IMG/VR virus record: IMGVR_UViG_3300009481_000019
Location: 1-48,411 of that record
Strand: one strand, 5' to 3'
Source: a virus
Taxonomy: Duplodnaviria; Caudoviricetes
Length of the DNA: 48,411 bases
Part shown: positions 1 through 48,411 of the stretch, piece by piece
Layout: every line of letters starts with the position of its first letter
How positions within the stretch are numbered: position 1 is the first letter of the stretch
Made by a program: the position numbers and the translations under genes
Notes under the pieces: generated by a model
Database searches by the model: none
What the model was told of the DNA's origin: nothing
Seen by the model: the letters and a program-made list of their open reading frames with translations, nothing else

Positions 1-240
1 AACATGAGCGAGGACGAGATGGGGCGCTGTCATACAACTACTCAGAAAATCTTCATCCGGGATGACCTGCCTCCGACATTGGCGAAGTCAGTCCTGCTGC
101 ATGAGATACTCCATGCCGTTCACTGGCTCTCCGATCTGGATGATGCCTCGACTGAGGAGGCGTTCACTTCCCGAGTGGCGACCAACCTCCGGTGTGTGAT
201 GCTGACCAACCCGGCGCTCCGGGATTGGATCTTTAGCTGA
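1..240 (+). CDS. HExxH zincin-like metallopeptidase (IrrE/ImmA-like phage protein), probably 5'-truncated
   Basis: VLLHEILHA motif followed by EEAF; the frame is open to the window edge. Confidence 0.6.
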   Translation, partial: NMSEDEMGRCHTTTQKIFIRDDLPPTLAKSVLLHEILHAVHWLSDLDDASTEEAFTSRVATNLRCVMLTNPALRDWIFS

Positions 241-329
241 CCTCTGCTCTGGCAGCCTTCGCAGCCCTGTCGGCTTTCTCAGCCATATCATTGAAGATGT
301 GAGGGGCATCGTCTGCCTTCTCCCGGAGA

Positions 330-752
330 TCATCCGCGAGTTCCTCCAGGTATTCTGTTCTCTGTATTTGTTCTGATGTTGACCGAGGTCGGGATGTTCT
401 CCTCCTCAGTGAGTATCGCGTGTGCCTCCCTGAGATTCTTGACTGCTCTCTCAGCGTTCTCTATTATCCCGCTGAAGCAACGCTGCTTCATCTTGCCATC
501 CTCTTTCCAGCGTAAGGCTCCAATGTTTTGAACCTCTTCCATTGCTCTTAGTGACCAACTGCAAGCAAGCGTTGGATATCGCTTTGTGCTTTTGAAGTAG
601 GCGACAAGCTCATCAGCTTTCATCGTGTTCCACTTGCCACTGCATAAAACGGATCGTTGTGCAGCAGCAGCATCAGAGTCTCCAATGCAGGAGGCTTTAG
701 AGGGCTTCCCGGTGATGCGTTGGTATTCGGTAAATGACATTGTCTCTTTCAT
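330..752 (-). CDS. hypothetical protein
   Basis: 140-aa ORF in the leftward operon, preceded by a conserved intergenic hairpin. Confidence 0.6.
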   Translation of the reverse strand: MKETMSFTEYQRITGKPSKASCIGDSDAAAAQRSVLCSGKWNTMKADELVAYFKSTKRYPTLACSWSLRAMEEVQNIGALRWKEDGKMKQRCFSGIIENAERAVKNLREAHAILTEEENIPTSVNIRTNTENRIPGGTRG

Positions 753-765
753 AATCGTGTATCGG

Positions 766-796
766 GGTTGTGCCAGGAGGGGTAGAACCTCCCGGC
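766..796 (-). repeat. intergenic hairpin repeat, copy A
   Basis: Minus strand GCCGGGAGG-TTCTACC-CCTCCTGGC-ACAACC; related to copies at 4761, 5012 and 5486. Confidence 0.7.
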
Positions 797-805
797 CAGT
801 TAGGG

Positions 806-1078
806 TTAGGAGAGGAGCTGCACCTCCTGGGTTTTCTCCATAACACGGTGAGCATCGAAGCTCCTATCCCCTTCTGCATATTTGCCAAGAAGGGTTCCAT
901 CCTCATTCGTGAATCGCATGAAAACGATTATCGAATGGTGTGAGCGCCCGTAAGGGCGGATTGCGCTAACTTGAAGCGCATTGCCGACAGTCAGCTCAGG
1001 CTCGTAGCCTAAAACCTCATCGGATATCTGGTCGCCGACCTTTAAAGTCCCGGCGAGGACTGCATTTGGATATGCCAT
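806..1078 (-). CDS. hypothetical protein, first gene of a putative leaderless transcript
   Basis: 90-aa ORF; ATG lies 6 nt after a TATAGT -10 box. Confidence 0.7.
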   Translation of the reverse strand: MAYPNAVLAGTLKVGDQISDEVLGYEPELTVGNALQVSAIRPYGRSHHSIIVFMRFTNEDGTLLGKYAEGDRSFDAHRVMEKTQEVQLLS

Positions 1079-1084
1079 ACAGAC

Positions 1085-1113
1085 ACTATAGCATTTGTTC
1101 CACCTTGTGTCAA
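1085..1113 (-). promoter_or_regulatory. sigma70-type promoter (leaderless)
   Basis: TTGACA-N17-TATAGT with an extended -10 TG; near-identical copy at 5995-6023. Confidence 0.85.
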
Positions 1114-1126
1114 GGGTGAATGTTAT

Positions 1127-1143
1127 CCCTTATAGAATAAGGG
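1127..1143. promoter_or_regulatory. palindromic operator-like site
   Basis: CCCTTAT-AGA-ATAAGGG; second copy with one mismatch at 6048-6064, upstream of the sister promoter. Confidence 0.55.
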
Positions 1144-1179
1144 CTGGGAAACTCCCGGGAATCCCCAGGAGCGATTCAA

Positions 1180-1536
1180 TCATCCCGTCACCTCCCAAAC
1201 GATTTGCTTTCTTGTGCCACGGCCAGGGCCACGGCGGTCAGTCCTATGAACGAGGCTCTTCCTCTCCAGGGGCTTCAACCGAGGAGTGATCGAGTTGCTG
1301 TCGAGTCCTGGGTGAACCCGCTGCACCTCCAGCTCAATCTGATAAGCCGTGGCAGACCCCCCTAATCTCAGCAGGGCATCAAGCACGATGCGCTCTACCC
1401 GCCCCGCCTCTTCCCCCTTCACGCTCTCTGCTGCCAGCCTTGAGGTTTCCGGGTCTGAGCTTCTCGCCAAGGCCTGTCCCTCTTCCGGCAGCACCCTCTT
1501 GGAGGTGTATGCGAAATCCATTGTTGTCTGCTTCAT
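1180..1536 (-). CDS. winged-helix DNA-binding phage protein
   Basis: ARSSDPETSRLAA motif and wHTH-like C-terminus; AAAGGAG RBS upstream of the ATG at 1536. Confidence 0.65.
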   Translation of the reverse strand: MKQTTMDFAYTSKRVLPEEGQALARSSDPETSRLAAESVKGEEAGRVERIVLDALLRLGGSATAYQIELEVQRVHPGLDSNSITPRLKPLERKSLVHRTDRRGPGRGTRKQIVWEVTG

Positions 1537-1537
1537 G

Positions 1538-2422
1538 TTATTCTCCTTTGAGGATTTTCTGGAGTCCGTAAGGGTAGGTGATCCCCGGCCCCGGCCATTC
1601 GCCTGAGTTACGGCATTCATGGATCTTAACGAGGAGAAGCGTATAAGACTTCATCCCCTCCTGCATTATCTCTGGTTCACAGGTATGGCAAAGAGCCTCG
1701 TAAGGAGGAGACTTCTTGCAAAATATCCAGGCGAACTTGCAACCCGGTTTCGCCAGCCCGGACGCAATTGCCAGGTCGGTATAGAACGCTGCCTGACGAT
1801 GCCATGACCACTGAGCTATTGATCCACCGGGGTTCCATTCACTGATCGTCTTCAGATCATAGATCGTATTAGTAGAGGGATCATAAGCATCGAGCCTTGC
1901 CTTGCAGTTCATGCCCATCATTTCATGGAAGATACTGATCTCAAATTCCATGTGAGGGGATTTAAGGACATCCAGAGCTTCATGCGATGCCATCGCCTGG
2001 ATTTGATGGTAAGAGTCAGCCGGGAGAAGCTCACCACCCATCGCCTCTATCTCCGCCTTATACGCCTTCCAAGCCCCCAGGCTCTTGGAGAACTTGTCAG
2101 AGGGCTTCCGCTTGGCAGCCTTCTGCTCGGCATTGGCTCTGTCGAGGATGCTTCGGTATAGCTTCTCACTTTCGATTGCATACTCGCCTTTGAAGACATC
2201 CGGGGTCAGGACGTATGAATGAAACGCCCTACCGAAGCGAAGCGGATCAGAATCGAATGGCTCGGCGTTACCGAGAACGTGATTGTGATAATACTTTGCC
2301 GGACTACCGGCATCCCGGCGGTTGGGGTCAATGTCACTCAGGCTTGAGCTGTTAATCCCTGGCCGAGCCTGATAGTCGGCAAAAGGCAGATCCCGTAGTA
2401 TGTGTGCGTTGTCTTTACTCAT
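1538..2422 (-). CDS. RecE/exonuclease VIII-like PD-(D/E)XK nuclease (DUF3799-like)
   Basis: INSSSL, FGRAFHSYVL, CKARLD, IYDLKT and HRQAAFY motifs. Confidence 0.85.
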   Translation of the reverse strand: MSKDNAHILRDLPFADYQARPGINSSSLSDIDPNRRDAGSPAKYYHNHVLGNAEPFDSDPLRFGRAFHSYVLTPDVFKGEYAIESEKLYRSILDRANAEQKAAKRKPSDKFSKSLGAWKAYKAEIEAMGGELLPADSYHQIQAMASHEALDVLKSPHMEFEISIFHEMMGMNCKARLDAYDPSTNTIYDLKTISEWNPGGSIAQWSWHRQAAFYTDLAIASGLAKPGCKFAWIFCKKSPPYEALCHTCEPEIMQEGMKSYTLLLVKIHECRNSGEWPGPGITYPYGLQKILKGE

Positions 2423-2718
2423 TTGTTTAGTTGTCTATTGGTTTGATCGAGTAGTATGGCTGTCTGGTTTTTGAAGAAGCCGAGAGCATCAAAGTTTCCC
2501 TCGTCAGCGAGGATAGCCATTTCATCAAGGATGTCGATGAGCTTGACCTTGAAGAGGTGGTCGGCAACAACCTGGTAGCTGCCTGAATCGGCCAGGGCAA
2601 ATGCGCTTGAATGCTGCTTCAGAGCATTCTCCATCATCCACCGGGCAAGGCGAAGCGCCTCGACTCGTTGCAAAGTTTTAAGTGTATTAATCATCCCACA
2701 TGAGAGCATTTGTATCAT
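2419..2718 (-). CDS. hypothetical protein
   Basis: 99-aa ORF with 4-nt ATGA overlaps to both neighbours. Confidence 0.6.
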   Translation of the reverse strand: MIQMLSCGMINTLKTLQRVEALRLARWMMENALKQHSSAFALADSGSYQVVADHLFKVKLIDILDEMAILADEGNFDALGFFKNQTAILLDQTNRQLNK

Positions 2719-2981
2719 TTTGTGTCAAGGTCTAACCTGGGGGAGCCAGAGGAATGTTCAAAGACCCAGACCATCCCGGTGGACGTAGCACCTCCAACCA
2801 TGCCTCCTGTCCAGCCCAGCCTGTTGAATAAAGCCCCGGCAGCCTTCTCATGGTTCTCCAGGGGGGTCATCCCATGATCGTAATCAAGGAGGACGCTGTC
2901 GCTCTTCCCTGAGTTAATTGCCTTGATCCTGTCGCCCTTGGTGTTGGTAGCGCCGAGATATTTTGTTTCGATGGTTTGCAT
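2715..2981 (-). CDS. conserved phage hypothetical protein
   Basis: MQTIETKYLGATNTKGDRIKA N-terminus resembles a recurring phage family; the start at 2981 follows the MTase stop. Confidence 0.65.
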   Translation of the reverse strand: MQTIETKYLGATNTKGDRIKAINSGKSDSVLLDYDHGMTPLENHEKAAGALFNRLGWTGGMVGGATSTGMVWVFEHSSGSPRLDLDTK

Positions 2982-2986
2982 AATTT

Positions 2987-4216
2987 TTAGTCTTGAGAGA
3001 TCAAGCGATTCCATAATACCAGGAACGCACGTTCTGAGGTGGCCGGAACAACTCCATTACCCAATAACCGTAGACGGTCTACTCTGTTGGCGACTGCATC
3101 CACGCTGCCGGTAACTGAGTCCACCCCACCGGCAGCCCCATCAACTGCTCCACCCAATTCGGATTGAGCTTCCCCATCTTCCTGTTCTCCGGTTGAGTCA
3201 TTGCCACTGACCCCTCCAGACGAGCCTTGTATCCCTTCTCTTGAATGCTCTTTTGTGAATACCCTACTGTTTGAGTCATCCCCGGAGACACTCTTGGAGT
3301 CCCCCACAACTCTGGGTTCTTCCCAGGCGAACTGGTCTTCTCCTGGACGGGATGGCCAAAGAGATCCACTTCCATCGAGGCAGTCTTCTCCGGGTTGATC
3401 TCCTGACTTGGCTGGCCAACCGACAGCACAAAAGCGTTCAGATTCAGAGATCGTTGCTTGCCCTTTGTCTTCCTTCGGAATTGCGATGGCCCTCCGTTGT
3501 TTTTTGAATCGTCCACGGTCATCGTTGGCCAGTTCTTTACCTGCTCTGTCAGGCAGCCCTCCACATACTGACGGCCTACGCTCTTCCGGTAAGCTATCCT
3601 CTTTTTGATTCCCTCCGGGCTTCTCTCTATGTCCATCGTTGTCGGGGTCAGCCACCCCAAGGATGAAGACTCGCTTTCGTTGGTGTGGCGCTCTCTTTCC
3701 ATCTCCATCGAGGCATTCTGACGCTGAGAAAATTCCTGCCGTTGCCCGGTAACCCACTGACTCCAGGCTTCCGAGGACATACTTGAGAACATTCTCCCCG
3801 GTTCCGGTGGAGGAGGAGAGGATTCCTTCAACATTTTCGAGAAACACAATTGCTGGTCTGCACTCTCTGATCCCGTTGAGGATGTAGGGGAAAAGATGCC
3901 TGGGGTCTTCGGTAGATTTACGCTGGCCAGCTTGCGAGAAGGGCTGGCATGGGAATCCGCCAGAAAGGATGTCCACGCATCCACGAAACTCTCGGAATGG
4001 GAAGGTTTTAAGGTTCGTCCAAATAGGTGCTGGATCCAAGAGTTCCTCCTCCATCGCGCTAACCATCCGGGAGCAAGGGTAGGCTTCGATCTCCACATAA
4101 GCGACTGTTCGCAAATTAGGGAGAAGTCTTTTAAGTCCGAGTCCGATGCCTTCGTATCCGCTGCATAGGGATAAGTATCGGAGAGATTGTTTGGCAGGTT
4201 CTTTGGTAGCATCCAC
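2987..4216 (-). CDS. DNA (cytosine-5)-methyltransferase, catalytic (alpha) chain
   Basis: Motifs I LSLCSGYEG, IV GGFPCQPFS, VI ENV, VIII HQRKRVF and X LGNGVVP; motif IX is not in this frame. Confidence 0.9.
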   Translation of the reverse strand: MDATKEPAKQSLRYLSLCSGYEGIGLGLKRLLPNLRTVAYVEIEAYPCSRMVSAMEEELLDPAPIWTNLKTFPFREFRGCVDILSGGFPCQPFSQAGQRKSTEDPRHLFPYILNGIRECRPAIVFLENVEGILSSSTGTGENVLKYVLGSLESVGYRATAGIFSASECLDGDGKRAPHQRKRVFILGVADPDNDGHREKPGGNQKEDSLPEERRPSVCGGLPDRAGKELANDDRGRFKKQRRAIAIPKEDKGQATISESERFCAVGWPAKSGDQPGEDCLDGSGSLWPSRPGEDQFAWEEPRVVGDSKSVSGDDSNSRVFTKEHSREGIQGSSGGVSGNDSTGEQEDGEAQSELGGAVDGAAGGVDSVTGSVDAVANRVDRLRLLGNGVVPATSERAFLVLWNRLISQD

Positions 4217-4218
4217 AC
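3079..4218 (-). CDS. overlapping-frame C5-MTase beta chain (TRD/motif IX)
   Basis: 379-aa alternative frame open across the alpha gene; W-x-T-P-type repeats and C-terminal LNPNWVEQLMGLPVGWT (motif IX-like). Confidence 0.7.
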   Translation of the reverse strand: MWMLPKNLPNNLSDTYPYAADTKASDSDLKDFSLICEQSLMWRSKPTLAPGWLARWRRNSWIQHLFGRTLKPSHSESFVDAWTSFLADSHASPSRKLASVNLPKTPGIFSPTSSTGSESADQQLCFSKMLKESSPPPPEPGRMFSSMSSEAWSQWVTGQRQEFSQRQNASMEMERERHTNESESSSLGWLTPTTMDIERSPEGIKKRIAYRKSVGRQYVEGCLTEQVKNWPTMTVDDSKNNGGPSQFRRKTKGKQRSLNLNAFVLSVGQPSQEINPEKTASMEVDLFGHPVQEKTSSPGKNPELWGTPRVSPGMTQTVGYSQKSIQEKGYKARLEGSVAMTQPENRKMGKLNPNWVEQLMGLPVGWTQLPAAWMQSPTE

Positions 4219-4220
4219 GA

Positions 4221-4748
4221 TTAATTTTCTAAAAGTTGGTTTTCCTTCCAGATCTTGTAGTAGTCCGGCTCAAGCTCATCCTCATCCTCATTGAAGCTCG
4301 GATGGTTAATCCTCTCGTCATCATCATCGAGTTTAACGGTGATCTCGGCAAGAGGGACATCCCATTCGTGACAATCAACGTCAGCCAGGGTGTAGCTGTC
4401 CTCGTTCACCTGAAGAACGAGCATCGGGGTTTCATCCCAGAGAACAAAATCGTCAACTGCGATCTTGGGCAACGGCTTGATCTTGTCAGCCCATGCCTTC
4501 ACTTCAAAGCCCCGGTCATTTACCATCCGAAGCTCACCGGTATCCTTGTCGGCAATGATGCCGAAGTTAATCACGCCCAGGAGCTGGTGCATGAACCTGG
4601 TCGCGTAGAACCACTTGAGTTCGCCAGCCTTGGCATCGAGCTGCATTCCCCTGTTTTCAGCCCATTCGACAGAGAAGGTAGTGCCAGCCGTTTGAGGGCC
4701 GAAGTGTTCGGCAAGGACAAAGGTGGCAGGAAGGTCATTCTTTTTCAT
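4221..4748 (-). CDS. hypothetical protein (acidic C-terminus)
   Basis: 175-aa ORF in the operon, preceded by a hairpin repeat. Confidence 0.7.
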   Translation of the reverse strand: MKKNDLPATFVLAEHFGPQTAGTTFSVEWAENRGMQLDAKAGELKWFYATRFMHQLLGVINFGIIADKDTGELRMVNDRGFEVKAWADKIKPLPKIAVDDFVLWDETPMLVLQVNEDSYTLADVDCHEWDVPLAEITVKLDDDDERINHPSFNEDEDELEPDYYKIWKENQLLEN

Positions 4749-4760
4749 TGTATTGTATTT

Positions 4761-4792
4761 GGTTGTGCCAGGAAGAACCCGGCGGGTGATTA
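4761..4792 (-). repeat. intergenic hairpin repeat, copy B
   Basis: Plus strand GGTTGTGCCAGGAAGAACCCGGCGGGTGATTA. Confidence 0.8.
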
Positions 4793-4999
4793 CTTCTTGT
4801 CGAAGCTGCTGCGAAGGACGGCCTCACCGAATCCCTGCTTATCTATAATCGCCTCGGCTTCTTCCTTGGTGAAGGACTTGGCCTTGCTAAGTTCTGACCG
4901 ATCCCATTCGCCCCAGGGGAGGTTACTCTCCCGTGAGCAAGCAAAGCGATCATTCCAGGTGCGACCTCCGCACTCTATGACGTATTCTTCTGTTATCAT
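4790..4999 (-). CDS. hypothetical protein
   Basis: 69-aa ORF bounded by repeat copies B and C. Confidence 0.65.
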   Translation of the reverse strand: MITEEYVIECGGRTWNDRFACSRESNLPWGEWDRSELSKAKSFTKEEAEAIIDKQGFGEAVLRSSFDKK

Positions 5000-5011
5000 T
5001 GTATTTATTGT

Positions 5012-5043
5012 GTTGTGCCAGGCAGAACCCGGCGGGGTGATTA
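5012..5043 (-). repeat. intergenic hairpin repeat, copy C
   Basis: Plus strand GTTGTGCCAGGCAGAACCCGGCGGGGTGATTA, near-identical to copy B. Confidence 0.8.
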
Positions 5044-5469
5044 TTTAGCTAACTTTCTCTCCCTCCGTAACTCTTCCTGCCTCTCCCTCCATTCTTTCAT
5101 GGGGATGTTATCGGCCATCGAAAGATCCGCGAGAATTCCCTTCGCCTCCCTCAATCCCTTTACCTCTTTCTGCCAAGCGTCCCTGTAGTTAATCATGCCC
5201 GAAAGTTTCTTTGAGTCGAACAAGTTTAGGTGGCTCTTGCCAGATGTAAGGTCTATGATCCAAACCCACTTTTTAGGGCTATACCTGTCAATCGTCCCAT
5301 CGGGTCGAGTTGCTTGACGGCGTTGCTTTCGCATCTTTCCTACGATGCTTCCCTCCGCATCGACTATTCGCCTCAAGGGATGTGACTCCGTTCCGTAGGT
5401 TCCAGCCCTCTGCTTGTAGCTTTTCTCCGCCCTTGGGGATTCGTGTTCTATTTTTATTATCTTGAACAT
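5041..5469 (-). CDS. hypothetical basic protein
   Basis: 142-aa ORF between repeat copies C and D. Confidence 0.65.
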   Translation of the reverse strand: MFKIIKIEHESPRAEKSYKQRAGTYGTESHPLRRIVDAEGSIVGKMRKQRRQATRPDGTIDRYSPKKWVWIIDLTSGKSHLNLFDSKKLSGMINYRDAWQKEVKGLREAKGILADLSMADNIPMKEWRERQEELRRERKLAK

Positions 5470-5485
5470 CTGATTGTTTTCTTTA

Positions 5486-5515
5486 GCTCCTGGGGATTGA
5501 ACCCAGCGGGTGATT
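5486..5515 (-). repeat. intergenic hairpin repeat, divergent copy D
   Basis: Shares GAACCC.GCGGGTGATT; minus strand reads CTGGGTTCAATCCCCAG. Confidence 0.55.
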
Positions 5516-5517
5516 GT

Positions 5518-5988
5518 TTAGCGGTTGAAACTCATAATCACATCACTCTGAGTTTTGGTTTCCTTGCCGAGATAGTTATCAACTATTTCCTTGGAAAGCG
5601 GTAAAACGTAATTGGCATACGGCCAGTTTGGTTTTTGGTTTGTGATGCGAGTAACAGTTTCGTAATCACTGTATAGCGCCACGAACTGGAGTGATTCCAC
5701 AATGGTTTCGCGTGGAATGTTTTTGTGTCGCTTCATCTCAGCATCGGAAAAATTAGTTAAGCTGATATCTTCCTCCGTCCTGGTTGGATCGTTCATCTCA
5801 ATCCAACTGGTGATGATGTCATGGACTGCCGCAACGATGTTGGAGTTGTAAAAGAATCCCCACGGTAAGTCCGGGAGGTTAGGATTAATCATTGTTGCAA
5901 CCTTTCTACCCAAGGCCTCAGTGACGTAATCTGTCATGCCTACGGGTATGGAGCTTCTAAGGTGGATGTCGTATTCTTTTTCTGTCAT
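5518..5988 (-). CDS. hypothetical protein, first gene of a putative leaderless transcript
   Basis: 156-aa, AT-richer ORF; ATG lies 6 nt after the -10 box. Confidence 0.7.
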   Translation of the reverse strand: MTEKEYDIHLRSSIPVGMTDYVTEALGRKVATMINPNLPDLPWGFFYNSNIVAAVHDIITSWIEMNDPTRTEEDISLTNFSDAEMKRHKNIPRETIVESLQFVALYSDYETVTRITNQKPNWPYANYVLPLSKEIVDNYLGKETKTQSDVIMSFNR

Positions 5989-5994
5989 GCAGAC

Positions 5995-6023
5995 ACTAAA
6001 GCATTTGTTTCACTTTGTGTCAA
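5995..6023 (-). promoter_or_regulatory. sigma70-type promoter (leaderless), duplicate of 1085-1113
   Basis: TTGACA-N17-TTTAGT-gtctgc-ATG. Confidence 0.75.
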
Positions 6024-6064
6024 CGGCAAATGTTTATTATTCTGTATCCCTTGTAGAATAAGGG

Positions 6065-7798
6065 TTAGTAGGAAGTCTCTACCTTCTTCTTGGGAGCCTC
6101 AAATAGGTCGGCATCCCCCTCTAATTCACACGCCAGGGCAGAGGCAATCACATCATCATCATGGCTGCCGGTGGCAGCTTCCGGCTTGCCCAATTGATTG
6201 CGAACAAACGTCTGAAGCTGGGAAGATAATTGAGGACATGGAATCGTGATCTTGTTTTCCTCCCGGATTGCATCGGCCAAAGCGGAGATGATTATTTCGC
6301 GGGACTTCTGGTCAGTCGAGAAACCAATCTTTCGGAGGATCTTGCCGGTAATATCATCCCGGATTCTTCTTCGCCACAAACGCACGTTGGCTTGCTTCAA
6401 CGGCTCGACCCAGGCGAGGCCACTGTTGTTGATTTCCAAAACGCAAACACACCCGCCAGCCCATTGACTGAGTGCTGCTGCCTTGAGTGATCCTGGGGTC
6501 GGGTCATCCTGGTTGGAAGGCAAGGCTCGGGCGATTAACCGAAGAGGATGATACACGCCATCCTTGTCCCGGTATCCAGCTCTCCACAACATGATGGAGT
6601 TTCTGTCTTGAGCAGTGTTGCCGGTGGAAACTTCCTTGCCCGTCATCGAGTCAACTGTCACTAGATAAGAGCAGCCGTGTTTCGGCTCTTCGTCCCACAC
6701 ATGGAACTCCGCTTCCCCCGAATTTGTCTCGACAAACTTTCCAGCCCGAATGACTCCCTGTCTCCGGCGCTCGGCAAAGGCCTTCACCTGGGTGGAGATT
6801 CTGATCAAGCCCTCCATGTCGAAGCGAGGCGATCCGCTCACCAGGAAGCATCGCTCTTCACTCTCCAGATACTCTTGCTGAAAAATGTTTTCACTTCCGG
6901 CCAGCTTCCCGTCAATCGTAGCTCTCCTCCACTTAATTCTCTCAGCCGTGATCTTATCTCCCTGCTCGGCCATTATCCGGCGCTCCTCCGGGGTGAGGCT
7001 ATTCACTATCTGCTCAAACTCATCCTGGCTTTGCAGCGGGATTTGATACTCCGGGACATCATACCACCCCGTCACAATCTTGATCATTCCATTGCCCCGC
7101 TCTCCTTTTTTCCACTGGTCGAGGGTGACAGCCCCCGCTCTAGACCCGGCAGTCTCGGCATCGGGATCGCCGGTAATCAACTTGGAGAAGTAGCCAATGC
7201 CATCCGGGGTAGACTCATCGACCCCCAGGGTAAACGGCTCATCTGCCAGGCCAGCTTTCAACTGGGGCATGATCACGGCAGCATCCTTGGCTGCACCGGA
7301 TCTTCCAAACTTGGCTGTCTCGCTGGATCCTACAAGAGTCCATGTTCCACCCACACCGGGAGCTTTAGACTCAGCGGAGGAGCTATACCTGGTCGATCTG
7401 TTTGAGCATTCAGCCCGGCGGTCATGCACTTGGAAGTCATTGCCCCAGGGGAAGGGATCGAACTCGGCGTAGGTAGAGAGCATCGAGCGATGGTAGGCAT
7501 TAGTCGAGATTGTATCGGTTACCCAGATTGCTCGGGTCAGGCGGGTTCTCATCCACCAGTAGATTATCCAGTTCAATACCGTGGAGCTGCCAGCTTGCCG
7601 GGGCTTGAGGACGAGTAGCCTTAACGGCTTGTTTTCCTGGAGGAAATACTCAACGGCCTCAAATATCTGCTCCTGTAGATATGTGGGGGTGGGGGAGACA
7701 ATTTCCCCGGACTTGTTGATGATCTTGGCAAGCGTCACAAACGCCAAACGAGGTGACTGAAACCACTGGAACCTATCGCTCTCTGAAATTTTTCCCAT
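6065..7798 (-). CDS. terL: terminase large subunit
   Basis: Q motif (YLQEQ), Walker A-like LKPRQAGSST, SSETAKF, DESTPDG, FQQEY, and RNase H acidic residues (VDS, EINNSG, HDDDVIA). Confidence 0.9.
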   Translation of the reverse strand: MGKISESDRFQWFQSPRLAFVTLAKIINKSGEIVSPTPTYLQEQIFEAVEYFLQENKPLRLLVLKPRQAGSSTVLNWIIYWWMRTRLTRAIWVTDTISTNAYHRSMLSTYAEFDPFPWGNDFQVHDRRAECSNRSTRYSSSAESKAPGVGGTWTLVGSSETAKFGRSGAAKDAAVIMPQLKAGLADEPFTLGVDESTPDGIGYFSKLITGDPDAETAGSRAGAVTLDQWKKGERGNGMIKIVTGWYDVPEYQIPLQSQDEFEQIVNSLTPEERRIMAEQGDKITAERIKWRRATIDGKLAGSENIFQQEYLESEERCFLVSGSPRFDMEGLIRISTQVKAFAERRRQGVIRAGKFVETNSGEAEFHVWDEEPKHGCSYLVTVDSMTGKEVSTGNTAQDRNSIMLWRAGYRDKDGVYHPLRLIARALPSNQDDPTPGSLKAAALSQWAGGCVCVLEINNSGLAWVEPLKQANVRLWRRRIRDDITGKILRKIGFSTDQKSREIIISALADAIREENKITIPCPQLSSQLQTFVRNQLGKPEAATGSHDDDVIASALACELEGDADLFEAPKKKVETSY

Positions 7799-7873
7799 GT
7801 TGCCTACAATAAACCTTGTATTTACAACGTAAACTCTTGTTGCAATTTATTTGAACCTATTGAAATTACCGTT
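7799..7873. promoter_or_regulatory. divergent promoter pair (terL / scaffold)
   Basis: Minus strand TTTACG-N16-TATTGT-N7-ATG; plus strand TTGCAA-N16-GAAATT-N6-ATG. Confidence 0.55.
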
Positions 7874-8845
7874 ATGTTACCTAGTAATGAAGAGGCGGGA
7901 GCCACTGAAGACGTAGCAGCGGGAGCTGCTGAAGCACAAACAGACATTGATGCCCAAGTCAACGAAGACGGAAGCGTGAGCCTGATCTCTGCGGGAGCGG
8001 AGCAAGAGCCAGCCGAAAGTCCAACCGACCAGGGCGATGGGAATACACTCGATGCCAGAACCCAAGGCATTCTAGATAGTGGTAGAACCCGGATAAAAAA
8101 TCTCCCGGAGGCAGACCGCCTCGTAGTTGCTTATGCTTCGGCGCATAACATCCCCTTATCGCAAGCTCAGACCGAGCTGGGCGGAGGACAACAGCAAGCG
8201 GAACAGTTTCAGGGAGAAGACCCAGGCCAGCAATACGTCCCCGATCAGGCGTTAATCAAGGCCAATGAGGCCATCACTTCGCTCGACAAGGAGATTAGTG
8301 AGGCAAGGGCAGAAGGCGAGTTAGAAAGAGCCGACGAGCTGATGCAACAGCGATTCGACCTCCAGGAAGACAAGCTCAACGCCCAAATGGATATCCGGGA
8401 GGCAGATGCCTCTGCTTCGGCTCACGAACAGCAGCAGTTCTCCAGCGCCTGGGACAACGCAGCGGATCAGGCTGTCGATATGTATCCCCAATTAGAGAAC
8501 GAGGATTCGGATTTATTCAATGCGGTTCAGGAGCAGTATGAGCGCCTGGTCGCCACGGATGATCCTGCTCTCGGTAATCCCAACTGGCCTTACGAAGCTG
8601 CCGCCGTAGCAGCATCACAAATGGGCGTGTTATCCAAAGCGCAACAAGAAGCTGCTGCCCCAGGAACGCCCCAAAGCCCATACGGGAATCGCCGTCCAAC
8701 ATCCGCTACACCTAGCAGTGGATCCAGGGGAACCTCTGGAGCCAACCCGCTGGGAGTTCCGGGGACGGTTGATCTTTCCAATTTAACAGCAGACTCCGGT
8801 CAAGCTCTTCTTCGGAAGCTAGGCCGGGGCATTCACGATTCATAG
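7874..8845 (+). CDS. capsid scaffolding protein (putative)
   Basis: Acidic, coiled-coil 323-aa protein with a disordered C-terminus, directly upstream of the MCP. Confidence 0.7.
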   Translation: MLPSNEEAGATEDVAAGAAEAQTDIDAQVNEDGSVSLISAGAEQEPAESPTDQGDGNTLDARTQGILDSGRTRIKNLPEADRLVVAYASAHNIPLSQAQTELGGGQQQAEQFQGEDPGQQYVPDQALIKANEAITSLDKEISEARAEGELERADELMQQRFDLQEDKLNAQMDIREADASASAHEQQQFSSAWDNAADQAVDMYPQLENEDSDLFNAVQEQYERLVATDDPALGNPNWPYEAAAVAASQMGVLSKAQQEAAAPGTPQSPYGNRRPTSATPSSGSRGTSGANPLGVPGTVDLSNLTADSGQALLRKLGRGIHDS

Positions 8846-8908
8846 CCCCTCAGTCCATCTGGTCTGTTGGGTTACAACACAAACCCAACCTATAACAGAC
8901 CATAAAAG

Positions 8909-10390
8909 ATGGACATTAATACAACCCTAGCGAGCGAGGTATTCACCTCCGTAGCCACTGCTCGCGCCAAGATTTGGAAGGAAACTTTCAAACACTTCGG
9001 CAATACAACTGACGTTACCTCTGCCCTTGAAGGGCCAGAAGGTTCCGGCGCAGCCATTGCTACACGCCACGATTTGAAGGGCAAGCGAGGAGCTATTATT
9101 GAGTTCCTGGCTTCCTCTGATCTCGGTGCATTCGGAAAGCTCGGAGAGGAAGAACTCAAGGGCAATGAAGAGAAACTGAACTTCTCAGGAACGACAGTAA
9201 CTCTTGACTTCAAGCGCCATGCGACTGCTCTCACCCACTCACTTCGTAAGAAGATGGCTGGCGGACATACGCTCGAAAGCCTTTCCTCGGAAGTGCTTGG
9301 ACGACATTTCGGACAGTGGCGACAGCGCGATGCGTTTCGCAAGCTGATCGATAACACCGGAGGTGGTGGTCACGATGCTGCTCTTCCCGACAATATCCAG
9401 TTCGGTGGAACCGCTACCAGCATCAATACCCTGATTTCTGTTGATACTATCGATACAGATAGTGTGACTGACCTTGTCACCCAGGCTGCCTGGCTTGGCG
9501 TTGAGCCAGCCCGTATCTCAAAGGGCGGCAAGTCGTCAGCCGAAGATACTTATCATCACATCCTCCTCGCTGACAATCAGGAGTTGAGGCCTTTGTATAA
9601 GTCATCTTCTTACCAGACCAGGATGCAGAATGCTGACGTTCGCGGTGACAATAACGGAGTCTTCAACGGTGCTTTTAAGGACATCGATGGAACCAAGATC
9701 CTCAACTTCCGGGGTGTATACGGTGATCAGAATGGCGCTATCGGCTCTCCTCTGACCCCGGTCATGCGACTCGGAACAGCGATTGCTGATACTGGATCCG
9801 GCGCTTCAACTCTGACGGGGTCAGCAGCCACCGCAACTACGGATCCGAATTACTTTATCGACTTCCCTGGTTTTGATTACCAACATACTGAGGAACAGGT
9901 TGCTGCACCTGACAGCGATACTTATTATGCCTTGGCAGTGACCCCGGCTGGAGGATTTGCATTCTTTAAATATGCAGGAACTCTGAACCTCGGGTATAAG
10001 ATGATCATCCCGTCAGCTAACTGGGCAACCAACACACCATTGACCGGTTCAAGGGTTGACGGGAACGGAACAGGAACTTCTGCTGCCTTCAGTGGCAAGC
10101 TGGTGACTGCTCTTCCTGTTGGAACGCTGATCTTCCCGGCAAACATTGATGGTGTTCCTTACGCCTATTCTCTCCTCCTCGGCAGCGATGCCCTGGTAAG
10201 GGGTTACGGTGAGGACATGAAAATGACGGACGACATGGAAGATTACGGTTTCCGTAAGGGGATCGGATATCAGGCCATGTATGGTGATAATGTCTGGACT
10301 GACCGTAATGGCCGGGTTCGGAATTACATCCTCGGATGTCACGCCTACAACCCGATTGGCAAAAATTGCCCAAATGTTCCCGCTGCATAA
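8909..10390 (+). CDS. major capsid protein (N4-gp56/DUF4043-like)
   Basis: DLKGKRG..IEF...GEEELKGNEEKL.F....LD..RHA pattern and C-terminal EDYG...GI. Confidence 0.8.
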   Translation: MDINTTLASEVFTSVATARAKIWKETFKHFGNTTDVTSALEGPEGSGAAIATRHDLKGKRGAIIEFLASSDLGAFGKLGEEELKGNEEKLNFSGTTVTLDFKRHATALTHSLRKKMAGGHTLESLSSEVLGRHFGQWRQRDAFRKLIDNTGGGGHDAALPDNIQFGGTATSINTLISVDTIDTDSVTDLVTQAAWLGVEPARISKGGKSSAEDTYHHILLADNQELRPLYKSSSYQTRMQNADVRGDNNGVFNGAFKDIDGTKILNFRGVYGDQNGAIGSPLTPVMRLGTAIADTGSGASTLTGSAATATTDPNYFIDFPGFDYQHTEEQVAAPDSDTYYALAVTPAGGFAFFKYAGTLNLGYKMIIPSANWATNTPLTGSRVDGNGTGTSAAFSGKLVTALPVGTLIFPANIDGVPYAYSLLLGSDALVRGYGEDMKMTDDMEDYGFRKGIGYQAMYGDNVWTDRNGRVRNYILGCHAYNPIGKNCPNVPAA

Positions 10391-10423
10391 CGGGTAACAC
10401 GATTCACATCCCATGTGTGCTAA

Positions 10424-10464
10424 GGCTGTCTCAGGCTCCCTTCGGGGGGCCGGGGCAGCCGTTT
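10424..10464 (+). terminator. GC-rich hairpin after the MCP (terminator or mRNA stabiliser)
   Basis: GGCTGTCTC-A-GGCTCCC-TTCG-GGGGGCC-GGGGCAGCC with a UUCG loop; only a short U tail. Confidence 0.6.
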
Positions 10465-10501
10465 GCACACTTGGGGTTTATCATTTAGATTAAAAGCACA
10501 T

Positions 10502-11002
10502 ATGGCTAAGAAGACTGCTGCCAAAAAGGTAGCCAAAAAAAAGAACACACCGGATAACTCTGTCGCTGAGATATACGTTATGATTGGTGGTATGGGGCAT
10601 TCAATTCAAGCCTGGCGCTGGGCAGGACTGAAACATCAATATATATTTGCATGGGATGAGGTATTAAGGAGGCATATTATAAAGTTTGATAGCGTTGAGG
10701 CTTATGAGGCTGTCAGGGAGGATATCATTCATAACGCTGGCGGGATGATGCTAGGGACTCAAGGGTTCCAGGTGCTGATTGTCACCCCGGCAATGAAGGA
10801 GGATCTTGAGGAAAGGCGGGACAGCCGAAGGAGGGCGACCAACGCAGCCAGGTCTGCACAAATCCAAGCAGCAGCGGAGGCCACCAAAGCAATCAAGACG
10901 GCCAGCAATGCGCTGGATGATGTCCGCAAGAAGATCGGAGCAGCCCCCGACCAGGTTGCTCAAACCAACAAACTTAAACTCAAGGCAACGAGCCTAAAGT
11001 AA
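10502..11002 (+). CDS. hypothetical virion-module protein
   Basis: ORF starting MAKKTAAKK, between the MCP and the adaptor. Confidence 0.65.
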   Translation: MAKKTAAKKVAKKKNTPDNSVAEIYVMIGGMGHSIQAWRWAGLKHQYIFAWDEVLRRHIIKFDSVEAYEAVREDIIHNAGGMMLGTQGFQVLIVTPAMKEDLEERRDSRRRATNAARSAQIQAAAEATKAIKTASNALDDVRKKIGAAPDQVAQTNKLKLKATSLK

Positions 11003-11003
11003 G

Positions 11004-12029
11004 ATGACCAAGGGAGAAGTAGCTCATCGCTTGTTTGATCTGGTTTCCCAGGCAGACACCACTGCCCCCAATGCGCCGACCAAGCGTGGCGTTTTGGAAG
11101 TCTGTAATGCAGCGGTGCAGGAGATATCTCATTACGCCACTAGGGACTTTTGGCGAGATACTCGTTCAGCGATCCTGCATCCTCCCACCACTGTCACCCT
11201 TAACGTGACTGAGGACAGCAAAACGATTGCCAGCCTGTCTACTTGGGCTGCCTGGATGGAGGGATGCTCAATTGAAATAGCTGGGTCTGATCAGCTCCAT
11301 AGGCTGGACGGCCAGACCAGGCTTCAAGAGGAGTGGATTGGATCCACCGCTTCGGGAGTCACAGCCACCGTCTACGGTGATGCCGTAAAGCTCAACGGAA
11401 CAGTGCTGAAGGTGCTAGGCAGCATAGTCTTAGACGATGAGCGTGTGCTTACGCCTTTGGCAAATGAGGACAGAAACAACCGGCTGCATCACAACCGGAG
11501 CGCCTATTATCGTGGCAGATGGTGGGAGTATGGTGAATCCTCGCATTACCCTTCCAGCTTGAACGACAAGACCGGAACGCCAACACATTACTTTATCGAT
11601 TCTGAGTATGAGGCAAACACTAGTCCTTCTGCTGGAGGAAGCGCAGACGATCAAGTTCGCGCCCAGGAGAACTTCTTGAGAGTGCGACCCTTCCCGGAAG
11701 CTAAGTCCCGGATCCGCTTTTCGGCCTCGATCAAGCCCACCGCATGGACGCTTGCTGAGATTGAACTTTCTGGCGCTAACCCTTCGACTGCCGGTAATCA
11801 AAACACGGGCTGCCCTGGCGGGTTGGACGAAACAATCCTGCTTCCTTTTTGCTACCAAAATATGACGAAGATGCTGGCGTTTATGGTCGGCCCACTTCAG
11901 CATGACGAGTCAGCAGCCACTACCTCGATTCTCACCCAGATCTATCAGGACTACGAGGAAGCCATTCTCATTCTCCAGGATCTCGCCCCGCAATCAGAGC
12001 GAACTCCAGCCTATCAAGTGAGCTGGTAA
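11004..12029 (+). CDS. head-to-tail adaptor / tail tubular A-like protein
   Basis: N-terminal helices, GTPTHYF...LRVRPFP motif, position after the MCP. Confidence 0.6.
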   Translation: MTKGEVAHRLFDLVSQADTTAPNAPTKRGVLEVCNAAVQEISHYATRDFWRDTRSAILHPPTTVTLNVTEDSKTIASLSTWAAWMEGCSIEIAGSDQLHRLDGQTRLQEEWIGSTASGVTATVYGDAVKLNGTVLKVLGSIVLDDERVLTPLANEDRNNRLHHNRSAYYRGRWWEYGESSHYPSSLNDKTGTPTHYFIDSEYEANTSPSAGGSADDQVRAQENFLRVRPFPEAKSRIRFSASIKPTAWTLAEIELSGANPSTAGNQNTGCPGGLDETILLPFCYQNMTKMLAFMVGPLQHDESAATTSILTQIYQDYEEAILILQDLAPQSERTPAYQVSW

Positions 12030-12033
12030 TATC

Positions 12034-12936
12034 ATGGCAAGGACAGCAGCAGATTGGACTGTCTATCGCGTCTTTTTTAAAGGCAGTCCTACGCCTATGG
12101 ATGTGGAAACGCGATCCTCCTGGGCTGTCGCCAAGCACCGGGGGATGAGAATGGGCAGTTCTTTTTCGGACGACTTTGATAACATCGGAAAATTTCAAAA
12201 CACGATGCACCTAGCTGGGCCGAAGCGCCTCTGGCCTACCGGATGGCGACCTGAGAATAAAGAGTTTTCAGGAACGCTCGCTGATATAACTAATTCGGAA
12301 TCTGAGATGGAGGCAAACTATTGGCCGACAGAATCCATTGCCGGAATATTTCATCGCAATATTTATAGCGGGACTAATGTCCCGGCAGCAGGAGCAAAGC
12401 CGATAACTATAGATGGAAATGCGTATCGCATCTACTTCAAAAACTGCCCAGCCACAATGGATGTTTTAGCCGGGGGGTTTGTTATTACCCAGCAAGAGAG
12501 CTTTAGAATGGTAGCTCCTGGAGCGGAAACAGTTGTCCATCGAATTGAACGGGGCGGAGGGAACATGATTTACTTTTATGGATATGGGGGGCAATTTTAT
12601 CCAGATGAATACTCCTGGGGGGTCGGATCAACGCGAAAGTTTTTTGATTACGAATTGCGATATGGCCTAGCGGGATTAATGGGATCCGGTGGGGGTTACC
12701 CGGCATTGCATCCTAATGATGACAACCTGGGAACAACGGCTTCCCTTGACTCGGCAGCCACATATCTTCCATTGAACAATGTCCGGGCAATCGTTAGACT
12801 CAATGCTTCAGATACAAATGTGGGATCGACAAATCCGAATGAGGTTCGGATTGTGCAGCCCACCAGGACATCCGCCGGATTGTGGACAATCTTCCAGCCC
12901 TCTGCTGTTGGTGCGTCCCTTGAACTAACTCCTTAA
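12034..12936 (+). CDS. putative virion structural protein
   Basis: 300-aa G/T/aromatic-rich ORF in the structural operon. Confidence 0.55.
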   Translation: MARTAADWTVYRVFFKGSPTPMDVETRSSWAVAKHRGMRMGSSFSDDFDNIGKFQNTMHLAGPKRLWPTGWRPENKEFSGTLADITNSESEMEANYWPTESIAGIFHRNIYSGTNVPAAGAKPITIDGNAYRIYFKNCPATMDVLAGGFVITQQESFRMVAPGAETVVHRIERGGGNMIYFYGYGGQFYPDEYSWGVGSTRKFFDYELRYGLAGLMGSGGGYPALHPNDDNLGTTASLDSAATYLPLNNVRAIVRLNASDTNVGSTNPNEVRIVQPTRTSAGLWTIFQPSAVGASLELTP

Positions 12937-12940
12937 TGAT

Positions 12941-13306
12941 ATGGCTCAGATGAATTATCAGTTCAATGACTGCGAGGAAGGGGTTTTATATAGAGCTTTG
13001 TTTTCCATTTCAAAAGCCGGAGCAAATACCCTTGCTCTCAACACTGATTGGACTCCTTCCGCTGGCGATACCAAGGTTTACAAGGGCAGTGGATCCCCAG
13101 CAAATACGACTAACAACCCAGGGCTTGGCAGCAATGGCATATGGGCTTTAACCCTAACGGCTGATGAGATGACTCCTTCCAACGCGAACGGAAATATAAT
13201 CATTGTGACTATCGCTGACTCTAGCGACATCGACAGCGTTTGCCTTATCTTTAATATCAGTCAACGCAAGTGGGCGCTGGAAAGATCCTGCGTATACAAC
13301 AGCTAG
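12941..13306 (+). CDS. putative virion protein (beta-sandwich-like)
   Basis: 121 aa; GDTKVYK...GIWALTLTADEM beta-strand pattern. Confidence 0.5.
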   Translation: MAQMNYQFNDCEEGVLYRALFSISKAGANTLALNTDWTPSAGDTKVYKGSGSPANTTNNPGLGSNGIWALTLTADEMTPSNANGNIIIVTIADSSDIDSVCLIFNISQRKWALERSCVYNS

Positions 13307-13569
13307 TCTTCCGGCGTGTCGATCCAGAGCGGGTAGTCTTCGCCTTGCCGGGCTGGCAGCACATTGAAGTTAAAATGCTCAACAGCCTGATCCCTGGTCA
13401 TGCCCCTAGCCTTGAGTGCATCAATGCTCTTTTGGATTGAGTAAACAGCCACCGGGGGATCCTCATCGGAGGCCACCCCCAGGAACGCCTCGTCCAGCCC
13501 GTCTGCCAGGACAACATCCTGGCCGGGCAATTCGCCTTCTATAAAATCCTCGATGTCATCACGGGTCAT
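13303..13569 (-). CDS. conserved phage hypothetical protein
   Basis: ADGLDEAFLG...AVYS...AVEHFNFNV motif of a widespread phage family. Confidence 0.75.
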   Translation of the reverse strand: MTRDDIEDFIEGELPGQDVVLADGLDEAFLGVASDEDPPVAVYSIQKSIDALKARGMTRDQAVEHFNFNVLPARQGEDYPLWIDTPED

Positions 13570-13592
13570 GGCTGATAATCAACCATTCCAGG

Positions 13593-13934
13593 CTAATTCG
13601 CAACCTGGTATATAGGATTACGCTCCAGCCAGTCAATGGGAGTTGATTCCCGCCCGGTAAATACCAGCAGGTTTGCCATTTCGGCTTCAGCGATAGGCTG
13701 TCCCCAAACGGCAGTAGGTGGAGGGCAGCCAACGATGGGTTCACATCGGTCTATAATGCCCCCGGCGCTGATCTGAGTGCCTCCTGGGATCTCCGCGATT
13801 GACGCATAGGCCTTGGATATCCATTGACCCGAGGAGGGACTGTCCGGGTGCTTCGGCAGCTCTTCGCAGGGATTGGCGTTACAGCAGTGGCAGAATCCTT
13901 TAGGGGAATGGGTGTCTAGCATTTCATCACACAT
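13593..13934 (-). CDS. hypothetical protein (Cys-rich N-terminus)
   Basis: 113-aa ORF with CHCC..NPC. Confidence 0.55.
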   Translation of the reverse strand: MCDEMLDTHSPKGFCHCCNANPCEELPKHPDSPSSGQWISKAYASIAEIPGGTQISAGGIIDRCEPIVGCPPPTAVWGQPIAEAEMANLLVFTGRESTPIDWLERNPIYQVAN

Positions 13935-13946
13935 GGTTCAAAATGG

Positions 13947-14000
13947 TTAACTATAGTTAATGTTGACACAACATGATACACCATGTTAAGGGTGTCAACT
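13947..14000. promoter_or_regulatory. divergent control region with nested palindromes
   Basis: TTAACTATAGTTAA palindrome; GTTGACAC-AACATG-N6-CATGTT-N4-GTGTCAAC puts TTGACA on both strands. Confidence 0.6.
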
Positions 14001-14228
14001 ATGCAAAGTATGCACACTCAGATGGGGCCAAACGAGGCAGTGTCCTGGCTACAAGCCAATACGGACGCTAACTGGTCGAGGTCAAAGTTCTACCGGCTCC
14101 GCAAGGCAGGTTGGTTTGATGGAGAAATCCGTAACGATAAAGGGTGGGATATGTTCACCCCCCAGGCGCTGGCCGATGGGTGTGAGAGGCTCAATATCCG
14201 GGTGAAGGAGGTAAGCAATGTGTCCTGA
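14001..14228 (+). CDS. small HTH DNA-binding protein (excisionase/MerR-like), putative regulator
   Basis: EAVSWL...WSRSKFYRLRKAGWF...NDKGWDMF pattern; first gene of the replication operon. Confidence 0.55.
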   Translation: MQSMHTQMGPNEAVSWLQANTDANWSRSKFYRLRKAGWFDGEIRNDKGWDMFTPQALADGCERLNIRVKEVSNVS

Positions 14229-14532
14229 CGATCATGTTTCCAACGAGGACTATCAGGCATGGCTACAGGCTTATAACGCCCGGATGAGAGCCTGGAGGAA
14301 GGAGTCATATGCTCTACAGGATCAAGCACAAAGGGTGTCTTGGCTGACCGCCGTCTGCATTTGTGTATTTTTTGTGAGCCTAATTGTTCTGAACTGTTAC
14401 CTAATGTCCGTATCCATCTTGTTTACTGTCTTGACGGCGCTCTATCGCCATGCACTTATCAAGAAAAGCATGAGGATTGATGACATGAGGAGCCAGGCAT
14501 CAGCAAACAGGAGGTATTACGATTATGGATAA
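14218..14532 (+). CDS. membrane protein
   Basis: Long hydrophobic stretch (1-2 TM) in a 104-aa ORF. Confidence 0.55.
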   Translation: MCPDDHVSNEDYQAWLQAYNARMRAWRKESYALQDQAQRVSWLTAVCICVFFVSLIVLNCYLMSVSILFTVLTALYRHALIKKSMRIDDMRSQASANRRYYDYG

Positions 14533-14959
14533 AAATCTGAAGAAGGCATTGCGGAAGGTTCCTATGGCTAACAAATACCGGGCAAAGCGTTCCGGGAGCG
14601 CCCTCTTCGGAGGCAGGATGTTCGACTCCAAGGCAGAGCGGGATCGAGCGGAGAGCCTCAAGGCGATGGAGCAGGATGGCAGCATTACCGATTTGGAACT
14701 CCAACCCCAAGTTGTCTTGACCCGAGCTGGAATTAACTACAAGCCAGACTTCGCCTACACCGAGGGCAACGGGGTCAGGTATTATGAGGACGTAAAAGGC
14801 GTTGAGACAGAGGGCTTTAGGATCAAGGCAAAGCTCTGGTCAGTCTACGGCCCTGCTCCGCTAAGAATAACCAAGAGGAAGAGCGTCAAGGCCGGGTTCC
14901 AAGTGACAAAAACTATATATATTAAAAACAATGAGCAACTGGATCAAGGTAAGAAGTAA
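14525..14959 (+). CDS. DUF1064-family PD-(D/E)XK endonuclease
   Basis: NKYRAK, FDSKAE, LELQP, YKPDF and EDVKG motifs. Confidence 0.85.
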   Translation: MDKNLKKALRKVPMANKYRAKRSGSALFGGRMFDSKAERDRAESLKAMEQDGSITDLELQPQVVLTRAGINYKPDFAYTEGNGVRYYEDVKGVETEGFRIKAKLWSVYGPAPLRITKRKSVKAGFQVTKTIYIKNNEQLDQGKK

Positions 14960-15650
14960 CCTACGCACTTCCCCCAAGGTGGTCATAGTGGCCTCACGCT
15001 TGAGCGTAACGCCCATCACGGCGCTAGGGGCGATATGCACTGCCTGGATGCTGGCAGACGAACACGCTGACGAGCATGGTTTGCTGAAAGGCATTGATAT
15101 CAATGTGCTGGACGGCATGATTGGCATTGAGGGTCTAGGTGAGGCAATGGCAAAGGTCGGCTGGATTGAGGCTGCCGAGGATGGGGTGCAGTTCATCGAC
15201 TATGAAAAACACAACGGATCTACGGCTAAATCCAGAGCCAGAGATCAGCAAAGAAAGCAGTCTGCAAGAGCCTGTCCGAAAAAACCCGGACAGAAAAAGG
15301 ACAAGGCGGGGACTAGAGGAGAAAAGAATAAAGAAGAAGAGAATATAAAGACTAATGTTCAGAGCAAGGATTGCTCAGAACCTACTTGGTCAGCAGAAGA
15401 TGGGTTTGAAAAAATTACTGAAGGTCATTATGAGGAATGGAGTGAGGCTTACCCGGCGGTAGCCATCACTGAGGAGCTGGCGAAGGCGAACCAATGGTTG
15501 CTATCCAATCCCAGGAAGGCGAGGAAGACCTTGTGGAGGAAATTCATTACCAACTGGCTGAACAATGTCCAACAGCGTGGCGGCACTAGGGGCTATGTGG
15601 AAAGCATAAGGCCGGGAGAGAAAAAAGTAGAACACAAAGCACTAAACTAA
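14931..15650 (+). CDS. phage replication initiator protein
   Basis: WIKV..NL..SPKV N-terminus, basic linker, C-terminal WRKFITNWL; directly upstream of DnaB. Confidence 0.7.
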   Translation: MSNWIKVRSNLRTSPKVVIVASRLSVTPITALGAICTAWMLADEHADEHGLLKGIDINVLDGMIGIEGLGEAMAKVGWIEAAEDGVQFIDYEKHNGSTAKSRARDQQRKQSARACPKKPGQKKDKAGTRGEKNKEEENIKTNVQSKDCSEPTWSAEDGFEKITEGHYEEWSEAYPAVAITEELAKANQWLLSNPRKARKTLWRKFITNWLNNVQQRGGTRGYVESIRPGEKKVEHKALN

Positions 15651-15651
15651 A

Positions 15652-17019
15652 ATGGGAAAACAACAGACAGAACAACTCCTCATCCAGGATGAGGCCTTAA
15701 AGAAAGCATCGCTCATGGTCTTGGGATCATTCGTTAGCGATGGTCAGCCCCTCTCTGAACGAACGGGAGAGGAGGCGGTAACAATAGCCAGAAGCATTGT
15801 CCCTTCCGGGGAATACTTTCTAAATCCGTTTCATGGCAAGCTCTGGGATTGGATACTTGAGCTTCATGCAACCAACAGGCCGTTGAGCTTGGTATCCCTG
15901 GCATCACATATGGCAGACGTTGGTGAGCTGGGTGATACATTCCCTTCCGCTGCCTGGGTGGAGATGATGGACGCTGTCGATAACGCTGAACACGCAGCCG
16001 ATTCCATTGAGTTCTATTGTCAAGAGGTTGCTCGGGCATTCATGGCGAGGACAACTCATGCCAAGTTGACCGAGATGACTGACGGGGTGGCAAAGGGGAA
16101 CCTGGATCTTGATCAGGTAGAGGCCAGTATCCATTCTCTCAAGGAGCTGAAAACTCATGCCGATGATTTTGAACCAATGAAGATGGGTGGGGTCTTGGGT
16201 GAGGTTCTGGAGGAGCAAGAGCGGAATCATTCAAATCCCGGAATCAAGGGAGCCATCACAGGATTTGATGTAGTAGATAAGCATCTAGGTGGGTTGCAGT
16301 CGAAGCAGTTCATCATCATTGCTGCCCGTCCCTCCCAGGGGAAGACGGCTCTTGCCTGTAACATGATCGCTGGATTGTGTAAGGCTTCCCATAGGAGCTT
16401 GTTCATTAGTTTGGAGATGACCCGGGTTCAATTGGGCAATCGATTAGTTGCCGGTGAGGCCAACACATCCTACGCGAAAGCCTCATTTGAGGAGCGCCCC
16501 ACAACCGGTGAGCATCACAGGATAACAAACGCGATGCGAGATATGAATGGCTGGCAGATGGACATTTATGATCCACCAACCGAAACCATTGCCGGGGCTT
16601 GTGCCAAGATCCGCGAGGCAGGAAGGAAGGGATACGATACCGTGTTCATTGATTACATCGGACTACTTAGGCCTGACACCAAGGAGCAGAAGGAGTCGAG
16701 GTTCATGCTCATCACAGAGGCATCGACTCAGCTCAAGGCAGCGGCCAGGTCTTCCGGCGTATGTGTTGTTAGCTTGGCTCAACTGCGAAGAGAAAGCGAG
16801 AAATCAGACAAACCAAAACTCTCAGATCTTCGGGAAAGTGGACAGCTAGAGCAAGATGCCGATGCCGTTATTCTGGTCAACCGCCCGGACGGCGGGACAC
16901 TCGATCTGAATAACGAGCAAGCTGAACTGATCATCGCCAAGAACAGGAATGGGCCAACTGGCTTTGTCCACATTATATTCAACCGCGAATCGATGATGTT
17001 TAGCGAAGGCAAGATATGA
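15652..17019 (+). CDS. dnaB: replicative DNA helicase
   Basis: AARPSQGKT Walker A, SLEM, IDYIGL, LAQL, SDLRESGQLEQDAD, IAKNRNGPTG. Confidence 0.95.
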   Translation: MGKQQTEQLLIQDEALKKASLMVLGSFVSDGQPLSERTGEEAVTIARSIVPSGEYFLNPFHGKLWDWILELHATNRPLSLVSLASHMADVGELGDTFPSAAWVEMMDAVDNAEHAADSIEFYCQEVARAFMARTTHAKLTEMTDGVAKGNLDLDQVEASIHSLKELKTHADDFEPMKMGGVLGEVLEEQERNHSNPGIKGAITGFDVVDKHLGGLQSKQFIIIAARPSQGKTALACNMIAGLCKASHRSLFISLEMTRVQLGNRLVAGEANTSYAKASFEERPTTGEHHRITNAMRDMNGWQMDIYDPPTETIAGACAKIREAGRKGYDTVFIDYIGLLRPDTKEQKESRFMLITEASTQLKAAARSSGVCVVSLAQLRRESEKSDKPKLSDLRESGQLEQDADAVILVNRPDGGTLDLNNEQAELIIAKNRNGPTGFVHIIFNRESMMFSEGKI

Positions 17020-17048
17020 TTGTCGCCTGGGGAGATAGGGGTTATTTT
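17020..17048 (+). promoter_or_regulatory. putative leaderless promoter
   Basis: TTGTCG-N17-TATTTT-N5-ATG(17054). Confidence 0.45.
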
Positions 17049-17053
17049 CCTCT

Positions 17054-17392
17054 ATGCCAGGACGTAGACGATCATCCCCTCCACCAGCTCCCATGCCAAA
17101 GGTCAGGGGGGCATCCCCTCCACCAGTTCCCCTGCTTCAAGCAAAGGAGAAGTTTGGCAAGACAATAACTATTCACAAGCGCAAGCCAGCGCCCGGCTAC
17201 CGGATCAAGTCCGGTGACACGCTTTATTCTTTGGCAAGGAAGTGGGCGACCAGCGTCAAGGACATTGCCCGGCTGAACAAAATCAAGGATCCCAACAAGA
17301 TCAAGGCCGGGGATAGATTGCGGAAGCCAGCCATGACCAGGATGCCTCCGGTGGTAGTGAATCCCAGGACAGGCAAACCCAAGGAGTTTTAA
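17054..17392 (+). CDS. LysM-domain protein
   Basis: YRIKSGDTLYSLARKWATSVKDIARLNKIKDPNKIKAGDRL matches the LysM consensus; Pro/Arg-rich flanks. Confidence 0.9.
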   Translation: MPGRRRSSPPPAPMPKVRGASPPPVPLLQAKEKFGKTITIHKRKPAPGYRIKSGDTLYSLARKWATSVKDIARLNKIKDPNKIKAGDRLRKPAMTRMPPVVVNPRTGKPKEF

Positions 17393-17439
17393 GGAATCCT
17401 GGAACATTATATGCAAACCAAGGGATGTAATTCTAGGGT

Positions 17440-17468
17440 TTGACGATTTAGTTAAGATAGGTGAAATT
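17440..17468 (+). promoter_or_regulatory. putative leaderless promoter
   Basis: TTGACG-N17-GAAATT-N5-ATG(17474). Confidence 0.5.
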
Positions 17469-17473
17469 TATCC

Positions 17474-17863
17474 ATGCCCTATTCATTTTATTCCTCTGAG
17501 AAAAAGCGGGAGTCAAGCAAGGCCATGCCGTTTCTCGTTCCAAATAATGCGGGGTCATCGCCAATGCCATACTCAGGCATGAATGATGGAGGAGGCATGG
17601 TGGGGTCGGTTCCGGTCACATCGATCAAGACGAGAATATCTACTGGCGGCGGAGGTCAACCTGGGAACCCCCTACCCAACCCCGGCAAGCTCAGACCAGG
17701 CGGCAGGAAGGATGTGAAGAACCTTAATCCTTTTGAGCGCTGGCCTCGCAAGGACTCTCAAGCCAGGGGGATCAAGGACTCTTGGCATCGGCGCTTTCGG
17801 CGCAAGCCGGGAAGACGGGGCAGCTACGCTATTGCCGGTAAGAAACTTTATGCGCTCCGCTAG
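17474..17863 (+). CDS. basic, low-complexity hypothetical protein
   Basis: 129 aa, G/P/R/K-rich. Confidence 0.6.
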   Translation: MPYSFYSSEKKRESSKAMPFLVPNNAGSSPMPYSGMNDGGGMVGSVPVTSIKTRISTGGGGQPGNPLPNPGKLRPGGRKDVKNLNPFERWPRKDSQARGIKDSWHRRFRRKPGRRGSYAIAGKKLYALR

Positions 17864-17901
17864 AATTTAAGTTATATTAACCATCTAAACATATAAAGAA
17901 T

Positions 17902-18297
17902 ATGCCCAGAAGTATTTACCAAGCAGGAAAAAAACAGCGCCGGAACCTTCAATCCCCATTCCAGGGACGAGGGAGCAGCGGAGGCGGAGGTGGAGGCAGT
18001 AGGTTTCGCAATACCTGGGGAACAGGCGGCAATGAAGGAAATTTCGCCGCATTCGAGTTTGATCGCTGGGAGGCCTTGCAACGAGCAGGGAAAGATCCAA
18101 GTAAATTTGCACAAGGAGTGGAAGACCGCTTCCGCTCTGAACGCATGGGGGTAGAAGGCCGAGCAAGGGCAGATCGCAACAGATCTTATCGCCGTGGTGT
18201 GATTAATAGATCCCGGGAAGGTCGTCGCCATGAACGGATGGCGAGGAGGGCGCACCAAAGAGGCAGAAGCTACAACGATTACTACGGGACGGCTTAA
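17902..18297 (+). CDS. Arg/Gly-rich hypothetical protein
   Basis: 131 aa; TAATG-coupled to the next gene. Confidence 0.65.
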   Translation: MPRSIYQAGKKQRRNLQSPFQGRGSSGGGGGGSRFRNTWGTGGNEGNFAAFEFDRWEALQRAGKDPSKFAQGVEDRFRSERMGVEGRARADRNRSYRRGVINRSREGRRHERMARRAHQRGRSYNDYYGTA

Positions 18298-18833
18298 TGG
18301 CGACTAGAGTTCCATATCAAGGCCGTCGATCAAGGACGATGGCTCGATCTGATCCTTCCGCCTGGGAGAGGTCAGTTCGTAAAAACGTCCAGCTTGGAGG
18401 CAAGTATCCCGTTCGCCTTTCCCAAGGTATGTCTTGGAGAGGGCATGGTGCATCTCCTGGGAACCGGGAAAAAAGAAAACTTGAACGCCATATGCGTCAC
18501 GCTCGTCAGGTGGCCAAGCGGGGCCAGGCTAAGGCTTTGGCTGATACCCAGAGAGAGCAGGATAAAATTGATTATTGGGATCGAGCCGATTTCGATACTC
18601 GCAGGGGTCGCACTTCCCGCAAGGCCAAGGAAGCCCGGAGAAAGAAATCTAAACGAGTTCCATTTGTGGGACAGCAGTGGAGAGCAGGACGAGCCAATAT
18701 CGCGGCAGCCCCGCCAGGGAAGAGCAAGGAAGAGATTTTTGCAGAGCGGTATCATAGGGAGCTGGCCGAAAGAGATGCTGCTGAGATCCAGCGGTTAGTA
18801 GAACGGGGTTTAACGTATAGAGACATAGCTTAG
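18297..18833 (+). CDS. Arg-rich hypothetical protein
   Basis: 178 aa; TAATG coupling. Confidence 0.65.
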   Translation: MATRVPYQGRRSRTMARSDPSAWERSVRKNVQLGGKYPVRLSQGMSWRGHGASPGNREKRKLERHMRHARQVAKRGQAKALADTQREQDKIDYWDRADFDTRRGRTSRKAKEARRKKSKRVPFVGQQWRAGRANIAAAPPGKSKEEIFAERYHRELAERDAAEIQRLVERGLTYRDIA

Positions 18834-18837
18834 ACAA

Positions 18838-18963
18838 ATGCCAAACGTAGCAGGAAAGAAATACCCGTATACCAAAGCGGGGAAGAAGGCAGCCGAGAGA
18901 GCCAGGAATAGGCTCAAGCGCATGAAGCCATCGGTGAGAAAGTATCGCAGCGCATCCTATTAG
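18838..18963 (+). CDS. small basic protein (41 aa; below the ORF-track cut-off)
   Basis: MPNVAGKKYPYTKAGKKAAERARNRLKRMKPSVRKYRSASY fills the gap exactly; resembles a common phage mini-protein motif. Confidence 0.7.
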   Translation: MPNVAGKKYPYTKAGKKAAERARNRLKRMKPSVRKYRSASY

Positions 18964-18967
18964 GTCA

Positions 18968-19468
18968 ATGCCTGAACTAAGATACACCCCCCGCGAGAGG
19001 GAAAAGCTCAAGGCCAAGCGCCTGAAGAGGATGAAGCCTTCTGCCCGGAACGAGCCGATTGATCGTGGCAGGGAACTAAGCGGGATCGGAACCCGAGGTC
19101 ACGCCAAACGCTATCCCTATGTCAACCCTCCCAGGGGCAACCCCAAGGATATCCTGGCGATGAGGAAGCAGAACAAAGCCAAGGCAATGGCCGAGCTGGA
19201 AGCACTCCAGAGGGCGCTCGATGAGGGCAAGGTTTCACCTAGAGAGATCAGAACAGGAGGCATGGCCGACAGGGTCAAGAAGCTCCGGCAGATAGTCAAC
19301 GAGCCTGACCCTACGCCTAGAGAGCGACCAAGGGGATACAGGCCATACAATCCCGACAGCCCGGACGATCCACCATACGAGGTTCATGGGGCTACCGGCA
19401 TCCCGACAGCTTACCCCCACAATCCTCAAGACGTTGGCCCACCAGGTAAACCGAGAGGGAAGAGATAA
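18968..19468 (+). CDS. basic hypothetical protein
   Basis: 166 aa; shares RLKRMKPS with the upstream mini-ORF. Confidence 0.65.
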   Translation: MPELRYTPREREKLKAKRLKRMKPSARNEPIDRGRELSGIGTRGHAKRYPYVNPPRGNPKDILAMRKQNKAKAMAELEALQRALDEGKVSPREIRTGGMADRVKKLRQIVNEPDPTPRERPRGYRPYNPDSPDDPPYEVHGATGIPTAYPHNPQDVGPPGKPRGKR

Positions 19469-20076
19469 TGTCGTTACCGAAGTCCAAAAGAGGCAAGAAG
19501 ATGATCGAGGACATGAAATATCGTCCTCCTTATCGCCATGCCTATCTCGCTCCCATGTTGAGGGCGATGAACTATGAAACTCATCCCCGGTCAAAGAAAC
19601 CCATCACCAGGAGAAGTGGAGGCAAGCCAATCCCCAGGAACGAACCGATGGACGATTGGAGGACAGGGACAGCAAAGGGCAATCTCGACATTTACGATGC
19701 GCCTCGACGCTTTAACTGGAGTGCAGCCGATTACGGGACAGAGGGCAGGAGAGGAACCAAGGCCGGAACAAAGATGGCCAGGGACTATGATTCAGCCGAT
19801 GCCAGAGCCATCCGGGCAGCGAAGAGGCGGAAGAGAATTGATAGGGAAGAGCTAGAGGATTCAATCGACAAGCCATTGCCTCCTGGACTACTTGAACAGT
19901 TGCGTAAGAATCTTCTGGAGAACCCTCGCCGGTTGGATAATCAAGAGAGAAACAAGCTCAAAGAACATTCATCCCATCATAGTTCCAAGCACATGGATTT
20001 TATGAAACAGCGCATGATGGCCGGAGACACTTTTGCTCAGGCTCATAAACAAGCACAAGCGAAAGCGGGGAAGTAA
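19468..20076 (+). CDS. basic hypothetical protein
   Basis: 202 aa; C-terminal HSSHHSSKHM...GDTFAQAHKQA motif; TAATG coupling at both ends. Confidence 0.7.
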   Translation: MSLPKSKRGKKMIEDMKYRPPYRHAYLAPMLRAMNYETHPRSKKPITRRSGGKPIPRNEPMDDWRTGTAKGNLDIYDAPRRFNWSAADYGTEGRRGTKAGTKMARDYDSADARAIRAAKRRKRIDREELEDSIDKPLPPGLLEQLRKNLLENPRRLDNQERNKLKEHSSHHSSKHMDFMKQRMMAGDTFAQAHKQAQAKAGK

Positions 20077-20524
20077 TGGCAAAACCAAAGGACAAGGCTG
20101 CCAAATTTAGAACCTATCGCCAGAAGAAGGGGTTCAAGACTGTAGACGGCAAGAAAGTTTCTATCTACGGAAAGCCGAAGCGAATTGAACCTGCCAATGA
20201 GGGCTGGCCTCATCAAGATCCTAGGCGAGAGGGAGGCATTGAGGGGCAAGAGCGTGGGTATCTACAGCTACCTAACACAACCTGGAATCCGATTAAGAGA
20301 AAAAGAGTCGATGGTCAAGACTCAGGTCTATGGAATCCAGAACCAGAAGCCAGGCAGATGCTTGAGGACTGGCAATGGAAAAACCATCCCAGAGACAAAA
20401 AGCGCCGAGAGATAGAAGGGATTAACAAGACGCTTCGCAAGACCAACTCCGGGCAGATCGACCTCAAGAGGCACACAAGGCACACAAGGCGAACGGGAGG
20501 CAAGCCAATCCCCAGGAACGAACC
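19618..20524 (+). repeat. 29-bp exact repeat shared by two adjacent genes (19618-19646 and 20496-20524)
   Basis: GGAGGCAAGCCAATCCCCAGGAACGAACC, encoding GGKPIPRNEP in both genes. Confidence 0.9.
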
Positions 20525-20918
20525 TATGAATCCTTTCCTTGCCGGTAAGGGGGAGAGTATGTTGAGAAAGTATTACCCGGAAGGGGAAGAGCGAAAGCAT
20601 AGAGGTGTTCCCTATCAAAGCGATGAGCCATTACGGAGAGGGCCAAGAGGGACTAAGCCCGGAACCAGGATGTCCAAGGAGGCCTGGGAGAAAAAACGCA
20701 AACGGTTACAGATGGAAATGGAGGAAGAGGCGCGGCGGAAGATGGAGGATGATGAGTTTGCACGTTGGAAGCAGCGTTGGGATCAACAAAACCCCGAGGT
20801 AAGAGGGGAAGACCCAGAAGATAGGCGATTGCATATGTGGCTCGATAGACGGGATTTTGAGCAAGGGGGAAGGAACCTGCCTAGAAACCCCCGCAAAAAG
20901 GGTGTAGGGTTCGGATAA
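20076..20918 (+). CDS. basic hypothetical protein
   Basis: 280 aa, R/K/E-rich. Confidence 0.7.
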   Translation: MAKPKDKAAKFRTYRQKKGFKTVDGKKVSIYGKPKRIEPANEGWPHQDPRREGGIEGQERGYLQLPNTTWNPIKRKRVDGQDSGLWNPEPEARQMLEDWQWKNHPRDKKRREIEGINKTLRKTNSGQIDLKRHTRHTRRTGGKPIPRNEPMNPFLAGKGESMLRKYYPEGEERKHRGVPYQSDEPLRRGPRGTKPGTRMSKEAWEKKRKRLQMEMEEEARRKMEDDEFARWKQRWDQQNPEVRGEDPEDRRLHMWLDRRDFEQGGRNLPRNPRKKGVGFG

Positions 20919-20966
20919 CAATTTAATAGCCACGGCTGTCTCGCAGCCAAACAAGAACACATAGCC

Positions 20967-21254
20967 ATGAGCATTAGCGCCAATACCCTTAACGATACCC
21001 ATCACCACACGAACCGACAATCCTTCGGAGCTGCCGGTGTAATCTTAATAGATGATACGGTTGCACATACCGGCCCATTCGTTGCCATCCAGGCATTAGT
21101 GGATTCCACGGTGGATATATCTGAATGCGATATGTCATTTATCGAAGATGTCGCTGACTTCACAATTCCGAAGGGGATGACCATCTATGGTGAATTCACC
21201 TCTATCGAATTAGATGCCGATGGCAAGGTCTTAGCTTACTACAAGTCTCGCTAG
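20967..21254 (+). CDS. small conserved virion-associated protein
   Basis: GPFVAIQAL...IPKGMTIYGEFTSIEL..GKVLAY beta-rich motif often seen next to tail-fibre genes. Confidence 0.65.
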   Translation: MSISANTLNDTHHHTNRQSFGAAGVILIDDTVAHTGPFVAIQALVDSTVDISECDMSFIEDVADFTIPKGMTIYGEFTSIELDADGKVLAYYKSR

Positions 21255-21256
21255 TC

Positions 21257-22243
21257 ATGCCCCCTGGACTAGGATTAGGTGGCGGTGCATCCGCTGACCC
21301 GGCAAGCACACTGTTTGCCAGCACCCCCTTGCTGTTGGATACCTATCCGAATGCCCATAGGGCATACTCGGTGCGTAAGTTATCGAATGACTATTCGGGG
21401 TATGCGTTGAAACTTAGACGAACAGACAACGAAACCGCTGATGTCAACTTCGATGACAACGGGCGTGTATCAGATGACTCTATAATTGCTAACCCATCTG
21501 GAGGAGTTTCTGTATCAGATTTAGATACTTGGGTGGGCAGCGACGATGCTTTTTGCACGACTTGGTATGATCAGTCAGGGGAGGGCGTAAACGCCACACA
21601 AGATGAGGCCGCTAAACAGCCCAAGCTATACAGCAGTGGAAACCTTGAAACGTCAGGGTCGGCCTCTGTAGCCAGCTTAAAGTTTGATGGGAGTAATGAT
21701 AATTTTCATTTTAATGAGTCGGGACTCACTTTAAGGGATATAACCACATTTTTATGTATAGAAGCTGATTCAGATCACGCTACAGCGGCGACTATCCGTT
21801 GCCCTATTGCCTTTACGATTTGGTATGCTAGTCCCCAAACCTATTATGCACTTCTTTTACGGGCTGACCCTTATAGGACAGTGGGGGCAGAATATGAGTA
21901 TTGGTATGATCTTATAGCGACATCAAAACCAGCTTTCGCAGAGTCCACTGCAAGGCAACCACATATCGTGACTTTAACCGGAGGGTCAGGGACAGATAAA
22001 CAGATATTTTATCTTGATCAAACGGCCAGCACCGTAAAGGCAGATTCTACCGCCACTCGCTCACTCTTAGGAGAGGGGACAACCAGCCAAAAGAATGGCA
22101 TTGGTGCTTATAACGATGGAGGAAGCCCTGGCTATGCATGGAAGGGGGACATACAGGAGGTTATTGTCTATGACTCCGATGTATCTGCTAATCGTGCAAA
22201 CATTGAAGACGACATGAACGCTGTATTTGGAGCTTATTCATAA
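21257..22243 (+). CDS. tail fibre / receptor-binding protein with ConA/LamG-like lectin domain
   Basis: AYSVRKL..Y.G.ALKLRR, TTWYDQSG..ATQ...QP, LKFDGSND and GDIQEVIVY motifs. Confidence 0.7.
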   Translation: MPPGLGLGGGASADPASTLFASTPLLLDTYPNAHRAYSVRKLSNDYSGYALKLRRTDNETADVNFDDNGRVSDDSIIANPSGGVSVSDLDTWVGSDDAFCTTWYDQSGEGVNATQDEAAKQPKLYSSGNLETSGSASVASLKFDGSNDNFHFNESGLTLRDITTFLCIEADSDHATAATIRCPIAFTIWYASPQTYYALLLRADPYRTVGAEYEYWYDLIATSKPAFAESTARQPHIVTLTGGSGTDKQIFYLDQTASTVKADSTATRSLLGEGTTSQKNGIGAYNDGGSPGYAWKGDIQEVIVYDSDVSANRANIEDDMNAVFGAYS

Positions 22244-22503
22244 TGCCTTATTTAATTTTTAACAGTCCCGATGACGCTATTAGTCGCGCTGACCAAGCCG
22301 GTAAGGATAAGCCCTTACCCTATCACCGAGGAGACAATGACCCGACCCGTTATATGTGGTCGCAGTTATTTGAGCATGGCGATAACCCCCGTGGAGCCTT
22401 GATGATTGACGAGGAGCAGGGCTTGCTAACCGACGACGAAAAGGATGCTTTAGTCAATGAGCTACCCGCCGATTGGAATCATCCACCAAATCCTTTTGAG
22501 TAA
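22243..22503 (+). CDS. hypothetical protein (tail-fibre associated)
   Basis: 86 aa, TAATG-coupled to both neighbours. Confidence 0.65.
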   Translation: MPYLIFNSPDDAISRADQAGKDKPLPYHRGDNDPTRYMWSQLFEHGDNPRGALMIDEEQGLLTDDEKDALVNELPADWNHPPNPFE

Positions 22504-22853
22504 TGAAGGCGCTTCTCACGGCCTTTCTCCTGGGGCTTGCGATCTGCCAGGCGGATCCACCTACGCCGGAACTAACTACGTTCTACGACCACACTGAGGA
22601 AGTGTTTGGTATGTGGTGGGTGAGCGCCGGAGCAGAATACAATTATACCCTGGAGGCCAATGAGCTGGATGGGTTCGGATGGTTTACGGTGGCGACATGG
22701 GTTGCTCCTGCCAAGAATTCGGTGATGTCAGGCTACACCTACATTCAGTGGGAGAACGCAGCCATAGCGAGAGTCCGAGCCTACCTGGCTTCTCCTTCCC
22801 CAACGCCCCGAGATAATGCAAGGTGGAAAATACTAACCCCGGTAGAGTGGTGA
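22503..22853 (+). CDS. secreted/periplasmic hypothetical protein
   Basis: Signal-peptide-like MKALLTAFLLGLAICQA. Confidence 0.6.
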   Translation: MKALLTAFLLGLAICQADPPTPELTTFYDHTEEVFGMWWVSAGAEYNYTLEANELDGFGWFTVATWVAPAKNSVMSGYTYIQWENAAIARVRAYLASPSPTPRDNARWKILTPVEW

Positions 22854-23158
22854 ACCTGGATTGGAATAAGATCGTATGCAATGCCATCACTGTCTTAGTT
22901 GCATCTGTTTTTGTCGGCGCAACCGCTCAACTCTGGTCAGGAGTCCAATCTATCGATTCCAGGATTGAGTCTAACCTGGCTGAGATCAAGGTCACCCAGG
23001 AGGTGCTGACCGGGCAGGTTGACAAGCTCACCGGCAAGCTGGCTGAGATATTGCCTTTGATCATCCCGGATGATACATTCAACAAGCCGACCAAGGGAAC
23101 CAAGGAACTAATCGATGAGCGAAGAATCCAACAGCAAGTCCAGCAGCGTGGATACTAA
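22850..23158 (+). CDS. TM plus coiled-coil protein (possible lysis or spanin-like)
   Basis: GTGA overlap start; one hydrophobic helix followed by heptad-rich sequence. Confidence 0.5.
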   Translation: MNLDWNKIVCNAITVLVASVFVGATAQLWSGVQSIDSRIESNLAEIKVTQEVLTGQVDKLTGKLAEILPLIIPDDTFNKPTKGTKELIDERRIQQQVQQRGY

Positions 23159-23471
23159 GTTCGCCATTACCCTGGGCATCGGCCTGGCAGTCCAAGCAGC
23201 AGGTATTGTTTGGTTCATCGCCAATCTTAACTCCTCAGTGCAGCACAATGGCTACCGGGTGGAGATGCTACAGCGGGAGATCCGGGCAGACATAGGGACT
23301 ATCGGCAAGGAGATGGCTGAGAACTCGCGCTTCAGAACAGAGTGGCCACAAGGCGTTTATTTGAGTGGTGAATTGCCTTCGGATACCAGGCAGAACCTCA
23401 AGATCGAGACTCTGGAAAAGCAGATGGACAAGGTAATGACCAAGCTCTACAACGGCCATTCCAATCCGTAA
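23115..23471 (+). CDS. TM plus coiled-coil protein
   Basis: FAITLGIGLAVQAAGIVWFIA TM segment followed by a coiled coil. Confidence 0.6.
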   Translation: MSEESNSKSSSVDTKFAITLGIGLAVQAAGIVWFIANLNSSVQHNGYRVEMLQREIRADIGTIGKEMAENSRFRTEWPQGVYLSGELPSDTRQNLKIETLEKQMDKVMTKLYNGHSNP

Positions 23472-23797
23472 GAATAAGATGAGAAGACAAGCCAAAATGC
23501 CTCCCAGGAATAAAAGAAATTACAGACCGACAGGGGCTGGAGCTGGGATGACACAAGCCGGGGTTGCTGCTTACAGGAGAGCCAATCCTGGATCAAAGCT
23601 CAAAACAGCCGTGACGGGAAAGGTGGAGCCTGGATCAAAGGCTGCAAAACGCAGAAGATCCTTTTGTGCTAGATCACTTGGGCAGCTTAAACAATCTTCT
23701 GCCAAGACTCGGAATGACCCAAATTCTCGCATCCGACAAGCGCGAAGAAGATGGAGATGCTAATGGTCACAACGACCATTCTAATCCGTAAGAATAA
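23449..23797 (+). repeat. 29-bp direct repeat (23449-23477 and 23769-23797) flanking one gene
   Basis: ACAACG(G/A)CCATTC(C/T)AATCCGTAAGAATAA, 2 mismatches. Confidence 0.85.
23479..23763 (+). CDS. basic conserved phage protein (DUF6321-like)
   Basis: GMTQAGVAAYRRANPGSKLKTAVTG...KRRRSFCARS...NDPNSRIRQARRRWRC. Confidence 0.75.
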   Translation: MRRQAKMPPRNKRNYRPTGAGAGMTQAGVAAYRRANPGSKLKTAVTGKVEPGSKAAKRRRSFCARSLGQLKQSSAKTRNDPNSRIRQARRRWRC

Positions 23798-23810
23798 TAT
23801 TTCAGTCCTG

Positions 23811-23839
23811 TTGAAAGTATGGATTTCCTAGATTAAATT
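23811..23839 (+). promoter_or_regulatory. putative promoter of the giant gene
   Basis: TTGAAA-N17-TAAATT, 20 nt upstream of the ATG. Confidence 0.5.
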
Positions 23840-23859
23840 CCAGCTTCGGGTTTCTCTTC

Positions 23860-26800
23860 ATGGCTAACGGTCAGAATCCATTTAAACGACAAGGTCAACC
23901 TCCTGGGAATCCTCCCAAGGGGGATGCCCCCTATTATCCTACTAAGGAAGAGATGGAAGCAGCATCTCAACGCCCATTGGGGACTCCCAGCCCGTGGAGT
24001 AGGCAGAATAGACGCAAGTGGGATGCCGAGAGAAAGCTCCAGCAACAGAAGGCTGCCGAGCAGCGGGAGATAAACCGGGTCAATGCCCGGCAGGACAAGG
24101 CCAATGCCGATGCCCTGGCTGATGCCAAGGCTCAGTTTATCCGCCAGCAAGGCGTAGATCCCAAGGACGTTGACAGGATCGATGTCGATCCCCAGGGGGG
24201 ATTAAGGATGCTTCTGAAGAGAAAGTTCCTTCGGCATGAGATTGACAAGGATACCGGGGAAACCCAGGCCATCTTCAGAAACAAGAACAACCAGGAGGAG
24301 AGGCATAATGTTCTCAATAAGGCCGGGAAGCCGATCAAGGATGCCGGGTTGAAGCTAGACCGCTCCACCGGCCATCAGTATGTAGACATCGAAGGGACAA
24401 GGCACATCGTCCGAAAGAACCTTGCCCTAAAAGAGTATTACGACTACAAGGCCAAGGAAAACAAGGCAAGGAGGGAAGAGCAGGATGCCTTGGATGTTCA
24501 AGGCGATTTGGAAGAGTCTCTGGATAGAGCTAATACTGAGATAAAAGCAACCGAAAAGTGGCTGTCTGATATAGCCAAACGGAAGCAGAAACCGGGCGAC
24601 ATCGAGCTTGTCGATGAAAAGAAGAAAGAGCTGGAGGCTCTCACAAAGGACAGGGATAGAATTTACGAGCAGCACAAAGGCGCTACAACCGATTACCGAA
24701 AAAAGAGATCAGCGCATAGTCGATTGGAGGACAATCCCGTCCAATACCGGACGGCAATAGACTTCCCCAGGTATTCGGCAATAGCCCCACCGTCTGATGG
24801 TGAAGATGAGGAGACAGTCGGAGCCAGAGGCAGCCTTGGCATTCAAGGCGATGCTTATGAGAGCGAGGATCCGCCCATCCAGGTTGAGGGGACTTCATTG
24901 AAGGTGGATCCCTACGAGGGGTATTACAAGTCAGAGATCACGATCCCTGGGGGATACACTCAGCATTTTTACATTCCCAAGATGGCCGGGAAGAAGATGG
25001 CTCACACGGCAAAGGATAGAGTCAGCTACAACAAGGTGGTCAAGGAAGAGCTACGCAAGGGGACTCCTGCTCGGGAGGCACATAACAAGGCGCTGAAAAA
25101 GTATCCCATGACCCTGACGGGGAAGGATGGAAGGAAGGCAGAACTGGAGCGCCTGGAGAATGAGTATGCCAAGCTAGAAAAGGAGTGGGAAGAATTTACA
25201 AGGAAGACTGACCCGGCTACGGGAGTGCCAGAGCAAGCACAATCATCGATCCAGCAAGCGCAAGAGATTCAAGGCAGGTTGAACCAAGTGAAGGAGGAGC
25301 TGGACGCTGCCCGGCGGATGGCATCTTCTCGCCCGGCATTGGCTGCCAGGGCAGGGCTTCCTGCCGGGACTTTGACCGATCCCCGGATTCGCCTTCACGC
25401 CATTGGTGAGGCTGCCAGGTCTGAAACTAGCGCCGTGGACAAGGCGATAGCTATTAGGAAGCGCCTCATTGAGGCCATAGATATTAGTGACTCGGAAGGC
25501 AAGCAGAGGCTAAAGAATCTCCAGGACGGACTGAGGAGTCTTGAGGCGAGGAAGGAAAGCATAGCAACAACCCTTAATGCGGATATCTATAAACGATTAG
25601 GGCCAGTGGACGGAGCCACGCTTTCCGTTCCGATTCAAACGAAGTATGATGCGATCAACGCACTGAAGGCTGACGAGGGCGAAAAGAAAGACCTAAAAAA
25701 TCAAGCAGAGGCTCACGAATACACCATGATCGTCCGGGAGATGTCGGCGGGAGTGGACAACCATCCTGGTCGCAGGGAAGCTCTATTGCACTTGCTCAAG
25801 GGATACCGGGGAGCAGACCCGAATGTTTTAAACAACAAGGCATTAAAAGACATAGGCAAGTCAGGCCTCCCTTGGAACGAGAAGCGATCTAATCTGGAGT
25901 ATGCCCTGGAGAAACTTTCCGGGACGGGAGCATTGAAACACGTTGACCAGGATCTCAACAAGCAGGAGCTGATTGCCATTGGGCATCACCTCTCACGCCT
26001 GGGAGTTAAGGGAGTTCCCGAGGTGGTAATGAGGAGGGAGTTTGAAGAGATATCCCAAGAGGCATTGGAGGATTTTGGCAACAAAAGAGGCAACGAGCTT
26101 TGGCCGTCCACCGGAGGCTTGGTGTTGGAGGATGGCGAATGGAAGCAAAGGAGGAAGGATGTAGGAGGCCTTTACTTGCCCCTTAGTCCCATGCGGTCTG
26201 TAGAGTGGCAGGGCGAACTGGCCTTAAAGAAGGCTGAGTCTCATAGGCCTCCGGTGATCGAGCCAAACTCGGCAGAGGAGCTGGCATCCTGGGTTCAAGA
26301 AAACATTATCCCCTTCCGCCATGTGTTTAAGAGCGGTCATCAGAAGTGGGCGGAGGCCAACCGGACAACATTTGAGGACGAGGGAACCGCCTGGAAGAAG
26401 ATCGTTTACGACAAGGAATCCAACGCCGGGTATTACTTTCGATACAAGCCCCAGAGCAAGGGGCAGGTCATGCAGTTCAAGGTTGACCAGGAGCTTGGCG
26501 ATGTAACCAATCCTGGCAAGGTTATAGATTGGACTATCCCGAAGGGTGTCCACAAAGCACCCGGTCAGCTTGGGGAGAAGATGCTGAGTCATGTGTCCGA
26601 GAACCTGGGGGTTGCTGCTCCCTGGATGTCCATGGAGACTTTGAAGTCTGCAACAAGTCGATTCGCAAGGGACACCATTAAGGTTGTGAACTCGATGGGT
26701 TATGGCGCTTCTCTTACAGCAGCCAAGGTGTGGGGTGATCCAGGCGCTATGGAAGCCGTCATGGCCGTCCAAAGGAAGAATGACGAGCAACTTGACGAGG

Positions 26801-29800
26801 CTTTGCCTGTTAGTGTTCGGGACAGCTTCAAGGCAATATCAGATGAAGCCATGCAGTGGAGGCATGGGATGTCTGCTGCCGGTAGCCAGATACTGGTGAC
26901 AGCACTTATGGCTCCGGTGGGGGCTGGCGTTACCATCGGCAGGACAGGACTAATCACAATGCCCAAGACCCTGGGGCGCTGGGGAGGATTCGGCGCTGGC
27001 GTATTACCAAACTTCAGCTACCAACTCAAGGGAGGCATGGAGGACGCTATGGCACATGGCGTTTCGGCAGAGAAGGCATTCAATAAGGCTGCCGGGACAG
27101 CAGCAATAATTTCTCCGGTTGATACGCTCTCGGATTTTATGCTCCTGGGCGGGGGAAAAGTGGTCAAGAAGCTGGTTCCTCAAGCAGCCATCAGGCGAAC
27201 ACAAGCAGATCTGCTGAAATCTATAGGCTTGGCAGGAGGAGTATTCGCTGCCAAGGCAGCCGTGGAAGGCGAGACAGAGAGGCTCCAAACCTACATAGAG
27301 AACTGGAACGCCAAGCACTGGTCGGGGTATGATAAAGATCGGTGGATACATGAGGGAACGGGCATGGCAGCAGCGATAGGCTACGGCTTTGGCGCGATCA
27401 TGTCTGCCCCATCAACGGCATTCCAGGCAATAGAAGCTCGGAAACGGGCTAAGAAATTTATAGAGATCGAGGAGGCAGTGGAAGAGGTGCAGAAGGCTGC
27501 CCAAGGTGGAACTGCTGCCAAGAGGGCATACAACGAGAAGGTAGGGGGCGAGGTGTTTACCGACATAGACTTCTACGACCAGGTTCAAGCACTGAAGGAG
27601 CGCCGGGCTGGACTGCCTATGGAGTTGCTTGGAGTAGATGCCGACACATTGGCTCCCATCCTGGTGGACTCAGGACTATCCCCGGAGGCACAAGACAGTG
27701 TCATCGAGATGATTGCGGAGGGGGATATCGCAGCCCTGGCAGCCTTGGCAATATCCGGGAAGATATCAGCGCCTAGCGCGAAGAGATCCAAGGAAATTGA
27801 TAAGGTTCTGGCAGATACAGGTGAGGTCACAAGGGTTCGGAGTGGGACAGCCCAAGGCATTGTAGAGGGAAGCATATTCCTTGCCCGGGAAGTGGAGAGC
27901 ATCCTTAATACCGGGTCAGCAACTAACGAGGAGGCTGCTGGCATCCTGGTCGAGATCGGGGTCGCACTAGAACAGGCAAACGGTCAACTCAAGATCAACT
28001 CCAAGGCCAGCCAGGTTCTTCCCTCGATAATCGCCGGTAAGGTCGTTGAAGAAGCGAATAAGGCGGCACAAGGAGCGCCAACCTTTGCGGAGCCTTCGCC
28101 AGAGGTCGCAGATCCCCGAGTGGAAGATTTAATCAACGAGGGACGAGACAACCTAAAAAATGCTGCTGAAGAGATCGTCAATGCTCCCCTCCCGGAGAGC
28201 TGGAACGTCACCCTGCAAGACCCGAATAACCCAGATCAATCCTTTCCCATCGTAGTCCAGGCATCCTCACCAGAGGCAGCTCAGGAGATGGCTAACAACA
28301 TGGTTGCACCCGGTGGGGTATTCCCCGGCCATGCCATTCAATCAATAGACCTTATAGAACAAGATGAACGCGACAACATCGAGCGCGATGCCGCCCAACA
28401 GCAGGATCAAGAGATGGGGCTTCCACAAGAGGAGCCTCTCGTTCAGGAAGAAGCTCAAGTCCCCCAAGCGGAGCTGGAAGAAGCTCCAGCAGCATCTCCC
28501 CAGGAGTTACTAGAGGGGGTAGGGACAGCCGTCCAGGAATTTGCCAGAGCCAATGAGGCAATGCTCGGAAGGCATGGGATCAGGGTAGTCCTTGACGGGC
28601 AAGTCCTTGGCCTAAGAGCAGCACCTTTTATTAAACCGGAAACCGGAAGGCCAGCGTATATAAATCATCAAGTCCTTGAGGAGGGCGGGGATCCAGAAGT
28701 CTTAATATACTTAAACTCTGAAGGCATTGCGAGAGGGCTAGAGCAGTATCCCGAAGGCAGAGGTCAGGCAGAAGTCCTCCAGAAGGTTGTCGGGGAAGAG
28801 CTTATCCACGCCTTGGACTATGCGTCCATGCGTGACAAGTGGATTAATGGCGGGAGGCAAGGCACGTTTGAAGAGTTTATTGAAGCCGAGAATCGTTCTG
28901 TTTGGGACGAGATGACAGATGAGGAGCGCCTGGCAGCAGCAACTCCATACGTTGCCGATCCAGCAGGACTGAGGCTAACTGACAATGGAGTCATTACCGC
29001 TTCGGGGACAGAGCTTTCAATTGATCAAGTCGTTAGCGAATATGTGCGACAGCTTGTGCAAACAGAAAGAGAAGGTGCTTCTTCTGAGCTAATTCTTTTA
29101 CAAAAGAAAGGGTTTGGAGAAGCCGTAAGAGAGAGGTTACAATCTATATTTGATTATCTCCGCTCTGCACTTGCAACGGCGACTAAAGAATTGCGTCCAC
29201 TGCTTCGGGAGAGGATGGATGTCATCCAAGGATTACTTACCGGTGTCACAGAAATTACTAGAGAGGAAACGGCTCCTGCTCCTGGCGCTCAAGCTGCTCC
29301 CAGAGGACGAGCTGCTGAACCTGTTGATCCAGGTGGAGAAGGCAGACCAGAAATGGGACGAAGAGCTGGAGCGCCGGAAGCTGCTCCTGGAGACAGGGCT
29401 GAAGGTGTGCTGGGAGACATGGGACTGCCCAGGGAACAAGCTCTTGCGCTTGAGGCTTTCAACATCGGGTTAGCCGAGAAGGGATTACCCCCGGCCACTA
29501 ACGCAACCCTGGATCCACCTCCGGGACTTGAGACATTTGTTGCTGGCTGGGATGCCATCGGGACAGGTCGGCGGATAGTCTTTGTTGATATGCCCATGAA
29601 CGCGAGCGGGGCGGTTCAGCCGGGGCATAACGTAATATTTATTAACAGGCTATCTGAGGCAAGGCTGGACGTTGCAACAGTAGGACATGAGTTTGTTCAC
29701 ACGCTCAAGGAGTCAAGCCCAGAGCTTTACGATGACCTGCTTACGGCCATTAGGAAACTTGCGAAGACAAGAGCATTAAGACTTCCAGACTACATAGAAG

Positions 29801-32800
29801 AGGCATACAAAGGCATCGGTGTAACTGACATTGCCCAGCTAGAAGAAGAAGCCCTCGCAAACCTGGTGGGAGATTTATTCCTAGAGAAGAAGTTCTGGAA
29901 AATCCTTGCCAAAAAGGAGAAGGGGTTATTCAGAAAAATATACAGCAAGTTCATTGAGTATGTCAGCGATGCAGCAAGGCTTTTCACGATGCACTGGGGA
30001 CAGGCTGGATTCGGTCAGATAGAGGAGATGCAACTCCAGGGGAGGGCATTGACCAAGGCACATAACGCCCTGGCAGATGTCATGCTGGCATCCCGGGGAG
30101 CAAAGGCTGCCCTTAAACGTGGCGGGATCAAGTTCGCCCTGGATGACTTCGGGCAGGAATCCTTCTCCAAGAATTGGCCGTTGCCTTCCAATTGGCCAAC
30201 TCCTCCCGGTCAACTTAGGGCTATGCTAAAGGGTAAATTTTCCACCTTGATTGATCAAGGGGGCGTGGATTCCCTGTTGAATGCCCTTAGTGAAGAGCAT
30301 ATTAAAAGTGGGCTTCCCGTTAGGGACTTCTTTGAGTTCGCGGCTACGATCTTGGACGAGATGGGCGAGCATGGGGAAAGCAGGACGGTTAGAGAAGAAA
30401 TTGCCAACCCCCGGTTTAATGCTAAAGCCAAAAGGATAGATCAGAGAATCGAAACAGATCACGCCAGACGGTTACTGCAAGTAGTTCGCCGCCAAGTGGC
30501 AGCAATGACGAACAAGCGAACTCCTGACCGGGTCAACAGAGATGACCTCCCTTGGGTAAGAGCCTTGCTTACTAGAAAAGACCTTCCAGAAGTGCCTTCC
30601 AATCCCTATGATAGTATGAGGGCAGAGGAATATCAGCAACTCCGGGATAAACTTATTGCAGTTGGCGCGAATGAGGAGCTGTCTAAGGCAGCAGAGGCAG
30701 CGCCATCAAATGTCCGAAGCCTGGAGGCTTATGCCCGGTTTGTAATCCGCAACTACGTTAGGACTGTTCACCAGAAGAATCTCCAGGAAGATCAAGGGAA
30801 TACCCGCTTCGCTCTCGATGTAGATGATACCCGTTACATGGATCTGGCCAGGGATCCCAAGAAGAACCGGGCGGAGTTACAGCAGATGGTGGACGCAAGA
30901 GCGAAGGCTGCTGGGTATGATGTCGGCCCCGTGTTTCATGGAGCCGTGGAGGAGTTTTCTGTTTTCAGAACTCGCCCCGACCAAAAGAAATCATTTTCGG
31001 GCATAGGGGAAACATCGCTGGGGGCAATGTTTAGCGAGTCCAAGGAAATTGCGGGATCTTATCCCCTGCACAACCGCAACAACAGGCTCCGAAAAACGCT
31101 ACCGGTTTACTTACGACTCGGCTCCCTAAAAAAGTTTCAATCGCTCAGTGATGTCAGGGAGGATATGATGCAGTTCAACGCCTCAAAAGGAGGCCCCGAA
31201 ATCCCTGCTCCCCAAAGCAGAATTGCCTCATCCCAAAAATATCAAGACCACCTCAAATCGCAAGGGTTTGACGGGATAACCTTTTCCGAGGGGAAGGCCA
31301 GGCAACCCAACAACGCCAGGAAAATAGTCTATGCGGTCTTCGACCCCTCTCAAATCAAATCAGCCGACCCGGTAACCTACGATGATCAGGGTAACGTCAT
31401 CCCGCTCTCACAGAGATTCGATCCCGCCAAGAAGGATACCCGCTTCGCTCTCGATGTTCCAATAGAAGGAGGGCAAACAATTCTCCCCGATGGCGACAGA
31501 ACAATGATACCCGGGACAGTCTTCTTTGCCGGGGGTGGCTTAGTGGAAGTAGGGCTACCCTGGGTTAATTGGGGGGTTGTCGTTGAATACGATCCCGAGC
31601 TGGCAGCCGTTCACAAGAAGGCACACGGAAGCAACCCTACGGTGCAGGATGTCAGAGAGTTTGTTAATAGTTCCAAGAATCTTAACAGAATACCAAAGAA
31701 TGGATACTTCCATGCCAGCCCGGTTTGCAAGGATTTTTCGGTCATCAACCAAAATGTTGCGGAGTCAGACTTGCCCGTCATTACGGCTAAAGCCGTTGCC
31801 AAGGTAATCAGAGAAAGAACCCCAGCTATCTTCACCTTGGAGAACGTAAAGCAATACGCCTTCCCTCCAAAAAAGAAAGGCAAGCCTCAACCAACAGAGG
31901 CGCTGGACATAATTACAAAGGCGCTCGATGAGGGCGGATACGCTTGGCAAGGTCAGGTGTATGATGCTGCTGACTTCGGCGCTCCCACACATCGGAACAG
32001 GTATTTGCTCCGGGCGACCAGGCATGGCGAATTGCCTCCTGTTCCCCAGCCGACTCATGGGCCGACAACGGACACTCCTCATGTTGGATGGTATGATCTT
32101 GTCGAGGATTTGATCGAGGACTTGCCTGATATGTCTTTGGAAAGTCTCAGGAGAGCAAAATACATTTATCGGTCATTTGAAAAACATGAGGGAGGAATAG
32201 ATCCAGAAAACGTCCCAGAGCCGATACTGGTGGCTGGCTCGGCTGTTCATTACAAGGTCAATACCGCAAGACCCAATGAACCCATGTTCACAATTTTGGC
32301 AGACTCCAATGATATACTGCGGATCCTTCTTCCTGGGGGCAGGGTCAAGAAGGTTACTTCTCGCGTTAAGGCCAGGTTGACCGGGTTGCCTGACAGCTAT
32401 CCCCTGCCGTCTGATTCGATAGCAACAGGAGCAGATGCCAAGTGGACTCAGGAAGAAAAGAACTCGGAGAGGACATCCAAGATAATTGTCGGCAACGGCG
32501 TTCCACCGGCATTGGCAGCCGGGGTATTCGGCCCATTGATTCAGCAGGAGATTGCCCGGCGTGGAGAGACTCCCCGCTTCGCCCTGGATGTAGACGATAC
32601 CCGTTACATGGAGTTAGCCAAGGATCCCAAGAAGAACCGGGTGGAGCTACAAAGGATGGTGGATGCGAGGGCGAGGGCGGCATCAGGAATCCAGTTTATC
32701 GACGCAGGGAAAGAGCAGTCGCAGGCACTGGCTAACCAAAAGGAGTTCGACTCAACGCGAAATTACTACGAGCAAAAGTTGTCCACTGAACTCACTAAAG

Positions 32801-35800
32801 AAAAGGAAGCCGAAGCGATAGCAAATGCAAAGCCCAATCAAAAACGATGGGCAGATGAGGGGTTAGACTACGAAGACCCTGCAAGTTTTCTCAAGGGATT
32901 ACGCATGGGGCTGAAAGCCCCATCTTCAGAAGAGAGCATCAAAGCTGAGTATGCAACGGAACGGAGGTCTGCAAAAAGGGAGCTAGAGAAAGCAGAAAAC
33001 CTCTATAAGCGTCGAGGAGGTAAGCAACAGACAACTACTGATTTTAAGACGGGGGTTCCTTTCTACACCAAGGTTTCACACGCTACTCCGTTCGGAAGGA
33101 TCGAATCTTTCGACCCAGATAGGTTGGGGGTATACACAGGTGCGCCATCCGCAGGAAAAGCCTTTTTCTTTGCGGGTTCCAAGGATGTAGCTGAATCATA
33201 CTTCGCGGACGATGCTATCTACCTACCCCACAAAGGCTTTTTAGCTCTGACATCTGAACAACAAGTGGAGTTGGTCGATGCTCTTAGAGCAGAGCGTATG
33301 TCAGTGGACGAATGGAGTGATTCCGAAGTTCAGGATGAAGCACATGAGTTGTTCTCTGATGAAGAATTAGAACATTACGACATCACTCCTTTTGAAAACG
33401 TGCGGCACGATGTGTTCGTGACCCTCCACAACCCTCTGGTAGTAGATCAGGAGGGGGCATATCGAGAGGAGTCTTACTTCGATGCCCTCGTCAGAGCAGA
33501 AGAAGGAGGTCACGATGGGGTCGTTTTTGCCAACACCACAGACTCAGGGCCAGCAAAACCGTTTGGGGCGTGGGACATACCCACCAACGTCATTGCCGTT
33601 CTCGCCAAAGAAGAAGCAACCCACCAAATCAAATCAGCCGACCCGGTAACCTACGATGACCAGGGTAACGTCATCCCCCTGTCCCAAAGGTTTGACCCCG
33701 CTAAGAAGGACATACGCTTCGCCCTGGATGTAGACGATACCCGTTACATGGAGTTGGTTAAAAACGTAGAGTATCTTAGAGCGAGAGTTGCTGATCCTGA
33801 TACTTATTATAGAAACGAAGACGGTTTCGGTTCGCGTGACAACGATGACTATGTTGCCGATAACTTGGAGGAAGAGCTGCAACGCATGGTGGATGCTGCT
33901 GCAAAGGAAGCGGGGTATAATATTGGCCCCGTGTTTCATGGGACAACCCATGACTTCAATGTTTTCTTGAGAGACAGGGGCAATGCAGCAGGGGATTATG
34001 GGCTAGGGTATTATTTAACTTCATCCCGCGAGGATGCAGAGATTAACTATGCGGGAGAAGGGGCAGATTTAACAGCTCGGATTGAGTTGCTGGCAGAAAG
34101 GTATAACTTAGACGAACTGTCAGAAGAAGAGGTTGCGGAATTCGCAGAAGAGCGGGGGATAGACTTGGAGTCTATAAGGGGAGAAGACCTTGATAGTAAG
34201 CTGGAAGAGTTAGCCACCCAGGCAGCAATACGAGAACTGTCCGGTGGAAAAGAAAGGTTAATAACTGCATACGTTCGCTTAAAGAACCCAGCGGTTATCG
34301 GGGGCAGGTTTGATGATCTAGTTTCTTTAGAGCCTTATGATTATTACAATGAAGAGGCGATGGAGGAATACCGACCAGAGGCTGAACGCCTCGTTATGGA
34401 GGAAGAGGGCATTGATAAAGGCGAGTTAAAAAATTACCAAGAAGAAGTTCGTGAAAAGCAGGAACAGTGGGCTGGGGAAACTGGAAATTTTAACGATGAA
34501 CCTCACCCCCTGCTTGAGGCAGTTGATCGTGTCTCTCAAGATTTTATTTATGTTAATCAAGATAAGGTTGAACGTCTTCGAGAGCTTGTTTTTGAGGAAC
34601 CTTATTTACATGAAGTAGATGAAATTTTAAGGGATGTGTTTGATCAAGCGGTAGAAGAGGACACTGGTAACGACATGGCAACAGGGGAAGCTGTCAGGCG
34701 GGTATATGAGGAATTGGGTTATGACGGGATTGTAGACAAAACTGTAAACAAAAAGTTTGGTGAACTGAGGAGGTTTGGCAGACCTATGGGGGGTATTGGG
34801 CGAGATGACTACCATGTTATAGCGTTTGATTCTAGCCAAATCAAATCAGCCGACCCCGCAACCTACGATGACCAGGGTAACGTCATTCCGCTCTCACAGA
34901 GATTTGATCCTGCTAAGAAGGACATACGTTTCGCCCTGGATGTAGAGATTGAAGATAGGTATGACAAATTAGCCGAAAATCCCGATGCAAATCGGGAAGA
35001 GATGCAGAACATAGTCGATGATGTTTCCAAAAAAGCAGAAGAAGATTACTACAGAAAGAAAGAATCGTTTCTTAAAAATTTAGAAAAGGAAGCCAATCGT
35101 GTAGCTGAAAAGAATGAGAGAGAAGCGGAGTCAACTTTAGATAAGTTTGATGACGATGCAGATAAATCATTAGATCGGTTTTTTGATGAGGCAACTTGGG
35201 AGAAATCTACTGAAGACGAGGGGACTGAATTTGAGCAAACATCTTGGACGTTTAATCCAAAACTGAACGGTATACTTAGTGGTGGGCAGTTTTATTTTAA
35301 ACATGGCGACCCCAGAATTTTCAAATCGAAAGATAGCAAAGTATATGATTGGGGGTTTGAGAATTGGGAAAATAGCCTAGAGGGTGCAAAGGAGGCTGTA
35401 GAAAATGAATGGAGAGAACAGGCCGAGGAAATAATTAAGAGGGAGCGTGAATTAGCCTATCAGCCAGATCTTCCCGCTGCGGATGAGAGAAATTTTCCGA
35501 TTATACCTGACGCTGGTGGAATAAAGATAATTAATTCAAGATCCACTAATTCTATATATTTTGAGGGAGAAGATGGTGATGGTTATCCTTTCAAGTTTTC
35601 TATCCGTGATCATGCCCCATCAGTCAGCAGAGAAGCTCAATTTGGACAAGTAAATGAATACTGGACGGTGGATTGGGCTGACGCAAAATCTATCTATGAG
35701 GCGTATGAACAGCTTATACAGGAAATAGAGGCCAATTCTAATTTAGGAAAAAAATATCCTTACTATAGGGATGATGCGGAGTTTTTAATAGATAGGTTTG

Positions 35801-38800
35801 GTCGCCGTCCTGAGATACGCTTTGCCCTGGACGTAGATGAGGGAGCCAAGCTGTCTGCAATCAAAGATCCAACGGCCTTCAGTGAGGCACTGGATCGAGC
35901 GCCAAGGAACGCCATCCTGGGGGCTTACCCGTCAATGCTGTCCGGTGATTGGGATCCCGGCAACATAAACAGTCTGGCTGAAAAGGTGGAGGAAATCCTC
36001 ACGCCCGATTCAGCCCCGGATCACCACCAAGGGAAAGCAGTTTTGGATATGCAGACATCTGCTGCCCAAGCTGTCGCTGGTGTGATTCGGGGCAAAGAAG
36101 ACATTGAGACTTACCGGCAGGTTGTTCAGCTCCGGGACATGATCGACAATTGGGAGAGTCACCCAAGCATAAAGGCGATGGTGGATGACCTGTCCTATGA
36201 CCAGGCTGCGATGAGCGTCATCCCGGCAGCCAAGCGAACCAAGCGCCAGCAAAACTTTATAAACGTGTGGGAGAGGCATAAGTCTAAGCCCAATAGCGCC
36301 TATGCCAAGGCAGCAGCCAAGGCTCTGGAGAAAGACTTCGGGGCAGATTGGAAGCAGATCATTGAGAAAGGAGAGGTGACGGTGGTCAACCCCGGCAAGG
36401 CTACCCGATTCGCCCTGGATGTAGATGATACCCGTTACATCGAATGGGATAAGGGAGAGGCGTATGATAAGTATATGGAGTTGGCTAAAGATCCCGAGGC
36501 CAACCGGGAAGAGCTTGAGGCAATAGTCAATAAACGGGCAAGGCGAAGATTAGCGCAAGGGGGGGAGAGGTTCATACATACCTCTACTGGCAGAAAAGGA
36601 TTTACTGAGTTCAAAGTTCCAGCTTGGTTTGAACCCGCTAGGCAGCCCCTTTACCGGGATGAGATCCTTCCACAGCAGGAAGATTACGATCCCGCAGACC
36701 ATGAAACCCGAGAATTTTATTTGGATGTATGGAATCCAAAAATTGTTTCGCATACCACAATAATGAGTCAGCCATATTCCAATGCTGACCCCAACGCCAC
36801 ACCTCTTACCGAGGAAGACATCCAAGTAGCCAAAGAGCATAATTTAGAACATGATGCAGACAGCCCCTTTGATGGATGGGTTTCTCCAGAAACGGGGCAG
36901 TATGTAATAACGCAACCGTCCCAGGCCAAATCCACTGATGCAGTTACTCGCCACCGAGGGAGAATAGTTCCCCTTGATGAGAGGATGGAGGGGAGGAAGA
37001 AGGATACCCGCTTCGCCCTGGATGTAGAGAAGGACTTCCCGATGTCTTCGCTGAACCTCCTGCATGGAGCAGAGAAGCATCCTAAAACGAGAAAACTTGA
37101 AGCTGCCGGGACGGCTTTACAAAACCTTGCACTGAAAAAGTGGGGACGCATAATAACTAGCCTTGATATTACCGAGGAGGAGAAGCAGGAGATCGTAGAC
37201 AACGGAGTCGAAGAGTTCTTAGCTGCCCTGGAGGCCAGTGGAAAGAACGCAGCCGATTGGTATTCTGTCGCCATCGAGGTGGCGATGGAGGTGGCATCGC
37301 TCATTCACCCGGAGCTAAACAATGCCGAAGCAGCCAGGAAGTCCAAGGGCTTTGCGAATGCTGAAGATCCGGTAAAGGCAGCAAACCTGGTAATGAGGAT
37401 CGCGCTGGCGACCACTTCTCAGAATCTTAATGTTGCCGAGAATGCAAAATATGCAGAAGAGCAATTTGAGATATTTGCGAAGACAGGAAAATTTGATGGG
37501 ATAAGGGGTGAGAAATATGGAGAAAAAGGTCAGGCAATAGGAGGCAACCTGGATCTCGCTAACAAGCTAATTGAAAAGGTTGGCTTTGAGGAGGCTGAAA
37601 GATTTATCCGTCAATCCATGACGGTCAGAGAGCTGGAGGATACGGTCAAGCAGACCCTGGGAATAACCAAGACAATAGAAGGCAAGAAGGACGATCTGGT
37701 AAATGGAGCTGCAATATTTGGGCCGAAGATTGGGCAGGGCTTCCTGCAAAATCTCATGGCGGTCTTTGACCCGGTAACAATAGATCTCTGGCTGAGAAGA
37801 ACCTGGGGGCGCTGGACAGGCAATGTGATGGGAGTTGCCTTCAACGAGGAAAGAACGGCTGGGCTTATTCAAGCAGTAAGGATTGCGAAGAATCCAGAGA
37901 TTAAGTTGCCAGAAAGCTGGCGTGGAATCCGGCTAATCAAAGGCAAGCGTGGAACTGGTGCAGAATACGACACGGTTTCTGAAGAGCTTATCGATAAGAT
38001 AGAGGCAAACCCTGATTTCCGGGACGAGATGCTGACTTCCATTAGGAAGTGGACTAGCTTGTGGAACGCTCAATATAAATTGGTTTCATTCAGCCGACCC
38101 AAGAAAACGGAGAATGCTCCAAATGGCCGACCAGTAACAGAGGAAAGCAAGAGGCTCATCGATGCGTTAAAGCAGCCTAAGAGAGTTAAGGCTAAGTCTT
38201 TGACCAAAGAGCAGAAGATTGCCAGGGGGAAGGTTTGGGACAAAATCTACAAGTCCCAGCAAAAGATGGAGGACGAGGCAAACGATGCCTGGGACAATCT
38301 TAGCAAAGAGGAGAAAGCGATTGCGAAAGAAGAATGGCCTACCCAAACCAAAGGGCATTGGCGGGATAACTATTTCCGAGAGAACGGGCATAAAGTAGAT
38401 CTGGAGGCTACGGACATCGGCAAGATTAAACCAGAGTGGGCATATTCAGTTAATCAGATCAACGCTAATGCGTCCACGATTGATATACCGGCAGCAGCAG
38501 ATCGCCGGGTAATTACCGAGATCATAAACAGAATAGGCGATAGAGTCAGGGAGCTTGGGTATGAGACTACGAATGCTGACATTCAAGCTATTTTGTGGTA
38601 TCCAGAAAAGGATCTTTGGGCTAAGATGTCCGGCAAAGACGAGAGCAATCTCAAGTCTTCGTATGACGAAGAATTTAAACGAATAGCAATAGATAAAAAG
38701 TATGACAAAGCAAAAGTCGAACGAGTCGCAGAAAAAGCCGAGCGAGAAGCAAGAGAAAATAGAGCCTCACGAACTGGCGGGAAGCCTGACAGAGGAGCAA

Positions 38801-41800
38801 CGCGACAAGTTCGTGGACGGCCTGATAAAGCTGATGGCCAAAAAGCGAAAAGAGCAGGAAAGACTCGATTCGCCCTAGACGTTGATCCTCCTCAATTCTC
38901 CTTAGATCCCGGCCAATCGGCTGAGATATACAGGGTTAAGCGCCAGGCTCTAGAGGATGCCAGGAACAAGCGTTCCACTATCCAGAAGGCCACAAAGAGC
39001 CTGGAGAAGGCGGCAAGGACGGCAGTTCAAGAGCCTGGATATTTAATTCGCAAGGGTATCCAAGGCAAGTATGACCTCATGGATACCATGAGCGCCCGGC
39101 AAGGTGGATCTGGTGAAGCCGGTCAGGCGTTGCGAAGGGGAGAGCTTAATCAATCACTGGGTGAGTCAGCGATAAACCAATACGCACAACGACTAAGCAG
39201 GGAGCTGAAGAACCTCCTGGGGATATCTGCATGGAGATTCATTGCCCGGAAGAAGAGGCTCAACAAGTTCAGCAGGGATCTGCACACTGTCGCTGCCAGG
39301 CTCAACGCTGTCGCATACAACCCGGATGGCTCGTTTGCATTTGAGGGCTTCGATCAGCGTGTGGGCTTCATGGAAGAGAACGAGGCTCACGCAATGGGCC
39401 TTGGCGATGGGGGATATGTTAACATCCAAAAAAGAGTATTGCAGCTCCAGTGGAATCAGGACAAGGAGGGATACATCCTCCTGGAACGCTACACTGCCGA
39501 GGAGCAGCAGATGTTCTATAATGAGTTTATGCAGGAGTATCCAGATCTTGGGATATTCCTCAACAGGTGGATCGCCCCCGGCATGGAGAACGCCAGGCAC
39601 GTTGGCCCACAAGGCGTGGAGACTCCGGTCTTTAACCGCTACTCCTTACACAATTTCTATTCGGGGACAGTCTACGGAGATCCCGGCCAGCTTCCGGGAT
39701 ACACACCGGACGTAGTTCAACGCACAATTATTGGCGGGATGCTCTGGGGTATCGCAAGAGCAGCTACAGGCAAGCTCCCAGGCAAGAGGTTTGGATTCCT
39801 GGCAGGGAAGAAAAGCTCGGCAAGGACTGTCAAGACAGGGGCAGCCCGAGAGCAGGGCTTCTCTATGGACATGATCAAGGGCTTTAATGTCCGGGCGATG
39901 GAGGCTCACATGGAGGACATTCGGCGGAACCAGGCGCTCGATCTGATTAGGTCTGCAACTAAGCCCGTTCCAGCGAACAATGTTGTTCCCGAGCATCATA
40001 TCAGGGTGGACAAGGTTGCAATGAATCAATTGTTGCGGGGGTTGGTGGAAACCCTTGGCAAGAAGTCAGCGGAGGGGCTGGCTCTGAATGAGCTTTGGAA
40101 TAAGGCTGTAGAGAATAAAGACCCAAGCCATGTTTTGCTTGATGAGTCTCAGCGCAAGTTCAGCCAAAGGGAGAAGGCCATCGTTGAGTTCCTGTTTGGT
40201 GACGAGAGGGCGATAGACCTCCTGGGGAGTGACCGCATGATGGACAGGGTTAACTGGGAGCAGTTGACTAACAACATGGCTGACCGGGCATATAACAACT
40301 GGTGGCTTGGCCTTTTGGCGCAGCAAGTCGGGGAATACACCGCCACGTTATTGGTCGGCCCTGCGACAATAGCATTTAACTGGCTGGCTCCACAAATCCA
40401 AGCAATCACTGCCGGGATGCATCGATTACTGAGGAGCTTCTTTTACGCTGCTTCTCTAAAGAGAGAGAATTGGAACCGAGCTGAGATTGAACTCCGGGCG
40501 GGTCTGGAGACTTTGCTGGGATTGCTTACCAGAAGGGTTACCGGGTGGGAAGGGATTAATATGTTCCTGCCGGGCGCTGACAAGGTCAGGGGGTCACTTA
40601 CTCAGGAAGATCACGCAAAGGGAACCTTGGGACTAATCAAAGAGGGTCAGGTAGGCAAGGCCATCAAGAGGGCTACGGATCGTCATAGGGCATACGGCGA
40701 GTTTGTCCCAAGGGAATTGTTTGATGACACGGCTCTGATGACAGCACTTCAGGCCGGTGAGACAGGAACTGATTCAGTGCTTCAGAATTTGATGAACCTC
40801 AAGCCGGGGACAGCAATACTCCAAGCGGTGAAGTTCTCAGAGATGGATACAACCGTTAAGCAGAACCTGGTATATTCAGCCTACAAGGCTCATGCAGCCG
40901 TGGCAGCCAGGAAGGCTAAAGTTCCCAAGACTCAGCGCAAGGCATGGATACAAGATTACATGAGGCGGATCTCCAAGGAGAACCCGAATATCCATAAGGA
41001 GGCCTTTGATACCGCAATGCTGTTTGCGTTCGACTACAGCAATGTCCCGCTGCTCTTCAGCGCGAAGGACAAGAGCCAAGGGGGCAAGATCCTCCTCAGA
41101 GGATTGGCGATGTTCTCCGGGTTCATATACAACTACGCCAAGTTGCTTTATACGTTGTCTCCTGTTGGCTGGGGAACAAAAATGGCAAAGCCAATTATTG
41201 GCAAAGGCAAGAAGGATGCCCTGGGAGGAAGCGAAGCTCGTAACGCTATGGCATCCGCTGCCATGTTTGCAATGGGGATGATGCTGTTCTCAGAGGATGA
41301 TGAACCGGAGGACGAGGACGAGGAAACCAAGCGCAAGAAGCGGTATGCTCCAAATCTATTCGGGACAAGCTGGACAAAATGGGGCGATGAAATAGAAGCC
41401 TGGTGGACTGCTACTGGCGGGAAGATATCTATCGATGCCCTGGATGAGATGTTCGGGACAAGCGTTGCCAACTCGATAAGGGCTTACCTTGAAGCTAACG
41501 GCGCTTCAGATGCCGAGGGCATGGAGATATGGTTGAGAGGCAGATCGCTTCCTTATGTGCAATACATGGGGGCATTCGCCACTCTCGGGCAAACAATACA
41601 AGGAAAGCGTGAGGCTCCCCAGGCGCTTGGTGAAATTGGCGAGATGGTTGGAGACTTCCTGCCGTCCGGGCCGTTACAGACAATTTTCGGGGTTGAGAAT
41701 AAATACAACAGGTCAACGCCCCACCTTTACCGGGTAGCCGACATTGGCTATGACTTGGTATCGTCCAGGCTTATCCCCCCTCCTTTACGCAAGGCTGCGA

Positions 41801-42786
41801 CAAGCTACGTTGACCCGGTAATGAGGCGGAAGTCACCCAGCGAAAGCCTGGGAACAGACTACACATTATTGGATCACATAAAGAGATCCACTCCAGGCCT
41901 GTCCACTCAAATCCCACCGGCAGCCACCGTCAATAGTTTCAAGCTCAAGCCGGGTCAGGAGATGACCGAGGCACAAGCTGCTGACATTGCCAAGTTGATG
42001 GAGATGGACTTGCAGCCGGAAACGGTGCTAAGTAAGACTGTCGATGAGTTCGGCAATACAACCATTGCCTATGTTGATCCCGACCAAATCAAGATAAAGA
42101 GCAAGGGAGAATGGTATCTCCACTTCTTTGCCCGGACACAAGGCATTGACAAGGTAGAGCGTGTGCTGGCTTACTACGATCTCACCAAGGAGGAGATAGA
42201 AAAAATTGAGGCGAAGAACGAGGAGAATAAGAAGCGAATTGATCGAGGGCAAACTGTTGCGGAGAAGTATATGCTCACCGAGAAAGAGCGCATCCAGTTA
42301 AAGTCCTGGCAAGCCTACAAAGAGGGCAAGGATTTTGCTCTCTTGATGGAGCAATACATGGAAAGGGATGAAGCCATCCTGCCTGACTTAATCAACCCAT
42401 CCACCAGGCAGATAGGAGAAGGGGGCGAGGAGAAACAACTCCGGCCTAACTGGTCTAACGCTGAATACAACAAGCTCCTTAGAGCGGTTGTGAAGCGACA
42501 GCCAAGGAACACATTTGGCAAGATGATTGATCCCAATACCGGCAACGAGCTGGATATGGATACCCCAAGAGCCATAGATCTTGGCCATATATCCGGCAGG
42601 GCATGGAAGGACATTGCCAATGATCCTAAGTATCGAGGGCTAACCCCCAAGGAAATTGCAAAGCTGGAGCTGAATCCAGAATACTATGTCCTGGAGGAAT
42701 CTTGGCACAATCGCAAAATGGGAAAAGAGTCAGCCAGGAAGGCAATCTACAAGAAGGAGCTGCCGGAGGGGGCGCTTAAACCCTAG
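23860..42786 (+). CDS. giant (6308 aa) polyvalent virion/ejection-type protein with an internal enzyme cassette array
   Basis: Uninterrupted 18.9-kb ORF; Gly/Ala hydrophobic segments, zincin motifs, ART-like x4, C5 MTase, HhH-like and GH-E-like domains. Confidence 0.9.
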   Translation: MANGQNPFKRQGQPPGNPPKGDAPYYPTKEEMEAASQRPLGTPSPWSRQNRRKWDAERKLQQQKAAEQREINRVNARQDKANADALADAKAQFIRQQGVDPKDVDRIDVDPQGGLRMLLKRKFLRHEIDKDTGETQAIFRNKNNQEERHNVLNKAGKPIKDAGLKLDRSTGHQYVDIEGTRHIVRKNLALKEYYDYKAKENKARREEQDALDVQGDLEESLDRANTEIKATEKWLSDIAKRKQKPGDIELVDEKKKELEALTKDRDRIYEQHKGATTDYRKKRSAHSRLEDNPVQYRTAIDFPRYSAIAPPSDGEDEETVGARGSLGIQGDAYESEDPPIQVEGTSLKVDPYEGYYKSEITIPGGYTQHFYIPKMAGKKMAHTAKDRVSYNKVVKEELRKGTPAREAHNKALKKYPMTLTGKDGRKAELERLENEYAKLEKEWEEFTRKTDPATGVPEQAQSSIQQAQEIQGRLNQVKEELDAARRMASSRPALAARAGLPAGTLTDPRIRLHAIGEAARSETSAVDKAIAIRKRLIEAIDISDSEGKQRLKNLQDGLRSLEARKESIATTLNADIYKRLGPVDGATLSVPIQTKYDAINALKADEGEKKDLKNQAEAHEYTMIVREMSAGVDNHPGRREALLHLLKGYRGADPNVLNNKALKDIGKSGLPWNEKRSNLEYALEKLSGTGALKHVDQDLNKQELIAIGHHLSRLGVKGVPEVVMRREFEEISQEALEDFGNKRGNELWPSTGGLVLEDGEWKQRRKDVGGLYLPLSPMRSVEWQGELALKKAESHRPPVIEPNSAEELASWVQENIIPFRHVFKSGHQKWAEANRTTFEDEGTAWKKIVYDKESNAGYYFRYKPQSKGQVMQFKVDQELGDVTNPGKVIDWTIPKGVHKAPGQLGEKMLSHVSENLGVAAPWMSMETLKSATSRFARDTIKVVNSMGYGASLTAAKVWGDPGAMEAVMAVQRKNDEQLDEALPVSVRDSFKAISDEAMQWRHGMSAAGSQILVTALMAPVGAGVTIGRTGLITMPKTLGRWGGFGAGVLPNFSYQLKGGMEDAMAHGVSAEKAFNKAAGTAAIISPVDTLSDFMLLGGGKVVKKLVPQAAIRRTQADLLKSIGLAGGVFAAKAAVEGETERLQTYIENWNAKHWSGYDKDRWIHEGTGMAAAIGYGFGAIMSAPSTAFQAIEARKRAKKFIEIEEAVEEVQKAAQGGTAAKRAYNEKVGGEVFTDIDFYDQVQALKERRAGLPMELLGVDADTLAPILVDSGLSPEAQDSVIEMIAEGDIAALAALAISGKISAPSAKRSKEIDKVLADTGEVTRVRSGTAQGIVEGSIFLAREVESILNTGSATNEEAAGILVEIGVALEQANGQLKINSKASQVLPSIIAGKVVEEANKAAQGAPTFAEPSPEVADPRVEDLINEGRDNLKNAAEEIVNAPLPESWNVTLQDPNNPDQSFPIVVQASSPEAAQEMANNMVAPGGVFPGHAIQSIDLIEQDERDNIERDAAQQQDQEMGLPQEEPLVQEEAQVPQAELEEAPAASPQELLEGVGTAVQEFARANEAMLGRHGIRVVLDGQVLGLRAAPFIKPETGRPAYINHQVLEEGGDPEVLIYLNSEGIARGLEQYPEGRGQAEVLQKVVGEELIHALDYASMRDKWINGGRQGTFEEFIEAENRSVWDEMTDEERLAAATPYVADPAGLRLTDNGVITASGTELSIDQVVSEYVRQLVQTEREGASSELILLQKKGFGEAVRERLQSIFDYLRSALATATKELRPLLRERMDVIQGLLTGVTEITREETAPAPGAQAAPRGRAAEPVDPGGEGRPEMGRRAGAPEAAPGDRAEGVLGDMGLPREQALALEAFNIGLAEKGLPPATNATLDPPPGLETFVAGWDAIGTGRRIVFVDMPMNASGAVQPGHNVIFINRLSEARLDVATVGHEFVHTLKESSPELYDDLLTAIRKLAKTRALRLPDYIEEAYKGIGVTDIAQLEEEALANLVGDLFLEKKFWKILAKKEKGLFRKIYSKFIEYVSDAARLFTMHWGQAGFGQIEEMQLQGRALTKAHNALADVMLASRGAKAALKRGGIKFALDDFGQESFSKNWPLPSNWPTPPGQLRAMLKGKFSTLIDQGGVDSLLNALSEEHIKSGLPVRDFFEFAATILDEMGEHGESRTVREEIANPRFNAKAKRIDQRIETDHARRLLQVVRRQVAAMTNKRTPDRVNRDDLPWVRALLTRKDLPEVPSNPYDSMRAEEYQQLRDKLIAVGANEELSKAAEAAPSNVRSLEAYARFVIRNYVRTVHQKNLQEDQGNTRFALDVDDTRYMDLARDPKKNRAELQQMVDARAKAAGYDVGPVFHGAVEEFSVFRTRPDQKKSFSGIGETSLGAMFSESKEIAGSYPLHNRNNRLRKTLPVYLRLGSLKKFQSLSDVREDMMQFNASKGGPEIPAPQSRIASSQKYQDHLKSQGFDGITFSEGKARQPNNARKIVYAVFDPSQIKSADPVTYDDQGNVIPLSQRFDPAKKDTRFALDVPIEGGQTILPDGDRTMIPGTVFFAGGGLVEVGLPWVNWGVVVEYDPELAAVHKKAHGSNPTVQDVREFVNSSKNLNRIPKNGYFHASPVCKDFSVINQNVAESDLPVITAKAVAKVIRERTPAIFTLENVKQYAFPPKKKGKPQPTEALDIITKALDEGGYAWQGQVYDAADFGAPTHRNRYLLRATRHGELPPVPQPTHGPTTDTPHVGWYDLVEDLIEDLPDMSLESLRRAKYIYRSFEKHEGGIDPENVPEPILVAGSAVHYKVNTARPNEPMFTILADSNDILRILLPGGRVKKVTSRVKARLTGLPDSYPLPSDSIATGADAKWTQEEKNSERTSKIIVGNGVPPALAAGVFGPLIQQEIARRGETPRFALDVDDTRYMELAKDPKKNRVELQRMVDARARAASGIQFIDAGKEQSQALANQKEFDSTRNYYEQKLSTELTKEKEAEAIANAKPNQKRWADEGLDYEDPASFLKGLRMGLKAPSSEESIKAEYATERRSAKRELEKAENLYKRRGGKQQTTTDFKTGVPFYTKVSHATPFGRIESFDPDRLGVYTGAPSAGKAFFFAGSKDVAESYFADDAIYLPHKGFLALTSEQQVELVDALRAERMSVDEWSDSEVQDEAHELFSDEELEHYDITPFENVRHDVFVTLHNPLVVDQEGAYREESYFDALVRAEEGGHDGVVFANTTDSGPAKPFGAWDIPTNVIAVLAKEEATHQIKSADPVTYDDQGNVIPLSQRFDPAKKDIRFALDVDDTRYMELVKNVEYLRARVADPDTYYRNEDGFGSRDNDDYVADNLEEELQRMVDAAAKEAGYNIGPVFHGTTHDFNVFLRDRGNAAGDYGLGYYLTSSREDAEINYAGEGADLTARIELLAERYNLDELSEEEVAEFAEERGIDLESIRGEDLDSKLEELATQAAIRELSGGKERLITAYVRLKNPAVIGGRFDDLVSLEPYDYYNEEAMEEYRPEAERLVMEEEGIDKGELKNYQEEVREKQEQWAGETGNFNDEPHPLLEAVDRVSQDFIYVNQDKVERLRELVFEEPYLHEVDEILRDVFDQAVEEDTGNDMATGEAVRRVYEELGYDGIVDKTVNKKFGELRRFGRPMGGIGRDDYHVIAFDSSQIKSADPATYDDQGNVIPLSQRFDPAKKDIRFALDVEIEDRYDKLAENPDANREEMQNIVDDVSKKAEEDYYRKKESFLKNLEKEANRVAEKNEREAESTLDKFDDDADKSLDRFFDEATWEKSTEDEGTEFEQTSWTFNPKLNGILSGGQFYFKHGDPRIFKSKDSKVYDWGFENWENSLEGAKEAVENEWREQAEEIIKRERELAYQPDLPAADERNFPIIPDAGGIKIINSRSTNSIYFEGEDGDGYPFKFSIRDHAPSVSREAQFGQVNEYWTVDWADAKSIYEAYEQLIQEIEANSNLGKKYPYYRDDAEFLIDRFGRRPEIRFALDVDEGAKLSAIKDPTAFSEALDRAPRNAILGAYPSMLSGDWDPGNINSLAEKVEEILTPDSAPDHHQGKAVLDMQTSAAQAVAGVIRGKEDIETYRQVVQLRDMIDNWESHPSIKAMVDDLSYDQAAMSVIPAAKRTKRQQNFINVWERHKSKPNSAYAKAAAKALEKDFGADWKQIIEKGEVTVVNPGKATRFALDVDDTRYIEWDKGEAYDKYMELAKDPEANREELEAIVNKRARRRLAQGGERFIHTSTGRKGFTEFKVPAWFEPARQPLYRDEILPQQEDYDPADHETREFYLDVWNPKIVSHTTIMSQPYSNADPNATPLTEEDIQVAKEHNLEHDADSPFDGWVSPETGQYVITQPSQAKSTDAVTRHRGRIVPLDERMEGRKKDTRFALDVEKDFPMSSLNLLHGAEKHPKTRKLEAAGTALQNLALKKWGRIITSLDITEEEKQEIVDNGVEEFLAALEASGKNAADWYSVAIEVAMEVASLIHPELNNAEAARKSKGFANAEDPVKAANLVMRIALATTSQNLNVAENAKYAEEQFEIFAKTGKFDGIRGEKYGEKGQAIGGNLDLANKLIEKVGFEEAERFIRQSMTVRELEDTVKQTLGITKTIEGKKDDLVNGAAIFGPKIGQGFLQNLMAVFDPVTIDLWLRRTWGRWTGNVMGVAFNEERTAGLIQAVRIAKNPEIKLPESWRGIRLIKGKRGTGAEYDTVSEELIDKIEANPDFRDEMLTSIRKWTSLWNAQYKLVSFSRPKKTENAPNGRPVTEESKRLIDALKQPKRVKAKSLTKEQKIARGKVWDKIYKSQQKMEDEANDAWDNLSKEEKAIAKEEWPTQTKGHWRDNYFRENGHKVDLEATDIGKIKPEWAYSVNQINANASTIDIPAAADRRVITEIINRIGDRVRELGYETTNADIQAILWYPEKDLWAKMSGKDESNLKSSYDEEFKRIAIDKKYDKAKVERVAEKAEREARENRASRTGGKPDRGATRQVRGRPDKADGQKAKRAGKTRFALDVDPPQFSLDPGQSAEIYRVKRQALEDARNKRSTIQKATKSLEKAARTAVQEPGYLIRKGIQGKYDLMDTMSARQGGSGEAGQALRRGELNQSLGESAINQYAQRLSRELKNLLGISAWRFIARKKRLNKFSRDLHTVAARLNAVAYNPDGSFAFEGFDQRVGFMEENEAHAMGLGDGGYVNIQKRVLQLQWNQDKEGYILLERYTAEEQQMFYNEFMQEYPDLGIFLNRWIAPGMENARHVGPQGVETPVFNRYSLHNFYSGTVYGDPGQLPGYTPDVVQRTIIGGMLWGIARAATGKLPGKRFGFLAGKKSSARTVKTGAAREQGFSMDMIKGFNVRAMEAHMEDIRRNQALDLIRSATKPVPANNVVPEHHIRVDKVAMNQLLRGLVETLGKKSAEGLALNELWNKAVENKDPSHVLLDESQRKFSQREKAIVEFLFGDERAIDLLGSDRMMDRVNWEQLTNNMADRAYNNWWLGLLAQQVGEYTATLLVGPATIAFNWLAPQIQAITAGMHRLLRSFFYAASLKRENWNRAEIELRAGLETLLGLLTRRVTGWEGINMFLPGADKVRGSLTQEDHAKGTLGLIKEGQVGKAIKRATDRHRAYGEFVPRELFDDTALMTALQAGETGTDSVLQNLMNLKPGTAILQAVKFSEMDTTVKQNLVYSAYKAHAAVAARKAKVPKTQRKAWIQDYMRRISKENPNIHKEAFDTAMLFAFDYSNVPLLFSAKDKSQGGKILLRGLAMFSGFIYNYAKLLYTLSPVGWGTKMAKPIIGKGKKDALGGSEARNAMASAAMFAMGMMLFSEDDEPEDEDEETKRKKRYAPNLFGTSWTKWGDEIEAWWTATGGKISIDALDEMFGTSVANSIRAYLEANGASDAEGMEIWLRGRSLPYVQYMGAFATLGQTIQGKREAPQALGEIGEMVGDFLPSGPLQTIFGVENKYNRSTPHLYRVADIGYDLVSSRLIPPPLRKAATSYVDPVMRRKSPSESLGTDYTLLDHIKRSTPGLSTQIPPAATVNSFKLKPGQEMTEAQAADIAKLMEMDLQPETVLSKTVDEFGNTTIAYVDPDQIKIKSKGEWYLHFFARTQGIDKVERVLAYYDLTKEEIEKIEAKNEENKKRIDRGQTVAEKYMLTEKERIQLKSWQAYKEGKDFALLMEQYMERDEAILPDLINPSTRQIGEGGEEKQLRPNWSNAEYNKLLRAVVKRQPRNTFGKMIDPNTGNELDMDTPRAIDLGHISGRAWKDIANDPKYRGLTPKEIAKLELNPEYYVLEESWHNRKMGKESARKAIYKKELPEGALKP
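28795..29880 (+). other. two zincin-like metallopeptidase motifs within the giant protein
   Basis: EELIH (28795-28809, degenerate) and HEFVH (29686-29700) followed by EEEALA. Confidence 0.65.
30805..31440 (+). other. cassette 2: ADP-ribosyltransferase-like (ART-PolyVal type) domain
   Basis: VFHG..F..F, GAMFSES..A.SY, VYL, GFDGI, VFDPSQIKSA. Confidence 0.7.
31441..32574 (+). other. cassette 3: C5 DNA methyltransferase domain
   Basis: FFAGGG (I), EYD (II), HASPVCKDFS (IV), ENV (VI), THRNRY (VIII), ARLTGLPDSY (IX), GNGVPP (X). Confidence 0.9.
32575..33714 (+). other. cassette 4: ART-like domain with insertions
   Basis: SHAT..SFDP, AFFFAG..VAESY, VFVTLHNP, GHDGVVF, QIKSA. Confidence 0.65.
33715..34926 (+). 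other. cassette 5: ART-like domain with large acidic insertions
   Basis: VFHGT..FNVF, YGLGYYLTSS..A..NYA, AYVRLKNP, LGYDGI, AFDSSQIKSA. Confidence 0.75.
36406..37008 (+). other. cassette 8: divergent ART-like domain
   Basis: FIHTS..FTEF, WF, FYLDVWNP, FDGW, YVITQPSQAKS. Confidence 0.5.
37009..38865 (+). other. cassette 9: HhH-GPD/EndoIII-like DNA glycosylase-related domain
   Basis: ADWY, ATTSQN..V..N, FGPKIG..F..NL, VTIDLW, DIQAILWY. Confidence 0.55.
42439..42730 (+). other. C-terminal GH-E-like HNH/EndoVII nuclease domain
   Basis: IDPNTG...IDLGH..G..W....LT.KE....NPEYY.LE....NR. Confidence 0.7.
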
Positions 42787-43175
42787 ATGCGATCCTTCTG
42801 ATCCTCGATGATCCCAGCCATCTGCCTGGAGTAATAGGTATCGGCATCGACCCCCTCCTTGCGTTGAGGGCTGTTCTCCCAGCGCCGGTATAAGACAGAC
42901 CGGAGCCGTTGCGATGGAGTCCCGTTGGGGTGCATAGGTGGCTTCTTGGCTCCCTCATCGGTGGACATATCTTCCTTTGGATCGCAGCCATCCGGGGCAA
43001 TGATGACCCTGGCTCTGACCCCCTGTAGGTCTACCAAGTCATGGTATAGCTCTCTGCCACATTCCCGCTCAGTCGAGAACCGGAGTGTTGCGGAGAAGTC
43101 CTTACGCCTCCCTACGGAGTCTACAGTGCAATAGATGTCGGCAGCCTTTGGTGTGTGCGCTTTGTCATTCATCAT
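42783..43175 (-). CDS. conserved phage hypothetical protein
   Basis: TPSQRLRSVLY..W...YY...M..II motif typical of phage recombination modules. Confidence 0.75.
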   Translation of the reverse strand: MMNDKAHTPKAADIYCTVDSVGRRKDFSATLRFSTERECGRELYHDLVDLQGVRARVIIAPDGCDPKEDMSTDEGAKKPPMHPNGTPSQRLRSVLYRRWENSPQRKEGVDADTYYSRQMAGIIEDQKDRI

Positions 43176-43423
43176 TCCTCATTGGCTTGGTATCCCGGCT
43201 CATGCCAGAAGCCTTTCCCCCCGCCGTTGGGGACTACATCAAAGTCTCCGCTCACGATGCCACGCATGATTGCTACGGCTGCTGGCCGAGTGTGGTGAGG
43301 AGGCTTGGCTTTTAGGTCAAAGTGGTCAGCCATCTTTTGGAGAATCCTGATAGCGTTAGGATCTTTTCTGATGGTTTGAAATACACTGGCTACTTCATCA
43401 ATTCTTGTCTCGGGCTGTCCCAT
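43172..43423 (-). CDS. hypothetical protein
   Basis: 83 aa from MGQPETR; ATGA overlap with the downstream gene. Confidence 0.55.
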   Translation of the reverse strand: MGQPETRIDEVASVFQTIRKDPNAIRILQKMADHFDLKAKPPHHTRPAAVAIMRGIVSGDFDVVPNGGGKGFWHEPGYQANEE

Positions 43424-43556
43424 GTGATTTTCTCTTCCAGGCCTTAATGCGATCCCGGATTGATTGTTTAGATTCGTATGAGGCCGCGATGAGCAATCCA
43501 GCCAAGTCAGGATCCAGGGCGACGATGTCCCCGGAGAGGTCTTCAAGTGTGGTCAT
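43398..43556 (-). CDS. small hypothetical protein (52 aa; not in the ORF track)
   Basis: MTTLEDLSGDIVALDPDLAGLLIAASYESKQSIRDRIKAWKRK... fills the operon gap. Confidence 0.5.
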   Translation of the reverse strand: MTTLEDLSGDIVALDPDLAGLLIAASYESKQSIRDRIKAWKRKSHGTARDKN

Positions 43557-43672
43557 TGTTTTGAAGGGTGAGGGCTGCTTGAATGTTCAATGACAGGGTC
43601 AAATACAATGCTAAAAATCCCCGTGACCGTAGATCTCTTACGGCTCTAGTTCCAAACAGCCCTCGGTTAATA

Positions 43673-43987
43673 TTAAAATGGAATATCGTCCTGGGCAACC
43701 GCTGAGTTGGTAGTCACGGTGGCTGGAGGGTTTTCACCAGGGGTTACGTTGTATCCCCCGGATTCCTTTTGTGCGTCAAGGATTTTGAAGTCCTTGGCAT
43801 TGCCAATGAAGGGCAGAACTAGCCCTGCATCTCGCTCCTCTTTGGTGGAGCTTTGAACGGCAGCATGGGTGTTACCATACTGGTCGTTAGGTGACTCGAT
43901 GAGAGTCAGGTTGACATAAGTTCCCTTCTTACCCTTGTAAAACCGGGACTTGTCCAACTTTGTTACGTCTATGCTTACTGTTATCAT
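43673..43987 (-). CDS. single-stranded DNA-binding protein (phage type)
   Basis: IDVTKLDK..KGKKGTY, DQYGN, KEER, IGN, and acidic tail DDIPF. Confidence 0.75.
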   Translation of the reverse strand: MITVSIDVTKLDKSRFYKGKKGTYVNLTLIESPNDQYGNTHAAVQSSTKEERDAGLVLPFIGNAKDFKILDAQKESGGYNVTPGENPPATVTTNSAVAQDDIPF

Positions 43988-44003
43988 AATTCTATAGGGT
44001 GAT

Positions 44004-44038
44004 GGGGATGCCCGGAAGAAACCAATCCAGGCATCCCC
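44004..44038. other. intergenic hairpin between the annealase and SSB genes
   Basis: GGGGATGCC...GGCATCCCC 9-bp stem. Confidence 0.5.
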
Positions 44039-44047
44039 TGTCCACAC

Positions 44048-44683
44048 TTACGCAGCATTACGTTCTGCGAGTTCAGTCCTCATCTGGAGGACTAAATGCC
44101 AAAGCTGGAAACCGTCATCACTCAAGCTCTGAGTGATCGTTTTCTCTGCCCATTCGTAGAGGGCATCCCTCTCGCTCCCTGAGAGATCCGCCAAGGGCTT
44201 CCCCTTGAGAGTGGTCGCCTTCAACCAGGATTCAGCCTTGAGCTTGGGAGGAGTGCGATCCTCCTTCAGCGACACTTCATCCAGGTAGGGATCATCGATC
44301 CCCTTGCCCTGATAGACAGAGAGGCCGATCCCGATAAAGGATGAGGCCTTGGAGATGAGGTTGGTCTGAGCCTTCTTCCGAGCTTCAGCAATGTTGCCCT
44401 TGAATACCCGAGCGTCACCGATTGCCGGGACACTACAACGCTTGTCATCGAGCTTATACCAGAGGCTGCCAGAGGCTGCCAAGTTGGATCCATCAGGAGA
44501 CAGCGTCCATTCTTCTACTTCTACTCCCCAGCCAGAGCCACAAAGGCCGAAGACCTGAGTGAGTCTGCTGACGATGTGATAAGCATCAATCACCGTCATT
44601 TTTCGACCTCCGAGCTGGAGATCCTTATACGCCCCAGGCGGCAAAGGCCTTGCCAGGGTGTGAAACAATTCATTCTGATCCAT
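44048..44683 (-). CDS. Rad52/Rad22-like single-strand annealing protein (Sak-type)
   Basis: IDAYHIVSRLTQVFG..GW...EARKKAQTNLISKAS..IGIGLSVY. Confidence 0.8.
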   Translation of the reverse strand: MDQNELFHTLARPLPPGAYKDLQLGGRKMTVIDAYHIVSRLTQVFGLCGSGWGVEVEEWTLSPDGSNLAASGSLWYKLDDKRCSVPAIGDARVFKGNIAEARKKAQTNLISKASSFIGIGLSVYQGKGIDDPYLDEVSLKEDRTPPKLKAESWLKATTLKGKPLADLSGSERDALYEWAEKTITQSLSDDGFQLWHLVLQMRTELAERNAA

Positions 44684-44809
44684 GTGTTTACAAATACAAT
44701 ACAATTACAATTAGAACCGGGACAGATCTGAGCATCCCGATCATTAAATATGTCGCTCAGACAGGGTTCATTCTAGGCAAATACAGGGGTGAGTCAAGCA
44801 GGTTTTGTG

Positions 44810-45355
44810 CTAACTTGGGTCAACGTCCAGAACCGGGGCATCCTTCTTGGACAAAGCCCCCCGCTCAACGGCTGCCTCGATCCTCTGGAGGACGATATTA
44901 TAGGTATCCCCACCGGATTCTGCCTCGTCCTCACCTTGGCGATCAATGCCAAATATCTTTGCCCTTCGGTTCAAGGCGCTGAGTATCTGCCCGGCCACCG
45001 CTGAGTCTGCCCTGGAATTGCCCTCCCTGTCTTGATAGATCAAGTGGTTCTGAAGGATGGTAATCAGGCTGCCGGTGGTATTAATTTGGAAGGCAACCTC
45101 AGAATCATGCAGCTCAGATATCTCATCGCGGGTAAGGACGATGGCGTGTTGCAAGTAGCGCGATACTTGAGCCTGGGAAACTCCCAGCGCATCAGCGATC
45201 TCTTTGCCGCTCTTCCCTTCGCTGTTGAGCCTGGCCGTTTCCTTTACGGCTTCCAGCATCTGGAGCTGAGTGCTACGGGATCCGGCCTGGCTGGACTTTG
45301 TGATAACCTGCTTCCCGGCCACCTTCCTAGCGCCCTGACCCTTGGGTTTACTCAT
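44810..45355 (-). CDS. HTH protein, probable terminase small subunit
   Basis: GKSGKEIADALGVSQAQVSRYL HTH and RRAKIFGID motif. Confidence 0.55.
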   Translation of the reverse strand: MSKPKGQGARKVAGKQVITKSSQAGSRSTQLQMLEAVKETARLNSEGKSGKEIADALGVSQAQVSRYLQHAIVLTRDEISELHDSEVAFQINTTGSLITILQNHLIYQDREGNSRADSAVAGQILSALNRRAKIFGIDRQGEDEAESGGDTYNIVLQRIEAAVERGALSKKDAPVLDVDPS

Positions 45356-45680
45356 CGTCCTCCTTTTGGAGGCTCGGCTCTTCCCCGGAACAAGCAAAGC
45401 CTAGCCACTGGTCATCGCCCAGGACACGGTCAACATCGAGGGTAGCGCCTAGCTCAACCGCCCGGACGGCAACCTTGAACCCTATGGAAAACATTCCGGC
45501 GATCATGCACAACTCACGCTTCTTGACTCCCATTTTTGAGAGTTCCTGCTTTCCAACCTCAGAATATATGTCATCACGGCAAGTGGCAGCCAGGATGCTG
45601 GCCAGACCTTCAAGCCTGGCGGCGGTAATCGGGATATCGGGAAGGGTGGGAGTGGTGTTTTTTTTGGCCTTCTTGGGCAT
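45348..45680 (-). CDS. hypothetical protein
   Basis: 110-aa ORF divergent from the portal gene. Confidence 0.6.
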   Translation of the reverse strand: MPKKAKKNTTPTLPDIPITAARLEGLASILAATCRDDIYSEVGKQELSKMGVKKRELCMIAGMFSIGFKVAVRAVELGATLDVDRVLGDDQWLGFACSGEEPSLQKEDDE

Positions 45681-45692
45681 ACTTACTATTAC

Positions 45693-45720
45693 TTGAAAAT
45701 TAGCTAGATCAAAGGAAATT
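45693..45720 (+). promoter_or_regulatory. putative portal promoter
   Basis: TTGAAA-N16-GAAATT-N8-ATG. Confidence 0.45.
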
Positions 45721-45728
45721 AACCCATC

Positions 45729-47846
45729 ATGCAGACATCTGCCCTTTCATTCAGCTCTGATGAGCAGAAGGCTCTCTATCTCAAGCATATGGCCGAGCAT
45801 TGTTCCAGCCAGTTCAAGAGACTACAGGGCAAGCTCTCACCCATCCATAAGCGTATGGACAAATACGCTGCCGAGCTTGGAGGAGACTTTCGACACCGAA
45901 GAACCGGCAGGGCTACCGACATTGATGTTGGGGGGGGAGTCAACTCCACCGTGTTTGAGCGATCCAACTTGTCGCTTTCTCTGACCCGTGGCCAGGTTCG
46001 CTACATTGTCTCAAAGAGCTTCGATGAGATGTTCGGATCCAGACCGTGGCTGGCTGTCCGACCTATAGGCCTCCAGGATACTGATAAGGCGAGGGATCTC
46101 CAGAAGTATGTAGAACATAAGCTGGGCAGTCCCGGAGCGATGGTAGAGCCGTCAGTCAAGGATGCTTGTGTGAGCGCCTGGGGGGCAGGATATGGGGTGC
46201 TGAAGACAAGTTACAACCGGAGGGTTGAGTCCTATGATCGGGTTATCTCAGCGGTGATTGACCCGGCAAGCGGAGAACCTATCAAGGATCGCAAGGGCAA
46301 GACCATTACCGAGGAGCATCCGAGCCATATTGAAGAGGCCTCTGGGGGAACAGTATTCGATGATGACCCGGAAGGGCGGGTATTTGAGAATCCAAGCTAT
46401 GAGTCTTTAACAGAGCCTGACGTTAAGGTGAAGTATGAGGGGCCGGAATTGGGATGCGTTCACTATGGAGACTTCGTTGCAGACCCTGATCGGGCGACCC
46501 TGGAAGAGTGCGATTTCCTGGGGCATCACCAGGCGTGGACAGTTGGAGAGCTGAAGGCTCAATTCGGGCTGGGGTTAATTGATCCCGACACTTACGATCA
46601 GATTATTCGCGGAGCTGGCATCGACAGGACGAAATCTGCCAGGGATAGTCAAGGATCAAAAGGGCGACCAGCGTCAGAGCAGGAACTCTGGGGTAAGCGC
46701 GAGAACGCCGAGTATATCAATGTGGTGGAGTGCTACTTTAACTACGAGCGCCCAACCGAGACTGACGAGGCATCCGGGGAGAAGCACTCAGGAACCCCGG
46801 TGAAGATGTATGCGCTGGTGGCGATAGAGTCGCAGGAGATTGTCTGGGCAGACTTTCTCGGCAACGTCACACCGGAAGCTGAGATCCCCTTTAGTATTGT
46901 TACATCAGACAAGCAGCCAAACTCCTGGGTTGGCATCGGATTCCTTCAGCGATTTGATCAAGAACAGCAGTTTATCGATGAGTGTTTCAATCAGATCAAG
47001 GTGCGTAACGATTACGCATCCAATCCAATTGTAGTCATTGACCGCAAGGCCTTTCAAGAGGGAGATACCGGCAGACCATTCGAATGGGGGCCAGGTCTTC
47101 ATAAGGAGCTTCGGGGGAACAATGTTGCCCGAGAGGCGATTGAGATTATGACGCTGCCTTCCATTGAGAATGAAACCTGGCGAATGATGGAAACCGTCAT
47201 GCAGATGGTCACCCAGGATTCCGGTGTTTCTGGTGCTGCTCAAGGAGATTTAGGGACATTGCCCCAGATGAATACCGCTACCGGAGTAAAGCAAGTCTTG
47301 GGTCATGGCTCGATCCTGAACAAGTGTGCGATCCGCGAGGTGCAGCGTGGAGTCGAGGAGGCAATAGGTAAGCTGGTTCGATTGATGCTGATGTCGATGA
47401 ACGCTACCGAAACGATTCACTTCTTTGAGGGCAACAACGAGGTTGAGGCGATAGTTGCCCGTCAGGACTTCGCATCCCTTGCCCTGGACATCCGGCTCAA
47501 TCTTACCCGGTTCAACCAGGATGAGGAGCAGACCCGGCTGGCAGCAGTGGCATCGACCATTGAGAGGTATCTTCAGATCCCTCCTCACGCTATGGAAAAG
47601 GTTCGACCCGTATTCATTGATCAGCTCAAGACACTAGGGGTAGAGGATGCCGAAGATCGATTGCCGACCGTCGAAGAAATGATGCAGTTCAATGCAATGA
47701 TGGCTGGCCCTCCCCCTCCTGGGGAAGGAGGATCTCCCCCGCCGGGAGGCGATGAACCTCCCCCACCAAGGGCGGACATGGATCAATCCGAGGCTGCTTC
47801 CGAGAGTGCCGAGGACATGATTAGGGATGTTGAGCAAAACGCATGA
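45729..47846 (+). CDS. portal protein (podovirus P22/N4-like)
   Basis: 705 aa; GYGVLK, DFVADP, PF...WVGIG, SGVS..AQG...TATG motifs; Pro-rich disordered tail. Confidence 0.85.
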   Translation: MQTSALSFSSDEQKALYLKHMAEHCSSQFKRLQGKLSPIHKRMDKYAAELGGDFRHRRTGRATDIDVGGGVNSTVFERSNLSLSLTRGQVRYIVSKSFDEMFGSRPWLAVRPIGLQDTDKARDLQKYVEHKLGSPGAMVEPSVKDACVSAWGAGYGVLKTSYNRRVESYDRVISAVIDPASGEPIKDRKGKTITEEHPSHIEEASGGTVFDDDPEGRVFENPSYESLTEPDVKVKYEGPELGCVHYGDFVADPDRATLEECDFLGHHQAWTVGELKAQFGLGLIDPDTYDQIIRGAGIDRTKSARDSQGSKGRPASEQELWGKRENAEYINVVECYFNYERPTETDEASGEKHSGTPVKMYALVAIESQEIVWADFLGNVTPEAEIPFSIVTSDKQPNSWVGIGFLQRFDQEQQFIDECFNQIKVRNDYASNPIVVIDRKAFQEGDTGRPFEWGPGLHKELRGNNVAREAIEIMTLPSIENETWRMMETVMQMVTQDSGVSGAAQGDLGTLPQMNTATGVKQVLGHGSILNKCAIREVQRGVEEAIGKLVRLMLMSMNATETIHFFEGNNEVEAIVARQDFASLALDIRLNLTRFNQDEEQTRLAAVASTIERYLQIPPHAMEKVRPVFIDQLKTLGVEDAEDRLPTVEEMMQFNAMMAGPPPPGEGGSPPPGGDEPPPPRADMDQSEAASESAEDMIRDVEQNA

Positions 47847-48139
47847 GCGTAGTAACAGCACACGATGCCCGGCAAGCGGATAACCTCCGGGCAAAGATCC
47901 TGGCGATGACCGAGATGGACGGCTGGGACATTGTCGCCGCCGAAATCAACTCATTCATCGAGCGGGAGCAGGAGCGGGTTGAGAGACTTACCCTGGATGA
48001 CCGGGAGAACCTAATTGCCAGATCCAGGCTGTCAGCTTTGCGCGAGGTGGCCGATATCCCCGGCGATTTAGTCCGGTCAGCCGACAGGACGATCAATGCT
48101 CGGGAGGCCAAGGAAATCGCTGATGTCCTGGCCGATTGA
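47843..48139 (+). CDS. small helical protein following the portal
   Basis: 98 aa; ATGA overlap; ..GWDIV.. motif typical of post-portal genes. Confidence 0.7.
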   Translation: MSVVTAHDARQADNLRAKILAMTEMDGWDIVAAEINSFIEREQERVERLTLDDRENLIARSRLSALREVADIPGDLVRSADRTINAREAKEIADVLAD

Positions 48140-48164
48140 CGAAATACTAAACATATCCTAAGTT
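48136..48164 (+). promoter_or_regulatory. putative leaderless promoter
   Basis: TTGACG-N17-TAAGTT-N4-ATG(48169). Confidence 0.5.
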
Positions 48165-48168
48165 TCCA

Positions 48169-48411
48169 ATGAAAACTCCCTTTTGGATCCGCCATAACCG
48201 GAAATCGAACTCAGTAAAAGTCAGACCTTTAATTATGAATGCAGCAATCAATTGGGGGCGAAAGAAGCTCCTTGAGTCCCTCGCATCGTGGAAGACCACT
48301 ATACTAGGCGTGGCTTTGCTCCTAGAGGCCTCTGGAGGCCTTGTGAGCGCAATCCTCGATCAAACCACTGCCCTGGAGCTGGAGAGCTTACAGGGGCGCT
48401 GGGAGGTCATT
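48169..48411 (+). CDS. holin-like membrane protein, 3'-truncated (alternative start at 48235)
   Basis: SWKTTILGVALLL..GGLVSAIL hydrophobic motif; the frame is open to the window end. Confidence 0.5.
   Translation, partial: MKTPFWIRHNRKSNSVKVRPLIMNAAINWGRKKLLESLASWKTTILGVALLLEASGGLVSAILDQTTALELESLQGRWEVI

Follow-up and report, generated by a model that had tools for sequence, protein, structure and literature searches.

The closest described counterparts of the protein analysed here are the phage polyvalent proteins, for which Iyer et al. (2017) proposed zincin autoproteolysis together with an analogy to the polyproteins of RNA viruses (PMC5512222). According to the available text of that paper, P1 DdrB is processed; N4 vRNAP, ArdC and TraC1 also have zincins, yet the first is packaged uncleaved and the other two are transferred at full length. 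The same text names no repeated site (the strings 'linker', 'shuffl' and 'boundar' are absent from it) and does not describe near-identical genomes exchanging internal cassettes at a single motif, downstream-cassette recombination being raised only for a kinase system (PMC5512222). Another polyvalent protein, phi24B gp47, with LPD5 and LPD1 domains, was detected in virions; in the available part of that study, its peptidase is assigned to peptidoglycan and no processing of gp47 is reported (bioRxiv 10.64898/2026.04.10.717836). In the polymorphic toxins CdiA and Rhs, a short conserved peptide (VENN and DPxGL, respectively) stands where variable effector cassettes start; for VENN, recombination at the coding DNA was proposed and cleavage after the peptide was shown (PMC3150448, PMC9424206).

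The window, i.e. the whole analysed stretch of 48,411 nucleotides of a caudoviricete genome (IMG/VR record IMGVR_UViG_3300009481_000019), contains one giant gene (Table 1) whose product consists of an N-terminal scaffold (aa 1-2090), nine cassettes (W1 to W9) and a C-terminal scaffold (aa 5003-6308). The latter, 1306 aa long, is 94% identical in the related protein P0003, 61% in L002 and 36-43% in P0004-P0008. As a check on the assembly, the contigs of run X1 (probably the source sample), which are 99+% alike, span at least 8 of the 10 motif copies among the pieces listed. Several biochemically disparate domain types share this polypeptide, namely, four ADP-ribosyltransferase (ART)-like domains, a C5 methyltransferase, a predicted HhH fold, a zincin-like domain and a GH-E domain; ART-PolyVal (PF18760) was found above the cut-off twice, LPD5 and LPD1 are present in the relatives P0003, P0007 and P0008, and the genome is that of a terminase-portal phage (portal PF23899, capsid PF13252, terminase phrog_24361 with E 9e-7).

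Table 1 Features of the window, with positions counted from its first letter.
Feature	Position	Strand	Description
RecE-like exonuclease VIII	1538..2422	-	phrog_412 E 5e-48, PF12684
Major capsid protein	8909..10390	+	PF13252; no motif copy
Giant polyvalent protein	23860..42786	+	6308 aa; one stop-free ORF
EELIH	28795..28809	+	aa 1646; degenerate HExxH-like word, seen in sequence
Zincin-like metallopeptidase domain	29500..30120	+	candidate processing protease; HEFVH at aa 1943 (nt 29686-29700); downstream EEEALAN
First motif copy, KFALDD	30130..30147	+	four residues past last helix of zincin model
W1	30130..30804	+	225 aa; begins KFALDD; no family match
W2	30805..31440	+	212 aa; RFALDV start; ADP-ribosyltransferase (ART-PolyVal), PF18760 E 2e-13
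W3	31441..32574	+	378 aa; RFALDV start; C5 cytosine methyltransferase, PF00145 E 3e-20
W4	32575..33714	+	380 aa; RFALDV start; ART-like, large inserts; PF18760 E 0.0019, below cut-off
W5	33715..34926	+	404 aa; RFALDV start; ART-PolyVal, acidic inserts; PF18760 E 1e-12
W6	34927..35817	+	297 aa; RFALDV start; no assigned family; GC 0.40
W7	35818..36405	+	196 aa; RFALDV start; no assigned family; common to 7/7 relatives examined
W8	36406..37008	+	201 aa; RFALDV start; divergent ART-like
W9	37009..38865	+	619 aa; RFALDV start; predicted HhH DNA-glycosylase superfamily fold
Last RFALDV, then QFSLDP nine residues on	38866..38910	+	QFSLDP resembles QFALDP junction of L002 lineage
GH-E (HNH/EndoVII-like) domain, C-terminal	42517..42714	+	PF14410 E 1e-4, below cut-off; above cut-off in P0003
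SU10-like portal protein	45729..47846	+	PF23899 E 1e-25; podovirus-like context

The protein is like the polyvalent proteins of 2017 in being giant and multidomain, with ART-PolyVal, a DNA methyltransferase, a zincin and, in its relatives, LPD5 and LPD1, and unlike them in that the methylases given in the available text of that paper are adenine N6 enzymes (PMC5512222). It also resembles the giant proteins of Stx-converting podoviruses, which are likewise polyvalent, with LPD5, LPD1 and a zincin, and among which gp47 is virion-associated (bioRxiv 10.64898/2026.04.10.717836). The LPD1 region of P0003 is ~50% identical to that of these podoviruses, and in TL-2011c the word YSR follows both LPD1 and the second zincin; the gp47 group differs in its length (about 2300-2800 aa), its few cassettes and its looser motif. 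On the strength of family membership and gene context, the 6308-aa protein is likely head cargo, that is, a virion protein. Two candidate assignments were rejected. A DarB-like methylase-helicase antirestriction protein (N6-adenine methyltransferase with SF2 helicase) is ruled out by the C5 methylase and by the lack of helicase family matches in the 12 segments scanned; a polymorphic toxin of the CdiA/Rhs type, with a single C-terminal toxin and untranslated orphan cassettes, does not agree with cassettes that are all internal and in frame and are followed by the conserved C-terminal scaffold.

The peptide RFALDV occurs nine times (aa 2316, 2528, 2906, 3286, 3690, 3987, 4183, 4384 and 5003; 0.0004 copies expected from composition), with KFALDD at aa 2091 and QFSLDP at aa 5012 in the same frame. 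The positions of RFALDV and KFALDD and the cassette lengths are exactly those given in an earlier note on this DNA, which had also placed the motif at domain boundaries; indeed, every domain match falls between two motifs (nine segments), and in a model of W9 the motifs (residues 37-42 and 656-661) lie in coil on either side of the domain (residues 82-624), with pLDDT <50, low values that coincide with absent alignment cover. No motif copy was found in the other real ORFs of the window, capsid and portal included. F-A-L-D has an alternating hydrophobic pattern.

Relative to the consensus, the codons of the motif copies differ in 13 places (8 distinct changes) without altering the peptide; the earlier note had already described the changes as synonymous. 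Distinct changes are synonymous in 8/8 cases in the window (p = 3.5e-5) and in 7/7 in L002 (p = 4.7e-5); counting every difference, 13/13 and 10/10 are third-position and synonymous, while the residues flanking the motif vary. The motif very probably has a function, and is under selection, at the peptide level. The claim that selection acts on the peptide stands to this extent; it is not on the peptide alone, for the DNA copies are also homogenised and cassettes are exchanged there. Motif copies are far more alike than codon usage predicts (15.5 vs. 13.3 of 18 matches, p = 5e-5), the arginine is encoded by CGN in 9/9 copies (AGR makes up 53% in the whole gene), and homogenisation beyond codon usage was observed in two lineages. 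Each lineage has a uniform variant, RFALDV in the window vs. QFALDP in L002, all copies switching together, and the aromatic-small core is kept in cultured phages and in proteins with a scaffold identity of just 36-43%.

The cassettes range in GC from 0.40 to 0.55, and the identities proposed earlier (four ART-like, one C5 methyltransferase, one HhH-like) were borne out by PF18760 or BLAST, PF00145 and a predicted HhH fold. For W8, ART-likeness comes from BLAST only, with matches to W2 (E 3e-11) and to cassette c6 of P0003 (41%). W3 is 83% identical end to end to c4 of P0003 and 73% to c4 of L002; W7 is 98% identical in P0003, 57% in L002 and 38-43% in P0004-P0008. The N-terminus of W6 is a helical leader as in the ART cassettes, and no W6 homologue of similar length was found. 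W9, 98.7% identical to c9 of P0003, has 32 relatives in viral contigs. Its model best matches 3n0u (Z 9.3, rmsd 4.4, 200 aligned), with six chains at Z>=8; among the best 23 fold matches, 22 are HhH-type glycosylases or a related queuine-salvage enzyme and one is a phage base-modifying transferase, and a Foldseek search gave no match. W9 is accordingly a predicted glycosylase-fold enzyme of the HhH-GPD type. For W7, the first match in Atlas (0.79) is a lead only.

The DNA coding for the motif is, with high confidence, a point of cassette exchange and an anchor of recombination. Among relatives whose scaffold is largely 90-99% identical, whole cassettes are missing, replaced or reordered at the motif, and alignments of shared cassettes start at residue 1-2 and stop no more than ~15 residues short of the end. 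Where even the shorter side of a contig joint covers 255 letters, the joint lies within 22 nt of motif starts (4/4): in X2, joint 34923>35815 omits exactly W6 (an 891-nt skip) and joint 32574>33715 skips W4; X4 joins 31425>35815; and in X5 (36428>37009), W8 is replaced by 736 other letters. Within −25 to +30 nt of a motif start fall 24/38 joint ends and 16/38 loose ends among those listed, compared to 5.6% expected, a statistic that short-sided joints overstate because repeats attract alignment ends. P0003 holds W3, W7 and W9 and is without W1 and W6; at the W1 site, relatives hold an LPD5-LPD1 cassette instead. P0010 matches the window at 396/409 residues up to just past KFALDDFGQ, then at 6/100. 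Homologous giant proteins thus have their own uniform motif variant with a different cassette set and order, rather than the fixed domain order without repeated linker that would have contradicted the earlier note: in L002, W7 precedes W3 and the junctions read QFALDP. None of the outcomes that the note named as refuting, among those open to sequence analysis, was observed. Ahead of the W9 homologues of other lineages stand different repeated words (pooled 22 vs. 4.3 +/- 1.9), indicating that the tag belongs to the carrier protein and not to the cargo; single-protein repeat tests of these homologues yielded 0/16 at p<=0.05. The RecE-like exonuclease VIII encoded in the window is a possible source of homologous recombination at the cassettes.

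As in CdiA and Rhs, cassettes are exchanged at a conserved peptide-coding junction. Unlike those toxins, with one C-terminal toxin, silent orphan cassettes and immunity genes, the window phage has nine internal in-frame cassettes, and no immunity genes were seen in the window. In internal head proteins processed by head proteases (T4 gp21, phiKZ gp175) and in RNA-virus polyproteins, one protease acts on a short repeated consensus to give many products. The window protein shares with self-processing polyproteins a repeated consensus in linkers between independent domains. Exceptions are multi-domain segments without an internal motif, i.e. P0003 c7 (W7 plus ~190 aa), L002 c1 (1940 aa) and P0004-P0008 c4 (951-1127 aa), and no motif marks off the GH-E domain from the C-terminal scaffold. 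Unlike in the gp21 and gp175 systems, the motif is absent from capsid and portal, and the candidate enzyme, a zincin, forms part of its own putative substrate; profile matches of the window ORFs revealed no head protease.

This zincin domain ends directly ahead of KFALDD. It has 455 relatives at E<=0.001, HExxH is intact in 148/154 related zincins, and the H, E, H and later E are conserved (alignment A6). The model (pLDDT 79) shows a three-strand sheet and an HExxH helix, a topology that fits the zincin fold; fold matches are weak and mostly zincins (best Z 5.4, rmsd 4.0, 97 aligned), Foldseek gave no match at E<=0.001, and Pfam DUF6782 was below the cut-off (E 0.0027). No second HExxH occurs in the real ORFs of the window. 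In the middle region of 148 proteins chosen by zincin likeness, [RKQ][FY][SA][RKLIVM] is enriched 2.3-fold (59 vs. 25.6); neither the part upstream (70 vs. 69.9) nor the final 800 aa (68 vs. 68.6) shows enrichment. The FAL form is not enriched in distant zincin proteins (22 vs. 32.8), the sharp repeat is absent in most of them (in 101/122, as in shuffled sequences, no 6-mer family exceeds 2 copies), and an [FY]S-type word at +134..162, an interval picked after the middle-region enrichment had been seen, is missing in 79/121. On balance, we favour the prediction that the motif is a cleavage site and, if it is cleaved, we consider the protein's own zincin (aa 1943) a good candidate for the enzyme that cuts it.

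An unlikely alternative is that the motif remains uncut and serves for docking or threading, the F-A-L-D strand binding a repeated site (portal, core, chaperone or scaffold) while modules are packed unfolded or threaded singly through the tail, with exchange at the motif as a by-product. Purifying selection on the peptide and the suitability of its hydrophobic pattern for a binding strand are compatible with docking, the fold neighbours include non-catalytic zincin folds, and the zincin-bearing N4 vRNAP is packaged uncut, its zincin region being needed for encapsidation (PMC5512222). However, 148/154 relatives retain the catalytic HExxH, motif spacing is irregular (125-1940 aa), and the first copy stands at the end of the zincin domain. 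Less probable still, the motif could be a recombination anchor only, a tolerated linker peptide kept constant by recent copying and ordinary linker constraints. The homogenised motif DNA, the concerted switch between lineages, the mapping of exchanges to the repeat and the existence of junctions without a motif all suit such an anchor, whereas the exclusively synonymous third-position differences beside variable flanks, and the core that persists in distant scaffolds and cultured phages, argue against it. Similarly improbable is cleavage by a host protease, periplasmic or cytoplasmic, or by another zincin such as an LPD1-associated one. Cleavage of CdiA after VENN takes place inside the target cell (PMC9424206), and relatives have a second HExxH in the LPD5-LPD1 cassette; yet the window, with the sharpest motif, has no LPD1 and a single HExxH, and lineage-wide changes of flanking residues would fit a phage-encoded enzyme more easily. 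A dedicated site-specific recombinase acting on the 18-24 nt repeat, as in integrons or shufflons, is highly improbable: junctions are precise to a few bases, but no inverted repeat is listed at the motif, its variation obeys the genetic code, the 45 window ORFs scanned include no integrase (one weak HTH match to a DNA invertase family, E 5e-4), and some junctions lie 9-26 nt past the motif or within the leader and tail repeats of the ART cassettes. Such an enzyme could in principle act in trans.

Under zincin cleavage with exchange at the motif, recombination by short homology, at the 18-24 nt motif copies and at the longer repeats (57-118 nt) of the ART leaders and tails, would keep the frame and spread one lineage-wide variant. 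The giant protein, as head cargo by family, would be ejected at infection; whether in the head or after entry, the zincin would cut the copy ending its own domain first and the remaining copies next, before or after the motif phenylalanine. Once released, the ARTs, the C5 methyltransferase and the glycosylase-fold enzyme would, during the first minutes, modify proteins of the host or modify or protect DNA. Taken together, that the protein is a polyvalent protein of the 2017 type built as a polyprotein, an array whose modules relatives swap at x-F-A-L-D-x DNA and which the adjacent predicted zincin would free, likely after packaging and delivery with phage DNA, appears evenly balanced in probability. 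A general grammar (a 'protein-level integron'), in which every lineage uses a private aromatic-small tag that its embedded zincin reads and whose DNA serves as recombination anchor, is more tentative. If it held, a domain captured between two tags would come with frame, packaging, delivery and release all in place, and the metallopeptidases of polyvalent proteins, cultured phi24B-like phages included, would gain a cleavage site.

The polyprotein idea of the earlier note is not new, autoproteolysis and the polyprotein analogy having been proposed in 2017 (PMC5512222); the repeated site and cassette exchange at it were not found in print (the literature searched contains no description of such a repeated tag in polyvalent proteins). 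Zincins have been proposed since then to process polyvalent giants, with no site named in the literature searched; with an invariant site repeated nine times beside an intact zincin, a single domain and a single peptide would suffice for a test. The array shows a phage population renewing its (predicted) injected enzymes, whole domains being swapped among otherwise near-identical genomes. In silico, the tag also offers a rule for dividing such proteins into domains, by which the uncharacterised W1, W6 and W7 emerge as candidate anti-defence modules, and a compact protease that cuts strictly at a short site could find use as a reagent. Upstream of the zincin, the word EELIH, shared among the proteins examined only by the near-identical P0010, possibly represents a second, altered zincin.

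The giant gene of the window runs for 6308 aa without a stop, on a 48.4-kb phage contig that also encodes an SU10-like portal, a capsid protein, a probable terminase, DnaB and a RecE-like exonuclease; no terminal repeat was found at the contig ends. Composition predicts 0.0004 copies of RFALDV in the giant protein vs. the nine present, at exactly the positions reported in the earlier note, with KFALDD before them and QFSLDP nine residues past the last copy; the motif is absent from every other real ORF of the window. An assembly artefact is ruled out for the array, because run X1, which is probably the source sample and not biologically independent of the window, yielded contigs that are 99+% alike and, among the pieces listed, bridge at least 8 of the 10 motif copies. 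A translation-restart signal was rejected as well: an internal ATG-TAG overlaps some copies (by eye), yet neither the GAC and GTT copies nor L002, a related viral contig, have it.

Features of the window and of the related contig L002
Feature	Sequence	Coordinates	Strand	Remark
Stand-alone C5 cytosine methyltransferase	window	2987-4216	-	PF00145, E 7e-30; second to W3
Terminase	window	6065-7798	-	strand opposite to capsid gene
Capsid gene	window	8909-10390	+	
Replication genes	window	14525-17019		between capsid gene and giant gene
Giant ORF	window	23860-42786	+	
EELIH	window	28795-28809	+	zincin-like context, ~300 aa upstream of intact zincin; found only in near-identical P0010
Cassettes W1-W9	window	30130-38865	+	motif-bounded
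Duplicated W8 leader	window	36424-36462	+	DDTRY start, 12 extra residues, then second YMELAKDP
GH-E HNH/EndoVII-like domain	window	42517-42714	+	closes giant protein, no motif ahead of it; retained in P0003 and, judged by alignment, L002
Portal	window	45729-47846	+	
Long segment	L002	19-5838		1940 aa; ASCH-like start, 44% to P0003 c8; long acidic repetitive middle without family match
DUF7178 cassette	L002	7939-9450		E 3e-17; last cassette

Contigs from 8 of the 24 listed sequencing runs (X7, X8, X10, X11 and X13-X24 being left out) were compared with the array, and all four joints whose shorter side spans 255 letters fall at motifs. In X2, W5 is joined to W7 without precisely the 891 nt that make up W6 (0 other letters on one side, 10 on the other), which reflects either an insertion in the window lineage or a loss in X2, and W3 is joined to a W5-like cassette with W4 skipped; in X4, W2 is joined to W7, and in X5, 736 other letters stand in place of W8. 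Between −25 and +30 nt of a motif start, where 5.6% would be expected, lie 24 of the 38 joint ends and 16 of the 38 loose ends listed (of 74). Because alignment ends tend to gather at repeats and do not count as independent of one another, the case for exchange is carried by the four long joints together with the related proteins. Among the latter, P0010 is identical at 396 of 409 positions through KFALDDFGQ and at 6 of 100 thereafter, having passed into an LPD5-type cassette. An in-frame cassette array with one bounding peptide is reshuffled at the DNA of that peptide, an unusually clean case with direct population evidence of cassette exchange.

The relatives resemble the window protein in the scaffold and differ in the cassettes. 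The C-terminal 1300 aa of the L002 protein are 61% identical to the window; this protein contains six QFALDP copies and has W7 (57%) ahead of W3 (73%), opposite to the window order, along with three further segments. P0003 (C-terminal part 94%), with ten copies of the motif or near variants, shares W3 (83%), W7 (98%) and W9 (98.7%) and carries different cassettes in between. In each of five more distant proteins (P0004-P0008, 36-43%), x[FY][AS][LI]D[PE] occurs six times. The homologues thus bear a uniform linker variant of their own and a different cassette set and order, a point that the earlier note had put up for checking. Common cassettes align from residue 1-2 up to ~15 residues short of the end. 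Across 55 sites from 8 proteins, the core reads [FY] in 55, A in 54, [LI] in 55 and D in 55, an invariance that is partly built in because the sites were chosen by pattern and by eye. There are exceptions to the punctuation: cassette c7 of P0003 is W7 plus ~190 further residues without a motif between, and c1 of L002 and c4 of P0004-P0008 are long multi-domain segments. Judging by the sequence, QFSLDP behind the last RFALDV looks like a remnant of an older, L002-type junction.

The nine window copies show 13 departures from the consensus (8 distinct), every one synonymous (p = 3.5e-5), and those of L002 depart from theirs at 10 places (7 distinct), again all synonymous (p = 4.7e-5). The proposal that selection acts on the peptide stands to that extent; it does not act on the peptide alone, given that the likeness among the DNA copies exceeds what codon usage would produce (15.5 vs. 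13.3 of 18, p = 5e-5; L002, p = 0.006). For the motif Arg every copy uses CGN, although in the rest of the gene 53% of the Arg codons are AGR. The combination of exclusively synonymous change and excess DNA likeness therefore indicates that copies propagate through copying or recombination and that their amino-acid sequence is kept constant. ART leaders and tails form longer repeats (57-118 nt, 79-85%) that offer extra homology; the double leader of W8 looks as if two leaders had recombined.

No domain match crosses any motif copy; domain boundaries do coincide with the motif. W2 and W5 exceed the cut-off for ART-PolyVal, W4 matches that family below it, the ART likeness of W8 comes from BLAST only, and W3 is a C5 cytosine methyltransferase; of the two such enzymes encoded in the window, one could work in replication and the other at entry. 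Family searches assigned no identity to segments W1, W6 and W7; W6 had no homologue among proteins of 163-520 aa, and for W7 an Atlas match provides a lead only. Cassette GC ranges from 0.40 (W6) to 0.55 (W7) vs. 0.52-0.53 in the scaffold. The W9 model (with flanks; 26 sequences; pLDDT 76) is predicted to adopt the HhH glycosylase superfamily fold (best Z 9.3, rmsd 4.4, 200 aligned), with no match in Foldseek. The fold spans model residues 82-624, and the flanking motifs (37-42 and 656-661) are both coil with pLDDT <50, a value only partly informative because the alignment leaves the motifs uncovered. PDB sequence searches with W9, A5 and the zincin alignment A6 found nothing meaningful. W9, likewise in last position, has a faint match to DUF7178 and Atlas neighbours with DUF7178; it and the DUF7178 cassette of L002 may be distant HhH relatives. 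The W9 homologue is a C-terminal domain, not an internal cassette, in viral contigs L032, L035-L038, L042-L047, L049 and L051.

A HEFVH zincin lies directly upstream of the array, the last helix of its model stopping four residues ahead of KFALDD. Its relatives number 455 at E<=0.001, with HExxH intact in 148 of the 154 examined. Fold matches to the model are weak and mostly zincins, and Foldseek gave none; the best neighbour is PprI/IrrE bound to ssDNA, with ArdC listed too. A DNA-triggered protease, if the top match at a Z of only 5.4 is a guide, would make cleavage coincide with ejection. A predicted complex that paired the zincin (A6 residues 1-200, Zn) with a 33-aa last-motif peptide scored 0.00 in two runs, which weighs neither for nor against an interaction. 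Cassettes would be shuffled by short-homology recombination, the giant protein would be head cargo, as phi24B gp47, and the zincin would cut at every tag, releasing the enzymes; we consider the chances of this whole chain, array included, to be about even. A cut before Phe would put an N-end-rule residue on each product. Zincin cleavage cannot be assumed, because N4 vRNAP, ArdC and TraC1 remain intact although they bear zincins, and P1 DdrB does undergo processing (PMC5512222). The intact N4 vRNAP is in line with a motif that is an uncut docking or threading signal, an alternative that we regard as unlikely. A recombination anchor and nothing more, with excess DNA likeness on its side and purely synonymous change on the other, is improbable, and cutting of the motif by some other protease is about as improbable. 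The window contains no second HExxH and no recognised head protease. A hydrophobicity scan gave a single weak segment and so lends no support to a membrane channel within the scaffold.

Judged on what is testable here, the giant protein fits the phage polyvalent proteins, for which zincin autoproteolysis and the polyprotein analogy are already proposed by Iyer et al. (PMC5512222); that text makes no mention of linkers, shuffling or boundaries, and its FTP supplements may show such motifs. The window motif functions like the VENN and DPxGL junctions found in polymorphic toxins (PMC3150448, PMC9424206), but the array falls outside that class, its cassettes being internal, many and all translated. 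No paper describing such a tag was found in literature that mostly excludes subscription journals.

Database searches confirmed the zincin region in no viral contig (of the giants between 3469 and 11039 aa, the window protein alone has it) and returned nothing related to the C-terminal scaffold in genome_contigs, no tblastn match to the zincin, capsid or W2 in cultured phages, and 0 matches to the motif plus ART leader pattern in viral contigs. No repeat above shuffle level was found in 101 of 122 zincin proteins and at least four copies in only 7, five of these being P0004-P0008, which counts against generality. In 148 proteins selected by zincin likeness alone, [RKQ][FY][SA][RKLIVM], a pattern drawn from an earlier result of this analysis and from background knowledge and hence not blind, is overrepresented in the middle region (59 vs. 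25.6), with no such excess upstream or within the last 800 aa. A [FY]S-type word lies at +134 to +162 from HExxH, a window set after looking, in 42 of 121 (~18 expected); in P0011-P0158 a second [FY]S peak (31 counts) lies just ahead, at +120 to +129, and P0111 and P0122 have an AMR-type repeat. Among W9 homologues (16 of 31 tested, short, late-starting and duplicate ones removed), an unanchored de novo repeat search stayed at shuffle level and the anchored single-protein test was significant in 0 of 16; the pooled test was significant under three word settings (32 vs. 20.8, 22 vs. 4.3, 23 vs. 6.5), with words such as VGTSFG, QFMP and PTLSV recurring, in other lineages, ahead of the W9 homologue. 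Following the ART tail, an aromatic residue keeps a constant register in 16 of 18 cases judged by eye and 9 of 18 by strict pattern, and could instead be the conserved end of the ART domain. In the cultured phages TL-2011c and Shewanella phage vB_SbaS_Y11, YSR or FSR stands immediately after LPD1.
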